Shown: positions 1 through 64,000 of the stretch, one piece after another
Layout: each line of letters begins with the position of its first letter
How positions within the stretch are numbered: position 1 is the first letter of the stretch
Source of the DNA: Methanomicrobia archaeon
GTDB taxonomy: Archaea > Methanobacteriota_B > Thermococci > Methanofastidiosales > NM3
Direction of reading: 5' to 3'
DNA: 64,000 nt
Assembly (NCBI GenBank): GCA_030603445.1
Contig: JAUVXU010000008.1
Span: 16,770-80,769, forward strand
The notes under the pieces: generated by a model
Seen by the model: the letters and a program-made list of their open reading frames with translations, nothing else
What the model was told of the DNA's origin: nothing
Database searches by the model: none
Made by a program: the position numbers and the translations under genes

Positions 1-679
1 ATCCATAATAAATTCCAGAATTAGCTGCAATTTCAGTAAGCTTTATCCATCCCTCTTCCCATCCATAATTCTGAAGTATTATTTCATAAATACGGGTGTT
101 AGACGTCGTGTCCGGTGCATTGCCAATCCCAATAATAGGCGGATCCTTAAAATAAATTGGATCTGCAAGATCATCCCATGTCTCTGGTTTGACCAAACCA
201 TAAAAATCTAGGACTTTATGATTAACTGTGAAACCAAAAGATGATATGGCAGCAGCAACCCACGCGGGATCGTCCCCATATTCAGATATATATCGTTTCA
301 TAGGGGCGCCGCCAATCGTATCTTCTATTTCTGATAGGATGTCGCCAAGTGTTTCCTCTGAAAGGGGCATAAGATATCCTAGGTCTGCAAGCTGATCAAA
401 AAGTGTGGGGCCTCCCCCCCATGCAACATCTATTCCTCCATTATCTATTGCCGTAGGCCATAGGCCTGGAACAGGTTGCATATATCGTATCTTAGTTATA
501 CCTGCTTCAACAGCGTATGTTGAATCCAAAAATGGATTCTCAAACACTTCTTGAATTGACGTATCATGGCGAGTGATAATTGTCAATGTTATTCCTTCTG
601 CTTCATCGTCTCCACCCAAACATCCTGAAGAGAAAAGAATCATGATTACCAAAGCTATGCTAATAATAAATTTCTTCAT
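1..679 (-). CDS. ABC transporter substrate-binding lipoprotein (partial; 3' end lies beyond the window start)
   Basis: Manual minus-strand translation from the ATG at 679 is open to the window edge: MKKFIISIALVIMILFSSGCLGGDDEAEG... with a lipobox-like SSGC; periplasmic-binding-protein-like content (iron/thiamine/polyamine SBP family). Not listed in the ORF track because it runs off the edge. Confidence 0.65.
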   Translation of the reverse strand, partial: MKKFIISIALVIMILFSSGCLGGDDEAEGITLTIITRHDTSIQEVFENPFLDSTYAVEAGITKIRYMQPVPGLWPTAIDNGGIDVAWGGGPTLFDQLADLGYLMPLSEETLGDILSEIEDTIGGAPMKRYISEYGDDPAWVAAAISSFGFTVNHKVLDFYGLVKPETWDDLADPIYFKDPPIIGIGNAPDTTSNTRIYEIILQNYGWEEGWIKLTEIAANSGIYYG

Positions 680-864
680 AGAGTTGTTATTATTATACCA
701 AATAATATGTGCCAACTTGTTCATTGAAAAACACCATAATTCCATTTTATGGAAAGTATATATACTTTTTGATTTAAACCAAAGAAAAATTTATATAACG
801 TTTTGTCAAACTATAATATGGGATGTTACATCTTTGTGTAAATATCTCAAAGGGGTGAAAATGA

Positions 865-1848
865 TTGAATAAAAAAAACTTAGCATCATTGTTCGTTCTT
901 TTTGCTTTGCTATTTTCAATGGTCGCAGCAGCAAGCGCTGAAGATACAACACCAGCAAAGGTTGTTATAGACGCAGCGCATGATACCCGACACGCGGGGG
1001 ACCTTGAAGATTTGCCGGCATTGCTTGAAGAGTGGGGTTATACTGTAGAAGTGGTAACTGATGAGATAACAGCCGATGTTCTCTCGGGTGCAAAGATACT
1101 TCTTGTTCCTGTGCCACAAGGTATTCCATACTCTCAAGACGAACTAAACGCAGTTAAAGCATGGTTTGATGAAGGTAATGTAGCCATATGGGTAGCTGGT
1201 GACAGCGACTATGACGGACCAGAAATTATTCCAGCAACTAACGCCATCCTAACTAAAATAGGATCTAACATCATGATTGAGAACGCAAGCATTGAAGAAC
1301 CAACTGAAGATTACAATGATGGTTCAGCCTACAGGGTAGTCGCGTCGAACTGGAACGCAGAGTTGTCAATTTCAACTGGTGTGTTAAAAGAAGTTTTCCA
1401 CGGTCCAACATTTTTATATGGGCTTGATGATGGTACGCCTGTTAATCTAACAACAGAGAGCATCAAAAATGTGAACTGGGTAGCCAAGACCAGTGAGGAA
1501 GCTGTTGTAGTGGTCCATCACCTTACACTGATTAAAACACCAGGAATTGAAGACGGTTCAAAAGGACAGTTTGTGATGATGGCAGTTCAGGAGAAAGCAG
1601 GTGCTAACAAATCATCCAAGATCGTGGTTTCTACAGAAACACTATTTTGTTCATACAAGAACATGAACAAGGATGGACCTTCAGAAAAAGGAAATCATGA
1701 GATTCAGGGAGAAACTCTTCTAAAGAATACTCTTGAATGGATGCAACTAGAATCTGAAGAAGGATCAAACACAATGCTTTATGCGGGGATCGTGATACTT
1801 GTATTAATCGTCCTTGGTGCGGCATCGTTCATGATGAAAAAGAAGTAA
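865..1848 (+). CDS. hypothetical exported protein with N-terminal signal peptide and C-terminal transmembrane anchor
   Basis: TTG start 7 nt after AGGGGTGA. N-terminus MNKKNLASLFVLFALLFSMVAAASA; C-terminus LYAGIVILVLIVLGAASFMMKKK (TM plus basic tail). Acidic, D-rich body. Confidence 0.55.
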   Translation: MNKKNLASLFVLFALLFSMVAAASAEDTTPAKVVIDAAHDTRHAGDLEDLPALLEEWGYTVEVVTDEITADVLSGAKILLVPVPQGIPYSQDELNAVKAWFDEGNVAIWVAGDSDYDGPEIIPATNAILTKIGSNIMIENASIEEPTEDYNDGSAYRVVASNWNAELSISTGVLKEVFHGPTFLYGLDDGTPVNLTTESIKNVNWVAKTSEEAVVVVHHLTLIKTPGIEDGSKGQFVMMAVQEKAGANKSSKIVVSTETLFCSYKNMNKDGPSEKGNHEIQGETLLKNTLEWMQLESEEGSNTMLYAGIVILVLIVLGAASFMMKKK

Positions 1849-1967
1849 ACAACCTCTCTTCTTTTATTTTTTATTTTATATTTTTACTTTTTTTCGACCA
1901 TTTTTGTATAAATTGAACTAATAAAAAATAATGCCAAAATTAAATAACAAAAACGTATGGTGAGGGT

Positions 1968-2336
1968 ATGCAACTTGAGACAATCCTACAAAATATTACA
2001 AATGATAAAATAGAGAAGATATATGGGGCAGTAGATGGTAAAAGAACGCCAATAGAAGGCATTGCAACATTAGAAGAGATAAAAAGCATACTTATCGTTT
2101 TTGAGAATGAATATAGGAAAAAAAACGTTGGCACTTCACTTCACAGATCTTATGTGTCCCTAATAAACAAACTAAAGCTGATATTTCCACAGTTGGATAG
2201 GATTGTAAGAGAGCTTCATGAAGGGAAAAATCCAAAAACCACAGGTGCTGATGCGCGTAATATTGTATCCAATTTTCACCTGTTAATAAACAGTTTGAAA
2301 GAAGTGGCAAGATCTATTGATAAAAACACTAAATAG
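1968..2336 (+). CDS. hypothetical small helical protein
   Basis: 122-aa ORF preceded by GGTGAGG; no recognisable motif. Confidence 0.35.
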   Translation: MQLETILQNITNDKIEKIYGAVDGKRTPIEGIATLEEIKSILIVFENEYRKKNVGTSLHRSYVSLINKLKLIFPQLDRIVRELHEGKNPKTTGADARNIVSNFHLLINSLKEVARSIDKNTK

Positions 2337-2484
2337 TTTTTATGAATTATAATTTTTCAACAAACAATATTGTACAATGATATATAATATTGTAATAATA
2401 TTCTATTAATATAGCCATATTCCATTGAAACTACTCTATCCAACATAAACATAATAAATTCATATAGAGTAGGAGTAATTACAT

Positions 2485-3525
2485 ATGAAAAAGAAGACAA
2501 AAATAATATGTCTGCCCTTTCTTATTTTCGCTTTTATGGCGCTAGCCATGCCAATGCTGTATGCAGAAAGCGGAAACATCACGGCCACAGCACAGATAAA
2601 CCCTATTGCACCAGGTATCAATAGCATTGCTATTCTTGACACCAATCATGATGTATGCACAACTTTGGATGTTAACAAAGAGTACTTTCTCAAAGTATCA
2701 ATAATAGAGAAGAATGGCATGCAAGACATAAATTCTATTACAGCTAATATATATTATGCAAAAGACGGCATGTTCCAACCTGCTGGAATCGACAAGCGAT
2801 CAAATTATGTATTTGTTTGGAACAATTCTCAGTCTGGAGGCACATGGGGCTGCACACCAGGCGGCTATCTCAATGAGGCAGCTTGTACTTATGAGATAGA
2901 ATCTCCGTATATAACATCTTTTTTCTTTGTATTCAAGTTAGACAAGACAGCTATGCCTTCTGGACAACAAAAAACATGGAAAGCAGTTGTGAATATTATA
3001 GATACGGCATCTTTGAATTCTACAAGTGAATCATTTCTCTTTGATGTAAATGATTATATAGAATGGTCTGGAATCCCGGCAGAAGTGAATCTAACAACCA
3101 CAGGTTTAGATCCTGAAAGCACATGGGATCTCACATCCCCCATTTCAATTAATGCAACTGTAATATCAAATACAGAAGTAACTACCTGTTTTCAGGCAAG
3201 TAACTTGCAATTAGGATCATCCCTCATTGAAGCAGACAATTACTTTATAATACAGGCCACGAGCATCCTAACTGGTGGAACCATCGTCAACGATTATTTA
3301 ATTGCACATCCTGTGCCAATGACTAAAACAGCTATCTACATAGGCGTTTATGATACTCAATGCCTCCTAGACCCTTCTGTAAAAGGATATTCAGAAGGAA
3401 ATATCCCTCTAATCTCATTTATTGTAGACGCAGCAGAAGGAAAATTAGTGCCAAATATCCCTGCCGGGACCTACGTAGCTACATGGACATTTAGTTTAGA
3501 AAGGGGAGAAGGAGCCACTGCTTAA
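2485..3525 (+). CDS. hypothetical secreted protein
   Basis: AGGAGT RBS. Signal peptide MKKKTKIICLPFLIFAFMALAMPMLYA; T/S/N-rich beta-type composition. Confidence 0.55.
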   Translation: MKKKTKIICLPFLIFAFMALAMPMLYAESGNITATAQINPIAPGINSIAILDTNHDVCTTLDVNKEYFLKVSIIEKNGMQDINSITANIYYAKDGMFQPAGIDKRSNYVFVWNNSQSGGTWGCTPGGYLNEAACTYEIESPYITSFFFVFKLDKTAMPSGQQKTWKAVVNIIDTASLNSTSESFLFDVNDYIEWSGIPAEVNLTTTGLDPESTWDLTSPISINATVISNTEVTTCFQASNLQLGSSLIEADNYFIIQATSILTGGTIVNDYLIAHPVPMTKTAIYIGVYDTQCLLDPSVKGYSEGNIPLISFIVDAAEGKLVPNIPAGTYVATWTFSLERGEGATA

Positions 3526-3549
3526 AAATACTATCTATGGAGCACTTAT

Positions 3550-4467
3550 ATGAAATATAAGTATCTGATAATACATTGCACTATTTTTTTTATAATGATG
3601 CAATGTGCTATGGCCCAAGCCGATATAGGTTTAGGGATATCTGGCAACAATCAAGCTCTTGTCATAGAATCATTCCCTTTTACATATTCTAACTCAATAA
3701 GTATCCACAATGCTGGCGACGAAAAAAGCATATATTGTGTTAAAATTGTAGGCGAATACACAGATATAGTGGGATGGATTGACGTTAATCCTAAAATTAT
3801 GGTAATAGAACCAGGGGGTTATGCCAACGTACAATACAGCGTTTATGCAGAGGAAGGGTATACAGGAACGTATATTACTTATCTGGAAATCACTGCTTAT
3901 AAAGAAAGTGTTAAGAGCGCTACGCTGCAAGAAACTCCAATGTCATATGTACAATCAAGCGGGATAATCCGTATATCTATTGAAGTAAGTGAGGAAGCAG
4001 GATTAAACTCAATGGGAATTCAACATCCGTCGCTTAACTATGAAGAGATGCCATCTGGGCCCTTTAAACTAGTGGTGGAGAATATAGAATCATGCTCTTC
4101 TGGAGTATCTATTGAAACATTCGATCGCCCATTATATATTGACATTCCCCATCAAGTGATAAAAAACAAACTAATTCCTTTATCAGGAGGATATATCGGA
4201 GAAGGGGAACCTGAAAGCATGAAAATTATCCTCAATGCCCCAAGCGGAGAAACGTATACTCTCGCCCCATCCACATCATTTATCTTCAACGAGGAAGGCA
4301 CGTGGCATGCTATACTCGTTTTAGGAAATCAGCCGATTATAGGGAAAGCAATAGAAGTCCTCCCCGAAAAAAGAGGGATATGGCCATACGTGGGAAAGAG
4401 TTCTTTAATAGCCATATCACTTTTTGCAGCAATTATGTGTATTAAAAAATATCATTTGCCTCATTAG
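3550..4467 (+). CDS. hypothetical cell-surface protein (CARDB/NEW3-like beta-sandwich pattern, C-terminal TM anchor)
   Basis: Signal-like N-terminus; SIHNAGDEKS...VIEPGGYANVQYSV pattern; C-terminal SSLIAISLFAAIMCIKK. Confidence 0.5.
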   Translation: MKYKYLIIHCTIFFIMMQCAMAQADIGLGISGNNQALVIESFPFTYSNSISIHNAGDEKSIYCVKIVGEYTDIVGWIDVNPKIMVIEPGGYANVQYSVYAEEGYTGTYITYLEITAYKESVKSATLQETPMSYVQSSGIIRISIEVSEEAGLNSMGIQHPSLNYEEMPSGPFKLVVENIESCSSGVSIETFDRPLYIDIPHQVIKNKLIPLSGGYIGEGEPESMKIILNAPSGETYTLAPSTSFIFNEEGTWHAILVLGNQPIIGKAIEVLPEKRGIWPYVGKSSLIAISLFAAIMCIKKYHLPH

Positions 4468-4564
4468 TAGGCGCGATATCATAAAATATTCAATCAATCA
4501 AAAAGGTTTATATATTCTTATAAAGGGACTATATATATCAGTTATACGGCTTGGAGGATATTAT

Positions 4565-5635
4565 ATGGTAATTGTCCGTCTCAAAGAAGTGACAAAGAAA
4601 TTTTCTGACGTAATTGCTGTTAATAATGTAACATTAGAAATAAATGATGGGGAACTATTTACTCTCTTAGGTCCAAGTGGTTGTGGCAAAACTACATTGC
4701 TAAGATCAATTGCAGGATTCTATTTAGCTGAAGATGGAAAAATATTCTTTGACGATCTTGATGTTACAAATATACCCCCTAATTTGAGGGAAACCGGGAT
4801 GGTATTTCAAAATTATGCCCTTTGGCCACACATGTCCGTTTTTGATAACGTAGCCTATGGCCTTAAAATACGTAAAATGGAAAAAACTGAAATCGAAAAG
4901 AAAGTAAATGAGATACTTGAACTTGTAAAACTTGAAGGCATGGCAAAACGTTACCCTTACCAACTTTCAGGGGGGCAGCAGCAGCGTGTTGCTCTGGCCC
5001 GTGCCCTTGTAATAGAACCTAAAGTGTTGTTATTAGACGAGCCCCTCTCAAATCTCGATGCAAAACTAAGAATAGAGATGAGAAATGAGATATCCCGCAT
5101 ACAAAAACGGCTTGGTATAACTACTATCTACGTAACCCACGACCAGGAAGAAGCATTGGCTATATCAGACAGGTTAAGTATAATGGATAGGGGAATATTA
5201 CAACAAATAGGTACACCCCATGAGATTTACTCCTTGCCCAAGAATCTATTTGTAGCAGACTTCGTTGGTGAATGCAACATCATCAAAGGAAAAATAACGT
5301 CTGTAGGAAAATACATAGAACTTGAAACAGATTCAGGGGCTAAGCTTACCGGTATTGCAGAAGAGTACAGAAGAGACGAATATAAGGTGGGCGATGAAGC
5401 ATATGCAACAATACGCCCAGAGAACTTTGAACTTGTAAATACAACGAAAAAAGACAATCACGTTACAGGCTATGTAAAGTATACACAGTACTTCGGTAAG
5501 ATTAACAGGCTTTTTATTGATGCCCTAAACATGCATATAATGGTCGATGCAGATCCTATAAAGACGCGTGATGTCGCGCATAAAAACATCGATATATACG
5601 CAACTCCAGAATCAACTCTCATCCTTCCTAAATGA
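4565..5635 (+). CDS. ABC transporter ATP-binding protein (PotA/FbpC/ModC-like with C-terminal TOBE-like domain)
   Basis: Walker A GPSGCGKTT, signature LSGGQQQRVALAR, Walker B LLLDEPLS. ATG at 4565 follows GGAGGA; the ORF-track N-extension is rejected. Confidence 0.9.
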   Translation: MVIVRLKEVTKKFSDVIAVNNVTLEINDGELFTLLGPSGCGKTTLLRSIAGFYLAEDGKIFFDDLDVTNIPPNLRETGMVFQNYALWPHMSVFDNVAYGLKIRKMEKTEIEKKVNEILELVKLEGMAKRYPYQLSGGQQQRVALARALVIEPKVLLLDEPLSNLDAKLRIEMRNEISRIQKRLGITTIYVTHDQEEALAISDRLSIMDRGILQQIGTPHEIYSLPKNLFVADFVGECNIIKGKITSVGKYIELETDSGAKLTGIAEEYRRDEYKVGDEAYATIRPENFELVNTTKKDNHVTGYVKYTQYFGKINRLFIDALNMHIMVDADPIKTRDVAHKNIDIYATPESTLILPK

Positions 5636-6868
5636 TGAACAAGTGCATTCTTGTTTTACCTGCACTATCGTCCATGGCATTACATTTTTTTCAACAATTA
5701 CTCCTGGGCCAATTCCACAATCATTGCCTATTTTTCTTCCCTCATATATTGTAACATTGATGCCTGTTTTTGTGTTATCCCCAATAATAACGCCCAACTT
5801 ACGTCTGCCTGAAGAGATGACCTTACCACGTATCTCCATCTTCACGGGATCCTTCTTGTGGCGAAGATTAGCAATAAGAGTGCCAGCGCCAATGTTACAG
5901 TTTGAACCTATCACCGAATCTCCCACATATGATAAATGCGCAGCGTTCGTGTTATCAAACAACACGGAGTTCTTTATCTCTGTGGCATTGCCTATATGGC
6001 AGTTGTTCCCCACTGTAGTAAATGGCCTTATGAAACAGTTTGGGCCTATATCGCAGTGCTCTCCTATTCGTACTGGCCCTATTATATAAGCGCCATTGCG
6101 AATTATAGTTCCCTTTCCAACATGGATATTGCCTGAGTATGTTACATTCTTCTCAATAACGCCTTCAATACGTTCTTCTTGATTTTTAACCATATACTCA
6201 TTTACATCAAGTAATGACCAAGGGTAACCTATGTCATTCCAATACCCCGAATACTTCACTACGGCGAAATCCTCTTTTTGCATCAGTATAGAGTCTGTAA
6301 GTTCATACTCGCCACGTACAGAAAGAGGGGTGTCCCTTATTGCAGAAAAAATATTTGGTTTAAATACATATACTCCTATGTTGACCAATGATTTTTTGGA
6401 CAATCCTGTTTTCTCAAAAATGTTATCAAGTTTTCCATGCCTTTCCACAACTGAACCATAACTTCCATCATTGTCCATATTCTTTACGGATATTACCTGG
6501 TTCCCTGTTTTTTTGAATACCTCTATTGCATTTTTTATGCAATCCCTCTCCACAAAAACATCGCCATTTAAGCATACAAATGGTTCTTTTATATCTTGGG
6601 CAGACATTACTGCTGTAGCAGTGCCATTCACATCCTTTTGGACTACGTAACGTACATGCAAGCCTGGGTGAAACTGAGTAACGTAATCCCTTATCATGTC
6701 TTGTTTATAATTTATAACAAAGACAAATTCATCAACCATTCCTTCAAGTGACATGATGACATGCTCTATTAAAGGTATGTTTCCAAGGGGGATTAATGCT
6801 TTTGGCCTTGTGTTTGTAATAGGATGAAGCCTTTCACCCTTTCCCGCCATAAGAATAACAGCTTTCAT
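5612..6868 (-). CDS. bifunctional sugar-1-phosphate nucleotidyltransferase/acetyltransferase (archaeal GlmU-like)
   Basis: N-terminal MKAVILMAGKGERL (nucleotidyltransferase G-rich loop). C-terminal left-handed beta-helix hexapeptide repeats. ATGA overlap with the upstream mutase gene. Confidence 0.8.
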   Translation of the reverse strand: MKAVILMAGKGERLHPITNTRPKALIPLGNIPLIEHVIMSLEGMVDEFVFVINYKQDMIRDYVTQFHPGLHVRYVVQKDVNGTATAVMSAQDIKEPFVCLNGDVFVERDCIKNAIEVFKKTGNQVISVKNMDNDGSYGSVVERHGKLDNIFEKTGLSKKSLVNIGVYVFKPNIFSAIRDTPLSVRGEYELTDSILMQKEDFAVVKYSGYWNDIGYPWSLLDVNEYMVKNQEERIEGVIEKNVTYSGNIHVGKGTIIRNGAYIIGPVRIGEHCDIGPNCFIRPFTTVGNNCHIGNATEIKNSVLFDNTNAAHLSYVGDSVIGSNCNIGAGTLIANLRHKKDPVKMEIRGKVISSGRRKLGVIIGDNTKTGINVTIYEGRKIGNDCGIGPGVIVEKNVMPWTIVQVKQECTCSSFRKDES

Positions 6869-8199
6869 AGTAACGCACTGACCTTTTTTCTTGCTAAAAC
6901 TAATAATTCTTTCGCCCTTTCTCTAGAACATGCCTCAACGGTTATTCTAAATGCCGGTTCTGTACCAGAGAAACGATAAAGAACCCAAGAATCTCCATAG
7001 TCCATACGTATGCCATCAATTGTAAGCATAGACTCATGCTCTTCACTATACAAACTCTCAGAAAGTCTTACTTCAAACGCTTCTCTATCAATATCCCCCA
7101 TAGTTATCTTATCTCGTAGTGTCACAAGTGGTGGGACGTTCTTACGCTCTTTGGAAAGTATGATGCCAGAATCCTTCATTTCAAGCAGTTTAACTGCAGA
7201 CAACACGCCATCTGGAGTAAGCCAATGCGAAGGAAATATCCAAGTGCCGCTAGGTTCTCCACCAAAAATAGCCTTATGGCCAACAACATCCCTAGCCAAT
7301 GCCACATCGCCCACGCAACTACGAACTACTTTTCCTCCAAAAGATTCGACATATTTATCTATGCACATAGATGCATCAACAGTTGTTACAATTATTGGAT
7401 GTGCTTTCTTTGAAATGCTGCATTCGAATCCTGCGATGAGTGAAAGTAAAATATCGTAGTCTATGTACTTGCCTTCTTCATCTATTGCACCTATCCTGTC
7501 CGCATCCCCATCATTTGCAATCCCGATGTCGCAATTAAATGACGAAACGGCATGCGATAAACTTTGGAGATTTACGCAGCTAGGTTCTAGGCCTCGAGAA
7601 AAAAATCCTGTCGGTTGACAATTTAATGAAAAGACCTGCATTCCCAAACGCTCGAGTAAATAAGGTGTAATAACACTTCCAGCGCCGCCGCCACAATCAA
7701 CAGCAACACGATAGGAACCATCGAATGAAACTGTGTTAATTATTTTATCAATATGTAGATTTATAGAGGGCCGTTTGATTATATCGCCCATAGATTTCCA
7801 TGATGAATTAGAATAAGCGCCTGTTGAAATTATTTGCTCTATTTGTTCTTCTAAAGAAAAATAAGCAACCCCATCCTTATCCCATATCTTCATGCCATTA
7901 TATTCTGGGGGATTGTGTGAAGCAGTGATTATAATTCCTGCATTGCACCCGTATTCGCGAATAGCTACACCCAAAGTAGGTGTCGGTGCTAATCCAATAT
8001 CATAGACAGTATTGCCTTGTGAAACGATCCCTGCAATCAAGGAGTTTTTAAGGCTTGGTCCTGAAGTACGAGAATCCATCCCTACAGCCACCGAACCATC
8101 TAGAAGAGTTCCAATAGCTTTTCCAACGTTAAGTGCCAAACTCTCAGTGATCTCTTGTCCGTATAAACCACGAATTCCGGATGTTCCAAAAAGTTTCAT
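6865..8199 (-). CDS. glmM: phosphoglucosamine mutase / phosphohexomutase
   Basis: TASHNPPEYNGMK active-site serine loop and GDGDADR Mg-binding loop. Start placed at MKLFGTSGIRG (8199) rather than the upstream in-frame M at 8256. Confidence 0.85.
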   Translation of the reverse strand: MKLFGTSGIRGLYGQEITESLALNVGKAIGTLLDGSVAVGMDSRTSGPSLKNSLIAGIVSQGNTVYDIGLAPTPTLGVAIREYGCNAGIIITASHNPPEYNGMKIWDKDGVAYFSLEEQIEQIISTGAYSNSSWKSMGDIIKRPSINLHIDKIINTVSFDGSYRVAVDCGGGAGSVITPYLLERLGMQVFSLNCQPTGFFSRGLEPSCVNLQSLSHAVSSFNCDIGIANDGDADRIGAIDEEGKYIDYDILLSLIAGFECSISKKAHPIIVTTVDASMCIDKYVESFGGKVVRSCVGDVALARDVVGHKAIFGGEPSGTWIFPSHWLTPDGVLSAVKLLEMKDSGIILSKERKNVPPLVTLRDKITMGDIDREAFEVRLSESLYSEEHESMLTIDGIRMDYGDSWVLYRFSGTEPAFRITVEACSRERAKELLVLARKKVSALL

Positions 8200-8290
8200 G
8201 TTATCATTTTTCGTATCATGTATGAAAAATATATACTTTTCCACTACAATCCCCATAAAATTTTAAAGCAATGCTCAAAGACAATATATA

Positions 8291-9388
8291 ATGGCAAGGG
8301 ATTTGAAAAAGAGAATACTCATATTTGTTATTGCATACCTAATAATGTCAACCATCTTAGCATACTACTTTAGAGAAGATAGCTTAAACTCCATAAATGA
8401 AACAATAGAATCCAATGGCAAGAAGGTCAATATAAAAGTTTTCTTTTCAGAGAATGAAGAAATTTGGGCTCAAGAAACCCTGGCCTTAGCAAGTGGCACT
8501 ATAGAATCATTGATAAAAGGGTATGATAAAAATTCTCCCCATAATACAATATCGATTTATGCTTCGTCACTTGATAAAACAAACAACTATCCCTTTAAGC
8601 TAGAATACTCCTCCGATCGCTTAACCATGGCAAAAGATTACCCTATAAATCCTGTTGTATGGGGAATATCCCAAATGTGGCTAAAAGATGGAAATACTCG
8701 CCTTCCGGATTGGATAGTACATGGTCAATCTGCATATATAACATACTGGGCGCTTGATGATGCAGGATTCTCACAAGATGCATGCTTATTCAAAGAAATG
8801 CTTGCAACAAATGCTAAAGGATTTGAGGATATATTTGCATTAGATGAATACGTTCTACCAAAAAATGCAGATGAGAAAGAAGTACATTATTTATTTTATG
8901 AATCTTTTCAAGTCTTTGAATCCCTTTATCAACAAACATCACTTGCCACCATGGCCTCTATCACAAAAGATGTGATGTCTTCTCAAAACACACAATGGGA
9001 TACAACCCGTTACATATCATTTGTCAATGAACATGCCGAGATAGATGTTGAAGCCATATTTTCACCTGTCTTTTTAGGAGATGTTAGCCATAAGATTTCA
9101 ACATGGAAACTTTATCACTACTTGGAACTTGCTGGTGCGGCAATTGTAGTTTTGCTTATATTCATATGGGCCTTCTGGAACAAGATAAAACAAAGACTAT
9201 CATTTTTAGCCATACTAAAGGAAAGAAATCCCATGAAAAGAGAACTAATAAAAAAGTATAGGACAAAGGAACGCATACTTATGGAGCTAGAAAGTTACTT
9301 TAAAATGAGAATACCTGAAGATCAGTTCGACTTATTCGTCAAAAGGTTCTACTATGAAAAACATACAAAAGACCAGGAACAATCATAA
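8291..9388 (+). CDS. hypothetical membrane protein (N- and C-terminal TM helices)
   Basis: 365-aa ORF with TM RILIFVIAYLIMSTILAYYF and TM LAGAAIVVLLIFIWAFW. Confidence 0.45.
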   Translation: MARDLKKRILIFVIAYLIMSTILAYYFREDSLNSINETIESNGKKVNIKVFFSENEEIWAQETLALASGTIESLIKGYDKNSPHNTISIYASSLDKTNNYPFKLEYSSDRLTMAKDYPINPVVWGISQMWLKDGNTRLPDWIVHGQSAYITYWALDDAGFSQDACLFKEMLATNAKGFEDIFALDEYVLPKNADEKEVHYLFYESFQVFESLYQQTSLATMASITKDVMSSQNTQWDTTRYISFVNEHAEIDVEAIFSPVFLGDVSHKISTWKLYHYLELAGAAIVVLLIFIWAFWNKIKQRLSFLAILKERNPMKRELIKKYRTKERILMELESYFKMRIPEDQFDLFVKRFYYEKHTKDQEQS

Positions 9389-9434
9389 CGATATATTTTT
9401 AAACTAATTTATATTATTTTAGGGTACGATATAT

Positions 9435-11306
9435 ATGTCAAATTCTAATAAAAAGACTGTTGAGGTAGATGATGGTATTGGTTACAAGTTCAAACATACA
9501 GGAGAACTTGAAATTCCAAAACGTATCATTGACCAGGTAGTTGGCCAAGACGAAGCAGTCGAAATCATCAAAATTGCCGCAAAACAGCGCAGAAATGTAT
9601 TATTAATAGGAGAGCCAGGTACCGGTAAATCCATGCTAGGGCAAGCTATGGCAGAACTACTACCTCGTGAAGAGTTAGAAGATATTATCTGTTATCCAAA
9701 TATTGAAGACCCTAATACACCTAAGGTAAGGGCTGTGCGTGCCAATGACGGAAAAGCCATCGTTAAACATCATAAACAACGTGCCAGTCAGCAGGAAAAC
9801 GGCAAGTATATAGTTCTTTTCTTTGTTATAGCAATAGTAATGTTCTTGTCATTCACATCAGGGCAACTACTCACAGGCATCCTGATTGTGGTGCTTTTGA
9901 TTTTCCTCATGCAGAATATGACGCGCTCAAAAGGAACCGCACTTATACCAAAATTATTAATTGATAATTCAGAAAAAATCATATCTCCATTTATTGATGG
10001 AACTGGTGCACACGCAGGAGCGCTTCTTGGAGATGTGCGTCACGATCCATTTCAATCAGGAGGGCTAGGAACTCCGCCGCATGAGCGTGTTGAAGCTGGA
10101 ATGATTCATCGGGCGCATAAAGGCGTTCTTTTCATTGACGAGATATCCACATTCCAGATCAAGATGCAGCAAGCAATACTTACTTCCTTGCAGGAAAAGA
10201 AATACTCTATCACAGGACAAAGCGAGATGTCATCCGGTGCGATGGTACGCACCGAAGTTTGTCCATGTGATTATGTACTTATTGCAGCAGGCAACCTTGA
10301 AACTGTTAGTGGTATGCACCCTGCACTCAGATCTCGTATTCGTGGATATGGATATGAGATATTTATGAATGATGTGATGAAGGACACATTAGAAAACAGA
10401 AGAAGGATTGTCCAAGTCGTAGCTCAAGAAGTTACAAAAGATAAGAAAATTCCCCAATTTACCTATGATGCCGTAGTAGAAATAGTAAATGAAGCACGAA
10501 GACGTGCAGGCAGAAAAGGATACATTACGATGAAGATGCGTGAACTTGGCGGACTTATTCGCACAGCAGGTGATCATGCTCAAAAGAAAGGAAAAGAACT
10601 TGTTGAAGTAGAAGATATCTTAGAAGCAAAGAACAAAGCAAGAACATTAGAACACCAGCTAGCCGACAAGTACATTGAGAAAAGAAAAGAGTATCAAATA
10701 ATTAGGACAAAAGGCCAGGCAATTGGTAGGATAAACGGTCTTGCTGTTGTTGGTGATAGTGGTATCATCTCAACAATTGAGGCAGAAGCCGCTCCTTCTG
10801 CAAGCAAGGAAGAAGGAAAGATCATTGCAGCTGGAAAATTAGGAGATATTGCAAAAGAATCTATTCAAAACGTTTCAGCGCTTGCAAAAAAATACATAGG
10901 AAAAGACATATCCAATTATGACATACATGTCCAATTCATACAAGCTTATGAAGGGGTGGAAGGCGATTCAGCATCCATATCAATCGCCACTGCAGTAATA
11001 TCTGCCCTTACTGGCATCCCAATACGACAAGACATCGCTATGACTGGTTCACTGTCTGTTAGAGGAGAAGTACTCCCGATAGGAGGAGTAAACGCAAAGA
11101 TTGAGGCTGCAATAGATGCAGGAATAAAAGAAATAATAGTCCCTGACTCGAACAAAGCAGATATACTACTTGATGCAAGACATAAGAAACGGGCAAAAAT
11201 TAGGACTGTAAAGACAGTTGCAGAAGTTTTTGAATATGCTTTCGCAGGTGAGAAAAAAGAAGAGCTCGTGAAGAAAATCAAGACTCTCATGACAGATAAT
11301 ATATAA
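9435..11306 (+). CDS. lon: archaeal membrane-bound Lon protease (LonB)
   Basis: AAA+ Walker A GEPGTGKS. Membrane insertion YIVLFFVIAIVMFLSFTSGQLLTGILIVVLLIFLM inside the ATPase domain. C-terminal Lon proteolytic domain with DGDSASI serine. Confidence 0.9.
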   Translation: MSNSNKKTVEVDDGIGYKFKHTGELEIPKRIIDQVVGQDEAVEIIKIAAKQRRNVLLIGEPGTGKSMLGQAMAELLPREELEDIICYPNIEDPNTPKVRAVRANDGKAIVKHHKQRASQQENGKYIVLFFVIAIVMFLSFTSGQLLTGILIVVLLIFLMQNMTRSKGTALIPKLLIDNSEKIISPFIDGTGAHAGALLGDVRHDPFQSGGLGTPPHERVEAGMIHRAHKGVLFIDEISTFQIKMQQAILTSLQEKKYSITGQSEMSSGAMVRTEVCPCDYVLIAAGNLETVSGMHPALRSRIRGYGYEIFMNDVMKDTLENRRRIVQVVAQEVTKDKKIPQFTYDAVVEIVNEARRRAGRKGYITMKMRELGGLIRTAGDHAQKKGKELVEVEDILEAKNKARTLEHQLADKYIEKRKEYQIIRTKGQAIGRINGLAVVGDSGIISTIEAEAAPSASKEEGKIIAAGKLGDIAKESIQNVSALAKKYIGKDISNYDIHVQFIQAYEGVEGDSASISIATAVISALTGIPIRQDIAMTGSLSVRGEVLPIGGVNAKIEAAIDAGIKEIIVPDSNKADILLDARHKKRAKIRTVKTVAEVFEYAFAGEKKEELVKKIKTLMTDNI

Positions 11307-11395
11307 AAATAACAACATTTTAAATTTATATCTCTTTTTTAATTTTTTTTATTTTGTAGAAAAAATCTTTAAAGCCAAAAAATTACTACAAGATA

Positions 11396-12001
11396 ATGAT
11401 ATATGAGATTATTTCATCCACATACAGCTCGAATTCGTATATTCTTACAGGAGAGTATACCATACTTATAGACCCTGGGCTTCCAGAAAATATTCCTTTA
11501 AAATCATTTCTGCAAAAGAAGATGCTTACAATAAACTGCATTATAAACACACACTGCCACTATGATCATATTGGAGGAAATTTTGGAGAAGAAATATATG
11601 TGCATGAGAACGATGCCAATGCCATTGAGACAGGAAACTACAAGACAGCATATATGAATTTTATTTCAGAATTTAATGGATTTCCTGTTAAACGCCGATT
11701 GAAGGAAAACGACGTTATATCCGCCGGAGATCATTCGCTTAAAGTATTACATACTCCTGGCCACACGTCAGGAAGCATATGCCTTTTAGATGCCAACACC
11801 AACACATTATTTAGCGGCGATACGTGGTTTATGAATGGGATAGGTAGAACAGACCTTCCATCAGGGAATCTCAACGACCTAGAAAAAAGCCTCATGAAAC
11901 TAGCAAAGATAGATGCAAAACATATATGCCCCGGACATGGCATGCCTTTTGAGAACAATATTGAAAATATTATTCGTAACTTCTTCCCGGAGGATTGGTG
12001 A
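11396..12001 (+). CDS. MBL-fold metallo-hydrolase
   Basis: HCHYDHIGG (HxHxDH) motif and downstream H/D ligands. Confidence 0.85.
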   Translation: MIYEIISSTYSSNSYILTGEYTILIDPGLPENIPLKSFLQKKMLTINCIINTHCHYDHIGGNFGEEIYVHENDANAIETGNYKTAYMNFISEFNGFPVKRRLKENDVISAGDHSLKVLHTPGHTSGSICLLDANTNTLFSGDTWFMNGIGRTDLPSGNLNDLEKSLMKLAKIDAKHICPGHGMPFENNIENIIRNFFPEDW

Positions 12002-12777
12002 TGAGGGAGTTATCAAAAAAAGAACTAATATCTGTAATAAAACTACTTCAAGAAGATATTACAAAAAGAGTAAAAAAATCTGGTTCAAATGGTGTAGTCA
12101 TTGGCATATCGGGAGGGATAGATTCAGCAGTTACGTGCGCATTGTGTGCAGGGGTAGTTGATACCCTGGGACTTTTTATGCCTGAAAAAGAAATTACACC
12201 TCCGGAGGACGCAGATGATGCGCTTTTCCTTTGTAGGTCTTTGGACGTGCCATACAGAAAGATAGATATAACTAAACCTTTGCATTGCATGATTGACGCA
12301 TATCCCTTACCTTTAAACAAATATTGTATATCAAACATCACACCCAGACTTAGGATGTCTTATCTATATGCCACCGCAAACCTCGAGAAAAGAATAGTGG
12401 CCGGGACGTCTAACAAAACAGAACGTTTACTTGGATATTCCACTAAATGGGGGGACAATGCATCTGATTTTTGCTCTATAGGAAATTTATGGAAGACAGA
12501 AGTTTTCAAAATTGGGAAGATACTTGGCATCCAAAAATCAATACTAGAAAAAGCTCCTTCTGCCAGATTATTTGTCGGTCAGACTGATGAGAATGATCTC
12601 GGAGGAAAATATGAAGTAATAGATGAAATACTCTACTTGATGACCGAGAAAAACAAAACTCCAGAAGAAGCCGGAAGACGTGTTGAAAACATAACACTTG
12701 CCATTTCACTTAACAAAAGAATAAAAGATAACGCCCACAAACGTGTTATGCCCCCGTGTCCTGAAGTGGGGCTGTAA
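12001..12777 (+). CDS. nadE: NH3-dependent NAD+ synthetase
   Basis: PP-loop SGGIDSAV. ATG at 12001 overlaps the upstream stop (TGATG). Confidence 0.85.
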   Translation: MRELSKKELISVIKLLQEDITKRVKKSGSNGVVIGISGGIDSAVTCALCAGVVDTLGLFMPEKEITPPEDADDALFLCRSLDVPYRKIDITKPLHCMIDAYPLPLNKYCISNITPRLRMSYLYATANLEKRIVAGTSNKTERLLGYSTKWGDNASDFCSIGNLWKTEVFKIGKILGIQKSILEKAPSARLFVGQTDENDLGGKYEVIDEILYLMTEKNKTPEEAGRRVENITLAISLNKRIKDNAHKRVMPPCPEVGL

Positions 12778-15406
12778 CAACGCCTTGGGCAAATTCATCA
12801 GTTCCTCCACCTTTTCCATAGTCACATATGACCTTGTTTGCCTTGAATCCCTTCTTTTGTGCATTTATTCCGCATACAATCACAAGAAGCTTCCCATTTG
12901 AAAGAACAACAATAGAATCATCATCGGCAAGTGAGAAAGCTGTTTTTCGCAATACTTCCGAATCACCCTCAATAGTAGCTATTAATTGGCGAATGCCATC
13001 CTTTTCCACGAACGCATCCCCAAGAGAGGATTGCTTAATCTTTGAGAGTTCGAGTTTGAGGCCTTCTATCTCTTTTACGCCTTTTTTCCATTCTTTGAAG
13101 AAACGATCGCACGTAGCTACAAGATGCATCTTGTCAACACGAAAAATAGATGCTGATTTCCTGATGATGCGAGCATCCTCCTGCATTGAGCGCACCGCCT
13201 GCAATCCTGCCGTGTACTCAAGGCGCACTATGCCATCTTGTATCTTTTCAGATTTTATTATTTTAATAGGCCCAACTTCGCTTGTTGAATTGCAGTGAGT
13301 CCCACCACACGCTTCCACATCAAGGCCTTCAATAGAAACAATACGCAACACGCGGCCTGGTACAGCCCCACCCTGATAAATCCTAAATCCATAGCGCTTT
13401 TCCGCCTCGTCCCTTTCCATAAAAGTCTTGACAACAGGCTTATCATCCAGTACATATTTGTTGGACAGATACTCTATTTCCTCTAGTTCTGTATCTGTTA
13501 ACGATACGTAGTGTGTAATATCTAATCGCGCCTTCTCTACTGTCTTTTCGGCGCCTGCCTGCCAGATATGATTACCCAACACTTTACGCGCAGCAGCATT
13601 TATTATGTGTGTTGCAGTATGATGGCGGGTAAGTGCCCTCCTGCGCTCCTTATTAACAGTGCAAAAGACTTTTTCACCTACAGAGAAGATGGCCTCATCA
13701 ACTGTATGAATCACAATAGGCCCATATTTTTTAACTGATAAAACATTAGCAGCACCTATGGTCCCTAAATCTTGTTCCTGCCCTCCCCCCACAGGATAAA
13801 AACATGTCCTGTCAAGCGCTATCTCGTTGCCCTTAATCCATAATATCTCTGCTTCAAAATCATATTTGTCATCATTATCATAATAGAGCAACTTAGTTGG
13901 AAGCACATCGAACTGGCGTTGTTGTTTTTTCTTTTTTTCAGGTTTTTGGGCCTCGTGTCGCTCAGTTACCTGAATATAAAAATCGTTGGGAATATCAACT
14001 TTAACTCCAAGCTCATCCGCCTGTGCCTTTACAAGCTCTGGTGTTACCCCATGTGAATCGTACATCTCTATGAGCTTGTCTGATGATATCTTATTTTTTG
14101 TAAGCATTGATCGAACTATTTTCTTTGCTTTTGTCTTGGAATTCCCATATTTTTCTTCTTCTACTTTTAATATGCGTTCTACATCGTCGATTGTCTCATC
14201 AGAGAAGGGAAACTCCTTTTCAAGATACTCTGCATGCAGCCTGCACAGTTCACCTATGGATGTATCAAACCCATACATGTCTATGAAATACTGGGCACGC
14301 CTAAATAACACGCGAAGATTATAACCACCCCCCACATTAGATGGCAAAGCCCCATCAGCCAATGCAAACAATAGTGAACGTGAATGATCAGCAATGGAAT
14401 AATTCGCAGCAATTGGAAGCACTACATTTTTAAGAGTATCAACATCGCATCCAATAGACTGCGCTATATTTGCCCAGGTGGTTTTTATATCTTCATTCTC
14501 ATCTACATTTAACATGCCTGAGTATGGGGCAAACTTCTTAAAAATGTCAAAATCTGGTTCTAAAGACGAATGTTTGTACAGGTGGTCTATAACTGTGGGG
14601 AATACAGAATCATAAATTGATGGGGTTCCTTGGGAAAACCATGTGAATCGCTCCTGGCCTGCCCCCATATCTAAAACTTTAAGATCAAGTTCCCTGTATC
14701 CAGAAGATGTCATTTCGTAAAGGATGTAGACTTGATTGCCAAGCTCAACGCCATGGGAGAAAAATTCCATACATGGGCCAAAATTTCCGCCGCCAGCCCA
14801 GCCATCTTCATGAAATATTAAATCTTTTTTTGGTATTTCCATTCCTGATGTAAGCCAAAAATATATGTCCCGGAAATATTTTTCTTGGTCGAACTCATGT
14901 TTTTTTGTAAATGCATGTTGTCCTATCATGACAAAACCTGTAAAGGATCTTCCAGAGATTCCAACATTGTCCGTATCAAGGAAACGTAAGCAAAATTGTG
15001 GTACAACAAGGGGATTTGCAGGAGGAGTAATAGAACCTGAAACAACATGTGGTTGGAAATCGTATATTGATGCTTGGACAAAATCCGTGTCATCTCTCCA
15101 TCTAGCAACCACAGGATATCGGGGAATAGTTTTATACCCCATATCTCCAAAAGCATTTGAGAATCTCTCCCATGTTTCTATATAATCCATGGAACGGGCA
15201 GGAGAGTTGCCTATGAATGAATATCCTCCCTCACAATCAGGATCGCCACACACTTCGCGATCACTAGTTGACCAGAAATATTTGCCACATTTCTTACAAA
15301 TACCTCTTTGAAATCCTTTTTCTTCTAAAACATCGACCGCAAAATACTTTTTATAGTCCTTAGATGCCTTCTCTCTGAACTTAGCCTTCAATGTCTTTGT
15401 ATCCAT
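12746..15406 (-). CDS. alaS: alanine--tRNA ligase (archaeal type)
   Basis: 886 aa. Class II core, editing HxxxH (HHTATH), CGGTHC zinc motif, C-terminal DHH-like domain. 32-nt convergent overlap with nadE. Confidence 0.95.
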   Translation of the reverse strand: MDTKTLKAKFREKASKDYKKYFAVDVLEEKGFQRGICKKCGKYFWSTSDREVCGDPDCEGGYSFIGNSPARSMDYIETWERFSNAFGDMGYKTIPRYPVVARWRDDTDFVQASIYDFQPHVVSGSITPPANPLVVPQFCLRFLDTDNVGISGRSFTGFVMIGQHAFTKKHEFDQEKYFRDIYFWLTSGMEIPKKDLIFHEDGWAGGGNFGPCMEFFSHGVELGNQVYILYEMTSSGYRELDLKVLDMGAGQERFTWFSQGTPSIYDSVFPTVIDHLYKHSSLEPDFDIFKKFAPYSGMLNVDENEDIKTTWANIAQSIGCDVDTLKNVVLPIAANYSIADHSRSLLFALADGALPSNVGGGYNLRVLFRRAQYFIDMYGFDTSIGELCRLHAEYLEKEFPFSDETIDDVERILKVEEEKYGNSKTKAKKIVRSMLTKNKISSDKLIEMYDSHGVTPELVKAQADELGVKVDIPNDFYIQVTERHEAQKPEKKKKQQRQFDVLPTKLLYYDNDDKYDFEAEILWIKGNEIALDRTCFYPVGGGQEQDLGTIGAANVLSVKKYGPIVIHTVDEAIFSVGEKVFCTVNKERRRALTRHHTATHIINAAARKVLGNHIWQAGAEKTVEKARLDITHYVSLTDTELEEIEYLSNKYVLDDKPVVKTFMERDEAEKRYGFRIYQGGAVPGRVLRIVSIEGLDVEACGGTHCNSTSEVGPIKIIKSEKIQDGIVRLEYTAGLQAVRSMQEDARIIRKSASIFRVDKMHLVATCDRFFKEWKKGVKEIEGLKLELSKIKQSSLGDAFVEKDGIRQLIATIEGDSEVLRKTAFSLADDDSIVVLSNGKLLVIVCGINAQKKGFKANKVICDYGKGGGTDEFAQGVVTAPLQDTGA

Positions 15407-15554
15407 GGTCGCACCACAATGTATTCTTAATCATGGTAAATAATTGTTATTAATAAACCTTTTTATTTTTATTAGATTTATTGCTAGATTAGTTAATTTT
15501 TGTAAATAATTATTAAAAAAAGCTAATTCGGGGGATGTTAATAAATAGAAAAAA

Positions 15555-16250
15555 TTATTGTCTCTCCAATATGTATTTACGTTCAAGCATTTCAAGCACA
15601 ATAGAGACTTCTCCCTCATCAACTCTTAGTCTGTTAGATAGGTCTTTAGAGGATAATGTTCCTCCTGCATTGACTACCTCTAATACCACCCGTTTCTCAA
15701 TATCAGTTAATCCGAGCTTCTCACATAAAATTAATGCCTGTTGGCGAACTTGTTCTACCTTATATTCTAGATACTCTTTTGCCTGTATTATCTTTTCAAG
15801 TTCACTGATCAAAGAGGACATAACAAGAGAAAGCTCCCCTATCTCATGAATATGTTGCGTCTTCTTAACTTCATCTTCAAATGTTTTAAGTTGGGGGAAT
15901 TCTATAAAAATATCTGAAAAATCGGAATCTAAAAGGTCCTCAAGGTTTGTATCGAAACGATATGGCCCAACTGAAAACTCCATATGAACTCTCTTGTTTA
16001 TCTTAAAATATTTCCTTGGGCTTCCGCGACTTTGTTTCTTTATATAAAGTTCAACTATATCGGCTTCCTGCAAAAGCCTCATATGCTCATTTATGGCTTT
16101 TTGTCCAATATTTAGTTTATCTGCAATCTCTGTGGTGTAACATGGCCCCGAAGCAAGCATCTTTAGTATCAGTCTCCTGGTCTCGTTTCCCATAAGATTA
16201 AAAAGAATGTCCTCATCCATCAGATCATCGCCATATTTACCCGCAATCAC
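15555..16250 (-). CDS. transcriptional regulator with two winged-helix (ArsR-like) domains
   Basis: RRLILKMLASGPCYTTEIADKLNIGQKAINEHMRLL HTH, plus a second C-terminal wHTH. Confidence 0.55.
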   Translation of the reverse strand: MIAGKYGDDLMDEDILFNLMGNETRRLILKMLASGPCYTTEIADKLNIGQKAINEHMRLLQEADIVELYIKKQSRGSPRKYFKINKRVHMEFSVGPYRFDTNLEDLLDSDFSDIFIEFPQLKTFEDEVKKTQHIHEIGELSLVMSSLISELEKIIQAKEYLEYKVEQVRQQALILCEKLGLTDIEKRVVLEVVNAGGTLSSKDLSNRLRVDEGEVSIVLEMLERKYILERQ

Positions 16251-16416
16251 GAGTATTCTTATCTAAAGTATAAGTTAACTTTATGTTCATTTAAATATTT
16301 TATATAATTTATTTATAAAACTTTTGGTAGATATAGTATTAAGACAAAATTATGATAAGATTTATATACAACATCGATGTTTTAAAAATAATAACTATCT
16401 TTAATTGGTGTTTTAT

Positions 16417-17103
16417 ATGGAACAGGAAAAAAGTGTGACCCATATAGTGCATGAAATCCTTGATTCGCTCCCTCTTATAAGCGATTACCTCCTTAACAAT
16501 ATTATCAACTACAAGGGGCTTGCAAGATGGATACAAAAAGATGTGGAAAAGAGAATAAAAAAAGAAGTATCTATAGAGTCCATATCTGTCGCAATCCAAA
16601 GATATCATTTTAAAGAAGGTTTAGGCGAGGACAAAAAACTTACAAATGCCATTTCTCGTACAAAACTTATCCTGAAAAATGATATAACAAATGTCGCATT
16701 TTTAAAAAATTATGAACTAATAAAGAAAATAGATTCATTTTCCGAAAAAATAAGGTGGGAATATGGTGAAACATTCTTCACTGTACAGTCATCCCAAGAG
16801 CTTTCCGTTGTTTTGGAGCATGATAGATTATCTGAGTTCTTGACATTCACAACAGCATATAAACCATTATCAGTAGTAGAGGATGTCACCACAATAAACT
16901 GCAAGTATCCTGAGCATATAGTCCATATACCCGGATACCTCTATTCTCTTCTCAGAGCCATAACAATGGCAAAAGTGAATGTAATTGATATATTCTCAAC
17001 ATTCACCGAGTTCGTCTTCTTGTTCAGGAAATCCGATGCCCTTAAAGCATACGGGGTACTTGAGCAGCTCATCAACGAAGCACGAGAAAGAGAATTACGA
17101 TAA
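16417..17103 (+). CDS. hypothetical protein with C-terminal ACT-like domain
   Basis: ATG at 16417 preferred over the TTG at 16405. C-terminal beta-alpha-beta-beta-alpha-beta-like segment. Confidence 0.4.
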   Translation: MEQEKSVTHIVHEILDSLPLISDYLLNNIINYKGLARWIQKDVEKRIKKEVSIESISVAIQRYHFKEGLGEDKKLTNAISRTKLILKNDITNVAFLKNYELIKKIDSFSEKIRWEYGETFFTVQSSQELSVVLEHDRLSEFLTFTTAYKPLSVVEDVTTINCKYPEHIVHIPGYLYSLLRAITMAKVNVIDIFSTFTEFVFLFRKSDALKAYGVLEQLINEARERELR

Positions 17104-18249
17104 GATCTCATCCAAACGCTCTTCTTCCAAGCCCCGTTTTATTTCCATTGCAATTCTTCTACCTGTGGACATGGTTGTCCTGTATAGCGAGTTTCCGTAT
17201 GGGTGCCCTACAGCAAGATGCACATTAGTGCCCCCTCCAACTCGTGGCGCAACGTCATATATATGATAATTCAAGTCCTTATCTATGCACGTCTGCAAAC
17301 AAAAAGGTCCTATTACTCCTGGATTATAATGTTCCTGGGCTACTTTAACGAATTTTTCTGCAAGGTCAAATGCACTCTCAAGCAAAGATTCTCGCACTGT
17401 TGCAGAATTATGGCCACAGACAGTATACTCTGGAAGGAACTGTTTCTCGTTGAGGTTAATCTGTTGGTCTGCAGGAAGTCTCACATGTCCATCAAGAGAT
17501 GTTTCAAATCTCCAATCCACCCCAAGAAGCTCGATTTTAGAATACTCCTCCTCCAAAGGAGAATAGAAGAAGTCGAAGTTGAAAACTGGGCCTATAATAT
17601 AGCGTTCAATACGGGCAGTTTTGAGATCATCTGCTGTAATTACGCCTTGTTTTATCAATTTTTCTGATTTTTCAACATATTCCTCATATGAGGCTGCTGT
17701 AAAGAACCCACGTTCTAGTTTTTTCTTTGCATGGTGCAACTTCACAACGACAAGTTCATCAATATCAGCTGGATTTTTTATCTCTTCTGGGAAGGGAAGG
17801 CCGCCTTTTTCAAGCACCCAATAATAAGACTGTTGTTCAGTGCGTTCTTCCATTCGCAACATGTCACGAGACCCGAACATAGGAACTTTGAACCCATCCT
17901 CTACAACATCCATAGGGATATAAGAGGTAAAGGATCTATTGGGAATAAATATTACGCTGTCATTAATCATTCTTTGTTGTTCTTGTGGGGCTACCATATC
18001 CTTAAATTTGTCATATACATAAAATTTGTCGATCATTCCCCTGACAATCTTCCCATCGATGCGTTTTGCCTTAAAATATTTCCCATAAGTATTTTCTCTT
18101 CCTTTTTGACAGTAAAGTACTGTGTGAAATCCCTCTTCAATCGCACCATCTGCAATATCAAGGGCAGAGTGTGAGGCAAGAGCCCCCACCATGACCTTAT
18201 TCTTATCATAGCGCTTAGCAATATCAATAATCTCAGTCTTATCTATCAT
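17095..18249 (-). CDS. purP: 5-formaminoimidazole-4-carboxamide ribonucleotide synthetase
   Basis: ATP-grasp protein of the archaeal PurP type. N-terminal ...GALASHSALDIADGAIEEGF block; length about 380 aa. Confidence 0.85.
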   Translation of the reverse strand: MIDKTEIIDIAKRYDKNKVMVGALASHSALDIADGAIEEGFHTVLYCQKGRENTYGKYFKAKRIDGKIVRGMIDKFYVYDKFKDMVAPQEQQRMINDSVIFIPNRSFTSYIPMDVVEDGFKVPMFGSRDMLRMEERTEQQSYYWVLEKGGLPFPEEIKNPADIDELVVVKLHHAKKKLERGFFTAASYEEYVEKSEKLIKQGVITADDLKTARIERYIIGPVFNFDFFYSPLEEEYSKIELLGVDWRFETSLDGHVRLPADQQINLNEKQFLPEYTVCGHNSATVRESLLESAFDLAEKFVKVAQEHYNPGVIGPFCLQTCIDKDLNYHIYDVAPRVGGGTNVHLAVGHPYGNSLYRTTMSTGRRIAMEIKRGLEEERLDEILS

Positions 18250-19268
18250 GTAGTAACCTCCTTTAGACTATCTGTGGCAATTGCATCTTTTATCTCCATC
18301 GCTATGCGCCTGCCACAACTTATGTCTTTCCCATACTTTGCATATGTATAAGGTGATGATGGAACAAATGGATTAGTGCCTGCAACTATACGTGCCGATA
18401 TTTCGAACGTTATTATGTCAAGATCAGCTGTGCATATAGTTTCTAGACAAAACGGCCCTAAAATTCCCTTCTCACTTATATTTTGTGATTCTTTTACCAC
18501 CCTCTCACCTATATCAAATACATCCTCCAATAACGACTCCCTAGCAACTATAGGGAAGTTTCCCACAACAGAATATGAAGGTGATAGACCAAGGTGCTTC
18601 TGATCCGCACCAGGTATGCGTCCTATAGCGTCTACATTTGACTCATAACGCTTGTCGATGGATAGTAGTTCCAACTCTCTTTTAAGAGGCGAATAAAAGA
18701 AGTGAAAGTACATTGGAACACCTACAATATACTCTTGGATCTGATAACTGCCCTTGATACCTTTGATCTTTCTTTCAAAGTCTTCATGATCATATGCAAC
18801 AAAATACCCCATTCCGCCTTTTGCACCAAATAATTTTATTATAACAGGCCTGTCTATCTCCAAAGGATTTTCAAAAGACATAGGGATTTTTATGCCTGCA
18901 CCTTCCAACCATTTTCTCTCTAGATGCCTATCAGACTCCCATTTGAATAGGTATTTATTACCTGCCATCGGTACCGAAAATATATTTTCTATAAAATCAA
19001 GTGACAAGTATGAAATAAAGCTACCATGGGGTACCATTATGGTGTCTTCAGGAATCTCATCAGAACAATTATGCAAAAATTCACCCATATTATCAGTATA
19101 TATTATATCGTCTGCTACACCAAATCTTTCATAGAAAGTCCTGCTTCTAGAAGCTATTAGAAGTGTACTTAACCCTTCATCTTTTGCCCCTCGCAGTATA
19201 TTGAGTGCAGAGTGTGAACCAATGGTTGCTACGGTTGTTATAGTATCACCTGCTTTAATTACCTCATT
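18246..19268 (-). CDS. purP: PurP paralog, N-terminal start codon not in frame (possible frameshift or sequencing error)
   Basis: Frame is open from the stop at 19269-19271 through NEVIKAGDTITTVATIGSHSALNILRGAKDEG... into the ORF-track ORF 18246..19088. No ATG/GTG/TTG precedes the M at 19088; an ATG at 19267-19265 lies in the +1 frame. Confidence 0.7.
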   Translation of the reverse strand, partial: NEVIKAGDTITTVATIGSHSALNILRGAKDEGLSTLLIASRSRTFYERFGVADDIIYTDNMGEFLHNCSDEIPEDTIMVPHGSFISYLSLDFIENIFSVPMAGNKYLFKWESDRHLERKWLEGAGIKIPMSFENPLEIDRPVIIKLFGAKGGMGYFVAYDHEDFERKIKGIKGSYQIQEYIVGVPMYFHFFYSPLKRELELLSIDKRYESNVDAIGRIPGADQKHLGLSPSYSVVGNFPIVARESLLEDVFDIGERVVKESQNISEKGILGPFCLETICTADLDIITFEISARIVAGTNPFVPSSPYTYAKYGKDISCGRRIAMEIKDAIATDSLKEVTT

Positions 19269-19365
19269 TTAGATTATTATAAAAAGTTTTGCCTAAATTA
19301 TACATATTTATGTAAAAAAAGATTTAAATACATAAATTTTTCCTCACATATATGAGTATGGTGGT

Positions 19366-20271
19366 ATGATTATGAGTTCACAAAAATCCGGTTCTGTAAA
19401 GGAGATTATATTTATAGATGATAACACGTTAGAGTTTGAATTTACTGATAGAATTTCTATTTTTGATAAGCTTATCCCCTCAACTATTCCGGGAAAAGGT
19501 ACTACCTTATGTAATGAAGGCGTATTTTGGTTTCAGAAGGTAGAAAATTTAGACATAAAAACACATTTTATAAAACAAGTTGCCCCAAACAGGATGCGTG
19601 TAAAAAGAGTGAGAATAATTAGAGATTATAACAAGATAGACACGACATCTACAAATTATCTAATACCCTTAGAATTTATAGCACGCCACTACGTAGCAGG
19701 TTCACTTTATGAACGGGTCAAAAAGAAGAATATTTCTGCAGAAACACTTGGTTTTAAGCCAGGTCATGTTGTTACTTATGGCGAGAAACTTCCAACACCA
19801 TACATCGAAACGTCTACAAAGCTAGAAGCAGTTGACAGACTACTTGATAAGGAAGAAGCACTAGCCATATCAGGATTAACTGAGAAGGAATATAATACCA
19901 TATTTGACACCATACTAAAAATAGACGAATTAATCGAACATGAAGTATCAAAGCGCGGATTAATCCATGTTGATGGTAAGAAGGAATTCGCATTTGACGA
20001 TAATAGGGAATTAATGGTAATCGATGTATTTGGAACTGCTGATGAGGACAGATTTTGGGACAGGTCTGTTTGGGAAAATGGAGAATGTGTTGAAATGTCA
20101 AAAGAATTTGTACGAAAATACTACGAACTCATAGGATATAAGAAGGCCCTTTACAAAGCTCGTGACGAAAAAGCACCTGAACCAGATATGCCCGTCCCGC
20201 CTGATGAATTAATTGAGCAAGCAGTGCAGCTGTATAAACTAATGCAATACAAAATCATGGGTGTTGAGTAA
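19366..20271 (+). CDS. purC: SAICAR synthetase
   Basis: DRISIFDK and downstream SAICAR synthetase blocks. TATA-like TTTAAATA about 40 nt upstream. Confidence 0.85.
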   Translation: MIMSSQKSGSVKEIIFIDDNTLEFEFTDRISIFDKLIPSTIPGKGTTLCNEGVFWFQKVENLDIKTHFIKQVAPNRMRVKRVRIIRDYNKIDTTSTNYLIPLEFIARHYVAGSLYERVKKKNISAETLGFKPGHVVTYGEKLPTPYIETSTKLEAVDRLLDKEEALAISGLTEKEYNTIFDTILKIDELIEHEVSKRGLIHVDGKKEFAFDDNRELMVIDVFGTADEDRFWDRSVWENGECVEMSKEFVRKYYELIGYKKALYKARDEKAPEPDMPVPPDELIEQAVQLYKLMQYKIMGVE

Positions 20272-20272
20272 G

Positions 20273-20518
20273 ATGGGAAAAAAAGAAGTTATTGTCACAG
20301 TCGGTCTTAAAGAAGGCATTTCGGATCCTGAAGGAAAAAATGTCAAGAAAGCTCTTTCATTGCTTGGATTCAAAGAAGTTGAAGAAGTAAAGATTCTAAA
20401 AAGTTATAAAATAACGATAAATGAAAATAAATGTAAAGATATAGATGAAAAAGTTAAGGCTATGGCAGAGGGCCTCCTCACAAATCCAGTAGTGCATGAC
20501 TATGAGATCTCCTGGTGA
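20273..20518 (+). CDS. purS: FGAM synthase PurS subunit
   Basis: 82-aa protein MGKKEVIVTVGLKEGISDPEG...; ATG at 20273 follows the purC stop. Confidence 0.85.
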   Translation: MGKKEVIVTVGLKEGISDPEGKNVKKALSLLGFKEVEEVKILKSYKITINENKCKDIDEKVKAMAEGLLTNPVVHDYEISW

Positions 20519-20522
20519 AAAA

Positions 20523-22823
20523 ATGAGTGATGTTGCAGAGATAAATCTAGAAGTATCTGATTTTGAACTAAAAAAAATTAGCGAAGAAACAGGGATAGGA
20601 TTATCTGTAGATGAACTTAAAGTTGTGCAAGAATATTTTCAAAAAAAAGGAAGAAAACCTACTGACATAGAACTACAAGCACTCGGTCAAGCATGGTCAG
20701 AACACTGTTGTTATAAATCCTCTAAATACTATTTAAAGAAATACCTATTCCACCTTAAAGCGCCACAAAACATCAACGTTATCAAAGAGGATGCAGGAAT
20801 TATCGAATTTGACAAAGATCATGCTTACGCAGTAGCATTAGAAAGCCACAACCACCCCTCTGCAATTGAACCATATGGGGGCGCTGCAACAGGGATAGGG
20901 GGCATACTCAGGGACGTAGTATGTATGGGGGCTCAACCAATTGCACTTATCGACCCAATATTTTTCGCTCTTCCTACTACTAAATCCTCAGTAATTCCAA
21001 AAAGTGTCAAACATCCCAAATTCATATTTTCTGGTGTTGTTGATGGCATACGTGACTATGGCAACAGGGTGGGTATCCCAACAATTGCTGGGATGACTTG
21101 CTTCCATTCAGGATATTTGGGAAACTGCCTGGTAAATGTTGGCTGTGTAGGCATAGTTAACAAAAAAGACATCATATACTCAAAAGTAGGAAACGTTAGT
21201 GATTACTTCGTGTTGGCAGGAGGAGGAACTGGCAGGGATGGTATCCACGGTGTCACTTTCGCTTCAAAGGAATTAGACGATGATTCTGCAACAGCTTCAC
21301 GTTCTGCAGTGCAAGTTGGAGATCCAATAACAAAAGAACCGTTAATACATGCTTGCCTGGAAGCTAATGAAAAAAAGCTTCTCACAGGCATGAAAGACCT
21401 AGGCGGTGGTGGCCTTTCTTGTGTAGTGGGTGAAATGGCGCTTGCAGCAGGTTTTGGTGCAAAAGTACAACTAGAAAATGTCCACCTCAAAGAAAAAGAT
21501 CTCAAACCATGGGAAATTTGGGTAAGCGAATCACAGGAACGCATGATGATGTCAGTACGAGAAGAGCATCTAAAAGAAGTGCTAAAGATATTTGAGAAAT
21601 GGGATGTCCCTGCAGTAATAATAGGTCAAGTAATCCCAGAAAAACGAATGGAACTCACCTGGAAAGGAGATAAAATTTATGATATGGACCTAGAGTTCGT
21701 TACTACTGGTCCCTCATACAAGAGACCCATACGACCTGTGCGCATCAACAATGAACACAATAACTACTCTGAACCAGAAAATTATGAAGTAATGATAAAA
21801 ACTATTATTAATTCACTCAATTGTGCTTCAAAAGACTGGGTAATACGTCAATATGACTTTGAAGTGCGTGCAAGAACCATATCTTCCTCACTTGTAGGCC
21901 ATATCAATAATGAGACGCACGCTGATGCAGCAGTCATAAAGCCTCTTGAATCCTCGCAAAGAGGACTTGTATTCACATCTGATGTAAATCCAAACACTGT
22001 AGCAATTGACCCGTTTTGGGGTAGTGCAGGAGCAGTGGACGAATGTGTAAGAAATATCGTTGCCACAGGTGCAAGGCCCCATTCGTTCGCAGATTGCCTC
22101 AACTTTGGAAATCCTGAAAAACCAGATAAAATGTGGGAGTTCTCACAAGCTGTGCAAGGGCTTGCTCATGTTGCCGGAAAGATTGGAGCCACGTTTGTTT
22201 CAGGTAATGTGTCCCTTTACAATGAAGGTCCCGCAGGCGCTTGCCCGCCTACTCCAACTATACTTGGAATAGGCATAATAGATGATGTAGACGACATAAT
22301 CACCGTTCCTTTCAAAAAAGAAGGAAACCTTGTTTACCTTGTAGGAAAAACACGTGATGAAATGGCTGGTAGTGTCTACTTCAATCTTAGATCACTTGAA
22401 GGAGGAAAAGTCCCGAAGGTCAATCCATATGAACTTGCAAACGCTTCAGCAGGACTACTTGAACTAGCAAATATGAATAAAATATCATCATGCCACGACA
22501 TTTCAGAAGGAGGATTGATCCTGGCCCTAGCAGAAATGTGCATAGGTAATGGCATAGGCGCATCCATCCACATAAAAGACCTGCTTAGAGGTGACATATC
22601 ACTGTTCTCTGAATCCAACACAAGATGGATTTGTGAAGTAGAAAGCAAGGATAGCGATGCTTTTGAAAGCAACTTACAAGCACACTGCACCTCATTCGCC
22701 CTAATAGGCACAACAGGCGGGACATCACTTTCAATAACACATAACAAAAGGAAGCTAGCTGACCTTCCTATCTCTGAACTAATAAAAGAGTGGCAGGCGC
22801 CACTCTGGGAAATAATGGGATGA
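20523..22823 (+). CDS. purL: FGAM synthase II
   Basis: Two AIR-synthase-related (PurM-like) repeats; start MSDVAEINLE after GGTGA. Confidence 0.95.
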   Translation: MSDVAEINLEVSDFELKKISEETGIGLSVDELKVVQEYFQKKGRKPTDIELQALGQAWSEHCCYKSSKYYLKKYLFHLKAPQNINVIKEDAGIIEFDKDHAYAVALESHNHPSAIEPYGGAATGIGGILRDVVCMGAQPIALIDPIFFALPTTKSSVIPKSVKHPKFIFSGVVDGIRDYGNRVGIPTIAGMTCFHSGYLGNCLVNVGCVGIVNKKDIIYSKVGNVSDYFVLAGGGTGRDGIHGVTFASKELDDDSATASRSAVQVGDPITKEPLIHACLEANEKKLLTGMKDLGGGGLSCVVGEMALAAGFGAKVQLENVHLKEKDLKPWEIWVSESQERMMMSVREEHLKEVLKIFEKWDVPAVIIGQVIPEKRMELTWKGDKIYDMDLEFVTTGPSYKRPIRPVRINNEHNNYSEPENYEVMIKTIINSLNCASKDWVIRQYDFEVRARTISSSLVGHINNETHADAAVIKPLESSQRGLVFTSDVNPNTVAIDPFWGSAGAVDECVRNIVATGARPHSFADCLNFGNPEKPDKMWEFSQAVQGLAHVAGKIGATFVSGNVSLYNEGPAGACPPTPTILGIGIIDDVDDIITVPFKKEGNLVYLVGKTRDEMAGSVYFNLRSLEGGKVPKVNPYELANASAGLLELANMNKISSCHDISEGGLILALAEMCIGNGIGASIHIKDLLRGDISLFSESNTRWICEVESKDSDAFESNLQAHCTSFALIGTTGGTSLSITHNKRKLADLPISELIKEWQAPLWEIMG

Positions 22824-22827
22824 TCAT

Positions 22828-23598
22828 ATGAAACCTGAAGATATCAACATATGCATCCTTCGTATAGAAGGGACGAACAATGAACAAGAGATGTATGACG
22901 CATTCAAACGCTTAGGTACTAAACCACATCTAGTACATCTTAACGAACTTTCTTCCCTTAAACCTTATCAATGTCTAATGATACCTGGAGGATTCTCGGC
23001 AGGAGATTATATCCGCGCAGGTACTATCTTTGCCTCACGCATAAAAAGCAATTTCATGGACGAACTCAATAACTTTATCAAAGAAGGATATGCGGTAGGA
23101 GGGATATGTAATGGTTTTCAGGTCTTAGTGGAATTGGGCCTTCTACCAGGAAACCCAAAAGGTAACGGGACCATAACAGCCTGCCTATCTCGAAACGATT
23201 CTGCACGTTTTGAGTGCAGACACAGCATTCTTAAACATGTCTCTTCTAAAAAATGTGTTTTTACATCACTGCTTCCGCAAAATGAGCAGCTTATCGTGCC
23301 TTCCGCACATGCAGAAGGAAAGTTTCTACTCTCTGGCGGTAAGAAAGCGTATGAAAAATTGGAAAAAAACGGGCAGATAATATTCAAATATGTGAATTAT
23401 AAAGGAGAAACGAATGCCCCATATCCATGGAATCCAAATGGGTCCCCATATAATATCGCAGGAATATGCAACAAAAGAGGAAATGTATTTGGTATGATGC
23501 CCCATCCAGAAAGATCATTTTTTTCCAAAAACGAGCACGGGTATTCTGGAAAAATCCTGTTTGAATCAGTAGTAAAATACATAGGAGGAACGTTCTAA
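22828..23598 (+). CDS. purQ: FGAM synthase I (glutamine amidotransferase subunit)
   Basis: Class I GATase; nucleophile GICNGFQ and HPE triad. Confidence 0.9.
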   Translation: MKPEDINICILRIEGTNNEQEMYDAFKRLGTKPHLVHLNELSSLKPYQCLMIPGGFSAGDYIRAGTIFASRIKSNFMDELNNFIKEGYAVGGICNGFQVLVELGLLPGNPKGNGTITACLSRNDSARFECRHSILKHVSSKKCVFTSLLPQNEQLIVPSAHAEGKFLLSGGKKAYEKLEKNGQIIFKYVNYKGETNAPYPWNPNGSPYNIAGICNKRGNVFGMMPHPERSFFSKNEHGYSGKILFESVVKYIGGTF

Positions 23599-25013
23599 TG
23601 TGTGGAGTTATCGGCTTGAGCAGTGACAATGTAGCCTGGGAGGCGTACAGGGGACTTCTTTCCATCCAACACAGGGGGCAAAATTCAGCAGGGATTGTGA
23701 CATTAAACAATAAATTTTATCGAAAACAGGGAAATGGACTCGTATCTAAGGTCTTTGAAAACTTCGAGTTAGATGAATTAAAAGGAAATATTGGAATTGC
23801 GCATGTTCGCTACCCGACCTCCGGGAACGGGCCTGTAAGTGAATCACAACCTCTTTTTATCAATTACCCATATGGCCTAGCCTTGGCACACAATGGAAAT
23901 CTTACGAATTATAAGGAGTTAAAACAGTTCTTACATGATAAAAAAAGATCTTTGCAGACGGATTCTGATACTGAGGTGTTGCTTAATCTGCTTGCACATC
24001 AAATCTCAAGACACGACATAGACACTGCACTAGAGCATACTATGAACAATGCAGAAGGTTCCTATTCTGCTGCCATGTTGTTATGCAAAAATGGTGGCAA
24101 AATGATAGCATTCAGAGACCCAAATGGCATTCGTCCACTTATTATTGGAAAACGTGAAACGGAAACTGGATGTAACTATATTGTATGTAGCGAAAGTGTT
24201 GGGCTTGATGTAACTGGCTATGAAACAATACGTGATGTCAAGCCAGGAGAAGCCGTTTCGTTCTCCCGTGACGGGATAGAATTCAAGCAAATACGGCCCG
24301 CACGCCCTGCACACTGTATGTTTGAGTATGTTTATTTTTCACGACCAGATTCGATAATAGAAGGAAAAAGCGTGTATGAAGTACGCTTCAAACTAGGAGA
24401 AAACTTAGAATTTGACAAAGACATTGATACTGTTATACCTGTGCCAGATACGTCACGTACAGCAGCACTAGGATTTGCATTAAAATATAATATACCTTAC
24501 AGAGAAGGCCTCATAAAAAATAGGTATATAGGTAGAACATTCATCATGCCAACGCAGCCGTATAGGGAATCAGCAGTCATTGAAAAGCTTAATGTGATAA
24601 AAAAAGAGGTAAGTGGCAAGCGCATAGCGCTAGTTGATGACAGTATAGTAAGAGGAACTACGTCCAGAAGACTAGTCAATCTGCTTAGGCGCAACGGCGC
24701 AAAGGAAGTACATTTCATTTCCAGTTGCCCACCTATCAAATATCCCTGTTTCTATGGCATAGACATGACAATGAAGAATGAACTAATAGCATCAAGCTAC
24801 ATTGAGGATATTAAAAATAAAATTGGTGCAGATTCGGTAACATACCAATCGATAGAAGGATTGGTAAAATCAATAGGATTACCAAAATCGCACATGTGCC
24901 TCGCATGTCTTAACGGTGATTATCCGACAGGAATAACATGCGAAAAAGCTGAAATACTTGGCAAGAATCGAGAAAAGGAAAGAAAAAATTGGAAAGGAAT
25001 TAGGAGCAAATAA
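23598..25013 (+). CDS. purF: amidophosphoribosyltransferase
   Basis: N-terminal MCGVIGL (Ntn Cys). PRPP loop VDDSIVRGTT. C-terminal Cys cluster. TAATG overlap with purQ. Confidence 0.95.
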   Translation: MCGVIGLSSDNVAWEAYRGLLSIQHRGQNSAGIVTLNNKFYRKQGNGLVSKVFENFELDELKGNIGIAHVRYPTSGNGPVSESQPLFINYPYGLALAHNGNLTNYKELKQFLHDKKRSLQTDSDTEVLLNLLAHQISRHDIDTALEHTMNNAEGSYSAAMLLCKNGGKMIAFRDPNGIRPLIIGKRETETGCNYIVCSESVGLDVTGYETIRDVKPGEAVSFSRDGIEFKQIRPARPAHCMFEYVYFSRPDSIIEGKSVYEVRFKLGENLEFDKDIDTVIPVPDTSRTAALGFALKYNIPYREGLIKNRYIGRTFIMPTQPYRESAVIEKLNVIKKEVSGKRIALVDDSIVRGTTSRRLVNLLRRNGAKEVHFISSCPPIKYPCFYGIDMTMKNELIASSYIEDIKNKIGADSVTYQSIEGLVKSIGLPKSHMCLACLNGDYPTGITCEKAEILGKNREKERKNWKGIRSK

Positions 25014-25014
25014 T

Positions 25015-26265
25015 ATGGCAGGAATTTGTGGGATTTATGCATTTGATGAAATATGGGATGTTTCACGATTCATATACTATCAATTGATAGCAACCCAATC
25101 AAGGGGACAGGAAAGCGTGGGCATATCTATCTCTGATTTCAAAAAAATAAACAGTATTGCTACAAAAGGGACTGTTCAAGAGAAATTGGATTCAGAGCAA
25201 GTTAACAAACTCATTGGAAGTGCGGGCGTAGGAGGGGTTTTTACCCGTGATATCGGAGGATATCTTTCTGATGATATTTCCATATATTATGATGGAAGTA
25301 TTACTATTACTGAGAAATCAGTTCAAAAGTTTCGCCAAAATTTAGAAAATATGAAAGATGAAGATGCAGTGAAAGCTTTTCTTGAAACACTCAAGGGGGC
25401 TTATTCGATGCTAATTCTAACTAAAGATAAGATGATTGCAACACGAGACAAGAGAGGTATAAAACCAATGGTTATCGGTGGTGTTGGATTTGACCTAGCA
25501 ATTGTTGCATCAGAAACAGCAGCACTTGATGTTATAGGGGCAGAACTCTCGCGTGACATAGAACCAGGTGAAATAGTCATAATAGACCGTAACTACATAG
25601 AAGAGATCAAAAAAGATAATCTCCCCTCGCCTGCGAACTGTATATTTGAGTACGTATACCTCTCTCGCATAGATTCCAAGATAAACGGCACCTACATTCA
25701 TGATATACGAAGCAAGATAGGCAAACTTTTGGCAAAAGAAAAGCCTGTTGAAGCTGATGTCGTTATAGGGGTGCCGGAAACTGCAATCCCATTTGCCATG
25801 GCCTATGCAAATGAGGCTTCTATACCAATAGATGTGGGTTTTATGAGGACCGGAAAGCATATACGAACAGCCATTCGTCCAACGCAAATGGAACGAATGA
25901 TTGGAGTACAGCTCAAACTCAATCCTATAAGAACGGCAATACGTGGAAAACGCGTTGTCCTAATAGACGACTCTGTAGTAAGAGGCACTACCATGCGTAA
26001 CATAGTCACTCTTCTAAGAAAGCGTGGTGCAAAAGAAGTGCACGTGCGCATAGGAAGCCCAAAACTAATCTCATCCTGCCCATTCGGAACAGAAGTACCA
26101 ACAATAGATGAACTTATCGCAGTGGAAAATACAGAGGATGAGATTGCAAGGATAATCGATGCTGATAGCTTTGGATACCTTGATTTAAAAGACCTAAAAG
26201 AAACGCTTGGAAGTGAGAATTTCTGTACAGGATGTATGTCTGGAATATATCCCGAGGTGGACTAA
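25015..26265 (+). CDS. purF: amidophosphoribosyltransferase paralog (PurF-like, 4-residue propeptide before the Cys)
   Basis: MAGI-CGIYAF N-terminus, RGQESVGIS, IDDSVVRGTT PRPP loop, C-terminal CTGCMSG. Confidence 0.8.
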   Translation: MAGICGIYAFDEIWDVSRFIYYQLIATQSRGQESVGISISDFKKINSIATKGTVQEKLDSEQVNKLIGSAGVGGVFTRDIGGYLSDDISIYYDGSITITEKSVQKFRQNLENMKDEDAVKAFLETLKGAYSMLILTKDKMIATRDKRGIKPMVIGGVGFDLAIVASETAALDVIGAELSRDIEPGEIVIIDRNYIEEIKKDNLPSPANCIFEYVYLSRIDSKINGTYIHDIRSKIGKLLAKEKPVEADVVIGVPETAIPFAMAYANEASIPIDVGFMRTGKHIRTAIRPTQMERMIGVQLKLNPIRTAIRGKRVVLIDDSVVRGTTMRNIVTLLRKRGAKEVHVRIGSPKLISSCPFGTEVPTIDELIAVENTEDEIARIIDADSFGYLDLKDLKETLGSENFCTGCMSGIYPEVD

Positions 26266-27702
26266 ATGAAGTTTATGATAGTAGGAAGTGGAGCTCGTGA
26301 GCATGCCATTGCCGAAAACGCAATTTCTTGTGGATATGAAGTTTATGCGGCTAGTGAGATACGAAACCCAGGTTTGCTCAATCTTTCAAAAAAGCTTTAC
26401 GAAGTAAACATTCTTGATAGCGATGCCGTAACAAACGTTGCAAAAAAAGTCATGCCAGATGCGATATTTATAGGCAGTGAAGAATCCCTATTTGCAGGTG
26501 TTTCTGATGCTTTGCGCGCAGCTGGATTCTTCGTTATAGGGGCATCGAAAAAAACCGCAGACATAGAAAAGTCAAAAGGTTTTATGAGAAATCTTATGGA
26601 AAAATACAATTTATATGGGAGATTAAGATTCAAGACTTTTTCAAACATAGAAGAAGCCATAATATATATTGACGAATATGCAGGATCAGTTGCTATAAAA
26701 CCAACGCGACAAGCCGGGGGAAAAGGAGTAAAGGTCATAGCAGACCTGCAAGCATACCTAAAAGAAGAGAAAAATGCTGCAAAGAAACGCCACGTTTCTG
26801 ATATCGTAGAGCAAAATCTCTCCCAGGATTTAGAAGATCCCATCCTTATAGAAGAGAGGGTAGAGGGTGTTGAATACACTATGCAGTGCTTTACTGATGG
26901 GAAGAACATAATCCCATTAAAGATAGTTGAGGACCATCCCCATGCCTTCGTAGAGGACATAGGACCAGAGACAGGAGGTATGGGGTCTATATCAGGCGAT
27001 CAGGACAACTTGCCTTTCCTATCTGAAAAAGACTACCAAACCTCATACGAAATAATAGAAAAAGTTATCCATGCTATAGAAAAGGAAACAGGAGAACCAT
27101 ATTTTGGAGTGCTTTCTGGGCAATTTATGCTAACAGACAAGTGGGGGCCTACGGTAATAGAGTTCTATTCTAGGCTTGGTGACCCAGAAACAGTAAATAT
27201 AATGCCCCAACTACAAAACTTTGATGAAATAGTTGAAGGGATGAAAAGAGGGAACCTAGAAAATGTGGTTGCTCGATTTGAACAAAAAGCAACAGTAGTA
27301 AAGATAATCTCACCGAAAGGCTACCCCAACAACAGGGACATCGGCAAAGGACACGAGATTCATATAGACATAGAGGCTATTGAAAAGATTGGTGCTAAGG
27401 CATATTTTGGTTCTATTTACGAAAAAGATGGGAAATACTACACAGGCGGTTCGCGCGCTTTAGAAATATATGCTGCAGCTGACAGCATAGAAGAGGCTAG
27501 TGCCATCGTTGATAAGGCTGCTACATTTGTGAAGTCTGACTGGAAGCTTTTCTACCGAAAAGACATAGGGACAAAAGCCTTGCTTAAAAAGCGATTTGAG
27601 CAGGCAAATCTTGCAAGAGACATATTCCATTATAGGGCAGAAAGAGGACTAATCGGAAAGACGATAGATTGGATACCCGGAATAGGAAAGATTGAAACAT
27701 GA
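26266..27702 (+). CDS. purD: phosphoribosylamine--glycine ligase
   Basis: MKFMIVGSGAREHAIAE N-terminus; ATP-grasp. Confidence 0.95.
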   Translation: MKFMIVGSGAREHAIAENAISCGYEVYAASEIRNPGLLNLSKKLYEVNILDSDAVTNVAKKVMPDAIFIGSEESLFAGVSDALRAAGFFVIGASKKTADIEKSKGFMRNLMEKYNLYGRLRFKTFSNIEEAIIYIDEYAGSVAIKPTRQAGGKGVKVIADLQAYLKEEKNAAKKRHVSDIVEQNLSQDLEDPILIEERVEGVEYTMQCFTDGKNIIPLKIVEDHPHAFVEDIGPETGGMGSISGDQDNLPFLSEKDYQTSYEIIEKVIHAIEKETGEPYFGVLSGQFMLTDKWGPTVIEFYSRLGDPETVNIMPQLQNFDEIVEGMKRGNLENVVARFEQKATVVKIISPKGYPNNRDIGKGHEIHIDIEAIEKIGAKAYFGSIYEKDGKYYTGGSRALEIYAAADSIEEASAIVDKAATFVKSDWKLFYRKDIGTKALLKKRFEQANLARDIFHYRAERGLIGKTIDWIPGIGKIET

Positions 27703-27714
27703 GGTGTAATTGTT

Positions 27715-29019
27715 ATGGCAAAATACGATAGGAAGAAAAGAGAGGTTCTTGGAACACCCCTTACTAAAAACAGGGCAAAAATAATGCTGCTTGGGTCAGG
27801 CGAAATCGGAAAAGAAATAATAATCGAAGCACAACGCCTTGGTATTGAGACCGTTGCTATTGACAGGTATGCACGCGCGCCGGCACAACAAGTGGCACAT
27901 AAGAGCTACACAATAGATATGAAAGATGCAAATGCACTTCGCTCTATTATCGAATGCGAACAACCTGATGCCATAGTCCCCGAGATAGAAGCAATAAATC
28001 TAGACTGCTTGCAGGAACTTGAGAATGATGGATACAACATCATTCCAAACGCGCGGGCAACATATATCACCATGCACCGTGAACGCTCACGAGAAATGAT
28101 ATCAAAAGATGCGGGTGTAAAGGCATCAAAGTACGAATATGCAAGAAGTTTGGATGAATTAAAGGAAGTTTGTGAAAAGATAGGTTATCCTTGTTGGTCA
28201 AAAGCGATAATGTCATCCTCTGGATATGGCTCCTACTTCGTAGAAGGCCCAGAAGATGTGGAGAAAGCATGGAAAGCGGCTAATGAGAAAGCACGAGGCC
28301 ATGGAGACTGGGTCATCGTAGAAGAGCATATTGAATTTGACATTGAGATAACAGAACTCGCAATACGCCATTTTGATGAGAATGGCAACATTACCACCAC
28401 TTTCCCAAAACCTGTAGGACACTATCAGATAGAAGGAGACTACCACGCGTCATGGCAGCCAGCAGAAGTAAGCGACAAAGCGGAAAAAAACATCTACAAG
28501 ACAACTGAGAAGATTACAAATACCCTTGGAGGTCTAGGCCTGTTTGGTTGTGAGCTCTTCGTTAAGGGAGATGATGTCTGGGCAAATGAGATTTCACCCC
28601 GACCACATGACACAGGTATGGTAACCATGATGACCCATGCACCAGGTTTCTCAGAACAAGGATTACACGTACGCGCTATTATGGGACTACCGATACCATC
28701 CATAAAAAAAGATGGATTCAACATTATAGAGCCACTCAAGGCAGGTGCCTCGCATGTTATTAAATCCCCTTACGAAGGGTGGGATGCAGAGTTTGGCAAT
28801 ATCTATAATGCGATGAATATGTACCCTGAGTCTTCAATAAGGCTCTTTGGTAAGACACAGGCACGAATGCACCGCAGGATGGGTGTAGCGCTTGCTTTAG
28901 CAGATACTGTCCAAGAAGCAAAGATACGCGCTGAGAAGATGGCACATGCAGTCGAGATGCGCATCCCGGGAAGCCCCATGTTGTCACAAGACGAAAAGAG
29001 AAAGCATTTGGTGCAGTAA
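27715..29019 (+). CDS. purT: formate-dependent GAR transformylase
   Basis: N-terminus ...IMLLGSGEIGKEIIIEAQRLGIETVAIDRYARAPAQQVAH...IVPEIEAI, as in PurT proteins. Confidence 0.9.
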   Translation: MAKYDRKKREVLGTPLTKNRAKIMLLGSGEIGKEIIIEAQRLGIETVAIDRYARAPAQQVAHKSYTIDMKDANALRSIIECEQPDAIVPEIEAINLDCLQELENDGYNIIPNARATYITMHRERSREMISKDAGVKASKYEYARSLDELKEVCEKIGYPCWSKAIMSSSGYGSYFVEGPEDVEKAWKAANEKARGHGDWVIVEEHIEFDIEITELAIRHFDENGNITTTFPKPVGHYQIEGDYHASWQPAEVSDKAEKNIYKTTEKITNTLGGLGLFGCELFVKGDDVWANEISPRPHDTGMVTMMTHAPGFSEQGLHVRAIMGLPIPSIKKDGFNIIEPLKAGASHVIKSPYEGWDAEFGNIYNAMNMYPESSIRLFGKTQARMHRRMGVALALADTVQEAKIRAEKMAHAVEMRIPGSPMLSQDEKRKHLVQ

Positions 29020-29403
29020 ATGGAAGACATACTAATAATTGCTGGTAGTGCATCGGATATGCCTATTATCGAAAAGATAGAGCAGACCCTAAAGGATTAT
29101 GATGTCAGTTATTCTGTGGAAATCGCATCTGCACATCGCAATCCTGAAAAGGTATCGGAACTATCGCAAAGGGACGTGAAGGTCTTCATAGCTGTTGCAG
29201 GCCTATCGGCCGCACTTCCTGGAGTAATCGCCTCACAAACGAATAAACCTGTAATAGGGGTCCCTGTTGATTCTGCACTAGGGGGGCTTGATGCCCTCCT
29301 TTCCATTGTGCAGATGCCAAAGGGTGTCCCTGTTGCCTGTGTTGGTATAAATAATGGCCAAAATGCCGCATACCTTGCCTTGCGCATCCTTGGAAAACTA
29401 TAG
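29020..29403 (+). CDS. purE: AIR carboxylase / N5-CAIR mutase catalytic subunit
   Basis: [13 protein letters not shown]...[12 protein letters not shown] PurE fold; no purK nearby. Confidence 0.9.
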
Positions 29404-29411
29404 GTGATAAC

Positions 29412-30407
29412 GTGGATTATGCAACGTCTGGAGTAGACATAAAAAAAGAAGAAGATGCTATAGCCTCCCTTTCCAAATATGTGAAGCAGACATTGCAACT
29501 ACGTGATGGAAAAGTAGGGGCGGCCCTAACAGGGCTTGGACATTTTTCCGGCTTAGTAGACCTAGGAGATAAGGCTCTAGCCATCTCAACAGATGGTGTT
29601 GGAACAAAGATCCTCGTAGGAAAAGAACTTGGTAGATATGAAACACTATCAATTGACCTAATGGCTATGAATGTTAACGACATAATATGTATTGGTGCAA
29701 CACCAATAACGTTCGTGGATACCATATCGGTGCAGACCCCGAATAACAAGATAATGGCAGATATAGGAAAAGGATTGCTAGAAGCCGCACGCCAGGCCGA
29801 AGTTACAATAGTTGGTGGAGAAACAGCAACAGTCCCTGAACTACTTGAAGGTAACGGGGACGGGATAGATCTCATGGGAACAGCTGTTGGAATAGTTGAT
29901 AAAGATAAGATAATCACAGGCAAAGATATCTCCCCTGGAGACACAGTTCTCGGGGTTGAAAGCTCGGGCATCCACTCCAACGGCCTAACTCTTGCAAGAA
30001 AGGTAGTTCCAAAGAGCAAGTATCCTCTTCTTCTTGAACCCACGCGTATATATGTTGGGGCAATACTAGAATTGCTGGAGCATATAAGGCCTAATGGGTT
30101 GGTGCATATAACGGGAGGGGGGCTTCTAAACCTCAAACGCCTAAAGGAAAATGTAGGTTTCTCGCTTCTTATGCCCCAGTACCCGGATGTTTTTCAGATA
30201 ATAAAACAAAATGCCAATATAAGCAACGAGGAGATGTACAAAACATTCAATATGGGGATAGGATTTATGGTAATAGTTAAAGAAGAAGATGCAAAAAAAT
30301 CCTACACTATATTAAACAAGCACTTTCCGACATTTGAGTTGGGAAAAGTAACTGAGACAGGCATAATAGAGGCATCTTTACCTGATGGAACAACAATAAA
30401 GCTTTAA
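29412..30407 (+). CDS. purM: AIR synthetase
   Basis: GTG start after AGGTGA; PurM fold motifs (DGVGTK). Confidence 0.9.
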   Translation: MDYATSGVDIKKEEDAIASLSKYVKQTLQLRDGKVGAALTGLGHFSGLVDLGDKALAISTDGVGTKILVGKELGRYETLSIDLMAMNVNDIICIGATPITFVDTISVQTPNNKIMADIGKGLLEAARQAEVTIVGGETATVPELLEGNGDGIDLMGTAVGIVDKDKIITGKDISPGDTVLGVESSGIHSNGLTLARKVVPKSKYPLLLEPTRIYVGAILELLEHIRPNGLVHITGGGLLNLKRLKENVGFSLLMPQYPDVFQIIKQNANISNEEMYKTFNMGIGFMVIVKEEDAKKSYTILNKHFPTFELGKVTETGIIEASLPDGTTIKL

Positions 30408-30431
30408 TATTTATTCTTTTAATTTATACCA

Positions 30432-31100
30432 ATGATAACCACCATATTTTTCGATCTCGACGACACCTTGCACAATTCTACTAGACTAGCACGCCTAGCA
30501 CGTAATGCAGCAGTACATATCATGGTGGATAAAGGGTTGCCTCTCACATTTGATAGGGGATGCAATATACTTGCTTCCATAATAAAAGAAAAAGGATCCA
30601 ACTATCCCCGCCACTTTGATATGCTTGTTGAGCAGACCATGAACAAAAAAGACTACAAGATAATATCGGCTGGTGTAATAGGCTACCATAATACAAAATT
30701 CGCAAATATGCACCCATTTAGTGACACAATATCCACCCTCATAAAACTCAAACAGATGCAGATGCAACTTAACATCATCACTAATGGGCGTGCAATAAAA
30801 CAATGGGAAAAAGTACTACGCCTGGGGTTGGAATCGTTTTTTGATAATATTATAATATCCGAGATAATTGGGCACAACAAACCTGAACCAGAAATCTACA
30901 AAAAATCACTAGATATTTCCAATTGCACTGCAGAAGAAGCGCTCTTTGTCGACAATGACCCAGAATGTATTATGGGGGCAAAGAAATGCGGCATGCACAC
31001 AATCTTAATGAACAAGCTGCAAAAGGAGGAGCCCACGATTTATTGTGATCATGTCATAACAAGCCTGTCACAAATACCTGCCATAATAAATAATCTTTAA
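30432..31100 (+). CDS. HAD-superfamily hydrolase
   Basis: Motif I FFDLDDTL, motif IV VDND. Confidence 0.75.
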   Translation: MITTIFFDLDDTLHNSTRLARLARNAAVHIMVDKGLPLTFDRGCNILASIIKEKGSNYPRHFDMLVEQTMNKKDYKIISAGVIGYHNTKFANMHPFSDTISTLIKLKQMQMQLNIITNGRAIKQWEKVLRLGLESFFDNIIISEIIGHNKPEPEIYKKSLDISNCTAEEALFVDNDPECIMGAKKCGMHTILMNKLQKEEPTIYCDHVITSLSQIPAIINNL

Positions 31101-31348
31101 ATGTTCCTGCCAAAGAACTTGAAAAATGTTCAAAGATAGGATTGTTATTTGTGGTCATTGAAAAGGGAACTAAAAAAATCTATAAAAAGAAATATTATGT
31201 TTTTTTCTCCAGATCACTAACTTTTATACAAAAGAGGCCAATTAATCCTGCAGGAGACAGACTGCATGCCCGTAGGACTGGGGGTTTCTAATATTACAAA
31301 TATTTAAATAAATTCTACTTATTATTAATTATATATGGGGAAATTAAA

Positions 31349-32350
31349 ATGAAAGCAGCTATTTGTACAAAATATGGCCCCCCAGATGTTCTTCAGCTTA
31401 AAGAAATAGAAAAACCTATTCCTAGGGACAATGAAATACTGGTAAAAGTATATGCAACAACAGTAACGGCAGGGGACGTGAGACTTCGAAGTTCCACATT
31501 TCCTCCCTTGTTCTGGCTCCCCGCGCGAATAATGTTTGGTCTCAGAAAACCAAAAAGACCCATATTAGGGATGGAGCTATCCGGGGAAATTGAAATAGTA
31601 GGCAAGGACGTAAAACGATTTAAGAAAGGTGACCAAGTTTTTGGAACCACCACAGGATTGAGTTCTGGTTCTTATGCCGAGTATATTTGTATACCTGAAG
31701 AACCTTTATCCGCAGGTATGTTTGGAGCTAATGTGGTAACACTAAAACCGACTAATATGGACTATGAGGAAGCTGCCGCCGTTCCTATTGGAGGGCTTAC
31801 AGCACTGCATTTTCTTAGAAAAGGAGATATCCAAAGCGGACAAAAAATTCTTATCTATGGGGCTTCGGGAAGTGTAGGCACTTTTGCGGTACAGCTTGCC
31901 AAGTACTTTGGAGCAGAAGTTACCGGGGTATGCAGTACCGCAAATTTAGAATTAGTGAAATCTCTGGGAGCCGATAAGGTGATTGATTACACTAAAGAGG
32001 ATTTTAACAAAAGCGGCGAGACCTATGATGTTATTTTTGACACGGTAGGTAAGAGTTCGTTTTCAGATTGTAAAAGATCGCTAAAGAAAAATGGGTTCAT
32101 TCTTTTAACCACCCCGAGGCTGTCATATATTGTTCAAGGCCTTTGGTCTTCAATGAAAGTAATAACAGGGGGAGCATCCGAAAAGCCCGAAGATTTAAAC
32201 TTCCTCAAAGAGCTTATTGAAGCGGGAAAGATAAAATCAGCCATAGATAGACGCCATCCGTTGGAACAAATTGTCGAGGCTCACCGGTATGTTGACAAAG
32301 GACACAAAAAAGGAAATGTAGTAATCACTGTGGGACATAATAACAAATAA
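31349..32350 (+). CDS. NAD(P)H-dependent medium-chain oxidoreductase (quinone oxidoreductase/ADH family)
   Basis: [15 protein letters not shown] Rossmann motif; MDR architecture. Confidence 0.85.
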
Positions 32351-32362
32351 ATAATAAAAAGG

Positions 32363-32818
32363 ATGGGAACAAAAGTGAAAACGTTAATAATATGTAAATC
32401 CATACATAACGGGAACACAGAAAGAATTGCTAAAAAGATGGCTAAAATATTGAATGCTGATTTGATAGAACCTGAAGAATTAAACAATATTATGGAATAT
32501 GATCTAATAGGTTTTGGTTCTGGCATTTATAATTCTAAACATCATCAATCTCTATTAGATCTAGCAGATAAATTACCAGACTTCAAAGAGAAAAAAGTTT
32601 TTGTTTTTTCAACATCAGGTGTAATACAAAAGCGATTTCACAGAAGTTTAAAGGGAAAACTAGAGGAAAAAAATGCGGTAATAGTTGATGAATTCTTTTG
32701 TAAAGGGTTTAATAAAAACAGTGTGTTGAAATATATTGGTGGAATGAATAAAGGGAGACCTAATGAAGATGATCTCAAAAAAGCAGAGGATTTCGCAAAG
32801 AAAATGAAAGAGAAATGA
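32363..32818 (+). CDS. flavodoxin-like protein
   Basis: TLIICKSIHNGNTERIAK flavodoxin-type FMN loop. Confidence 0.55.
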   Translation: MGTKVKTLIICKSIHNGNTERIAKKMAKILNADLIEPEELNNIMEYDLIGFGSGIYNSKHHQSLLDLADKLPDFKEKKVFVFSTSGVIQKRFHRSLKGKLEEKNAVIVDEFFCKGFNKNSVLKYIGGMNKGRPNEDDLKKAEDFAKKMKEK

Positions 32819-33004
32819 TATACTAATTTTTGAAATTAATTTCTAATCTTAAATAAATGAAAGTCAATTGCCACAATAGGAATTCCTCCTTCACTTTCTA
32901 GTAAAATCTTTCCAGCATGACCCGTTTAATGCAATAGCATTAAGCAAATGAGTTTACTCTCTCTTGGCCTCTTTTGTCGCTGGTAAATTAATGGCGCTAC
33001 GAAC

Positions 33005-33090
33005 GGTTAACACCAGGATTATGAGGGATCTGCGAAACAAACTTGAGTGAGAGAGTACAACGAATCGGGCCTCATAAGCCGTGTTATATG
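33005..33090. repeat. attC-like imperfect palindrome A (GGTTAAC ... GTTATAT)
   Basis: Arms caggattatgaggg / cctcataagcc pair across a variable loop. Core-like heptamers at both ends. 81 nt 3' of the minus-strand HD gene. Confidence 0.5.
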
Positions 33091-33170
33091 AAGTGAACGA
33101 AGCGCGAGGAATAAGAGTGCAGTATCCCGGGGCGACTGAAATGAACGAAAGCGTTGGACTGGGAGCAAAT

Positions 33171-33695
33171 TTAGGTTTCTGCAATCCCATTATATTTTTT
33201 AACCAATTCTTTGTAGAGGACTTCATCTTTTATTACGTCTCTAGAATTTTCAATGAAATACTTCAATTTTTCAAACAGCCATTTTGATAATTCTTTTGTT
33301 GAAGCAAGATGATAATAATCAATATTATCAAAAAAATCAGCAGTTTTAATGATTAAAGCATCTTTTCCAGCTTTGCGACAACGCATGAAATTCTCTTTGT
33401 ATCTTTCAGTTTTATCCTTAATACTTTCGTCAAAGCTATTTGCTTCAACTAACTTAGCAATTTTACTGCCGAATTTTGATTTAACTTCCTCAATTTTTGT
33501 GTCAGTATCCTCAACCACATCATGCAAAATAGCTGCGACCACAATGTCTTCATCATATCCTAAATTATAAAGATGAAGTCCGATTCTAATACTATGCAAA
33601 ATTACTGGCTTAGGATTTTTCCCAGATTCATGGATTGTAAAAACTAGAAACTTTATTGCTTCTTCAATTTGTTTATCAACTTCAGGACTTTTCAC
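33171..33695 (-). CDS. HD-domain phosphohydrolase
   Basis: H..HD...D metal-binding motifs (ILHDVVEDT). Confidence 0.75.
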   Translation of the reverse strand: MKSPEVDKQIEEAIKFLVFTIHESGKNPKPVILHSIRIGLHLYNLGYDEDIVVAAILHDVVEDTDTKIEEVKSKFGSKIAKLVEANSFDESIKDKTERYKENFMRCRKAGKDALIIKTADFFDNIDYYHLASTKELSKWLFEKLKYFIENSRDVIKDEVLYKELVKKYNGIAET

Positions 33696-33746
33696 AAGTA
33701 TTAGATAAATTGATAGGTATTATAAAAATTGTTCTAGTCCAATACC

Positions 33747-33834
33747 GTATAACATCAAGATTATGAGAAATTTACACAGCAAATTTGAGTGGAACGAGAT
33801 GCAACCGAGCGTAACGACATAATCCTTGTTAAGT
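33747..33834. repeat. attC-like imperfect palindrome B (GTATAAC ... GTTAAGT)
   Basis: Arms catcaagattatgag / cataatccttg pair. Homologous in layout to A and C but with covarying arm sequence. Confidence 0.5.
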
Positions 33835-33894
33835 GAGGCGAAGCTAGAGTGCAACGTCCCGAAGGGCTGGCGAGAGTTTAAAAAAATAAAATCG

Positions 33895-34284
33895 CTACTC
33901 TTTTAGTTCAGAGAAAACCAAAATATACCCATTGAGATCTCTTACGGCAAACTCTTTTGCCCCGTAAAATGTCTCTCTCATATCTCTGACAATTTCAACT
34001 TTCTCTTTAACAGAATCATACAAGGATTGCACATCTTCTACTTCGATATAAAACGTTAAGCTTGCGCCAATTTTCTTTCCCTTGAGAACAGGCATCTCTT
34101 TGACCAAGCTTTCTTCTTTCTGAAAGAAAATTTGTACACCATCTGCTTTCACAACAGCCCAGTCAAGTGGTTCATCAAGAGAATCCCCCTTGTTTGCAAA
34201 CTTAAAGTTGAAAATGTCTTTATACCATTTTACGGTTGCATTTACATCGGCGACCATAATATTTGGCGTGAGTGTTTTGTACAT
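33895..34284 (-). CDS. VOC/glyoxalase/bleomycin-resistance family protein
   Basis: 129-aa beta-alpha-beta-beta-beta fold pattern typical of VOC proteins. Confidence 0.75.
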   Translation of the reverse strand: MYKTLTPNIMVADVNATVKWYKDIFNFKFANKGDSLDEPLDWAVVKADGVQIFFQKEESLVKEMPVLKGKKIGASLTFYIEVEDVQSLYDSVKEKVEIVRDMRETFYGAKEFAVRDLNGYILVFSELKE

Positions 34285-34336
34285 ATTATTTAGTTAATAC
34301 CTTAAATATAATAAATGTTTTGTTTTTTTAAATTTC

Positions 34337-34435
34337 ACTTAACATCACGATTAAAAGAAGTTCGGCGCAACCAAATTTGGATGAAGAAACCTACAAGTTT
34401 TCGGAATCTTTTAATCGCTGTTAAGCTCTCCACAG
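34337..34435. repeat. attC-like imperfect palindrome C (ACTTAAC ... GTTAAGC)
   Basis: Near-perfect arms cttaacatcacgattaaaagaagttcg / cggaatcttttaatcgctgttaag with bulged bases; inner palindromic loop caaatttgg. Confidence 0.55.
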
Positions 34436-34768
34436 GATTGAATTTTAGTGCAACGTTCCGTAGCGAAGCGGAGGAAAAATTCAAAGTAAATTTGAAGTCC
34501 GTTCCTTTCAAAGAGCTTTATCGATACATCAAGAACAAGAATCAAAGGGTAGTTTTCTTATAATTATCTTCTATATCATAAAAAAAAATCCCGATTTTTT
34601 CAGGAGTTGTTTTTATTTTTGTTGAAGATTTGATTATGTACTTATAACCCTAACTACGCTCTTTTTATCTCCTATAAGCATTGAATCATTTTTTGTTGCC
34701 ATCAAAAAAAGTATGCCATCAGTAAGGTATATATATGAATAAAATTTACATATTTAAGAGGTGTACTA

Positions 34769-35689
34769 ATGAAAAAAGCACTATTTTTAAGTTTACTTAT
34801 CATAGCACCATTACTTACATTATCAGGATGTATTAGTGGTGACGAGAATATAGATGCCTGGAATGACCAGATAGGAACTATCAATTCGTATATAGATACG
34901 GCCAATTCCATGCAAGGCGAGATAAATGATGCTCTAGACCAAGGACATTACGACCTTGCGATTAGCAAGATAAATGATGCGATCTCAAAATATCAGACCG
35001 CCCTAAACGAGATAATAAAACTAGAGCCCATAGCCCAAGACCTTGACAAGGATTTCCTTGATGATTATGTTGATGTGTGGCAGCTCCAAACAAACAAAGT
35101 TATAGAGAGCATTGAACATCTTAAAAAAATGGTATATACTGAACAATTTAGCATTGAACTTGATAATCTTATCCTTATCTTTAGTGGTGCCGACCAGCAG
35201 TACGTTGATGCAGTAGGATACTTCAATAATAGCAATTATGCTGCATGCGTATCTACAGCTGAACTTGCAAAACAAAAGTACAATATGATGGCAGGATATG
35301 CAGACAAGATGTCGGAGTTATCCCAACTACTCAATGTTGATCATGTGAAGCAATATGCATCATATTGTGTATCAATGATTGAGAATGCAGACATATCATT
35401 AGACAATCTTATGCTAAGTGCAAATGCCGCCTACGTCTCTGATTGGGACAATGCAAACTATTACCTTGGATTACAAAATACATATAACTCTGCTTACAAT
35501 GCAGATTACGATAAAATAATTGGAATCGAGAATACGTATCCTGAAGACTTCCCTGCACAAGGTAAAGCATTGCAATCTCTTTACAATATGTATTTTTCAA
35601 AGAAAGAACAGGCAGAACAGGCAGCTACAAGTTACACAAACACTATGAATAATATAGAAGAAGAGAATTCTGACTTCTTTGAGGAATAA
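34769..35689 (+). CDS. hypothetical lipoprotein
   Basis: Signal plus lipobox LLTLSGC; Q/N/D/Y-rich helical body. Confidence 0.55.
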   Translation: MKKALFLSLLIIAPLLTLSGCISGDENIDAWNDQIGTINSYIDTANSMQGEINDALDQGHYDLAISKINDAISKYQTALNEIIKLEPIAQDLDKDFLDDYVDVWQLQTNKVIESIEHLKKMVYTEQFSIELDNLILIFSGADQQYVDAVGYFNNSNYAACVSTAELAKQKYNMMAGYADKMSELSQLLNVDHVKQYASYCVSMIENADISLDNLMLSANAAYVSDWDNANYYLGLQNTYNSAYNADYDKIIGIENTYPEDFPAQGKALQSLYNMYFSKKEQAEQAATSYTNTMNNIEEENSDFFEE

Positions 35690-35757
35690 TACTCCTCTTT
35701 TTTCCTTATTTTTAATAATTTAAAAAATTGCCCTTATTTTAAATATTTACAAAATAG

Positions 35758-35831
35758 TGGGCCTAAGGGGATTTGAACCCCTGACCGCCCGGTTATGAGC
35801 CGGGAGCTCCACCAAACTAAGCTATAGGCCC
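35758..35831 (-). tRNA. tRNA-Met (anticodon CAT; could be Ile2/CAU)
   Basis: Reverse complement folds as a cloverleaf: GGGCCTA acceptor, anticodon loop CTCATAA, T-loop GGTTCAAATCC; no encoded CCA. Confidence 0.85.
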
Positions 35832-35933
35832 AAATAATAGCGTGAATCATTCTTGCATATAGGATATAAAAGGCTTTCGGACAAGGAAAAAACAAGGAAA
35901 CCAAAGCCATATATCATCAAAAAAAAACGTGCA

Positions 35934-36009
35934 TGGCGCCGTCAGCAGGACTCGAACCTGCGACCATCCGCTTAACAGGCGGGCGCTCTACCAACTGAGC
36001 TATGACGGC
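35934..36009 (-). tRNA. tRNA-Asn (GTT)
   Basis: Acceptor GCCGTCA/TGACGGC, anticodon loop CTGTTAA, T-loop GGTTCGAGTCC, encoded CCA. Confidence 0.85.
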
Positions 36010-36179
36010 ATAAATAAGAAAACAATTTTTTTAATTTAAAAAGTTTTCGTAGGTGTTGCTATTTTATTTTATTTAATAATATTTTCGCTTCCACCTAACT
36101 GTGTTTAGGGTATTTCTTAAAAAAACTTTCATTATTTTCAATAGTCAAATATTTAAAAGAGAAATATCCAAAAATAATC

Positions 36180-37409
36180 ATGTTAATTAAATTCAAACCT
36201 GAAGAATTCAGGGTTGAAGAAGTAAGCACTACTCGTCACGAAAAAAACGACTGTACAATCTTCACAGTTGAAAAAACAAACTGGGACACTACACTACTTG
36301 TAAAAGAGATTGCGAAAAGAGCTGGTGTTTCACAAAAAAGGGTAGGATATGCAGGACTAAAAGATAAAACAGCGCATTCGACCCAGAAGATGTCAATATA
36401 TGGAATTGGTGAAGATGTACTACGCTTGATAAAAATCCCAAATGTTCTATTATGTGAGTTCGAAAAAGGAGACCGAATTCAAATTGGTGACCTTAAAGGT
36501 AACCAATTTTCAGTTGTGGTCCGAGACATCAATATGGATAAATCCTCAATAGAATCCGCCATAAAGCGCTCCAATGAAAGATTCAACGCATATTATGGTT
36601 TCATAAATTACTTCGGCTACCAAAGATTCGGTATTCAGCGCCCAGTAACAGCAGAAGTTGGAAAATATATTGTTAAGAAAGACTATGAACAAGCCGCCAT
36701 GACGTACCTGGCCAAACCATACCCTCTTGACCCCAACAAAGAATTGCGACAAGAGCTTCTCAATGATTATGATTTTAAGAAGGCATATGAAACATTTCCT
36801 CCCTCTCTTAAATATGAGAGATCAATGTTATTTATGCTAGCCAACGAAGGAAAAGATTTCAAGCAGTGTTTCAATGCGCTTCCTGAGCGCCTCCAAACAC
36901 TTTTCGTGCATGCGTACCAAGCTGAAATATTTAACAGAATAGTTAAAAAAAGAATAAAAGACATACCTCCAAATGAGGCAGAAATCGGCGATATCATCAT
37001 GATAGATAAATTTGAGAAAAACGCTATTACCAAAGTTAACGCTTTTAACTTTAGCAAAGTTCAAAAAATGTTAAAGGAAAACGTATCTGTAGCAGTCCCA
37101 TTGGTAGGATCAAAAACAAAAATTCCTTGTTCTCGTATAGGGGAGATAACAAAAGAAGTAATGGATTTCGAAAATATTACATTTGAAGATTTTCATGATC
37201 CAGACTCCAAAACATTCTCATCTGCAGGTTTTTATAGAGGAATGCTGGGAAGATTTTCAAATCTTTGTTACGAAATATCAGAAGATGAACAATTTGGGGC
37301 AAATAAATGCATTTTTTCATTCTATCTTCAGAAAGGCCAATATGCAACAGTGTTCTTGCAACAGATATTTGATGAAGAAATCATCCCATATAGGAGCATA
37401 ACGTTATGA
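36180..37409 (+). CDS. truD: tRNA pseudouridine synthase TruD/Pus7-like
   Basis: GYAGLKDKTA (GxKDxxA catalytic Asp motif); N-terminal FKPEEFRVEEV. Confidence 0.75.
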   Translation: MLIKFKPEEFRVEEVSTTRHEKNDCTIFTVEKTNWDTTLLVKEIAKRAGVSQKRVGYAGLKDKTAHSTQKMSIYGIGEDVLRLIKIPNVLLCEFEKGDRIQIGDLKGNQFSVVVRDINMDKSSIESAIKRSNERFNAYYGFINYFGYQRFGIQRPVTAEVGKYIVKKDYEQAAMTYLAKPYPLDPNKELRQELLNDYDFKKAYETFPPSLKYERSMLFMLANEGKDFKQCFNALPERLQTLFVHAYQAEIFNRIVKKRIKDIPPNEAEIGDIIMIDKFEKNAITKVNAFNFSKVQKMLKENVSVAVPLVGSKTKIPCSRIGEITKEVMDFENITFEDFHDPDSKTFSSAGFYRGMLGRFSNLCYEISEDEQFGANKCIFSFYLQKGQYATVFLQQIFDEEIIPYRSITL

Positions 37410-38293
37410 ACTACTTACCTTTTCTCATATTAATATTATTTTTATCAATAACATATATAGCGGGAAATTATCTTTGGTTAAAGATAATACACAAAGATAC
37501 ATATTACTTCAATTTACTATATTGTGGATTTGCAACAATATGCCTGATAATAGCATTAACATTAGTAACGCTTACACCTGAAGCAGGAGACATGTTCAAA
37601 CAGCGCCTTATTATAGATTGTATCCAAAGCGCTATTGCAATAATGCTCTTAATCATGCTGCATAAGAAAGTTGTGTGGAAAGACCTACTACGCCAAATAA
37701 ATAAAGATAGACAATTCATATTAATAACAACAATATTTCTATTAGTTGGCATACTTCTTGGATTTGTTATACAAGAACAAGTGCTTGAATTTGTGGAACA
37801 ACCATTTGAAAGCCTTGAAGAACTTGCAAATTTGGCAGAAGGAAAACCATTTTGGGAAATTAGTATCCTCCTTTTTGGAAACAACTCTAGAGCTGCAATA
37901 AATATGAGCCTTGTTTTTCCCTTGATCCCGGTTATAGGTGGAATATACGTAATATTTTCTATGTTACTTAACGGCGCCATTATCGGGATTATTGGAGGAA
38001 TAATAGACAAACCCGCCCTTTATCTTATTGTTGGCCTTATGCCACACGGGATATTTGAGATACCTGCAATCATACTTGCAGCAAGTATTGGTTTAAAACT
38101 AAGTATTTTTTTATCAAAAGGTATTATTAGAGCGATTCAAGATAAGGAAAGAAACGCTACATCAATTCTTATCGAGCATCTGCGTTATGGCACAGAATCT
38201 TTTAAAGTCTTATATATTGTTATCTTATTATTGATCATAGCCGCCATTTTAGAATCCACCATCACCCCTGCACTCCTTGCATATTTAGATTAA
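37406..38293 (+). CDS. SpoIIM/DUF95-like polytopic membrane protein
   Basis: Multiple TM helices; MPHGIFEIPAI motif. Confidence 0.5.
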   Translation: MNYLPFLILILFLSITYIAGNYLWLKIIHKDTYYFNLLYCGFATICLIIALTLVTLTPEAGDMFKQRLIIDCIQSAIAIMLLIMLHKKVVWKDLLRQINKDRQFILITTIFLLVGILLGFVIQEQVLEFVEQPFESLEELANLAEGKPFWEISILLFGNNSRAAINMSLVFPLIPVIGGIYVIFSMLLNGAIIGIIGGIIDKPALYLIVGLMPHGIFEIPAIILAASIGLKLSIFLSKGIIRAIQDKERNATSILIEHLRYGTESFKVLYIVILLLIIAAILESTITPALLAYLD

Positions 38294-38561
38294 TAAAAGG
38301 GGAAAACATTAAATTTGAAACTGTTAATTAATCCATATAAAGAAAAATAATATACAAAAACCATAAATCTTAAATACAAGCCATATAAAAAGAGAATAAA
38401 CAGAATATAGTTCGATATATTAAAACACAAAATATATAAATAAAACATTAATAAAGCTAAATTACCAAGTTAACATGACGAACTACATTGTGCTTTTGAA
38501 TGTTTAAAACGTATGATTTTGTCTACAAGAAAATAAGCATCAGAAACACAAAGGTGAGAGT

Positions 38562-40061
38562 ATGAAAGAAATAAAAAAAACAAAATCTATATGCCCCGAA
38601 TGTTTTCAAGTTATTGATGCAACGCTCTATGAAAAAAACGGGAAAATAATAATGGAAAAAGAGTGTAGCGAACATGGTCATTTTAGCGATATTGTCTGGT
38701 CTGATGCAAAATATTACCACTGGGCAGAATCGTATATGCATGATGGAACAGGTTTATCTAATCCACAAACAAAAGGAGATGATAACTGCCCATATGCATG
38801 TGGCATATGCAACAATCACCTTACATCCACATTACTTGCAAATATTGATATAACAAACAGATGCAATATGCACTGCCCAATTTGTTTTGCAAATGCAGCT
38901 GCTGCAGGATATGTATTAGAACCATCAAAAAGCGAGATAACAACTATTTTAGAAAATCTGGTAAATGAGAAACCAGTACGTTGCTGGGGAGTTCAATTCT
39001 CTGGGGGAGAGCCTACAATACGAGACGATTTTCCAGAAATAATTGCTGAGGCAAAACGTCTAGGCTTTACACAAATTCAAATTGCAACAAATGGCAAGAG
39101 ATTTTCAAAAGACCCAGAATTTGCCAAAAAAGTTCTAGATTCCGGAGTAAACACAGTATACTTACAATTCGATGGCATTAATGAAGCCCCATATATTGCA
39201 GCTAGAGGGTACAACGCACTTCCAGAAAAATTGAAGGCAATTAAGAACATGCGTGACGTGGGATATACTTCTGTGGTGTTAGTTCCGACACTTGTAAAAG
39301 GAGTAAATGATGATCAAGTGGGAGATATTGTTCGCTTCGCAATGGACAATGGAGACATTATAAAAGGCGTGAACTTTCAACCAGTTTCTTTTTCAGGAAG
39401 AATCGACAAAGAAGAATTAGAGAAGAAGCGTATCACGATTCCAGATCTTGGCAATCTTCTGGAAGAACAGACAAAAGGACAAATAGGGAAAAAGGACCTA
39501 TATCCTGTACCCAGCGTCTCAGTTGTTTCGGACATTATTGCTAAATGGAAACAAACACCCCAAGTAAGCCTTACATGCCATGCACACTGTGGTGTTGGTA
39601 CTTATCTGTTCAAAAATAATGGAGATATAATCCCAATTACACGATTTGTCGATGTTGATGGCTTGTTCAGTCTTTTAAAAGAAGTAAATGATGATATGGG
39701 AAATGGCGGGAAAATCGCAAAAGTAAAAGCTGTCACGAAGTTAAGCCGAGAAATACCTAAACTAATAGACAACTCGAAAGCACCAGATGGCCTCAATCTT
39801 AGAAACCTGCTGCTAAATATTATAACAAACGGCACAGTAGAGGATACTGCTGCTTTCCACAACAATACTTTGTTCCTTGGAGCTATGCACTTTATGGACC
39901 CATATAACTTTGACTTAGAACGTGTGTGTCGTTGTGGGATCCATTACGGCCTTCTTGATGGACGTGTTATACCATTTTGTACGTACAATACTTTGCATAG
40001 AGAAAAATTCGAAAAGAAGTATGGCATACCTCTTTCTGAATGGAAAAAACACAATAAATAA
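38562..40061 (+). CDS. radical SAM enzyme with N-terminal rubredoxin-like Cys cluster (possible tetraether lipid synthase Tes/GDGT-MAS-like)
   Basis: CPECF...CSEHGH plus CPYACGICNNH precede the CNMHCPICFA (Cx3Cx2C) radical SAM core; 499 aa. Confidence 0.8.
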   Translation: MKEIKKTKSICPECFQVIDATLYEKNGKIIMEKECSEHGHFSDIVWSDAKYYHWAESYMHDGTGLSNPQTKGDDNCPYACGICNNHLTSTLLANIDITNRCNMHCPICFANAAAAGYVLEPSKSEITTILENLVNEKPVRCWGVQFSGGEPTIRDDFPEIIAEAKRLGFTQIQIATNGKRFSKDPEFAKKVLDSGVNTVYLQFDGINEAPYIAARGYNALPEKLKAIKNMRDVGYTSVVLVPTLVKGVNDDQVGDIVRFAMDNGDIIKGVNFQPVSFSGRIDKEELEKKRITIPDLGNLLEEQTKGQIGKKDLYPVPSVSVVSDIIAKWKQTPQVSLTCHAHCGVGTYLFKNNGDIIPITRFVDVDGLFSLLKEVNDDMGNGGKIAKVKAVTKLSREIPKLIDNSKAPDGLNLRNLLLNIITNGTVEDTAAFHNNTLFLGAMHFMDPYNFDLERVCRCGIHYGLLDGRVIPFCTYNTLHREKFEKKYGIPLSEWKKHNK

Positions 40062-40131
40062 TCGTGGAGTAATCATTACTTCCCCATATTTTTTTAATAT
40101 TGACAAATAAAGGAACGAAACATTTATAATC

Positions 40132-40554
40132 ATGGATAGATTATCCATCCATGGTGATACTTTGGAAAAAAGAAACATGATGATGGCCGCCATAGTCGCT
40201 TTTGTTGTAATAGTCTCTATTGTAGGAACATATAATTACACTCAAAGGGACTCGGATAAAGCAACAGTAACGCTAATTATAGATTTCAACGGGTTTGGAG
40301 AAAACGTAACATATGAAAACGTCAAGATGCCAGAAAGTTCCACAGTGCTTGATTTGCTCAATAATAAGACGGACCTACAAACTGAAGATACGTCATTTGG
40401 AAAGATGGTAGTATCGATTAATGATGTAGCGCAAGATGCAGACAGTAACTTGTGGTGGACATACACCATAAACGATGAGTACGCTGCAGCTGGGGCAGAA
40501 GTACAGTTGCTCAACGATGGGGACATCATAAAATGGACTCTGAGTCAGTTCTAA
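40132..40554 (+). CDS. DUF4430-like (transcobalamin-like) membrane-anchored binding protein
   Basis: N-terminal TM; NLWWTYTINDEYAAAGAEVQLLNDGDIIKW signature. Confidence 0.55.
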   Translation: MDRLSIHGDTLEKRNMMMAAIVAFVVIVSIVGTYNYTQRDSDKATVTLIIDFNGFGENVTYENVKMPESSTVLDLLNNKTDLQTEDTSFGKMVVSINDVAQDADSNLWWTYTINDEYAAAGAEVQLLNDGDIIKWTLSQF

Positions 40555-41084
40555 AATATAATGGTAGCAAAAAAATTGTACTGCTCTCAATATTCGTGGC
40601 ATTGGGGGCAGTCTTTAAAGTATTCCTAGCAGTGATACCAAACGTAGAACTGGTAACTTTTTGGGTATTTGTAGTAACAATGGTCTACGGGGTAAAAATG
40701 GGATTCCTTACAGGATTTCTCTCAAATATCCTAGCTGATACGTATATCGGCGCAGGACCGTGGACCCCTTTTATTTCTCTTGCCTTTGGAATTGTAGCAA
40801 TAATAACCCACTTTTATGCAAAAGCAGGATTTAACTCTAAAAAAGATTATATTTATTGTGGCATCCTTGTAACAGTAGTTTTCGATCTTTTTACAGTAGT
40901 AACAACAACGTGGCTAATACTCGGCGTCCCACTCCCTGTAGCACTATATATGCAATATGGCATAATGCCGCCCCTATTCTATCCTTTTGGTATTGTGCAT
41001 ACTGTCTCCAATGCCGCAATATTCTCAATTGCCAGTGTGAAGATTATAAGTGTGCTAAAAACGAATTCCAGCATTTTTTATTAA
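40533..41084 (+). CDS. ECF-transporter S-component-like membrane protein
   Basis: Five to six TM helices, about 180 aa, overlapping the DUF4430 gene end (cotranscribed pair). Confidence 0.5.
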   Translation: MDSESVLKYNGSKKIVLLSIFVALGAVFKVFLAVIPNVELVTFWVFVVTMVYGVKMGFLTGFLSNILADTYIGAGPWTPFISLAFGIVAIITHFYAKAGFNSKKDYIYCGILVTVVFDLFTVVTTTWLILGVPLPVALYMQYGIMPPLFYPFGIVHTVSNAAIFSIASVKIISVLKTNSSIFY

Positions 41085-41097
41085 ATAATACATAACA

Positions 41098-42291
41098 TCA
41101 CTTAAGTAATGTCCTTGCTCTATCTCCAATTCTATCAGAATCAACATAGCATTGCTCAAGTCCAGGGACAACTACTCTCACAACAGATACGCCAACATCC
41201 TTGTTAGTGAGATCTACAACAGAAACTATGGGAAATCCCTTAGAAGATAATATACTTACCAACGCTTCTATATCATCACGCACATATTCTGTAGACAAAG
41301 AGGCAGTCTCTGAAAAAGATAATTTCTGATCACTTGAAGAATACCACATCTTATTCATGCGTTTGATACGATCATAGCCTAGTTTTCTTTTGAAGGCGGA
41401 TGCACTTGGATTTTCAGAATTAATCTTTATCTGGGTAAGCCTGCTTTGGGCAACTTCGGTTATGGCCCTTAAAAGTGCCACCCGGGGGTCTAAATGGGTG
41501 CCAACACCGATGTTTAAAAGAGTTGGATCTTTTAGCTTCACATCATCAGAAACTGCCACAAATGTTGGAATTCCAAGATCTGAAGTGATATCTTTTATAC
41601 CAATCTCTACATCTGCATCAGAGAATTTATCAATCAATTTACATGTTTGGTTATCATTCGTATCAATCTTTACATCAAATGGTGTTCTTTTCACAATTTC
41701 TGCAAGAGACCATGCATCACGCTCTATAACTTCACATAAGGCATGCAAAATAGCTTCCTCAATACAATTGCCTGATGCCAAGCCGTTAGTATTTGAGCGA
41801 AATATCCATCCGTATCTGGGTGGAAACGGATGAAAGACTGCATTAGAAGGAATATAAACGCCTTGTTTATCCACAAGATTAAAACCCTTGGTCCAACCAA
41901 TTGTCATCCCCTCACTATAAGAATAAGGGTTTGGAAGCACCAAAGATGCGGGACGAATATAGTTAATAGGCAACTGTGAAGCTGCAGCAATTGTCACCAT
42001 GTCCTCGTTTAACTCAGAACTCTGGCGTTCGATAGCTTCCATCATTGCAGAGACTTTTGCCTCAATAGCTGTTGTTCCTTTGCCATTGTATACTTGTACT
42101 CCATTCCCATTAGAAACTGTTCTGCAAGATATAAAAACAGGTATTCCAATCCTGTCAAGATGAGTAATCTCCTCAACGTTAGTAACGCCGATAGCAGACA
42201 TCTTATTTTTTATCCTCGTGTATGTCTCTTCAGGATCAATTACCCTATGGGTGGTATCGACATATTTTTTTCTACATCGAGAAAGTTCCAT
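41098..42291 (-). CDS. ycaO: YcaO-domain protein
   Basis: YNGKGTTAIEAKVSAMMEAIER ATP-binding YcaO block; about 400 aa. Confidence 0.8.
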   Translation of the reverse strand: MELSRCRKKYVDTTHRVIDPEETYTRIKNKMSAIGVTNVEEITHLDRIGIPVFISCRTVSNGNGVQVYNGKGTTAIEAKVSAMMEAIERQSSELNEDMVTIAAASQLPINYIRPASLVLPNPYSYSEGMTIGWTKGFNLVDKQGVYIPSNAVFHPFPPRYGWIFRSNTNGLASGNCIEEAILHALCEVIERDAWSLAEIVKRTPFDVKIDTNDNQTCKLIDKFSDADVEIGIKDITSDLGIPTFVAVSDDVKLKDPTLLNIGVGTHLDPRVALLRAITEVAQSRLTQIKINSENPSASAFKRKLGYDRIKRMNKMWYSSSDQKLSFSETASLSTEYVRDDIEALVSILSSKGFPIVSVVDLTNKDVGVSVVRVVVPGLEQCYVDSDRIGDRARTLLK

Positions 42292-42413
42292 AGAAAATAC
42301 AAAAACAAAACACTATAATAATCTTCCCTTTTAACATAGGGACATATCTATGTATTTCCTTAACAACTAGCTATATCATGCAATGAAGTAGAAATATTAA
42401 ATAGTTTCTACAA

Positions 42414-42668
42414 TTAGATGTTATATATATAATTTGACGATGTAACATCCTTTTGATGCATAGCACCTTTTGATATAGATGTTTTCATAGGTGTCCATGA
42501 ATTCATCCTATAGTCGCTTACTCTTGTCGTTGCAATTGTACCAAGACTCAATAACGCAGCACCAATGTATAACATCCAAAAAGTATTAGCTACAACTACT
42601 GGATTTTTGAATGCTAGAAATAACATTCCTGCTAAAACCGAGAACACAAACAGCATTTTTGATAACAT
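42414..42668 (-). CDS. hypothetical small membrane protein
   Basis: Two predicted TM helices; sits in the AT-rich island. Confidence 0.3.
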   Translation of the reverse strand: MLSKMLFVFSVLAGMLFLAFKNPVVVANTFWMLYIGAALLSLGTIATTRVSDYRMNSWTPMKTSISKGAMHQKDVTSSNYIYNI

Positions 42669-43220
42669 TCTTTTCCCACCCTGTATTTGTATAATGAAGA
42701 CTCATTATACTAAATTTAATGTATATATTGGTATTACAATACCTATATACATATAGATATGAAGATATGTTATATTTAAATCTTTCGATAGAAAAGGTAT
42801 ATTAAGACCAATATTCTTTAATATACTCTAGCATGTGATACAAAATGGCATTACACTCTCTAAAAAATATGTGTCACTAGGAAAAAAATTATATAAAAAC
42901 ATTTTATTATCATTTTTTCAAAACTGTTACTAAACATTATATTGAATTAAAATACTAAAAAAATAAAAATAGATAAGAGGAACAGTGAGTCCATCGCGAC
43001 TTGAACGCGAGGCTTTCTTCATGTCAAGTCCTGATATGACGTGATCGAATCATCTCTTGACTGCCTTTGTATATTATGTCAAATACAACAATATCTCCAA
43101 AAATATTTGATGATTTCCGGTGTTCGCCTCCTATGACGAAGGCATGAATTCTGATAATGGATAATAAGGAATAAGCGATATTCTTGGAAATCTAGCAGAA
43201 ATACTGAAAATAATAAGAAA

Positions 43221-43297
43221 TGGTGGGCCCGTCGAGATTTGAACTCGAGACCTCCGCCATGTCAAGGCGACGTCATAGCCAACTAGACCACGGGCCC
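43221..43297 (-). tRNA. tRNA-Val (GAC)
   Basis: Acceptor GGGCCCG/CGGGCCC, anticodon loop TTGACAT, T-loop GAGTTCAAATCTC, encoded CCA. Confidence 0.85.
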
Positions 43298-43360
43298 AAT
43301 GTTATCAAGCAAAATAGGATTTTTATTTGTCTTTAAAAAACTTACTATTTGATAGCGAGC

Positions 43361-43549
43361 CTATTCTATTTTAGCCATAACAAATGCAAATATCCCTGCA
43401 AACAGCAATGCAATGATCACTGCACCTTTAAGGAAATAAATTAATTGTTGAGACCAATCAACAATACCATATGGCACCGCCAAATAAAGAGACACCGCAA
43501 TCATTAATAAACCAATTATAACCCACAAAATTTTATTCATAGTTAACAC
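43361..43549 (-). CDS. hypothetical small membrane protein
   Basis: 62 aa, two TM helices. Confidence 0.35.
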   Translation of the reverse strand: MLTMNKILWVIIGLLMIAVSLYLAVPYGIVDWSQQLIYFLKGAVIIALLFAGIFAFVMAKIE

Positions 43550-43696
43550 CCTCCAATATTTTATGGACTATGTATTTATTAGTGCTTATAAATTTACTCC
43601 CTAATAACCTATAAAATATGAATTATAATTTTATTTAAAAGATATAAAAGCCATAAAAAGAAAATACTTTAATACTAAGATTATACAATACTTAAT

Positions 43697-44662
43697 ATGC
43701 TCCCAATTACCTTCTCATCCCCGGCGCGGGTTGATTTATCCGGTGGTGCAGCAGACATCTTCGGACTTAGCACTCTTTCGGTTGCTATTGACATAAGAGC
43801 GTACTGTACTATCAAACAGAATGAACAAGGAACGATTGTGGCAAATATTGGAAAAGGCGAAATACCTATCTCAATGGCATATGCGCCACCATACGCGATA
43901 TTAAAGCATATTGTTCAGCATTTCTCATTAAATGAAGCAATAACAATTGAGATAAAAACGGATATTCCGATGTCTGGCGGGCTTGGTGGATCAGCCTCCA
44001 TTTCAGTTGCAGTGATTAGCGCCTTGAATAAATGGAAAAATTGGGGGTTGACACGCTACCATATTGCAGAACATGCTCAAAGGGTGGAAACTGTTGAGAT
44101 GAAGTTAAAAAATGGTTATCAAGATCAGTACTGCTCGGCCTTTGGTAAATGTGTTTTTATGGACTTCAAAAATAAAGAGAATAGGGATATAGGGGAAGAA
44201 CCATATGCTATAGTAGAACAGTTGCCAATTCCATACACGATTGTTGTGGCACATACAGGGATCAAACATAACTCGGGAGATGTGAATGCACAGACATATA
44301 ATCTCTATCATAAAGGCGATACGAGCACTATAAAAAACATCATGCGTCTGGACACCATAACACGAGAACTTAGGTCGGCCCTAATAGATAAAGATTTTTC
44401 TAAAACATGTAATATCATATCAGAAAATCAAGAAATAATAAAAAAGTTTAAACGATCCCTCCCAGAGAATGAAAAACTTATAGATGTAGCTATGAACTCG
44501 GGTGCTGGTGCTGCAAAGGTAACTGGAGCAGGATGCGGGGGATCGATTGCAGCACTGTGTGAAACTCCAGATATTGCACAAAATGTGGCATCTGCATTAA
44601 GAAAACATTCACAGTTTGTAAAAATATGTTCTGTTGCAGAAGGTGTGAGATATGAAGTATGA
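43697..44662 (+). CDS. GHMP-family kinase (specificity unknown)
   Basis: PMSGGLGGSASISVA GHMP ATP-binding motif. Confidence 0.75.
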   Translation: MLPITFSSPARVDLSGGAADIFGLSTLSVAIDIRAYCTIKQNEQGTIVANIGKGEIPISMAYAPPYAILKHIVQHFSLNEAITIEIKTDIPMSGGLGGSASISVAVISALNKWKNWGLTRYHIAEHAQRVETVEMKLKNGYQDQYCSAFGKCVFMDFKNKENRDIGEEPYAIVEQLPIPYTIVVAHTGIKHNSGDVNAQTYNLYHKGDTSTIKNIMRLDTITRELRSALIDKDFSKTCNIISENQEIIKKFKRSLPENEKLIDVAMNSGAGAAKVTGAGCGGSIAALCETPDIAQNVASALRKHSQFVKICSVAEGVRYEV

Positions 44663-45401
44663 TACAGTAGTCTTTGACTTAGATGGCGTTCTTTTAGAAG
44701 AAGGGAAGCTTACTTCCGAGGGAAAAATAGGAATAGAAATGCTTTTTGAGAAAGGCGTTCGTGTTATCTATTCATCCGGGAAAAATTATTGGTACACGGC
44801 CGGAGGCATCTCCTTCTCAAATATTATCAAGGACGACACAATAATCATAGCAGAAAATGGAGGCATCATATTCTTTCCATTGACAAAGGAGAAGTTGGTC
44901 TTGTCACAAGGATATGGCAATATTGCAAAATTAGCAGAATATTTCTATAAGGAACACTGCACAAAAGATGGCAACCATACTGTGTTTAAAGACACAGGCG
45001 GTATCATATGGCAGGAGCCCAAGGAAACAATATTTACATTATTCCCCAAAGATAAAAACACGATCCCCATACTAAAAAAAGTACTTGAAGATATCATAAT
45101 TCACTTGAATTTCCCTGTTTATGCAATAGACCACTCTGATGCAGTTGACATAATGCCATTAAAGCAGCACAAAGGAAATGCACTCAAATACCTATCTAAT
45201 AAAGGAATTATCAATATGGAAAAAACTGTAGCCTTTGGCGATGGAAACAACGATAAAGAGATGCTTGAGGAAGTTGGTATGCCAGTAACCGTTGACAACG
45301 CAAGTGACGCCATAAAACATATTGTAAGAAGTAGAGAAGGAATAATAACATCAAAAGGATATGGTAAAGGCGTGCTAGAAGCAATAGAACACTTGTTTTA
45401 A
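44652..45401 (+). CDS. HAD-superfamily Cof-type phosphatase
   Basis: VVFDLDGVLL motif I, GDGNNDKEML motif IV; overlaps the kinase gene end. Confidence 0.7.
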   Translation: MKYDTVVFDLDGVLLEEGKLTSEGKIGIEMLFEKGVRVIYSSGKNYWYTAGGISFSNIIKDDTIIIAENGGIIFFPLTKEKLVLSQGYGNIAKLAEYFYKEHCTKDGNHTVFKDTGGIIWQEPKETIFTLFPKDKNTIPILKKVLEDIIIHLNFPVYAIDHSDAVDIMPLKQHKGNALKYLSNKGIINMEKTVAFGDGNNDKEMLEEVGMPVTVDNASDAIKHIVRSREGIITSKGYGKGVLEAIEHLF

Positions 45402-45408
45402 GCAATCT

Positions 45409-46989
45409 CTATCTAATCTCAACCTCTACTGTGAAAAATACTGGGCCACGAACATCTATTTTGTTGTTCTTCATCTGGATAAAAGTGCGCATCTCATCAG
45501 GTATTGCAAGATTGACGTCTTTTAGGCGTTTTGCCATGCCAAAATAATACTGCTTTTTTCCAGTAAAAGAGGACTTGAGCAGTTCCTCTACGTCCTTTGC
45601 AACCTTAAATAGGAACGCATCGATATATGTAGTACCAGTAGAAACTCCATTCTCAGCAACATTTTCTAGCTTTCCTGACAACCCTTCCGGAGGTATTCCA
45701 TATATGTTTCCCTGGTATGCATAAACCATATTGAATGCAGCTGGTCCAAGGAGATTCTTGTTCTCCTCCTTTTCACTGATGCGGACCACTACGTTCTTTG
45801 CATACAAATCGCCCTCGAAAACCACATATTCACAAGGGCTTTTCTCATTTCCATACTTCCTTGCTGCAGAAGATATTATTTCAATCAATGGGGCCATTTC
45901 ATCTGTTTGTGGTTTCTCGATAAATGATATTGAATTGGCTATCTCCTCATCTGTAAAAGATAATGAATAAAACTCAGGATGATGCAACTGCCGCAAATCA
46001 TCCTCATCCTCAAGTAACATTATCAAGCGGCCCAATCCCGGGCCAGAATTAAACACAGGGTATGGTATGCCATAATGCGCAAGCGCGATAGGGGAGTACA
46101 TTCCCACTTCTGTAACCTCAACCCATCCAAAACGATCATCTTTCACAAATACCTCATAATTAGTGCCATAAGCATAGTAAATGGCTTGATTGGGTTTTTT
46201 CTTGAATTTCAGTTTTTTGAATCCCATCCTGTTGAAAAATTCCTTTGTAATGTATATTCCGTCTGCAATATTTAGATTCTCGTCCATAGCCACCATTGAA
46301 AGATTGTAATGGGCACGCAGATGCATAGGGTCCTCACGTTGCTCCCTGCGGTAACGCCAGCCGGAAGTAAATAGCATCACCGGCAGTGATACCTTTTTAA
46401 CAAATTGTGCAAGTGTGGGGAACCATGCTGTCGTGAAATGAGAGTTTAGCACCATATCTGTAGCCAATGGTTTGATATCTAACACTTCAGGGAATGCCTC
46501 ATTAATAATATACATCGCATCCTCGGGAGAAACTTTTAATCGCTTTGCTATCTCTTCGCTAAGGTCTCCAGGATCTATTTTATCAAGTTTATAATCTCTA
46601 AATATATTTTTTAGTTTCCCCATATCAAGAGAAGGCACTTTTTTAAATACTTCATTTTTTTTATCATCAGATATGCCAATATCTGGTCTTGGGAGAGTTG
46701 CAAGAAAATATAATCTATCAAGTATCGCAGGTGACTCGGGCCCATATTGCATTTCCACGTGCTTTTTAGAGAAAAATTGTTTTAGATAAACTTCATCAAA
46801 ACCCATATCCAATAAAATATCACGAGATTTCAATGCATATTTGGATAGGAGATGTTCTTTTCCTTTTTTTTCAGGAAAATTAAATGTGCGTTTTCCTTCA
46901 AAATAAGATCCTGTGTTTTTCCACTCTTTAAAAAAATCTTCCTTAGAGCGTTTCAGGATATCTTCAATAGGAAACATTGTTATTCTCAC
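45409..46989 (-). CDS. sepS: O-phosphoseryl-tRNA(Cys) ligase
   Basis: PheRS-alpha-like class II core. Blocks GKEHLL, LYFLATLPRPDIGIS, GWRYRREQ and C-terminal KIDVRGPVFFTVEVEI match SepRS as recalled from memory. Confidence 0.75.
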   Translation of the reverse strand: MRITMFPIEDILKRSKEDFFKEWKNTGSYFEGKRTFNFPEKKGKEHLLSKYALKSRDILLDMGFDEVYLKQFFSKKHVEMQYGPESPAILDRLYFLATLPRPDIGISDDKKNEVFKKVPSLDMGKLKNIFRDYKLDKIDPGDLSEEIAKRLKVSPEDAMYIINEAFPEVLDIKPLATDMVLNSHFTTAWFPTLAQFVKKVSLPVMLFTSGWRYRREQREDPMHLRAHYNLSMVAMDENLNIADGIYITKEFFNRMGFKKLKFKKKPNQAIYYAYGTNYEVFVKDDRFGWVEVTEVGMYSPIALAHYGIPYPVFNSGPGLGRLIMLLEDEDDLRQLHHPEFYSLSFTDEEIANSISFIEKPQTDEMAPLIEIISSAARKYGNEKSPCEYVVFEGDLYAKNVVVRISEKEENKNLLGPAAFNMVYAYQGNIYGIPPEGLSGKLENVAENGVSTGTTYIDAFLFKVAKDVEELLKSSFTGKKQYYFGMAKRLKDVNLAIPDEMRTFIQMKNNKIDVRGPVFFTVEVEIR

Positions 46990-47420
46990 CTATAATCAAG
47001 TTTATTATCCATTGCAGGCGTTTTCTGTTCTTGTTTTGCACCTACCGAAGGCATTGGTATTGGGGGTATTAGTTCTAATTGCTTTGCAATAATTACCAAT
47101 TCTGGCATGCAAAATCTTAATATGGCCGTATGTATCTCTTGAGAAAGCGCAGCCGGAATCTTCTTGCTCTCTGGTTCGATGCTTGAAGTGTCAATATCCC
47201 CATACACTAGTTCTCCCTCTATTTTTACACTGGCAAAATTTGGAAAATAGTCAACAGAATACACAAAACCCACAATAAGGAGATCATCTGTTACCTGCAA
47301 GGACGTGATTCCTGAGCTATTTGTAATCTTTATATTTTTTAAGGCCCCATTTCCCTTTATGAAACGTTTCGCATCTATTGAACGAATAGATATTTTCTTT
47401 ATTATTGTTCTCACCCGCAC
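46986..47420 (-). CDS. hypothetical protein cotranscribed with sepS
   Basis: 144 aa; ATGA overlap with the sepS start. Confidence 0.45.
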   Translation of the reverse strand: MRVRTIIKKISIRSIDAKRFIKGNGALKNIKITNSSGITSLQVTDDLLIVGFVYSVDYFPNFASVKIEGELVYGDIDTSSIEPESKKIPAALSQEIHTAILRFCMPELVIIAKQLELIPPIPMPSVGAKQEQKTPAMDNKLDYR

Positions 47421-47451
47421 GTTACGTCAAAGTTATGCTTTAAATAGATTA

Positions 47452-48369
47452 TTATTCCCTACTAAGCAGGACGACCCTACTCTCAGGAGATTCGTTGACT
47501 ATTTTGTATGAGCAAAGAGATTCAATCTCTTCTGCAAACGTCCTAATCTCCTCATGGGACGGCATGTTCTCTATAGTTAGCCTATTACGTGAAAACCCAA
47601 CAAACATGTACGCCTTCATCTCGACATACGTTGGGCTCCCTTTCTCTATTAATTTGGCATATTCCTGTGGTTCGCACATATTGTAGCCTTTTACGAGTGT
47701 TAGGCGCATAACCTTTTGAGTATCAAGAGAAGGAAAGAGCGAAATAGTTTCATTTAAGCGTTCCCACCCATCAGATATAATCGGGTTACATAGCTTAGAA
47801 TATATTTTCTTATTTGGTGCAGCCACAGTTACATAAAGATTCCATGGTAGTGAATCCATATGTTCCAATATATCTGGGTTCGTTCCATTTGTTACAAGAA
47901 ATGTTGTAAATCCGCCCTGCTTGAATTCATTGATAAGGTCAGAAAGAAGGGGATAGCACGTTGGTTCGCCTGATAAGGAAATAGCAACGTTGTTAGGATT
48001 GTTTGCCTCTTCTAGTTTTTTTGCGTCGATGCGATCAAGAACCCCCTGATATCCTGAAAGAAGGATTCTCTGTGCCTTTATGGATTGTTCAACAATATAC
48101 TGTGGGGCATCTACATTAGCAGGTACATCTTCAGTGAATCGGACTGGGCGCCAGCAAAAGAGGCATTTTTGTGTACACCAGTTTACTGCAGGAGTCATCT
48201 GCAAACAACGATGGGACTGTATTCCATAAAATTTTTGTTTGTAACAGACACGATTGCGCATGATGCTTTCCTTTAGCCAATGGCAAAGTTTTGCTGCAGA
48301 ATGTTCTCCTATTAACTGGTATCGCTGTTTTCTTAACAAATCTCTTGTAGACTCTATAATATCAATCAC
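47452..48369 (-). CDS. taw1: tRNA 4-demethylwyosine synthase (TYW1/Taw1, radical SAM)
   Basis: FYGIQSHRC, CTQKCLFCW cluster, SGEPT motif. Confidence 0.75.
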   Translation of the reverse strand: MIDIIESTRDLLRKQRYQLIGEHSAAKLCHWLKESIMRNRVCYKQKFYGIQSHRCLQMTPAVNWCTQKCLFCWRPVRFTEDVPANVDAPQYIVEQSIKAQRILLSGYQGVLDRIDAKKLEEANNPNNVAISLSGEPTCYPLLSDLINEFKQGGFTTFLVTNGTNPDILEHMDSLPWNLYVTVAAPNKKIYSKLCNPIISDGWERLNETISLFPSLDTQKVMRLTLVKGYNMCEPQEYAKLIEKGSPTYVEMKAYMFVGFSRNRLTIENMPSHEEIRTFAEEIESLCSYKIVNESPESRVVLLSRE

Positions 48370-49297
48370 CTTCTAATACTTGACGAATTGCATCAATGAT
48401 GTCGTCTGCTGCTTTCTTGAAATCATCAACGCCTTTGGAACCTGCCGCAGATGGATGTCCACCACCTTCGCCATTGTTAATTATACTGGATTCGTGCATA
48501 ATAGTTGCAAGGTTTAGGCCTTTATTAGCTACACGCCTTCCGGCACGAGCAACAATGCGAGATCCCCTCTTCTCATTGACTATTATCACTACATCTGCGC
48601 CAATGTTAAGAATAGACCTGGCTATAAAAGATTCAAAAGACCCTATTGAAGTCCTCACTATAATATAATCCTTTACACGTATGATACGCATGCGCTGCAA
48701 TGCCTTCATAAGTGCGATACGTTGTGATAATTCGGATTCTTTTCTAAATAAAGAAAATATGTCCTCAAACAGTATGTCATCACCAATCATCTCGGACAAA
48801 GTGATAAATGTTTGTCTATTTGCATATTTCAAATGTCCTGTGTCGGCCATTATGCCGGCCAATAATGCTTTTCGTATAAATATATCATTAGGCTTTTCCA
48901 AAACTTCCCACACAAGTTCTGCATTAGATGTTGCGCACTTGCGGTATGCTAATTTAGGTGTGAAATCTGTTGTGGTATGATGATCGATTACAGCCAGATT
49001 ATCAGTCTTCTCAAGTAACGCCATGCATTTTCCAAGAAGGCTTGGGGATGATGTATCTAACACGAGTATAGCATCTGGTTCAGCTTCAAGTTCTCCCAAC
49101 GACCCACCTAAAGAATCAAGTATATATTTAGCTTGTTTGGATATCCCATCACAACATATGGAAATGTCCTTATTTTTAAAATAATGTTTAACAGATAATG
49201 CACAGCCTAATGCATCCGGATCTGCGTTGCTATGGCACAAAATTAAAAGATGTTGGCTCTTCTCTATGAAGAACCTAATATCATTACTAGAAAACAT
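48362..49297 (-). CDS. DHH-family phosphoesterase (NrnA-like)
   Basis: DHH motifs: CHSNADPDALG, DTS, IDHHTT. Start at MFSSNDIR (49297) abuts the prefoldin stop. Confidence 0.8.
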   Translation of the reverse strand: MFSSNDIRFFIEKSQHLLILCHSNADPDALGCALSVKHYFKNKDISICCDGISKQAKYILDSLGGSLGELEAEPDAILVLDTSSPSLLGKCMALLEKTDNLAVIDHHTTTDFTPKLAYRKCATSNAELVWEVLEKPNDIFIRKALLAGIMADTGHLKYANRQTFITLSEMIGDDILFEDIFSLFRKESELSQRIALMKALQRMRIIRVKDYIIVRTSIGSFESFIARSILNIGADVVIIVNEKRGSRIVARAGRRVANKGLNLATIMHESSIINNGEGGGHPSAAGSKGVDDFKKAADDIIDAIRQVLEGD

Positions 49298-49298
49298 C

Positions 49299-49658
49299 CT
49301 AACTTCCTTGTGCAAACTTTCCGGACCCAATAAGCTCCTGTATTTTTTTCTGGGATTCTTGGAGTTTTGTCCTTAAACGGGTTTCCTGGCGTTCGAGAGT
49401 AGTCTTCCTAAGGGAAAGTGTTTCCTTTCTTTTAGTCATATCCTCTTCCACAGTGGCCTTATCGCTCTTGAAAAGAATTGACCCTGCGCTCTTGTATACC
49501 TCTTCCTCACTAACGGCCTTAAGTGCCTCAAGCGTGTCTTCTAATTCTTTTAATTCAACAGTTACTGATTGTAATTGTGAAGCTATCATTTGGTATTGTT
49601 GTTCCACCTGCTGGAACTGTGTAATTTCATTTTGTACATTTGGCGGTATGTTCTGCAA
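49299..49658 (-). CDS. pfdB: prefoldin beta subunit
   Basis: 119-aa coiled-coil / beta-hairpin / coiled-coil layout. Confidence 0.7.
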   Translation of the reverse strand: MQNIPPNVQNEITQFQQVEQQYQMIASQLQSVTVELKELEDTLEALKAVSEEEVYKSAGSILFKSDKATVEEDMTKRKETLSLRKTTLERQETRLRTKLQESQKKIQELIGSGKFAQGS

Positions 49659-49707
49659 ATTATCACCATCAGAAAATATTACTTATTCTTTTAAAAATTT
49701 TGGCGTT

Positions 49708-50592
49708 CTAAGTGTAGACTTCTGCTCCATCTGCAGTTATAATCATTGAATGCTCAGACTGCGAGACATTACCTCCATCCATCTCCTTAAGTACGCTGTA
49801 AGCGTAAATAGATGATGAACGTACAAGGTACTTTAATGCGAACTCGGTTTTTCGTTTTGTATAAATTTCAGAAAGCCAGCGTTGTGCAAAGGGCAGATTT
49901 GAATAGTTCCTCTTTATGGTTTGCATTACTTTTCTTGCAAGAGGAAGCCTTATGGGTCTGTCCGCTAGGTACTTGAAGATAAGATACTGCTCATCGTCCA
50001 TTACTCGTCCCGCACCATCAGTTGCGAAAGGCTCTATAGCTATTATGTCACCTTCCTTCAGTGCCACGCCCTGCCCTGTATCTACGTTTGGTATTGAGGG
50101 GGAGCTATGCGTAAGATAACGGTCAAGCCCATGGCCAGTGAGGTTCTCGATAGGCTTAAATCCATATCCTGTTATGGTCTCGTTTATGACCCTGCCAATT
50201 TCATTTGTCTTTACTCCTGGCCTAACCATATCTATGGCCGCAGATAGAGCTTCTTTGCTAGCAATTATCAAATCATCGTCTGATTCTCCCACCTTGACTG
50301 TGAATGCTGTATCAGAAATGTAACCATCTACGTGCGCGCCAATATCTACCTTCACATAATCGCCTTTTGCAAATGTTTTTGCATCATCTATTGTGGGAGT
50401 ATAATGTGCTGAAATGTTATTGACAGAAATGTTCACTGGGAATGCTGGTGCACCGCCATATTCTTTTATCTTAGATTCTATAAACTTGGCAACGTCAACA
50501 TACTTCGCCCCTTGTTTTATAATGTCATGAGATTCAGTCTTTACTTTTCGTGCAATCTCTCCTGCTTTCAGATATTGGTCATGAGGATCCAT
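49708..50592 (-). CDS. map: methionine aminopeptidase (type 2)
   Basis: Pita-bread-fold metal ligands; N-terminus MDPHDQYLKAGEIARKV. Confidence 0.9.
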   Translation of the reverse strand: MDPHDQYLKAGEIARKVKTESHDIIKQGAKYVDVAKFIESKIKEYGGAPAFPVNISVNNISAHYTPTIDDAKTFAKGDYVKVDIGAHVDGYISDTAFTVKVGESDDDLIIASKEALSAAIDMVRPGVKTNEIGRVINETITGYGFKPIENLTGHGLDRYLTHSSPSIPNVDTGQGVALKEGDIIAIEPFATDGAGRVMDDEQYLIFKYLADRPIRLPLARKVMQTIKRNYSNLPFAQRWLSEIYTKRKTEFALKYLVRSSSIYAYSVLKEMDGGNVSQSEHSMIITADGAEVYT

Positions 50593-50722
50593 AATATTTC
50601 ACTGAATTGAATACAATTAGTATCTTAAAAAACTTTTGCAATCTGTTTGACTATGGAAAATACTTTTAATAAACGAGTATGAATAATAAATATCTAGTTT
50701 CCACATAATTGGTGAAAGCGCT

Positions 50723-51238
50723 ATGAATATACTTCCACCTAAAGAAAAATATGTAAAAATGGCACTTGAATTAGGTGCCTTGCATGCTATGATAATTAAG
50801 CCACAAGACGTAGTGCTAGATCCACGATGCTACTTGAAATGTATGTATGGGTGTGATGAATGGGGGAAAAAATGGACATGCCCATCCGCTCCCGGTGCAA
50901 TTGATATTTGGGAATTTGAAAAAATTCTACAGCGCTATAAAAACATACTTTTAATACATGTACCAGACAAATACTCCAACCAATCCATATCATTTGCCAT
51001 TGAACAACAAGCTTTTGTAGACGGTTATTACTTCGCATTTTCAATCTCAGATTGCTCATTATGCAAAGACTCCTGCGCTTATCCAAAACCATGCAGTAAC
51101 CCTAACAAAGCCAGACCATCAATGCAATCGTTGGGAATAGACGTCTTTGCCACAGTACAAAGCAAATCCCTGCCCTTGTCCACATTGAAAAATGAAGAGG
51201 AAAATCAGAATTGGTATTCTCTTGTTTTAATAGAGTGA
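50723..51238 (+). CDS. Cys-rich DUF2284-like putative metal-binding protein
   Basis: Multiple CxxC-type pairs. Confidence 0.45.
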   Translation: MNILPPKEKYVKMALELGALHAMIIKPQDVVLDPRCYLKCMYGCDEWGKKWTCPSAPGAIDIWEFEKILQRYKNILLIHVPDKYSNQSISFAIEQQAFVDGYYFAFSISDCSLCKDSCAYPKPCSNPNKARPSMQSLGIDVFATVQSKSLPLSTLKNEEENQNWYSLVLIE

Positions 51239-51242
51239 TATA

Positions 51243-52430
51243 ATGACAGAAAAGCTATACTTTATAGACAGTTACAATCTTGAGTTTGAATCTCCGATTA
51301 TCTCAATTTTAGAAAATGGCAAAGTATCTGAAATAATCCTTGAAAAAACTTGCTTTTATCCTGCATCTGGAGGACAACCTGCAGACATTGGCCACATAAA
51401 TGGGTGCCCAGTTGTTGACGTGCGTATAGAAAACGGAAAAATCATACATACAATTGAAGGAATTATTAATGGAAATGTTGTCCAGGGGATTGTAGATAAG
51501 AAAAGGCGTCTTGATAATATGCAGCAGCACACCGGCCAACATATTATCTCCCAGATTATTTTTCGATTATATGGAAAAAACACAGAATCATTGCATATAG
51601 GAAGAAAAATATCAACAATTGATATTCCTATAGAAAATTTATCTGAAGACGACATCTGTTCTATCGAAGATAAATCAAATAACATAGTCAATATGAATAT
51701 ACCCGTAATAATATATACAGCAAATAATGCTAGTGACCCTACCTACAGAAAAAAATCTGGGCTCAAGGGAGATATTCGTATCGTTGAGATAAAGAATTTT
51801 GATAAGACCCCTTGTGGAGGAACGCACTGTAGATCAACTAGCGAAGTGGGATTAATAAAGATACCAAACTATTACAAAAAAGGGGCACTTTGGAGAATTG
51901 AATTTATATGCGGAATGCGTTGCCTTAAACGGATGCAAGACCTCGAGAGCATATTACGTTTGGTTGTTGCAGACCTTATGGTGCCTGAAAAACATATAAC
52001 ATCTGCAATAAAGGAAAAGCTCGACGAAATGAAACGCTTGGCCAAACAAAATGAGCTTTTGACGCAAAGATTAGCTGCTCTTGAACTTGATCAAATTAGA
52101 AAAGAGGGCATCATCCATAAAGGATGTACCATTATTGCAAAACAGCTGAATGATGCGGCAGTTGCACAAGCAATGGCAAAGATAGTGCCAGATAGCCCAA
52201 AGACCATTCTTCTTACAGGATTTATCACAAAAAAAGGCGCTACCCTGTTATTTGCATGTTCGAAAGATAGCGGCATGTGTGCAGATAAGCTTCTCAAAGT
52301 TGCACTTCCAATAATAGATGGAAAGGGGGGAGGAAATCCTTATGTTGCTACTGGTTCAGGTCCTAACCAAAAATTCTTGAAAGCCGCACTAGACTCTGCA
52401 ATACGATACATTGAGGAGGGTCCTTGCTGA
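51243..52430 (+). CDS. alaX: alanyl-tRNA editing protein AlaX (long form)
   Basis: HTGQHII (HxxxH) and CGGTHC zinc motifs of the AlaRS editing domain. Confidence 0.85.
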   Translation: MTEKLYFIDSYNLEFESPIISILENGKVSEIILEKTCFYPASGGQPADIGHINGCPVVDVRIENGKIIHTIEGIINGNVVQGIVDKKRRLDNMQQHTGQHIISQIIFRLYGKNTESLHIGRKISTIDIPIENLSEDDICSIEDKSNNIVNMNIPVIIYTANNASDPTYRKKSGLKGDIRIVEIKNFDKTPCGGTHCRSTSEVGLIKIPNYYKKGALWRIEFICGMRCLKRMQDLESILRLVVADLMVPEKHITSAIKEKLDEMKRLAKQNELLTQRLAALELDQIRKEGIIHKGCTIIAKQLNDAAVAQAMAKIVPDSPKTILLTGFITKKGATLLFACSKDSGMCADKLLKVALPIIDGKGGGNPYVATGSGPNQKFLKAALDSAIRYIEEGPC

Positions 52431-53590
52431 CAAGCCAAAAAAATGTTCTTTTGATTTCATCACTAGCCCATGCCTACAGCCATGCCTGCATGCTGTCAAT
52501 ACCGCCAATTCTGTTGCTAATAAAATATGAATTCTCACTAAATTTTACGATGCTCTCACTTGTGGTTGCCGGATCCGGACTCCTGTTTGGCATTGGTGCC
52601 CTGCCTTTTGGAGCGCTCTCAGACAAGATTGGCCCTATCAAAGTAAACATCATGGGTGTTGTACTAGCAATACTTTCATGTATTGGCATATACATTACAC
52701 ACGATATCTACTCGTTTGTAATATTTTTGCTCTTGCTCGGTCTTGCCTCAAGCACTTATCATCCATCTGCGTTCAAATTGATTTCTTGCCTCTTTTCAAA
52801 AAATATAGGACGAGCCTTTGGCATTAATGGTCTTATAGGGAGCTCTGGCCAAATATTAGCCCCCATTAGTTCTGCATTCATTGCTTACAAGTGGGGATGG
52901 AGGCCAGTGTTTTTGATGCTTGCCATAATGGGGATTATAACACTTCTATTTCTCCTTAGAACTTATAACTATAATATCAGCATCCCTAAAATTGCAGAAA
53001 AGCAAAAATTTAGAATCTCACGAGAAATAGTCCTCATACTTGCTATCTCAACGCTAGGGGGACTATCATATCGCAGCATCGTAACAATGCTTCCGGCATA
53101 TACATCGATAATTTATGGGAAAGATACGCTTCAGGCTGGTGCACTTGTAACCCTCATGTTAGTCACAGGCGGCATCTCTCAAGTAGTTGCCGGGGAAATA
53201 AATGACAGATATGGATCAATAAAACCCTTTCTTATAGCAACAATCATTTCATTTATAAGCATCGTAGTTATCATGATGAAGAATTATTCTTTTTTTATGA
53301 TGGGACTTGTTATATTTGGTTCAGCATACTTTGCCATTAACTTGTTTATCAACTCATTAATAGGCACAAATACACCACATATTCACAGAGGAAAAATATA
53401 TGGCATAACCTTCTTCACACGATTTGGGTTAGGATTCTTAGCACCAGTTATCGTAGGTATAGTAACAGATCTTTACTCAATAAGTTACCTCTTTCATATA
53501 GTGATAATATTTATGGCAATGCTCGTGCTGCTTACAATGTACCTTTACCGTAACTCTTATCATGTGCCATGTCGCCAGGAAGATAAGTAG
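52424..53590 (+). CDS. MFS transporter
   Basis: Twelve TM-like segments; MFS loop motif. Confidence 0.8.
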
Positions 53591-54801
53591 TCCTCCTGTT
53601 CGGGCGTTAGAACATCTATAGACATAGACTCAGATTCCAGTTTCATCCTGGCAACGCTTTTGTCTATATATTCTGGAACAGGATATACGCGTTTTTCAAG
53701 ATGTGCTAAAAGCAAGTACTCGGCCGATAATAGTTGAAGTGCAAAACTCATATCCATAATCTCTGCAGGATGGCCATCAGCACATGCTAAGTTCACCAAT
53801 CTGCCTTCACCAAGAACATGCAGCCATGAGTCATCTAAACGGTAACTGGTGATATTTGTACGAGCAATACGCTTTTCCTTTGAGATCTCTTCAAGTCCGG
53901 CAACGTCTACCTCAACATCAAAATGCCCCGCGTTAGCTAAGATAGCCCCATCTTTCATTAGTTTGAAATGGTCTTTGGTAATAACATTGTTGCACCCTGT
54001 GGCTGTGATGAATATATCTCCCCTCACTGCCGCATCTTTCATAATCATCACCCTAAATCCATCCATATGCGCCTCTATTGCTTTTATTGGATCCACTTCC
54101 GTCACTATGATATTTGCACCCATGCCCTTGGCACGCATGGCAATTCCCCTGCCACACCACCCATATCCTGCAATGACAACTGTTTTTCCTGCTATAATTA
54201 GATTAGTGGTGCGCATAATGCCATCTAATGTAGACTGGCCTGTGCCATATCGGTTATCGAAAAGATATTTACAACAAGCATCATTAACAGCAATAGCGGG
54301 AAAACACAGAGCGCCTTCTCTTTCCATTGCATTTAGCCTAACTACCCCTGTTGTAGTCTCTTCACACAACCCCTTAACGTCTGGAAGAAGCTCTCTTCTA
54401 TGTGTATGAAGGGCATATGCAAGGTCTCCGCCATCATCAATTACCAAAGCTGGCGATATATCAAGTGTCTTGTTCAGATTTTCAAAATAATCCTCCGACG
54501 ACTGACCATACCTTGCATTCACTTTAACGCCACGATTTTTCAATGCGGCGGCAACATCGTCTTGTGTAGTAAGAGGATTACTGCCACATATAGATACTTT
54601 TGCACCTGCCTCATGCAATACAAATGCAGCAAAAGCTGTCTTTGCCTCAAGATGCAAACAACAAGCAACAGGTACCCCTTCAAATGGTCGCTCTTCCTTG
54701 AATCTTAGAAGCACTTTATTCACAACAGGCATATGGGACTCAACCCATTTCATCTTACGTTCTCCTGAAGCAATAACATCGTTCATAATACCCCAATACA
54801 T
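53560..54801 (-). CDS. ahcY: adenosylhomocysteinase
   Basis: NAD Rossmann [14 protein letters not shown] and SAHH substrate-domain blocks. Confidence 0.9.
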
Positions 54802-54884
54802 TCAATACTTTTTAATGTTACCAATTATAAAGATTAAATGACAGCAAAATTTATAAACAAAGAATAATCCTTTTTTTTAGTACT

Positions 54885-54961
54885 GCCCCGATGGCTTAGC
54901 ATGGTATAGCGTCCGCTTGGTAAGCGGGAGATCGCGGGTTCAAATCCCGCCCGGGGCTCCA
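54885..54961 (+). tRNA. tRNA-Thr (GGT)
   Basis: Acceptor GCCCCGA/CCGGGGC, anticodon loop TTGGTAA, T-loop GGTTCAAATCC, CCA encoded. Confidence 0.85.
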
Positions 54962-55053
54962 TTATAAAACGCGCAAAAATAAATACTTAGTAAAGATGTA
55001 TCATTAAAAAACAGAAAACTTTTTATGGACCTTTAGATAGGATGTAACAATAT

Positions 55054-55131
55054 GCCCTGGTCGCCAAGCCTGGGAAGGCGCTAGACTGAAGATCTAGTAT
55101 TTCGCCGGTTCAAATCCGGCCCAGGGCACCA
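55054..55131 (+). tRNA. tRNA-Phe (GAA)
   Basis: Acceptor GCCCTGG/CCAGGGC, anticodon loop CTGAAGA, T-loop GGTTCAAATCC, CCA encoded. Confidence 0.85.
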
Positions 55132-55206
55132 ATTCTATGCTATTTTTCCTATACTGGAAAGAGATTATAATATTTTTTATAAAATAATATAGATATATTT
55201 TTATAT

Positions 55207-57054
55207 TTGCAACTAATCCGTTATATTGATAATATGTCAACAAAAGATAAAAAATCAATAGGTGTAATGATAATCTTATTCTTATTGATACTTCTTCCTC
55301 TAATTATTCCTAGTGAGTATGTAAAAATATATGAAGACGCGTTGACATTATTCTTGCCTACTTTCGCTTTTGCCGTAGGATTCATTGTCTTAAACGCATA
55401 TATAAAAAAAGAAATGAAAGTATTGTTTAGCCTTCTAACATTAGCCCCCCTTATGTGGGCAATAGCGGAGTTTATGCGGTGGATTATAAATAAAGAAGGA
55501 GAATTTATTGCATACTCTCTATCCTTTGATTTGTTCTACACCATAGGCTTTATGTTTGTATTAAGTGCCCTTATCTATCATTACTATAAACAACCTGAAA
55601 AGCAATTAATTAAGCATACGATAATCACAATAACACTTGTAGGGGCATTTGCTGGAGTACTTGCATACTACCTTTTTGTTTTTAAATCATTCTCCTTTAA
55701 CGATTCAACGGTGCAGATAACATTAGCATATTTTGCTATAGATATATTCATACTCCTTTTTTCATTGCTTAATCTAGAACTTAATATCAAGAAAAGCACT
55801 TTCTCATTCTGGGTATGGATTGTTGCTTTTATTCTATTTACAATAGTGGGGGATTTAATATATGGTATAGGAGTATTAGACCTCACATACGCCCCCAATG
55901 GAATCTCTGATATACTGTTTAACTTCTCATATGGGTGCATTGTTATGGCTTTTCTTTTCAGTACTGGAGCAAAGTCTGCTAAGATAAAAGATGTAGAGGA
56001 ACGATACCTAACAATTTTCAATTACAGCGGTGCAGCAACGGTAATGGCTGATGAACACAACACAATCCTACTAGCCAACAATCAATTTATGGCTCTCACA
56101 AATTACCCTAAAGAAGAAATAATTGGTATAATGCACTGGCCAGATATAGTAGACGCCAAAGAAAGGAAATCTATACTACTCATGCTTAACAGGATGAAAA
56201 ATGTCGAGAGCACCAAACCCTTAACTAAAGACATTAAACTATATACAAAAAAAGGAAATGCCCTTTATTGTAACATTATTTTTAGTTTCATACCCCATAC
56301 CGATATTAAGGTTATAACAGTGGTTGATATAACAGAACGAAAGAAGCTCGAGGTTGAACTTAAAAAAATAAACGAAGATCTACAAAACTTCACCTTTACA
56401 GTTTCACACGATCTAAAAGAACCACTGCGCAATATATCTTCTCTCGCAACGTATCTTAAACGTGATTATGAAGATAAAATAGATGAAATGGGTGTGGAAT
56501 TCTTAAACACACTAGTATATTCAGTATCTACTATGTCAAAACTTGTCGAAGATCTCCTAACGCTTTCTAGAATCGGGAGGAAGAATGCAAATTTCAGTTT
56601 TGTGGAGCTTAATGAACTTATTGAAGAAATATTGCACGATCTAAGCAAAACTATTGAAGAAAAAAATGTTGTTATCAACTATGAAAAACTCCCCAAAGCA
56701 ATGGTACAGAAAACCTGGATGAAACAAGTATTCCAAAACCTTATAACAAATGCAATGAAGTTCAATGATTCTAAACAGCCAACAATAGATATTACTTGTA
56801 AAGATTTCGATTTTTATTATGAATTCATAGTAAAGGACAATGGAATAGGGATACAGGATAACTACAAGGAACGTATCTTCAAACTGTTCGAACAGTTGCA
56901 CCCCCGTGAAAGTTATGGTGGTACAGGCGCCGGACTCGCAATTGTAAAGAAAATTATTAAAGAGCATAAGGGGGATATTTGGGTAGAGGGAAAAGAAGGG
57001 GAGGGATCCACTTTCCACTTTACTATTGAAAAATTCTTTATTGGTGAACTGTGA
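55207..57054 (+). CDS. sensor histidine kinase (polytopic N-terminal membrane domain, PAS, HisKA, HATPase)
   Basis: Six to seven TM helices; H-box VSHDLKEPLRNI; N/G1/G2 ATP-lid motifs (GGTGAGLAIVKK). Confidence 0.85.
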   Translation: MQLIRYIDNMSTKDKKSIGVMIILFLLILLPLIIPSEYVKIYEDALTLFLPTFAFAVGFIVLNAYIKKEMKVLFSLLTLAPLMWAIAEFMRWIINKEGEFIAYSLSFDLFYTIGFMFVLSALIYHYYKQPEKQLIKHTIITITLVGAFAGVLAYYLFVFKSFSFNDSTVQITLAYFAIDIFILLFSLLNLELNIKKSTFSFWVWIVAFILFTIVGDLIYGIGVLDLTYAPNGISDILFNFSYGCIVMAFLFSTGAKSAKIKDVEERYLTIFNYSGAATVMADEHNTILLANNQFMALTNYPKEEIIGIMHWPDIVDAKERKSILLMLNRMKNVESTKPLTKDIKLYTKKGNALYCNIIFSFIPHTDIKVITVVDITERKKLEVELKKINEDLQNFTFTVSHDLKEPLRNISSLATYLKRDYEDKIDEMGVEFLNTLVYSVSTMSKLVEDLLTLSRIGRKNANFSFVELNELIEEILHDLSKTIEEKNVVINYEKLPKAMVQKTWMKQVFQNLITNAMKFNDSKQPTIDITCKDFDFYYEFIVKDNGIGIQDNYKERIFKLFEQLHPRESYGGTGAGLAIVKKIIKEHKGDIWVEGKEGEGSTFHFTIEKFFIGEL

Positions 57055-57482
57055 TGCCAAGAGAAGGGATTCTTATCATAGACGACAATGTGACAGACGG
57101 ATTTGTCATTAAAAGAACTTTATCATCTTTAACGCATGAAGAAATTACGATAGCACGCAATGGATTAGAAGCACTCTCGTTCTTTTCCCAAAGACTCAAA
57201 GGTGAAGAAGGAAGTGCCTTGCCGAGATTAATTACACTAGATCTCAATATGCCTAAGATGAATGGTTTTGAAGTTCTTGAACGCATTAAAAAAAACTCAC
57301 AAACCAAAGATATCCCTATTATCATACTAACATCATCACAACTATCTGAAGAAGTAAAGCGCTCATACTATCTCGGGGCAAATAGCTATATTGTAAAACC
57401 TACAGATCATGATGAATTTGAAAAAATAATAGGATATATGTATAATTACTGGTTTGTATTCTCAAAAATACCATTGGAATGA
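57051..57482 (+). CDS. response regulator, stand-alone receiver (CheY-like)
   Basis: DD...D...K receiver residues (IIDDN, LDLNMP); ATGA overlap with the HK gene. Confidence 0.85.
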   Translation: MMPREGILIIDDNVTDGFVIKRTLSSLTHEEITIARNGLEALSFFSQRLKGEEGSALPRLITLDLNMPKMNGFEVLERIKKNSQTKDIPIIILTSSQLSEEVKRSYYLGANSYIVKPTDHDEFEKIIGYMYNYWFVFSKIPLE

Positions 57483-58168
57483 GAAATATGGAAAAAGAAA
57501 ACAACGAAGGCCCACGAATACTATATGTAGAAGATAATAGTACAGATGTTTTAATAATGAAAAGATTGCTTGAGGGCATTTTTCCCCAGGGATACGAACT
57601 AACAAATACACCTATTGGGTCAACAGGTATGTCCAAAGTAAAAAACGAATACTATGACTTTGTTATTCTTGACTATAAATTGCCTCGTATGACGGGACTA
57701 GAAATATTAGAACAAATGAAAAAAGAGAGTATAGATATACCTGTTATTTTTGTTACGGGACAAGGCGATGATGAGATAGCTGTCAAAGCACTTAAGATGG
57801 GTGCATATGATTACTTAATAAAAGGAAATCTTGATTCAAAGGAATCCAAACTCTCCATTCTAGAATTATGGAACCTTATTACTTATATGAAAAGGGACAC
57901 CGGCGCGGACCTTCTATCCAGCCTTACCCAGAAAAGAACAACTTTTGATGTTATCTCCGACATACTGCAAAACTCACTTTATGGTATTGGGAAAACGACA
58001 CTTGTCTTCAAATCGAACATGAACTTTAAACGAATAGAAAAATATTTAGCATTCCTTATAGCAAAAGGATTTCTACATCACGACCCCGATGAACAATACA
58101 CAACAACAGAAGATGGGAAAAAACTTATAAAAGCGATAATTGAGCTAAAAGCGCTTTTGAATAAATAA
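57479..58168 (+). CDS. response regulator with C-terminal winged-helix-like domain
   Basis: Receiver (LYVEDN, LDYKLP) plus about 100-aa C-terminal domain; overlaps the previous gene. Confidence 0.8.
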   Translation: MRNMEKENNEGPRILYVEDNSTDVLIMKRLLEGIFPQGYELTNTPIGSTGMSKVKNEYYDFVILDYKLPRMTGLEILEQMKKESIDIPVIFVTGQGDDEIAVKALKMGAYDYLIKGNLDSKESKLSILELWNLITYMKRDTGADLLSSLTQKRTTFDVISDILQNSLYGIGKTTLVFKSNMNFKRIEKYLAFLIAKGFLHHDPDEQYTTTEDGKKLIKAIIELKALLNK

Positions 58169-58252
58169 AAAATCTGCTTTTTTCCCTTGACTAAATATCA
58201 TTCAAAAATAATCATTGCAAACCATATGAAGATACGTAATAAAAAAAGTGGT

Positions 58253-58436
58253 GGGGACGGCGGGATTCGAACCCGAGTCCACGGGTTTCTCCGATTTCGC
58301 ACTGTTTTGTGCGCGCTCCATAAATTCTTCATCCGCAAGCTTTTGATATGCGTCTGTAAACCCGTAGTATTAATCTATTTATCTCTGGAGCCCATGATGA
58401 TAGGCCTCTACACTACGTCCCCTTGTACAAAAATAA
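58253..58436 (-). tRNA. intron-containing tRNA gene (probably two introns; anticodon tentatively TAC/Val)
   Basis: Reverse complement has 5' GGGGACG-TA-GTGT and 3' ...TCGGG-TTCGAAT-CCCGC-CGTCCCC-A-CCA, a 7/7 acceptor pairing. D-stem GTGT/ATAC and anticodon stem ACGGG/CCCGT are separated by insertions of about 30 and about 67 nt. Confidence 0.5.
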
Positions 58437-58465
58437 AATATGAACAAAGTTTTTAAGTTTTTCCC

Positions 58466-59416
58466 TCATATGCAAAGTCTTCCCGGGACTTTAGGAAATG
58501 GCGCCGCATCCTCGATTCTTTTGAAACCACATATATAGCGAACTAACCTTTCAATACCTATGCCAAACCCTGCTGATGGAACTAAACCCCTAGAAGCCAT
58601 CTCAAGAAGAATAGAATAATCCTCCACATCTTGTTTCTTTTTGTTTATCCTATCTACAATTCTATCATGAGAGTACTCTCTCTCCCCGCCAGATAATGCT
58701 TCACCAAATCCTTCAGGATATATTAAATCCATATCTAACAATATGCCTGGTTGTTCTGGATCTTCTTTATCATAGAATTCTCTAGCGTCAAGAGGGATAT
58801 CTATTAACCAGATAGGCTCATCATTATCGATAGATAAAGCGTCCTCAAAATCTGAACCATATTGTGCTTCTGCATCCAAATAACTAATTTTTTTGAATGG
58901 TGCACGAGGTGTTTTCAAATTACGTCCTAGTTCCTTTAGCTCATTTTGCAAATGCTCATTGCAATACTGCATAAGTCCAACATGCATGCGCTCCATTAAG
59001 CCCATGACATCTTCGCGTGTTGCATCTTTTACTTCAAGATCTAATTGGGTAAACTCAAATAGATGTCTTCCACTATCTGCTTTTTCCTCGCATTCAAAAC
59101 GAAGGTTTGGCGAAAAGCAGAATATTTTTGAATTAGCCAATAAAGCTAACTGTTTATGGAATATCATCGACTTTGTAAGCTGGTATTGATGCCCATAACA
59201 TGATAGAACCGGATCTAAGGTAGGATGGTTCAAAGGATCTGTTATGGGGGATAAGATAACAGGGGGAATTTCGATAAAGTTCTCCTCAAACAAAAAATTT
59301 CCCAGATATCTTCGTGCGTATGTGTGAACTTTTAAAGCGATGCCCATATTTTTTGAAGAAAGCCTTGTATAATAGTATTCAGAGGCTTTTTCTGTAAATT
59401 CATTGATTGTTATCAT
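58466..59416 (-). CDS. asnA: AsnRS-like asparagine synthetase A (class II aaRS catalytic core without anticodon-binding domain)
   Basis: Motif 2-like FECEEK...FTQLDLE and motif 3 GFGIGIERLV; only 316 aa. Confidence 0.6.
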   Translation of the reverse strand: MITINEFTEKASEYYYTRLSSKNMGIALKVHTYARRYLGNFLFEENFIEIPPVILSPITDPLNHPTLDPVLSCYGHQYQLTKSMIFHKQLALLANSKIFCFSPNLRFECEEKADSGRHLFEFTQLDLEVKDATREDVMGLMERMHVGLMQYCNEHLQNELKELGRNLKTPRAPFKKISYLDAEAQYGSDFEDALSIDNDEPIWLIDIPLDAREFYDKEDPEQPGILLDMDLIYPEGFGEALSGGEREYSHDRIVDRINKKKQDVEDYSILLEMASRGLVPSAGFGIGIERLVRYICGFKRIEDAAPFPKVPGRLCI

Positions 59417-59520
59417 AAGGGGCTAAATTATAAATTTCTATTTATATCTTTCGTCTTTTATTATGTCATAGTGTAATATAATAGTAAAATTTATATATAT
59501 GATTACGACAAAATGAAAAT

Positions 59521-59973
59521 ATGGAAACAAAACTATACGACGAAAAGGATTTAAGAATACTTGAAGCGCTAAAAAAAGATGGCAGGAAACCAACTTCAAA
59601 ACTTTCTAAGGAACTTGGAATACCAAGAGTGACCATACACCAACGCATAAACAAGATGATTGCAAATGGAATTATAAAAAAATTCACTGTGCGACCAGAC
59701 TATACAAAACTCAAAAAACCTGTAACTGCATTCGTACTCATTTCATTTATATCTAATCCCAAAGTAAGCCAAAGAGAGCTTGCATCAAAAATAGCCTTAA
59801 TGGGTGGCGTAGAAGAATTATTCATAATATCTGGTGAATGGGACTTAATATTAAAGGTCAGGGCCAAATCTGCAGAAGATGTAGGGTCATTGATAATAGA
59901 CAAATTACGAACCTTTGAGGGTGTAGGAAAAGCAACAACCTGTATAAGCTTTAGTGCTGTAAAGGAAGAATAA
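59521..59973 (+). CDS. Lrp/AsnC-family transcriptional regulator
   Basis: N-terminal HTH (DLRILEALKKDGRKPTSKLSKELGIPRVTIHQRINKM) plus RAM domain. Confidence 0.85.
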   Translation: METKLYDEKDLRILEALKKDGRKPTSKLSKELGIPRVTIHQRINKMIANGIIKKFTVRPDYTKLKKPVTAFVLISFISNPKVSQRELASKIALMGGVEELFIISGEWDLILKVRAKSAEDVGSLIIDKLRTFEGVGKATTCISFSAVKEE

Positions 59974-59982
59974 CAAAACAAT

Positions 59983-61002
59983 TTATTTTTCTTTTTCATT
60001 TTCTTTTGAATCTTCTGTTTTTATTATTGTGTGATAATATACATTCTTTCCATCTAATATGAAGTATATCTCCTTATTTTGATCCAAAATAACTCTTTTC
60101 CTATAGTCAATAGCTATGTCCACTAAATCCTTTAGTTCAGGTATGAATATCTCTTTGTCCCACTTCCCTTTAGGATATGTTCCAATGCTAATCCAATCGT
60201 GGAATTTTTTATCTTCATCTTTACTTCCTTTGGTGTAGATGAAAAATCCAACGAGAACTATAACACAAGCCACGATAACTCCAATAGGGATAAGTAAATC
60301 ATTGAAAGTTTTCCTTCGTTCAATGATTTGTGACGTGAAATAGCTTTTTGTTGTTGGTGTAGGATTCTGTGAAACATCAAATGCATAGTAGTCGTTTCCA
60401 AAAACTACGGGTAATTCATATATCTCCCTCCCCTCAAAAGGAGTAGAGGAAATGGAACCCTGGTAATCTACGCTCGTAATTATAACGCCATTACTTCGTC
60501 CAACAGACCTGCCAACGCTATCTGCTATTTCCTCGATTTTATCTCTTATGTCCCATGCATTTAATGTGAATGAGTCTGACATCTCCCATTTAGTTATATC
60601 AAAATGCTCCTTTGAGGAAAGGAAATATTTTTTCTCCCAAAATGGTATTCCATTTTCATTCGTCTCTGATAGTATGAGTTCTGTCTTAGTTGTGAAGAAT
60701 ATTGTTGCGTCAGATGTTGTGGGTTCAAACTCAAAGATAAATGAGATTGTTGAAATTGGAGATATTGTGTAAAAATAACCCGCCATAGAGGAGAGCTGTG
60801 TTCCTAAAGGGTAAAGCGGATTGTCCTCCTGAACTGTAGAGTATTGCTCATAACACCCATTGTACGAGAAAGCATAATCCAATACATTCTGATGTTCAGT
60901 GATGGGTTTAGTGTATTCTAGATAGGTCCACGCAAACGATGCTATTAAAGCAATTATTATAATTACAACAAAAGTCACGCCCTTATTATTCATATTATTC
61001 AC
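59983..61002 (-). CDS. hypothetical membrane protein (TM near N-terminus and near C-terminal third)
   Basis: 339-aa ORF directly downstream of the sipW-like gene. Confidence 0.45.
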   Translation of the reverse strand: MNNMNNKGVTFVVIIIIALIASFAWTYLEYTKPITEHQNVLDYAFSYNGCYEQYSTVQEDNPLYPLGTQLSSMAGYFYTISPISTISFIFEFEPTTSDATIFFTTKTELILSETNENGIPFWEKKYFLSSKEHFDITKWEMSDSFTLNAWDIRDKIEEIADSVGRSVGRSNGVIITSVDYQGSISSTPFEGREIYELPVVFGNDYYAFDVSQNPTPTTKSYFTSQIIERRKTFNDLLIPIGVIVACVIVLVGFFIYTKGSKDEDKKFHDWISIGTYPKGKWDKEIFIPELKDLVDIAIDYRKRVILDQNKEIYFILDGKNVYYHTIIKTEDSKENEKEK

Positions 61003-61030
61003 CTTTAATACATATACATAAATTATGTTA

Positions 61031-62170
61031 TTAAATATTACTTGGTTTATTATGGCCTTTTGAAGGCTTTCTTTCTATTAATTTCATTTCATTTCTTAAT
61101 GTCACGAAAATTGGGATTGATAACACCAAAGCCAATAAATCCATTATAACTATAGGAAGATATTTGCTTTGTTCTCGTAATGTTGTTGTGGTATTGTACG
61201 GGAGTATGCCCATATATACATCCATAGAAATATATTCTTGGTAGTATCCTGAGGTCATCGGTGCTGTTACTTCGTACGCCACCCTTCTTGTCTCGCCATT
61301 ACGTAGTGTAAATGATGTAGTGGAAAGGCTTATAATAGAATCCCTGCCTTGTACAAAAACATGTATGGGCAGAAAACCTCTATTCTTTATATCTAAAAAC
61401 TGTTCAACAGTATCACCCAAATGCACTGCGCGAGTATTTGTAATTCCTTCAGTAGCTATTAGGTCCACTTTGTTAGATTGCGACATTGACATCATAGAAA
61501 CTGTTGTAGCAAATACTATGAAAATAATAAAAAACAAATATATTGCATATTGTGATTTAGCCACATTCTTAACTTCTCTGTTGTACTTTGATTCCTTCTT
61601 TTTCAATGAGAACAAATCTGTAACAATGGCTATAAACGACAACAAGCCAAAGCCGACAATTAGTTGTCCTAATCTATCACTACCAGGACTAACACCAATA
61701 AACAAAAATAATTTTGTGGCGAGTGAAGAAAGAAAATTTGAAAGAGAAAATATAATCGTTCCAAAGTAGGGAATAGTCACAATATTGCCATTGAACTGCA
61801 ACACTTTTCCTACGATCTGTTCACGTTTTACATAAGGTTCAGCATACGTCCCGCCTTGATCTGTGAACGTATTTTTATCCCCTTGTGTTATGAAACCTTG
61901 GGGCGTCTCGCCAACAATGCGATGCGTGAGAAATTTATATGGGTAATTTTCCGCATTGAATACAACAACATCTCCAACAGAGAACGAAGACACAAACTGC
62001 GAAGGGACTATAAAGAACCCGTCTCCCTCTTTTAGTTGTGGTTCCATTGATGATGTCTCTACATAAGATATACCAACAGGATACTGTAATAAGCCGCTAG
62101 CAATTACTGGAAAGAAGAAAAGAAGCAAAAGAACGTAAGCTAAGTCTTGTGCTGTCGAAGCTGCTTTCAT
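61031..62170 (-). CDS. sipW: signal peptidase I (SipW/Sec11-type, Ser-His) with C-terminal extension
   Basis: Box B SSMEP, box C GDVVVF, box D THRIVG, box E GDKNTFTDQG; N-terminal TM. Confidence 0.7.
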   Translation of the reverse strand: MKAASTAQDLAYVLLLLFFFPVIASGLLQYPVGISYVETSSMEPQLKEGDGFFIVPSQFVSSFSVGDVVVFNAENYPYKFLTHRIVGETPQGFITQGDKNTFTDQGGTYAEPYVKREQIVGKVLQFNGNIVTIPYFGTIIFSLSNFLSSLATKLFLFIGVSPGSDRLGQLIVGFGLLSFIAIVTDLFSLKKKESKYNREVKNVAKSQYAIYLFFIIFIVFATTVSMMSMSQSNKVDLIATEGITNTRAVHLGDTVEQFLDIKNRGFLPIHVFVQGRDSIISLSTTSFTLRNGETRRVAYEVTAPMTSGYYQEYISMDVYMGILPYNTTTTLREQSKYLPIVIMDLLALVLSIPIFVTLRNEMKLIERKPSKGHNKPSNI

Positions 62171-62182
62171 ATTTGCACCCGC

Positions 62183-63109
62183 TTAATAATATTCCCAAAT
62201 AATTACTTCTTCGTAATTTCCTTTAATCTTTGCGTACCATTTAAGGGTATATACATCTAGATAGATGTATTGATTTTTATGAGTTGTGTAAAGGGTGTTA
62301 TCCAAAGCCTTTACTTTAATAGTTCCTGTTTTAGGGGATAATTGAATAGCGGATACTTTTTCTGAACTTGTTAATTTTATTAGATCATATTTGTATGTGT
62401 AGCCGTTTATCGTTTTATTCCATATTTTTGGATCAAGCCCCATGTCTGTATAATTATAATCTCCCCATGTGCGGATTTTTACTCCGTTTGAAAGCGCATC
62501 ATACGCAACTCCCCTTATAAACTCAGCGTTTTCTGGCATAGTATTGTCATTAGGATCATACCCTTCAGGAGATTCGTATTCTTCTATTAATATTTCAGCA
62601 GTTCTTGTAAGTGTTATGAATGGGGTGCCCTCTGCGTTAGAAGCAACGATATCAATGACACTGATAAGTGACTCATCGCTAGTGATATCTATTGCATCTA
62701 TAAAAACATCCACAGTAATAACATTGCCTACAGGTATTGTGATGCCTCCGGTTTCCAGATTGCTCAAGCTAGATGTGAAAGTTACATTGTCCGGATAATT
62801 GCCATCATCAAATATCTTTACAAAAATAGTCTCATTTAAGTCATTCTCTATTTTAAAAATACTTTGTATTTCAACTTTTTCTCCCTGTGGCACATCAAGA
62901 ATATGAAGCTCAAATGCACCATTATTATCTGAATCATGAAAATATTCTGGGTTCTCAGTTGTTGGATAAAGAGATACAACTCCTGACGTATCATCTACCA
63001 ATTGTAATGAAACATCGCGCTCAATAGATAATGTAGTATAGGCGCCTGAACTTATGATTATCATTATTAAAGCCAGCATAGAAAAACCGGCCAATACATA
63101 TCCTTTCAT
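62183..63109 (-). CDS. secreted protein with SipW-cognate-type signal peptide (TasA/camelysin-like)
   Basis: N-terminus MKGYVLAGFSMLALIMIIISSGAYTTLSIERDVSLQLVDD, matching the hydrophobic stretch / G-A-[FY]-T / D-R pattern of TasA-class substrates. Confidence 0.55.
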   Translation of the reverse strand: MKGYVLAGFSMLALIMIIISSGAYTTLSIERDVSLQLVDDTSGVVSLYPTTENPEYFHDSDNNGAFELHILDVPQGEKVEIQSIFKIENDLNETIFVKIFDDGNYPDNVTFTSSLSNLETGGITIPVGNVITVDVFIDAIDITSDESLISVIDIVASNAEGTPFITLTRTAEILIEEYESPEGYDPNDNTMPENAEFIRGVAYDALSNGVKIRTWGDYNYTDMGLDPKIWNKTINGYTYKYDLIKLTSSEKVSAIQLSPKTGTIKVKALDNTLYTTHKNQYIYLDVYTLKWYAKIKGNYEEVIIWEYY

Positions 63110-63241
63110 ATAATCGACCTTACATTTTCTCTTTTTTCACTTTAATAAATATATGCTACATAATTTATATTATTGCATCGAATTGATAAAATTAAAAAGA
63201 TAATAAAATTGTAAAAGGGGGCAATACCCCTTTTTACAGTA

Positions 63242-63718
63242 TTATACTGCAGTGGCGTTTATGTTTATGCTTGTAAGCACGCTGTCTCCCTCGGAGAGGC
63301 CTTCTGTATCCATCTTCATTGATACTGACTGCATCTGTCCTGGAGCAAGGGTGAATGATGTAGTGCTTAGGCTAACGTTGCTTACAGCAGATTCCCCGTT
63401 AAATGGCAGAAGTGTAACAAGCACGTCCTGCGTGCCGTTGTTTGTTATTGTGAATAAATCCTCTATTAGTATTTCTGCATCGGCGTTGACGCCTTTTGCG
63501 ACGTTTCCTATATCGATGAAGAACTTGCCGGATTCATCGAATCCTGCATACTTTCCGTTTGGCCCTTCTGCAGGGTTTATCCCGAGGATAGCTGATGCGT
63601 CCCCGACGACGTTAATTGTTGCGCTACGATCCGCCGTAACGGATGTGAAGGCCCCGGTGGACATGACCAGAATGGCAGCCACAAGGATTCCGAAGAGAGG
63701 CAATAGTTTTTTCATCAT
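63242..63718 (-). CDS. small secreted protein with SipW-cognate-type signal peptide (TasA/camelysin-like)
   Basis: N-terminus MMKKLLPLFGILVAAILVMSTGAFTSVTADRSATINVVGD. Confidence 0.55.
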   Translation of the reverse strand: MMKKLLPLFGILVAAILVMSTGAFTSVTADRSATINVVGDASAILGINPAEGPNGKYAGFDESGKFFIDIGNVAKGVNADAEILIEDLFTITNNGTQDVLVTLLPFNGESAVSNVSLSTTSFTLAPGQMQSVSMKMDTEGLSEGDSVLTSININATAV

Positions 63719-63759
63719 GATTCATACACCTTTGAAGTGATATGAACTTAGTTGTCCTC

Positions 63760-63835
63760 TTTCCTTTAAAAAGGAAACGAACTTAAGGTAAGGAACAGTG
63801 TTCTTTTTTAACAAATCCCCCTTTAGGGGATTTGT
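63760..63835. promoter_or_regulatory. two perfect palindromes upstream of the TasA-like gene
   Basis: TTTCCTTTaaAAAGGAAA (63760-63777) and ACAAATCCCCctttaGGGGATTTGT (63811-63835), 45-115 nt upstream of the start at 63718. Confidence 0.25.
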
Positions 63836-64000
63836 ATTGTTATAAGCAGAATTCAAGCCTAATTCTTGCTTCTTTTATTAATTTCATAATAACATGTCCA
63901 AAATTCATATACTATCATATGCCTCAAGCAAAAAAGAGAATAATCCTATGTGTTGGATACGGCAACTACCTGGGAGTAAATAAGAAGGAAGGAAGCTTCG

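Follow-up and report, generated by a model that had tools for sequence, protein, structure and literature searches.

Introduction

Integrons are the textbook platform for gene capture. To our knowledge, their archaeal record consists almost exclusively of orphan clusters of attC sites. A second route is represented by IMEX and the pdif modules of Acinetobacter. In these, a Xer-family chromosome-dimer resolvase mobilises accessory genes at dif-like sites, and double-stranded 11-6-11 sites of 28 bp delimit both kinds of element. The dif site itself is defined by two 11-nt inverted arms and a 6-nt spacer (PMC8371274). Archaeal integrons and CALINs (clusters of attC sites without an integron integrase) were described in MAGs by Ghaly et al. 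2022 (Sci Adv; PMC9668308), with the sites found by a bacterial attC model and the integrases by the IntI-specific domain. The set includes CALINs in Methanofastidiosum (16 attCs, no IntI) and in Pacearchaeales (three attCs; the GTDB species is that of locus L011 analyzed below) (PMC9668308, Data S1/S3).

Here, we analyzed a window of 64 kb, meaning the whole stretch of DNA under study, for which the original prediction was an integron-like, integrase-free array of cassettes in an archaeon. This core reading is supported; by the proxies used here, however, the sites are not canonical attC sites. The accompanying claim of novelty was overstated, as archaeal CALINs, including those of Methanofastidiosum and Pacearchaeales, have been published since 2022 (PMC9668308). 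Like the published examples, the window comes from an archaeal MAG and has clustered attC-like sites but no integrase, and the published cargo is similar in kind (acetyltransferases, restriction-modification genes and small proteins of unknown function). In contrast, the hairpins described here lack the canonical spacer and extrahelical geometry and are followed by extra conserved modules, while related arrays in Pacearchaeota are not orphaned but adjoin a XerA-type gene and a dif-like site. We consider it probable that the region of about 33005-34505 is a cluster of structure-specific recombination sites around two self-promoted accessory cassettes, in a Methanofastidiosia chromosome and with no recombinase nearby.

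Composition of the Array

A sequence check located three imperfect palindromes of about 90 nt where they had been predicted (e1 to e3, Table 1), each bounded by the predicted heptamers GGTTAAC/GTTATAT (e1), GTATAAC/GTTAAGT (e2) or ACTTAAC/GTTAAGC (e3). They are mutually homologous (alignment A1), co-oriented and grouped in one 1.5-kb cluster, with starts 742 and 590 nt apart. Both nhmmer and the family covariance model R1 (filters off) find exactly three copies in 64 kb. The R1 scores range from 68.6 to 76.4 bits (E 1e-14 to 1e-16 in the 64-kb window), and the next-best matches in the window are the reverse strands of the same elements, at 20 bits or less. A simple scan for TAAC...GTTA arm pairing gave mostly noise and was replaced by covariance models. 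A pattern match at locus L003 (GC 50%), limited to the 5' half and situated in apparently coding DNA, was dismissed as a chance or partial match.

Table 1. Features of the array and its edges (positions in the window).
Feature	Position	Strand	Description
Flavodoxin-like gene, left flank	32363..32818	+	Pfam; composition profile
e1 hairpin	33005..33090	+	R1 match 33002-33092, 71.7 bits, E 1.6e-15; ssDNA fold; R TTAACA/TGTTAT; 2-nt bulge CC in the 5' arm only; L GGATTATGAGG/CCTCATAAGCC; inner frame includes CAAACTTGAGTG
e1 module 2	33091..33165	+	Small hairpins and AGAGTGCAGTATCCCGG; alignment A1
Cargo gene 1 (HD)	33171..33695	-	174-aa HD-domain protein (HD_4, small ppGpp-hydrolase-like); Pfam PF13328, 6.2e-13
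TATA-like box, HD gene	33696-33746		TTTTTATAATA, just upstream of the gene
e2 hairpin	33747..33834	+	R1 match 33744-33837, 68.6 bits; R ATAACA/TGTTAA; bulge TC; L AGATTATGAG/CATAATCC, imperfect
e2 module 2	33835..33890	+	GCTAG-AGTGCAACG-TCCCGAAGGG-CTGGC stem around a C-GAA-G minihairpin
Cargo gene 2 (VOC)	33895..34284	-	129-aa VOC/glyoxalase family protein; Pfam PF00903, 2.9e-10
TATA-like box, VOC gene	34285-34336	-	TTTATTATATTTAAG, the gene's own box
e3 hairpin	34337..34435	+	R1 match 34334-34429, 76.4 bits; R CTTAACA/TGTTAAG; 3x1 internal loop; L CGATTAAAAGAAGTTCG/CGGAATCTTTTAATCG
e3 module 2	34436..34505	+	Stem TTGAATTTT/AAAATTCAA around AGTGCAACG and a GCGAAGC minihairpin
Right edge of variable segment	34506..34633	.	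blastn against relatives L027-L029

In each element, an outer box TAACA/TGTTA that is conserved in sequence encloses a one-sided bulge of 2-3 nt, a covarying inner box of 9-12 bp and two small inner hairpins. On the + strand, each hairpin is followed by a second conserved module of 55-75 nt that holds AGTGCAACG (at 33118, 33848 and 34448), so that the repeated unit amounts to about 150-170 nt. On the cassette reading, module 2 of e1 lies between the stop codon of the HD gene and the hairpin. The family extends beyond the window: a Pacearchaeota element (L004 #5) shares 79% identity with e1 over 108 nt, the module-2 motif of e2 also occurs after Pacearchaeota elements, and the layout of module 2 of e3 nearly equals that of module 2 of L012 1316 and 5607.

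The predicted cargo types, an HD hydrolase and a VOC/glyoxalase protein, were both recovered by Pfam. The cassettes are ordered VOC, then HD, and both genes lie on the minus strand. The HD protein has homologs with 82% identity in Woesearchaeota, 71% in Nanoarchaeota and 77-78% in Patescibacteria. Overall it is 71-83% identical to DPANN/CPR proteins, whereas the neighboring TruD is only 56% identical to its next relative. The VOC protein is a singleton at 90% clustering. Each hairpin had been described as lying 3' of a minus-strand ORF, which applies to e1 and e2 but not to e3, upstream of which there is no minus-strand ORF.

The archaeal host is borne out by the TruD cluster of the window, named Candidatus Methanofastidiosia, and the window also encodes methanogenesis marker 1, SepRS, archaeal AlaRS and LonB. 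On the left, the flavodoxin-like gene has a low GC content (28-31%) and may therefore itself be accessory. On the right, the adjacency to tRNA genes proved incidental: the distance is 1.3 kb, and a 306-aa gene with conserved synteny in relatives intervenes. A reading as a tRNA-targeted island was rejected, since the tRNA genes fall outside the variable segment, which ends at about 34633.

As predicted, tblastn and a profile search reveal no tyrosine recombinase in the 64 kb, and no attI-like site was found in the window; together, these absences support the description as integron-like and integrase-less. A dif-like site of the form GGATAT...ATATCC does not occur above chance in the window either, and the elements contain no 11-6-11 dif core. 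The window thus fails the definition of a complete integron (an IntI with the IntI-specific domain, attI and Pc) and that of a Xer/dif module (dif-like bounds), and it meets that of a CALIN (two or more attC sites spaced by under 4 kb, no intI nearby), provided that the elements are counted as attC-like.

Structure, Covariation and Folding Strand

The predicted folding energies of single copies are unimpressive; the support for the structure is comparative. As single-stranded DNA, the + strand yields z-scores of -1.55 (e1), -0.17 (e2) and -2.41 (e3), while on the - strand e3 alone reaches z -3.87. The latter element is the best-folding copy (-13.7 kcal/mol on the + and -16.8 kcal/mol on the - strand). 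The weak folds of e1 and e2, together with the L-box defects of e2, suggest that the array may be decaying. Across 27 family members, however, 94% of the pair cells are paired versus 29-51% in slid controls, and compensatory changes occur in 16 out of 23 pairs, including nine of the 10 pairs of the L box. None of 500 shuffles reached the observed values. The outer TAAC/GTTA box, on the contrary, is invariant in all copies (27/27).

The claim that structure is conserved over sequence therefore stands: the inner L''/L' boxes covary across the family, as is expected of attC sites. Its details require revision. Arms were said to differ between the copies, which is true for e3 within the window, but those of e1 and e2 are nearly alike. 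Nor do the central loops merely differ: they share a conserved (G)AAGTT...CAAAyTTGrrTG frame that includes a pair of small hairpins.

A strand assignment (top or bottom) based on ORF direction was dropped because array ORFs point both ways. Instead, the strand was assigned from the geometry relative to xer, from the counts of G.T versus A.C pairs and from loop bias. Family pairs comprise 44 G.T versus 12 A.C, favoring the + strand. GNA-triloop minihairpins number 93 on the + and 31 on the - strand of the arrays, versus 69 and 53 in nearby housekeeping DNA. C-GNA-G triloops are typical of stable DNA minihairpins rather than of RNA. This simpler motif is enriched in e1-e3 (six in about 500 nt versus 1.7 per kb); no enrichment of GNA triloops was found in e1-e3 themselves when stems of at least 3 bp were counted. 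A clear GNA strand bias is confined to the Pacearchaeota arrays.

Relation to Canonical attC Sites

One possibility is that the elements are canonical attC sites, forming a true CALIN in the sense of IntegronFinder, and are served by an IntI with the IntI-specific domain from elsewhere in the genome or from other organisms. Their length (86-99 nt) and R''/R' ends satisfy what is asked of attC sites in this respect (about 55-150 nt, RYYYAAC/GTTRRRY), although the heptamers fit the consensus only loosely, and the logic of an R box and an L box holds. Ghaly et al. reported CALINs, called with IntegronFinder, for Methanofastidiosum and for a Pacearchaeales genome belonging to the GTDB species of L011, and also that IntI1 recombines archaeal attCs in E. 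coli (PMC9668308). Yet the gap between the R and L boxes is a bulge of 2-3 nt in one arm (TC, CC, TCA) and not an unpaired spacer of about 5-6 nt on each side, and the bulged L-box bases that had been looked for in the folds are missing, as no extrahelical base is conserved in the L box of the elements. Compared with aadA1 and other class-1 sites (alignment A4), the elements thus have neither the central spacer nor the extrahelical bases of attC, which are a G in L'' and a T on the recombined bottom strand. A covariance model (R2) was built from 16 class-1 attCs. It detects every one of its source sites, at 37-77 bits, but scores the minus strand of e3 at a mere 10.8 bits (E 2.9), which is noise level, and leaves e1, e2 and the Pacearchaeota copies undetected; conversely, R1 finds nothing in class-1 arrays. 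As R2 is small and GC-rich, this model test is not final. Together with the recombinase adjoining the Pacearchaeota arrays, which lacks the IntI insertion at all loci examined, these differences make the canonical reading unlikely in our view.

Comparison with Close Relatives

A comparison with relatives indicates that the segment is not rigidly conserved: the VOC-HD block occurs elsewhere, and other DNA occupies the locus of the window. From 34329 to 33116, the window is 89-91% identical to a block situated between the NfeD/Band7 and URO-D genes in L030/L031, including the VOC promoter stretch and a counterpart of e2 (L030 9859-9952, 65.7 bits). In L027-L029, identity to the window is 94.5% over 11 kb right of 34633 (blastn), whereas unrelated ORFs and an IS transposase fragment lie to the left. 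R1 has no matches in L027-L029, so the array is missing there. The homology to the VOC-HD block of the relatives extends no further than 34329, leaving about 10 nt to the R box of e3. Its other end falls inside module 2 of e1, which is conserved in L030/L031 from 33116 rightwards; at this end, the relatives differ in their terminal hairpin. Judged from sequence alone, a single crossover at AACAT would be too simple a history and does not explain both ends of the block.

The IS fragment at the equivalent locus, together with the palindromic form and conserved ends of the elements, could point to MITE-like elements, remnants of transposon ends or REP-like palindromes spread by a transposase. Such elements would be expected to be dispersed, but the window holds just three copies in a single cluster and in the same orientation, and at the other loci examined the elements are confined to arrays adjoining xer. 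Moreover, no target-site duplications are visible around e1-e3 upon sequence inspection, and the inner arms covary instead of being conserved in sequence. We regard a transposase-driven origin as barely conceivable.

Pacearchaeota Arrays and Their Recombinase

The repeat family is abundant in Pacearchaeota contigs, where the repeats form arrays of one orientation directly upstream of a XerA-type recombinase gene while ORF orientation is mixed. At four independent xer loci (L006, L007, L009/L010 and L011/L012), every R1 match lies upstream of the xerA-type gene and on the same strand, with none downstream. The arrays terminate, at the xer-proximal end only, at a dif-like site with 11-nt inverted arms. 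The recombinase scores above the XerA equivalog cut-off and below that of TIGR02249 (215 vs 265 bits).

Contig L026 equals L011 minus 5436-9953, with flanks that are 100% identical and an overlap of AACAT. The same junction is present in L024, from another sample, and contigs L022 and L023 start exactly at AACAT. Between L020 and L011, flanks that are 99.9% identical surround 6.8-7 kb of different cassettes. At the level of contig alignments, these population variants show that cassettes are gained or lost precisely at AACAT, a core of 5 nt.

This layout also bears on the hypothesis that the elements are structured RNA motifs travelling with genes (3'-UTR stabilizers, terminators or small RNAs) and not DNA recombination sites. 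The position of e1 and e2 just 3' of ORFs would suit such motifs, and covariation and a G.T strand bias are expected of a transcribed structure as well. But the better-folding + strand is antisense to both ORFs of the window, the Pacearchaeota elements keep one orientation despite mixed ORF directions, and they occur only upstream of xer, with cassette gain and loss exact at AACAT. The loops are mostly C-GNA-G triloops, and Rfam contains no match to the elements, even at E <= 1. A role as RNA motifs is hence highly improbable.

As recombination sites, the Pacearchaeota arrays share several traits with bacterial integrons. A tyrosine recombinase gene adjoins an array of structured repeats in one orientation, the outer AAC/GTT box keeps its sequence whereas the inner box keeps only its structure, and the crossover falls in a GTT-containing core. 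Repeats are similar within a lineage, the strand that folds runs in the same direction as the recombinase gene, and cassettes vary by strain. On the other hand, IntI carries an insertion of about 38 aa that contacts extrahelical bases (IntI1 residues ~197-234), which the Pacearchaeota recombinase does not have. The R and L boxes of the family are contiguous with a one-sided bulge, its cassettes are self-promoted, of mixed ORF orientation and often multigene, and the inverted 11-nt arms of the proximal site resemble those of dif; the window, in addition, lacks both recombinase and attI. The passing of the XerA cut-off and the resemblance of the proximal site to dif are reminiscent of IMEX and pdif modules, from which the arrays differ in their hairpins of about 90 nt, their separate 5-nt crossover core and their tandem, one-orientation organization.

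Proposed Mechanism and Origin

We propose that the + strand of the window would fold, as inferred from related loci, and that a tyrosine recombinase supplied in trans would recognize the folded R/L stem. Strand exchange would take place inside the conserved AACAT at the 5' end of the + strand, corresponding to the GTT of ATGTT on its complement. At canonical attC sites, IntI catalyses the crossover at G|TT of the core on the folded bottom strand. A cassette would then consist of promoter, ORF, module 2 and hairpin, and could be excised and reinserted. That the cassettes of the window moved by the same chemistry, with a XerA-like catalyst and a single-stranded substrate, is inferred; no recombination was seen for the window elements.

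More tentatively, and with somewhat less than even confidence, we suggest that Pacearchaeota (DPANN) possess an analogue of the integron that is run by a XerA-type recombinase without the IntI insertion. The dif-like site upstream of xerA would serve as attI, and the hairpin of about 90 nt with module 2 would be exchanged at AACAT on a folded single strand. The CALINs published for these lineages would then be complete systems with an unrecognized integrase, and the array of the window would derive from that pool of cassettes. With a hairpin that is 79% identical to a Pacearchaeota one and HD cargo that is 71-83% identical to DPANN/CPR proteins, it would point to cassette traffic between ultra-small symbionts and methanogens.

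Implications

The window provides a chromosomal example in a methanogen lineage, with direct comparative evidence for cassette movement. In DPANN archaea, the repeat family is linked to a XerA-type recombinase and a dif-like site, and crossover junctions are exact in population data. That Methanofastidiosia, DPANN archaea and CPR bacteria have closely similar HD cargo (71-83%) marks a shared cassette pool that crosses domains. Should XerA prove to be the catalyst, biochemists would have a defined set of substrates in the hairpin, the AACAT core and the dif-like site. An integron-like system could then run without the IntI-specific domain, which would bear on the origin of integron integrases from Xer recombinases.

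Organization of the element array

The window host is archaeal and methanogen-like, with genes for YcaO methanogenesis marker 1, SepRS, archaeal AlaRS, LonB and archaeal GlmM, and proteins named Candidatus Methanofastidiosia occur in the 90% clusters of TruD and the HD-domain protein. The three predicted palindromes (e1, e2 and e3) are real: they are mutually alignable (alignment A1), and searches with a profile and with R1, the covariance model of this repeat family, recover exactly these three. With filters off across the 64 kb, e1-e3 score 68.6-76.4 bits under R1 and everything else scores ≤20 bits. No match to the family was found in Rfam. At the flavodoxin-like gene and its surroundings (window 32200-32950), the GC content is 28-31%, compared to 38% for the whole window, and the 90% cluster of this gene includes a single further protein, encoded on a contig of 906 nt. 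The gene may be part of the accessory segment, the left edge of which is undetermined.

Features of the array region in the window and of the xer-proximal site in related Pacearchaeota loci
Feature	Position	Strand
Flavodoxin-like gene	32363-32818	+
Non-coding DNA, 186 nt	between flavodoxin-like gene and e1	
e1	hairpin 33005-33090, module 2 (hairpin-rich second module) up to ~33165	
HD-domain gene	33171-33695	-
e2	hairpin 33747-33834, module 2 up to ~33890	
VOC/glyoxalase gene	33895-34284	-
e3	hairpin 34337-34435, module 2 up to ~34505	
Non-coding DNA, ~260 nt	right of e3 module 2	
Gene for 306 aa without Pfam match	34769-35689	+
tRNA-Met and tRNA-Asn	35757-36009	-
TruD gene	beyond tRNA-Met/tRNA-Asn	
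xer-proximal site	L011 9954-10000; L006 ~9935-9990; L007 and L009 upstream of xer	

Each element has a common R box (TAACA/TGTTA), an L box of 9-12 bp and a bulge of 2-3 nt that is restricted to the 5' arm of the + strand. The central loops had been described as merely different. They share a conserved inner frame, (G)AAGTT-[small hairpin]-CAAAyTTGrrTG-[small hairpin], and downstream of the 3' R box follows a second common module of small hairpins surrounding AGTGCAACG. Because e1 and e2 are unremarkable in single-sequence folding, the case depends on comparison with relatives. In a 10-copy alignment, compensatory changes occur in 13 of the 23 consensus pairs. When 27 copies are aligned to R1, 94% of pair cells are paired, compared to 29-51% with partners slid by 1-3 columns; double changes affect 16 of the 23 pairs, including covariation in nine of the ten L-box pairs, and the TAAC/GTTA pairs are invariant. 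The pattern is that of attC logic, in which the outer box is specified by sequence and the inner box by structure. The copies contain 44 G.T pairs, which are valid on the + strand alone, against 12 A.C pairs, and GNA-triloop minihairpins inside arrays are three times more common on the + strand (93 versus 31; 69 versus 53 in adjacent housekeeping DNA), which together indicate that one strand is the folding strand.

Related arrays and an adjacent recombinase

Metagenome contigs were scanned by sequence pattern for further copies. Low-GC contigs (L004/L005, L002) carry arrays of the same element type between small ORFs, and the L004 array terminates at a tyrosine recombinase of 267 aa, whose homologs, at 65-76% identity, bear the name Candidatus Pacearchaeota. 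This protein scores above the archaeal XerA equivalog cut-off (239.7 versus 220 bits) and below that of the integron-integrase model (215 versus 265 bits), where its match is split in two pieces. Identity to IntI1 is 31-35% for this protein and its relatives, which keep every catalytic residue and lack, in the alignment, IntI1 residues ~197-234, the IntI-specific insertion. In the contexts of four recombinases, each locus has all its R1 matches upstream of xer on the same strand and none downstream, where housekeeping genes vary by genome (dnaJ, SRP54, TruB, RNA methyltransferase). In line with the prediction of no intI-like gene, the window itself lacks any tyrosine recombinase: tblastn returned nothing, and a Xer/IntI1 profile gave a best E of 0.13 against all 278 stop-to-stop ORFs.

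Several side observations concern these loci. Some elements are hybrid or rearranged (L004 8520-8620, element #1 beside tRNA-Gln; L002 730-825 and 5500-5600), with 5' and 3' arms that come from different hairpin types or with the order of the halves swapped. They are unable to fold and may be scars of recombination inside the conserved inner frame. In the Pacearchaeota loci, cassette ends ~100 nt downstream of hairpins repeatedly carry a G-rich motif, GGGGCGGGTGG(TCGGGGG) (e.g., L012 2640-2660 and 8075-8095; L009 upstream of xer). In L012, a ~90-nt stretch with this motif is duplicated, with one copy on the left side of a hairpin and the second on that of the xer-proximal site. The motif, possibly a G-quadruplex or a promoter element, is absent from the window. 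Pacearchaeota housekeeping flanks (L007 10823-13927, L006 15038-18124) include intein-containing genes for SRP54 and ribonucleotide reductase (Intein_splicing and LAGLIDADG). The annotated start of the L011 Xer protein (P0074, 10001-10846, 281 aa) is probably too far upstream, since its first 12-14 codons overlap a conserved promoter-like stretch, TAGTAAC...TTTTTATA, and the other orthologs measure 267-271 aa.

Exact junctions at a short core

Every Pacearchaeota xer is immediately preceded by a conserved site made up of YTAACAT and, after it, an imperfect palindrome with GGATATWAAC arms. Archaeal dif comprises two 11-nt inverted repeats around a 6-nt spacer (PMC8371274), which the site resembles in its 11-nt arms and 6-9-nt spacer; it may be the chromosomal dif, an attI, or both. 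Junctions were compared between contigs of population variants that encode an identical Xer protein. L026 1-879 equals L011 4557-5435 and L026 875-1789 equals L011 9954-10868, each at 100%, and both matches overlap by 5 nt, AACAT. The 4,518 bp present in L011 (5436-9953) and missing in L026 hold three cassettes and span from a hairpin R box to the xer-proximal site. L024, from a different sample, has the identical junction, and contigs L022 and L023 start exactly at AACAT. Between L020 (3147-9953) and L011 (2916-9953), 6.8-7 kb of unrelated cassettes lie between 99.9% identical flanks. Taken as comparative evidence, these variants bear the mark of a site-specific exchange of the attI x attC type inside a short shared core. 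Assemblies also break inside or exactly at hairpins and core sites (L032 1-66, GCA_054798795.1; L022/L023 position 1), so short-read MAGs will tend to under-report arrays and to split them from the recombinase gene.

Relation to attC sites and published CALINs

On function-like criteria e1-e3 qualify as attC sites; membership is not established. Of the R and L boxes with extrahelical bases that were expected, the folds contain the boxes and lack the L-box extrahelical base. A 5-6-nt unpaired central spacer is missing as well, whereas class-1 attC sites such as that of aadA1 have both. A proxy attC model, too small and GC-rich to be decisive, was built from 16 class-1 cassette sites from plasmids. 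It recovers all of its own sites (37-77 bits) and matches nothing in the Pacearchaeota loci, and its best score in the window, 10.8 bits (E 2.9) for the minus strand of e3, is noise; conversely, R1 has no match in class-1 arrays.

The original prediction also regarded such an array in an archaeal chromosome as notable. Archaeal CALINs (clusters of attC sites lacking an integron integrase) have already been published, this methanogen class included, so the window feature as described is not categorically new. Using IntegronFinder, Ghaly et al. 2022 (PMC9668308) called CALINs in Methanofastidiosum, with 16 attCs and without IntI, and in a Pacearchaeales genome belonging to the GTDB species of L011; the correspondence of these calls to the present elements is unverified. 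In the literature searched, we found neither this non-canonical architecture of the sites nor, for DPANN, their constant linkage to a XerA-type recombinase and to a dif-like proximal site, nor the AACAT junctions.

Mobility in the window lineage and a shared cassette pool

Rigid conservation with identical cargo would have refuted a cassette array, and a comparison with window relatives (L027-L032) did not show it: both array locus and cargo position vary. Over 11 kb (34633-45672), L027-L029 share 94.5% identity with the window. Left of 34633 they differ, carrying small ORFs of another kind together with a fragment of an IS transposase, and they contain no R1 match. All three contigs end at most ~1.4 kb left of the equivalent point, which marks the locus as a population hotspot. 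In L027 (1-350) and L028 (1-170), the place of the cassette array is taken by the C-terminal fragment of an IS-type transposase and by a DUF-like ORF that is split.

In L030-L032, a block between NfeD/Band7 and URO-D/B12-binding genes shares 89-91% identity with window 34329 to 33116. The block comprises VOC and its promoter, module 2, the e2 hairpin, HD and the larger part of e1 module 2. One end lies ~10 nt off the e3 R box and the other within e1 module 2, past which these relatives have another hairpin, whose L box differs. Judged from sequence alone, one crossover at AACAT is not enough to account for both ends. The HD protein has a Woesearchaeota homolog with 82% identity, a Nanoarchaeota homolog with 71% and Patescibacteria homologs with 77-78%; neighboring TruD has only 56% identity to the nearest other genus. 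The cargo is therefore part of a pool shared horizontally. Among Methanofastidiosia, Woesearchaeota, Nanoarchaeota and Patescibacteria (CPR bacteria), the HD protein and its homologs P0197, P0211, P0213 and P0228 keep an identity of 71-83%. These values suggest a recent cross-domain transfer of HD among small-genome organisms.

Proposed mechanism

Our model builds on the observed hairpin anatomy, single folding strand, conserved 5-nt core, array geometry relative to xer, and exact gain and loss of cassettes at this core. The + strand would fold as single-stranded DNA, a tyrosine recombinase would bind the R/L stem, and strands would be exchanged in AACAT with another hairpin or the xer-proximal site as partner, followed by resolution through replication, as in integrons. 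For Pacearchaeota, the XerA-type protein next to the array is the probable catalyst; the dif-like arms in the proximal site would be its own. The VOC and HD cassettes of the window would be expressed from their own TATA-like promoters. Orphaned from any recombinase in cis, they would depend for movement on an enzyme supplied by another locus or another cell. Tentatively, and with slightly more doubt than confidence, we interpret the family as a XerA-run integron analogue with a cassette pool that reaches methanogens and CPR bacteria.

Follow-up and report, generated by a model that had tools for sequence, protein, structure and literature searches.

Gene layout and intergenic elements

The stretch of DNA analysed here (64 kb, hereafter the window) belongs to Candidatus Methanofastidiosia, an uncultured methanogen, and carries on its minus strand a set of four genes, whose open reading frames (ORFs) have exactly the coordinates given in an initial annotation of this DNA. 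The genes and the elements within and between them are:

59983-61002, minus strand: DUF5305 / TafG-like gene, 339 aa ORF
61031-62170, minus strand: signal peptidase gene, 379 aa ORF
about 61766-62068, minus strand: extracytoplasmic Ser41/His83 catalytic domain of the peptidase
61169-61477, minus strand: second conserved extracytoplasmic domain of the peptidase, residues about 232-334
62183-63109, minus strand: protein B gene, 308 aa ORF
63110-63241, minus strand: A-B intergenic region, 132 bp, 77% A+T
63213-63234, minus strand: GC-rich hairpin AAAAGGGG-N6-CCCCTTTT, directly 3' of the A stop codon
63242-63718, minus strand: protein A gene, 158 aa ORF
63719-63918: divergent intergenic region between gene A and a plus-strand ORF
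63727-63730: Shine-Dalgarno-like GGTG upstream of gene A
63760-63777: perfect AT-rich palindrome TTTCCTTT-AA-AAAGGAAA, 8-nt arms, 2-nt spacer
63811-63835: perfect inverted repeat ACAAATCCCC-N5-GGGGATTTGT, 10-nt arms, 5-nt spacer

The peptidase gene starts 12 nt past the stop codon of B and the DUF5305 gene 28 nt past that of the peptidase. The flanking genes include asnC, asnA, two response regulators and a histidine kinase, and the plus-strand ORF, which begins at 63919, extends beyond the window edge.

The initial annotation described two perfect palindromes in the promoter region of the first gene, and both are indeed perfect and in that place. The inverted repeat at 63811-63835 lies between the two divergent genes, some 93-117 nt ahead of the ATG of pilin A, is unique in the window and was matched in 0/100 shuffles even with 3 mismatches allowed. 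A terminator role need not be invoked for this repeat because the genes on either side both diverge from it, and we regard it as a candidate operator for a dimeric regulator. The palindrome at 63760-63777 is statistically weak (16/100 shuffles match with <=2 mismatches) and overlaps a TATA-like TTTTTAAA located some 50 nt before the ATG of gene A; it is probably the core promoter of gene A, with which a regulator site possibly overlaps. At the other end of gene A, the GC-rich hairpin is followed by a T-rich tract and would be terminator- or attenuator-like, letting pilin mRNA outnumber the mRNA of the downstream operon. The A-B intergenic region contains TATA-like elements and an AGGT ribosome-binding site, and is a probable separate promoter for a B-peptidase-DUF5305 operon.

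Family assignment of proteins A and B

Both secreted proteins have a single N-terminal hydrophobic segment followed by the motif type that the initial annotation recognised as SipW-cognate, i.e., STGA-FTSVTADR in A and SSGA-YTTLSIERD in B. The leader of A is of Sec type, spans residues 1-23 (63650-63718) and starts MMKKLLPLFG..., while that of B, also residues 1-23, starts MKGYVLAGFS..., and neither contains RR. Cleavage is predicted at TGA|F in A, giving a mature protein of 135 aa (F24-V158), and at SGA|Y24 in B. The site in A was placed by homology to the mature TafA N-terminus, Phe-30 by mass spectrometry (PMC11821415), and to the first residue of the cryo-EM model 9p0a, F28, which directly follows TGA (PMC12337348); the family motif of A aligns with both. 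When all six frames of the 64 kb window were translated, the motif in leader context (hydrophobic segment, then motif) occurred only in A and B, as did matches to the pilin HMM (4.6e-61 and 4.5e-22, respectively), so that neither the HMM nor the motif revealed a third pilin within the window.

Judged by sequence, A is a TafE/DUF1102-family pilin. Its sole PDB match with the A sequence alone was the Natrinema Tafi pilin 9p0a_C, solved by cryo-EM (E=1.5e-6), and 9p0a was also matched by the A family profile (4.4e-25). The NCBIfam TafE model was matched by 27/27 family members and by A at 5.5e-11, but at 42.5 bits against an equivalog cutoff of 155; with Taf scores so far under the equivalog cutoffs, A is a distant homologue rather than an orthologue. 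In the alignment of 27 sequences, G22, A23, F24, T25, A29, R31 and D40 are invariant, forming the family motif TGAFT..A.R..D, which haloarchaeal members carry behind RRKF Tat leaders and members of this clade behind Sec leaders. The N-terminal stretch FTSVTADRSATINVVGD of A is the predicted donor strand. The protein has no Cys, no C-terminal anchor or transmembrane (TM) segment and three N-x-S/T sequons, and is probably the major fibre subunit. The gene itself is a strong outlier in GC3 (0.50 vs 0.336 +/- 0.031) and, GC-rich as it is, appears to have joined a conserved B-peptidase-DUF5305 core late.

Protein B combines two domains. The pilin HMM is matched over its whole length by residues 1-160 (7e-24), which keep the donor-strand motif and the pilin domain complete. 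The second domain, residues 165-308 (62186-62617), is rich in aromatic residues, restricted to this lineage and a near-orphan, with no C-terminal TM and no match to a known fold or family. We propose, by analogy with TafC and TapA, that B may be the tip/nucleator subunit. Structure prediction with AF2, a check that the initial annotation had suggested, folded A as a beta-sandwich (pLDDT 75) in which the N-terminal strand has low confidence; for B the prediction could not be used (pLDDT 49.7). The best full-length TM-scores of the A model were to 9p0a (0.53) and the ABP pilin 7ueg (0.50), with weak Foldseek E-values (about 5e-3) and generic Ig/PapD-like folds outranking the pilins.

The initial annotation placed the secreted proteins in the TasA/camelysin class and proposed a profile-HMM search against that class and DUF1102. 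The TasA/camelysin label did not survive this search: neither A and B nor any of the 27 family members matched Peptidase_M73 at E<=1, and no TasA chain appeared at E<=10 in the PDB profile search, so the label was rejected in favour of the TafE/TafA (Tafi) family and, peripherally, DUF1102. As for the latter, the window proteins had no match to PF06510 at E<=1, but 6/27 homologues did (best 6.3e-6) and two homologues are named DUF1102 by NCBI; the A/B family thus appears peripheral to, or overlapping with, DUF1102. An archaeal type IV pilin, which would have a class III leader (PibD/FlaK cleavage before the hydrophobic segment) and a PilB/PilC-type ATPase/platform nearby, was ruled out because the hydrophobic segment precedes the cleavage motif, and is also disfavoured by the asn, response regulator and kinase neighbours.

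It follows that a true TasA/camelysin-SipW-TapA operon, orthologous to the Bacillus system, is an extremely improbable reading of the locus. The operon logic is certainly alike, as the initial annotation recognised: the gene of a dedicated ER-type Ser/His peptidase adjoins those of two secreted proteins with a common, conserved post-leader motif, just as in Bacillus subtilis tapA-sipW-tasA such a gene lies beside or between those of the major donor-strand fibre subunit and a larger nucleating/anchoring subunit. Assembly, chaperone-free in Bacillus, would be so here too. On the basis of HHpred, one preprint also groups Tafi within a broader 'TasA superfamily' (bioRxiv 10.64898/2026.01.04.697558). 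However, besides the lack of M73 and TasA matches, there was no TIGR04088-type match among the matches listed, and the 'SipW-like' description of the peptidase holds for its ER/SipW-class Ser-His type but not at the equivalog level (NF046067, 30.9 bits vs 190). SipW furthermore lacks the second extracellular domain and a DUF5305 partner, and no shared sequence-family membership was detected. TasA orthology is refuted at the family level, while a remote superfamily relationship is possible.

The processing enzymes and their conserved linkage

All four signal peptidase boxes were located as the initial annotation had them (SSMEP 40-44, GDVVVF 66-71, THRIVG 82-87, GDKN 97-100), and S41, H83, D98, N100 and D104 are invariant across 18 peptidase homologues. 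The protein has four TM segments (5-34, 165-190, 202-231, 335-360), its profile matches SEC11A/C in the PDB, and its full-length identity to haloarchaeal homologues is 28-34%. TafD is likewise described with Ser/His boxes, four TM segments and two external domains (PMC11821415), and the peptidase is, on sequence grounds, a dedicated TafD-type signal peptidase I of the ER/SipW Ser-His class. Its neighbour, initially annotated only as a membrane protein, matches DUF5305 (PF17231; 1.3e-30, 106.9 bits vs a Pfam cutoff of 29). Its external domain, about 200 residues long, lies between TM segments 3-31 and 231-261, and its C-terminal domain is cytoplasmic. This DUF5305 / TafG-like protein is proposed to be an accessory subunit of the peptidase, as has been put forward for TafG (PMC11821415; bioRxiv 10.64898/2026.01.04.697558).

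Co-occurrence in related genomes, another check named initially, was assessed in 81 related peptidase loci, of which 63/81 contain pilin-like ORFs, 69/81 DUF5305 and 57/81 both. In Natrinema pallidum (L023) the orthologue of the solved pilin, 89% identical, lies 1.4 kb upstream of a homologous peptidase-DUF5305 pair. With secreted proteins homologous to a solved archaeal donor-strand pilin and a conserved cluster, the original suggestion of an archaeal fibre or biofilm-matrix module gains support.

These data bear on the alternative that the peptidase is an ordinary housekeeping archaeal Sec11 which two unrelated secreted proteins adjoin by chance. Its catalytic domain does pass the generic archaeal signal peptidase I model TIGR02228 (61.8 bits vs a 51.85 cutoff), and no second signal peptidase I was seen within the 64 kb window. 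Against this stand the four TM segments and the extra extracellular domain common to haloarchaeal TafD homologues, the conserved linkage to pilin-like and DUF5305 genes (57-69/81 loci), the invariant cleavage motif of both neighbouring substrates, and the viability of a Haloarcula tafD deletion, in which only TafA processing was blocked (PMC11821415). We therefore consider a housekeeping role highly unlikely.

A second alternative takes the fibre, rather than the enzyme, as its point of dispute: an ancestral B-peptidase-DUF5305 core would display B as a surface adhesin or small oligomer, and A would be an unrelated later insertion that shares the leader type. Four relatives (L002, L087, L088, L089) keep a B-like gene, peptidase and DUF5305 with no small pilin gene in the locus, suggesting that the core module may not need a shaft subunit; the GC3 of A is that of an outlier; and non-filamentous assemblies have been predicted for some Sec-type TafE homologues (PMC12337348). 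B nevertheless retains its donor-strand motif and pilin domain, A lies directly upstream of B both in the window and in L001, and A-like pilin genes stand alone or in tandem elsewhere in other genomes, so shaft genes could be unlinked in the B-only relatives. On this evidence a purely non-filamentous adhesin is unlikely.

A Sec-dependent Tafi-like module as the preferred reading

The reading we favour, with a probability of about 0.78, is that the locus is a Sec-dependent Tafi-like (TafE/DUF1102-family) donor-strand pilus module. The analysis shows homology for every component, the topology, a conserved motif and the gene linkage; the cleavage site, placed by homology, as well as strand donation, fibre formation, what A and B each do and the function of the whole are proposed as follows. 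A and B would be exported unfolded through Sec via ordinary class-I leaders, and the TafD-type peptidase, probably with the DUF5305 (TafG-type) protein, would cut after the invariant T/S-G-A, exposing F24 in A and Y24 in B. The freed amphipathic strand (A-T-I-N-V-V in A, V-S-L-Q-L-V in B) would then insert into the open beta-sandwich of a neighbour, giving a non-covalent filament without chaperone or usher. A would be the repeating shaft subunit, with its own promoter and terminator-like hairpin, and B a low-copy, probably adhesive tip/nucleator, its gene transcribed together with those of the processing enzymes. The resulting thin fibre would be adhesive or bundling and would serve attachment or aggregation.

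The Tafi (Tat-fimbriae) system of Haloarcula hispanica and Natrinema sp. J7-2 (taf cluster; 9p0a) shares with this locus a TafE/TafA-family pilin with the TGA|F motif and N-terminal donor strand, the two-domain four-TM peptidase TafD, whose deletion blocks processing and fibre formation (PMC11821415), and the DUF5305 protein TafG. B, a larger two-domain pilin-like protein, appears to match its tip protein TafC in position and architecture, but the C-terminal domain of B is unrelated to the laminin-G-like domain of TafC. Haloarchaeal Tafi proteins have Tat leaders, whereas those here are Sec leaders (KK or K, no twin arginine), and the host belongs to a low-salt anaerobic methanogen lineage. 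The locus also differs in having no TafF-type anchor and no membrane-bound TafB regulator and, with a single small pilin, no separate TafA and TafE. Neither a TafF-like membrane anchor nor a TafE-like adapter was found in the 64 kb window; an anchor may lie elsewhere in the genome.

The closest published description is that of Sec-type taf-like clusters such as TSIB_1247-1254, AF_2076-2083 and TK_1701-1707 (PMC11821415, PMC12337348). As published, the clusters of Thermococcales, Archaeoglobales and Sulfolobales, where Sec-type leaders were reported before, likewise bring together a TafD-like peptidase, DUF5305, DUF1102/TafE-like pilins of Sec type and a two-domain protein of about 300 aa that is exported by Sec. 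The Tat/Sec leader switching seen in the alignment of the family has also been described (PMC12337348). Unlike the locus here, with its one small and apparently secondarily added pilin, the published clusters have 2-3 small DUF1102 genes, one of them a proposed TafF analogue, and in most cases a small regulator as well. AbpX/AbpA bundling pili are similar in their donor-strand beta-sandwich subunits and adjoining signal peptidase I, and abpX loci often also carry DUF5305 (bioRxiv 10.64898/2026.01.04.697558). The ABP pilin 7ueg was among the best structural matches of A (TMq 0.50), with no sequence match to Abp pilins, and the AbpX-associated peptidase has ten TM helices vs four here.

Since Tafi was described in 2023-2025, Sec-dependent versions included (PMC11821415, PMC12337348), the novelty initially attached to the locus was estimated too highly. 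The four-gene set would most likely build a thin surface fibre of the known Tafi type, an established kind of machine in a new host lineage. What is new is modest: the Methanofastidiosia lineage, the lack of a TafF-like anchor in the window, the near-orphan domain of B and the apparently late, GC-rich addition of A.

A more speculative extension, which we consider unlikely, is that the ancestral Methanofastidiosia unit was a minimal three-gene machine (B, TafD-type peptidase and DUF5305) needing neither anchor nor shaft. The second domain of the peptidase or the DUF5305 ectodomain would accept the last donor strand, mechanically coupling cleavage to assembly and anchoring. In this lineage, horizontal acquisition of gene A would have turned what was a short adhesin stalk into a long fibre. 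The orphan domain of B would act as an adhesin specific to a partner and so serve the syntrophic aggregation of this obligately hydrogen-dependent methanogen.

The Methanofastidiosia, uncultured methanogens, live in anaerobic digesters and sediments, and to our knowledge no surface structures have been described from them. Under the preferred Tafi-like reading, the locus reveals no new mechanism, but is a concrete candidate for the attachment of these archaea to partners or flocs, and adds one more euryarchaeal class to those with the Sec-dependent branch of Tafi/TasA-superfamily pili. We know of no function established for the second domain of TafD or for DUF5305, even in the haloarchaeal model systems, and a system pared down to a shaft pilin, a two-domain subunit, a peptidase and DUF5305 may help to resolve their roles.

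Gene order and flanking DNA

The four minus-strand open reading frames described in the initial annotation are all present at exactly the coordinates it gave, and its two palindromes in the promoter region of the first gene were both confirmed as perfect. That observation was, overall, accurate and non-random.

Features of the module and its promoter region
63811-63835: inverted repeat (10+10), single occurrence in the window, 0 of 100 shuffles
63760-63777: palindrome (8+8), AT-rich, statistically weak
63242-63718, minus strand: A, small secreted pilin-like protein, 158 aa
62183-63109, minus strand: B, larger secreted protein with pilin domain, 308 aa
61031-62170, minus strand: signal peptidase I, 379 aa
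59983-61002, minus strand: DUF5305 membrane protein, 339 aa

The genes for B, the peptidase and the DUF5305 protein are tightly packed, with intergenic gaps of 12 and 28 nt, and a 132-bp spacer (77% A+T) lies between A and B. Immediately 3' of the A stop codon come a GC-rich hairpin and then a T-rich tract; 5' of A there is a divergent intergenic region of ~200 bp, beyond which a plus-strand ORF begins at 63919 and exits the window. The 8+8 palindrome (63760-63777) overlaps a TATA-like TTTTTAAA, ~50 nt from the A ATG, and, judged from sequence, both palindromes are plausible candidate regulatory sites.

Family assignment of the secreted proteins, peptidase and DUF5305 protein

A and B had been ascribed to the TasA/camelysin class, with a profile search against TasA and DUF1102 proposed as the check. 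Neither protein had a Pfam match to Peptidase_M73 (TasA/camelysin) or to DUF1102 at E ≤ 1. When A was aligned with its 26 homologues, the NCBIfam models for TafE, TafC and TafA matched 27, 23 and 17 of the 27 sequences respectively, DUF1102 matched 6, and Peptidase_M73 matched none; the TasA half of the check was negative. Searched alone against every PDB sequence (E ≤ 10), A had a sole match, 9p0a_C (E = 1.5e-6), the cryo-EM pilin of the Tafi pilus (the Tat-fimbria of haloarchaea) from Natrinema sp. J7-2, which the A-family profile recovered at 4.4e-25 with TasA absent from its PDB matches. The class should therefore be Tafi/TafE-DUF1102.

Invariant positions in the A family (G22, A23, F24, T25, A29, R31 and D40) form the motif TGAFT..A.R..D, which is preceded by RRKF twin-arginine leaders in haloarchaeal members and by KK-type Sec leaders in the clade of A. 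Residues 1-160 of B match the profile of the A family end to end (E = 7e-24) and have the motif in common with A (SGAYTTLSIERD), whereas residues 165-308 are a near-orphan domain: phmmer, run exhaustively against 1.84 billion representatives, returned only two B-like proteins and one repeat protein. The latter (5,189 aa) owed its match to a summed weak score, at 25% identity over 12 repeats, and was judged no evidence of homology. No cysteines, C-terminal transmembrane segment or sorting signal were found in A or B.

For A, AlphaFold2 predicts a beta-sandwich (mean pLDDT 75) in which residues 22-42 are poorly placed, as would be expected of a strand that only a polymer completes. Foldseek E-values were weak and generic Ig/PapD-like folds ranked first; the best full-length TM-scores were 0.53 for 9p0a, 0.50 for the Pyrobaculum bundling pilin 7ueg and 0.47 for FimA. 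The model of B, built from a 3-sequence alignment, had a pLDDT of 49.7 and was kept out of the fold search.

The mature N-terminus of Haloarcula TafA was located by mass spectrometry at Phe-30, not at the site predicted by SignalP (PMC11821415), and the Natrinema filament model starts at residue 28 (PMC12337348), which in our alignment of the A family with 9p0a is the F that immediately follows TGA. The mature starts predicted by homology are F24 in A and Y24 in B. Hydrophobic residues alternate over the 15 residues past this predicted cleavage, in A at A33/I35/V37 and in B at V33/L35/L37, a pattern also described for the strand that TafE donates.

The peptidase has a catalytic domain of the Ser/His (ER, Sec11, SipW) type, with S41, H83, D98, N100 and D104 invariant across its homologues; its profile matches human SEC11A/C and it passes the TIGR02228 cutoff. 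It did not reach the cutoff of the Bacillus SipW equivalog model. Its architecture is the one reported for TafD (PMC11821415), with four hydrophobic segments plus another conserved domain outside the membrane that bears a T-A-P-x3-G-Y-Y motif. The 339-aa protein matches DUF5305 above the Pfam cutoff (1.3e-30), has a ~200-residue ectodomain between two transmembrane segments, and is TafG, a protein proposed as an accessory subunit of signal peptidase I (PMC11821415; bioRxiv 10.64898/2026.01.04.697558). A TafF-like anchor, another small pilin and another signal peptidase I were all looked for across the 64 kb window and not found.

Relatives, neighbouring genes and the origin of gene A

At 90% identity, the proteins cluster with entries named 'Candidatus Methanofastidiosia archaeon'. 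One contig from a JGI metagenome (L001) is an 89-92% relative whose synteny is identical to that of the window, and the nearest species-representative locus is in a Methanofastidiosia MAG (54% peptidase identity). When genomes were scanned with the alignment of the peptidase and its homologues, 80 loci emerged, nearly all haloarchaeal with 26-34% full-length peptidase identity, and L001 brought the set to 81. On the co-occurrence check proposed in the initial annotation, at least one ORF matching the pilin profile was present in 63/81 loci, a DUF5305 ORF in 69/81 and both in 57/81, many of the contigs being short. One of these loci, in Natrinema pallidum, has the homologous peptidase and DUF5305 genes as a pair and, 1.4 kb upstream of them, an ORF with 89% identity to the 9p0a pilin; this arrangement ties the window enzymes to the experimentally characterised locus type. 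Homology, topology and linkage of the module's components are matters of observation.

The 109 kb contig of an unclassified archaeon (L082) opens with tandem TafE-like pilin genes (78-590, 170 aa; 832-1383, 183 aa) that have STGAFTSVTADR in common; the second pilin ends in a GNGQGG repeat tail, and no peptidase or DUF5305 gene occurs within the 7 kb that follow.

Genes beside the module
59521-59973, plus strand: asnC, Lrp/AsnC regulator
58466-59416, minus strand: asparagine synthetase A, archaeal-type
58249-58422, minus strand: tRNA-Trp(CCA), between asnA and a response-regulator gene
55207-58168: PAS/HisKA histidine kinase and two response regulators

In Methanofastidiosia-like relatives the shared order is B-like, peptidase, DUF5305, asnC, asnA, two response regulators and histidine kinase. 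The Lrp/AsnC gene was considered as a TafB analogue, which is unlikely given its lack of transmembrane helices, its asnA partner and a neighbourhood syntenic in relatives. The simplest view is that it partners the divergent gene for asparagine synthetase A, a true family match (393 bits against a cutoff of 309); the two share a 104-bp intergenic region, are kept in all relatives examined, and form a classical regulator-target arrangement. The kinase, with about 9 N-terminal transmembrane segments, stands ahead of the two response regulators, one of which carries an Sso10a-like winged-helix domain at its C-terminus (60.1 bits, at cutoff). This block, syntenic in all relatives, lies at a distance of 1.8 kb from the module, and a regulatory link to the fibre genes is possible. 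The tRNA-Trp gene, which encodes its 3' CCA and has its anticodon loop interrupted by a 98-nt intron, was missed by default ARAGORN and by the Rfam gathering-threshold search; it was first seen as a sub-threshold tmRNA/tRNA-clan match and confirmed by ARAGORN in intron mode. In euryarchaeal pre-tRNA-Trp the intron often contains a guide RNA of the box C/D type.

Four relatives (51-54% peptidase identity) have the same flanking synteny and the B-like, peptidase and DUF5305 genes with no small pilin. One of them, L087, has a GC content of ~56% compared with ~36-38% for the window and L001 at ~51% protein identity, implying a large GC shift within the Methanofastidiosia-like lineage. Gene A has a GC of 0.48 and a GC3 of 0.50, against a GC3 of 0.336 ± 0.031 (maximum 0.42) for long ORFs of the window; L001 breaks off within gene A, and its A fragment (1-102) is likewise GC-rich. 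The closest A homologues (47-53% identity) are pilin genes that stand alone or in tandem, and the genomes they belong to have 52-61% GC. The high GC of A could alternatively reflect codon bias from high expression, but A-like genes in those other genomes are no compositional outliers, which speaks for acquisition rather than for an effect of expression alone. The missing small pilin in the four relatives, the outlying GC3 and the higher-GC homologues together suggest that A joined an ancestral core of three genes (B, peptidase and DUF5305) at a later time, probably by horizontal transfer, in agreement with the frequent tafE exchange noted previously (PMC12337348).

A proposed chaperone- and usher-free fibre

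The functional idea of the initial annotation, a fibre module following the logic of bacterial tapA-sipW-tasA, was largely right, with the family corrected from TasA/camelysin with SipW to Tafi/TafE-DUF1102 with TafD and TafG. Systems of this kind are already published, and a literature search, not exhaustive, found no report of one in Methanofastidiosia. In place of the Tat leaders after which Tafi are named, A and B have Sec-type leaders, which have already been described in Thermococcales, Archaeoglobales, Sulfolobales and some haloarchaea (PMC11821415, PMC12337348).

We infer the following cleavage, polymerisation, subunit roles and function for the A/B module. A and B would be exported via Sec and cut after GA by the TafD-type peptidase, probably assisted by the DUF5305 protein, and the freed N-terminal strand would complement the sandwich of a neighbouring subunit, giving a fibre assembled with neither chaperone nor usher. 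A, with a putative promoter of its own and a terminator-like hairpin, would be the abundant shaft subunit. B would be a low-copy tip or nucleator, a role analogous to that of TafC and of Bacillus TapA, and its lineage-specific C-terminal domain is probably adhesive.
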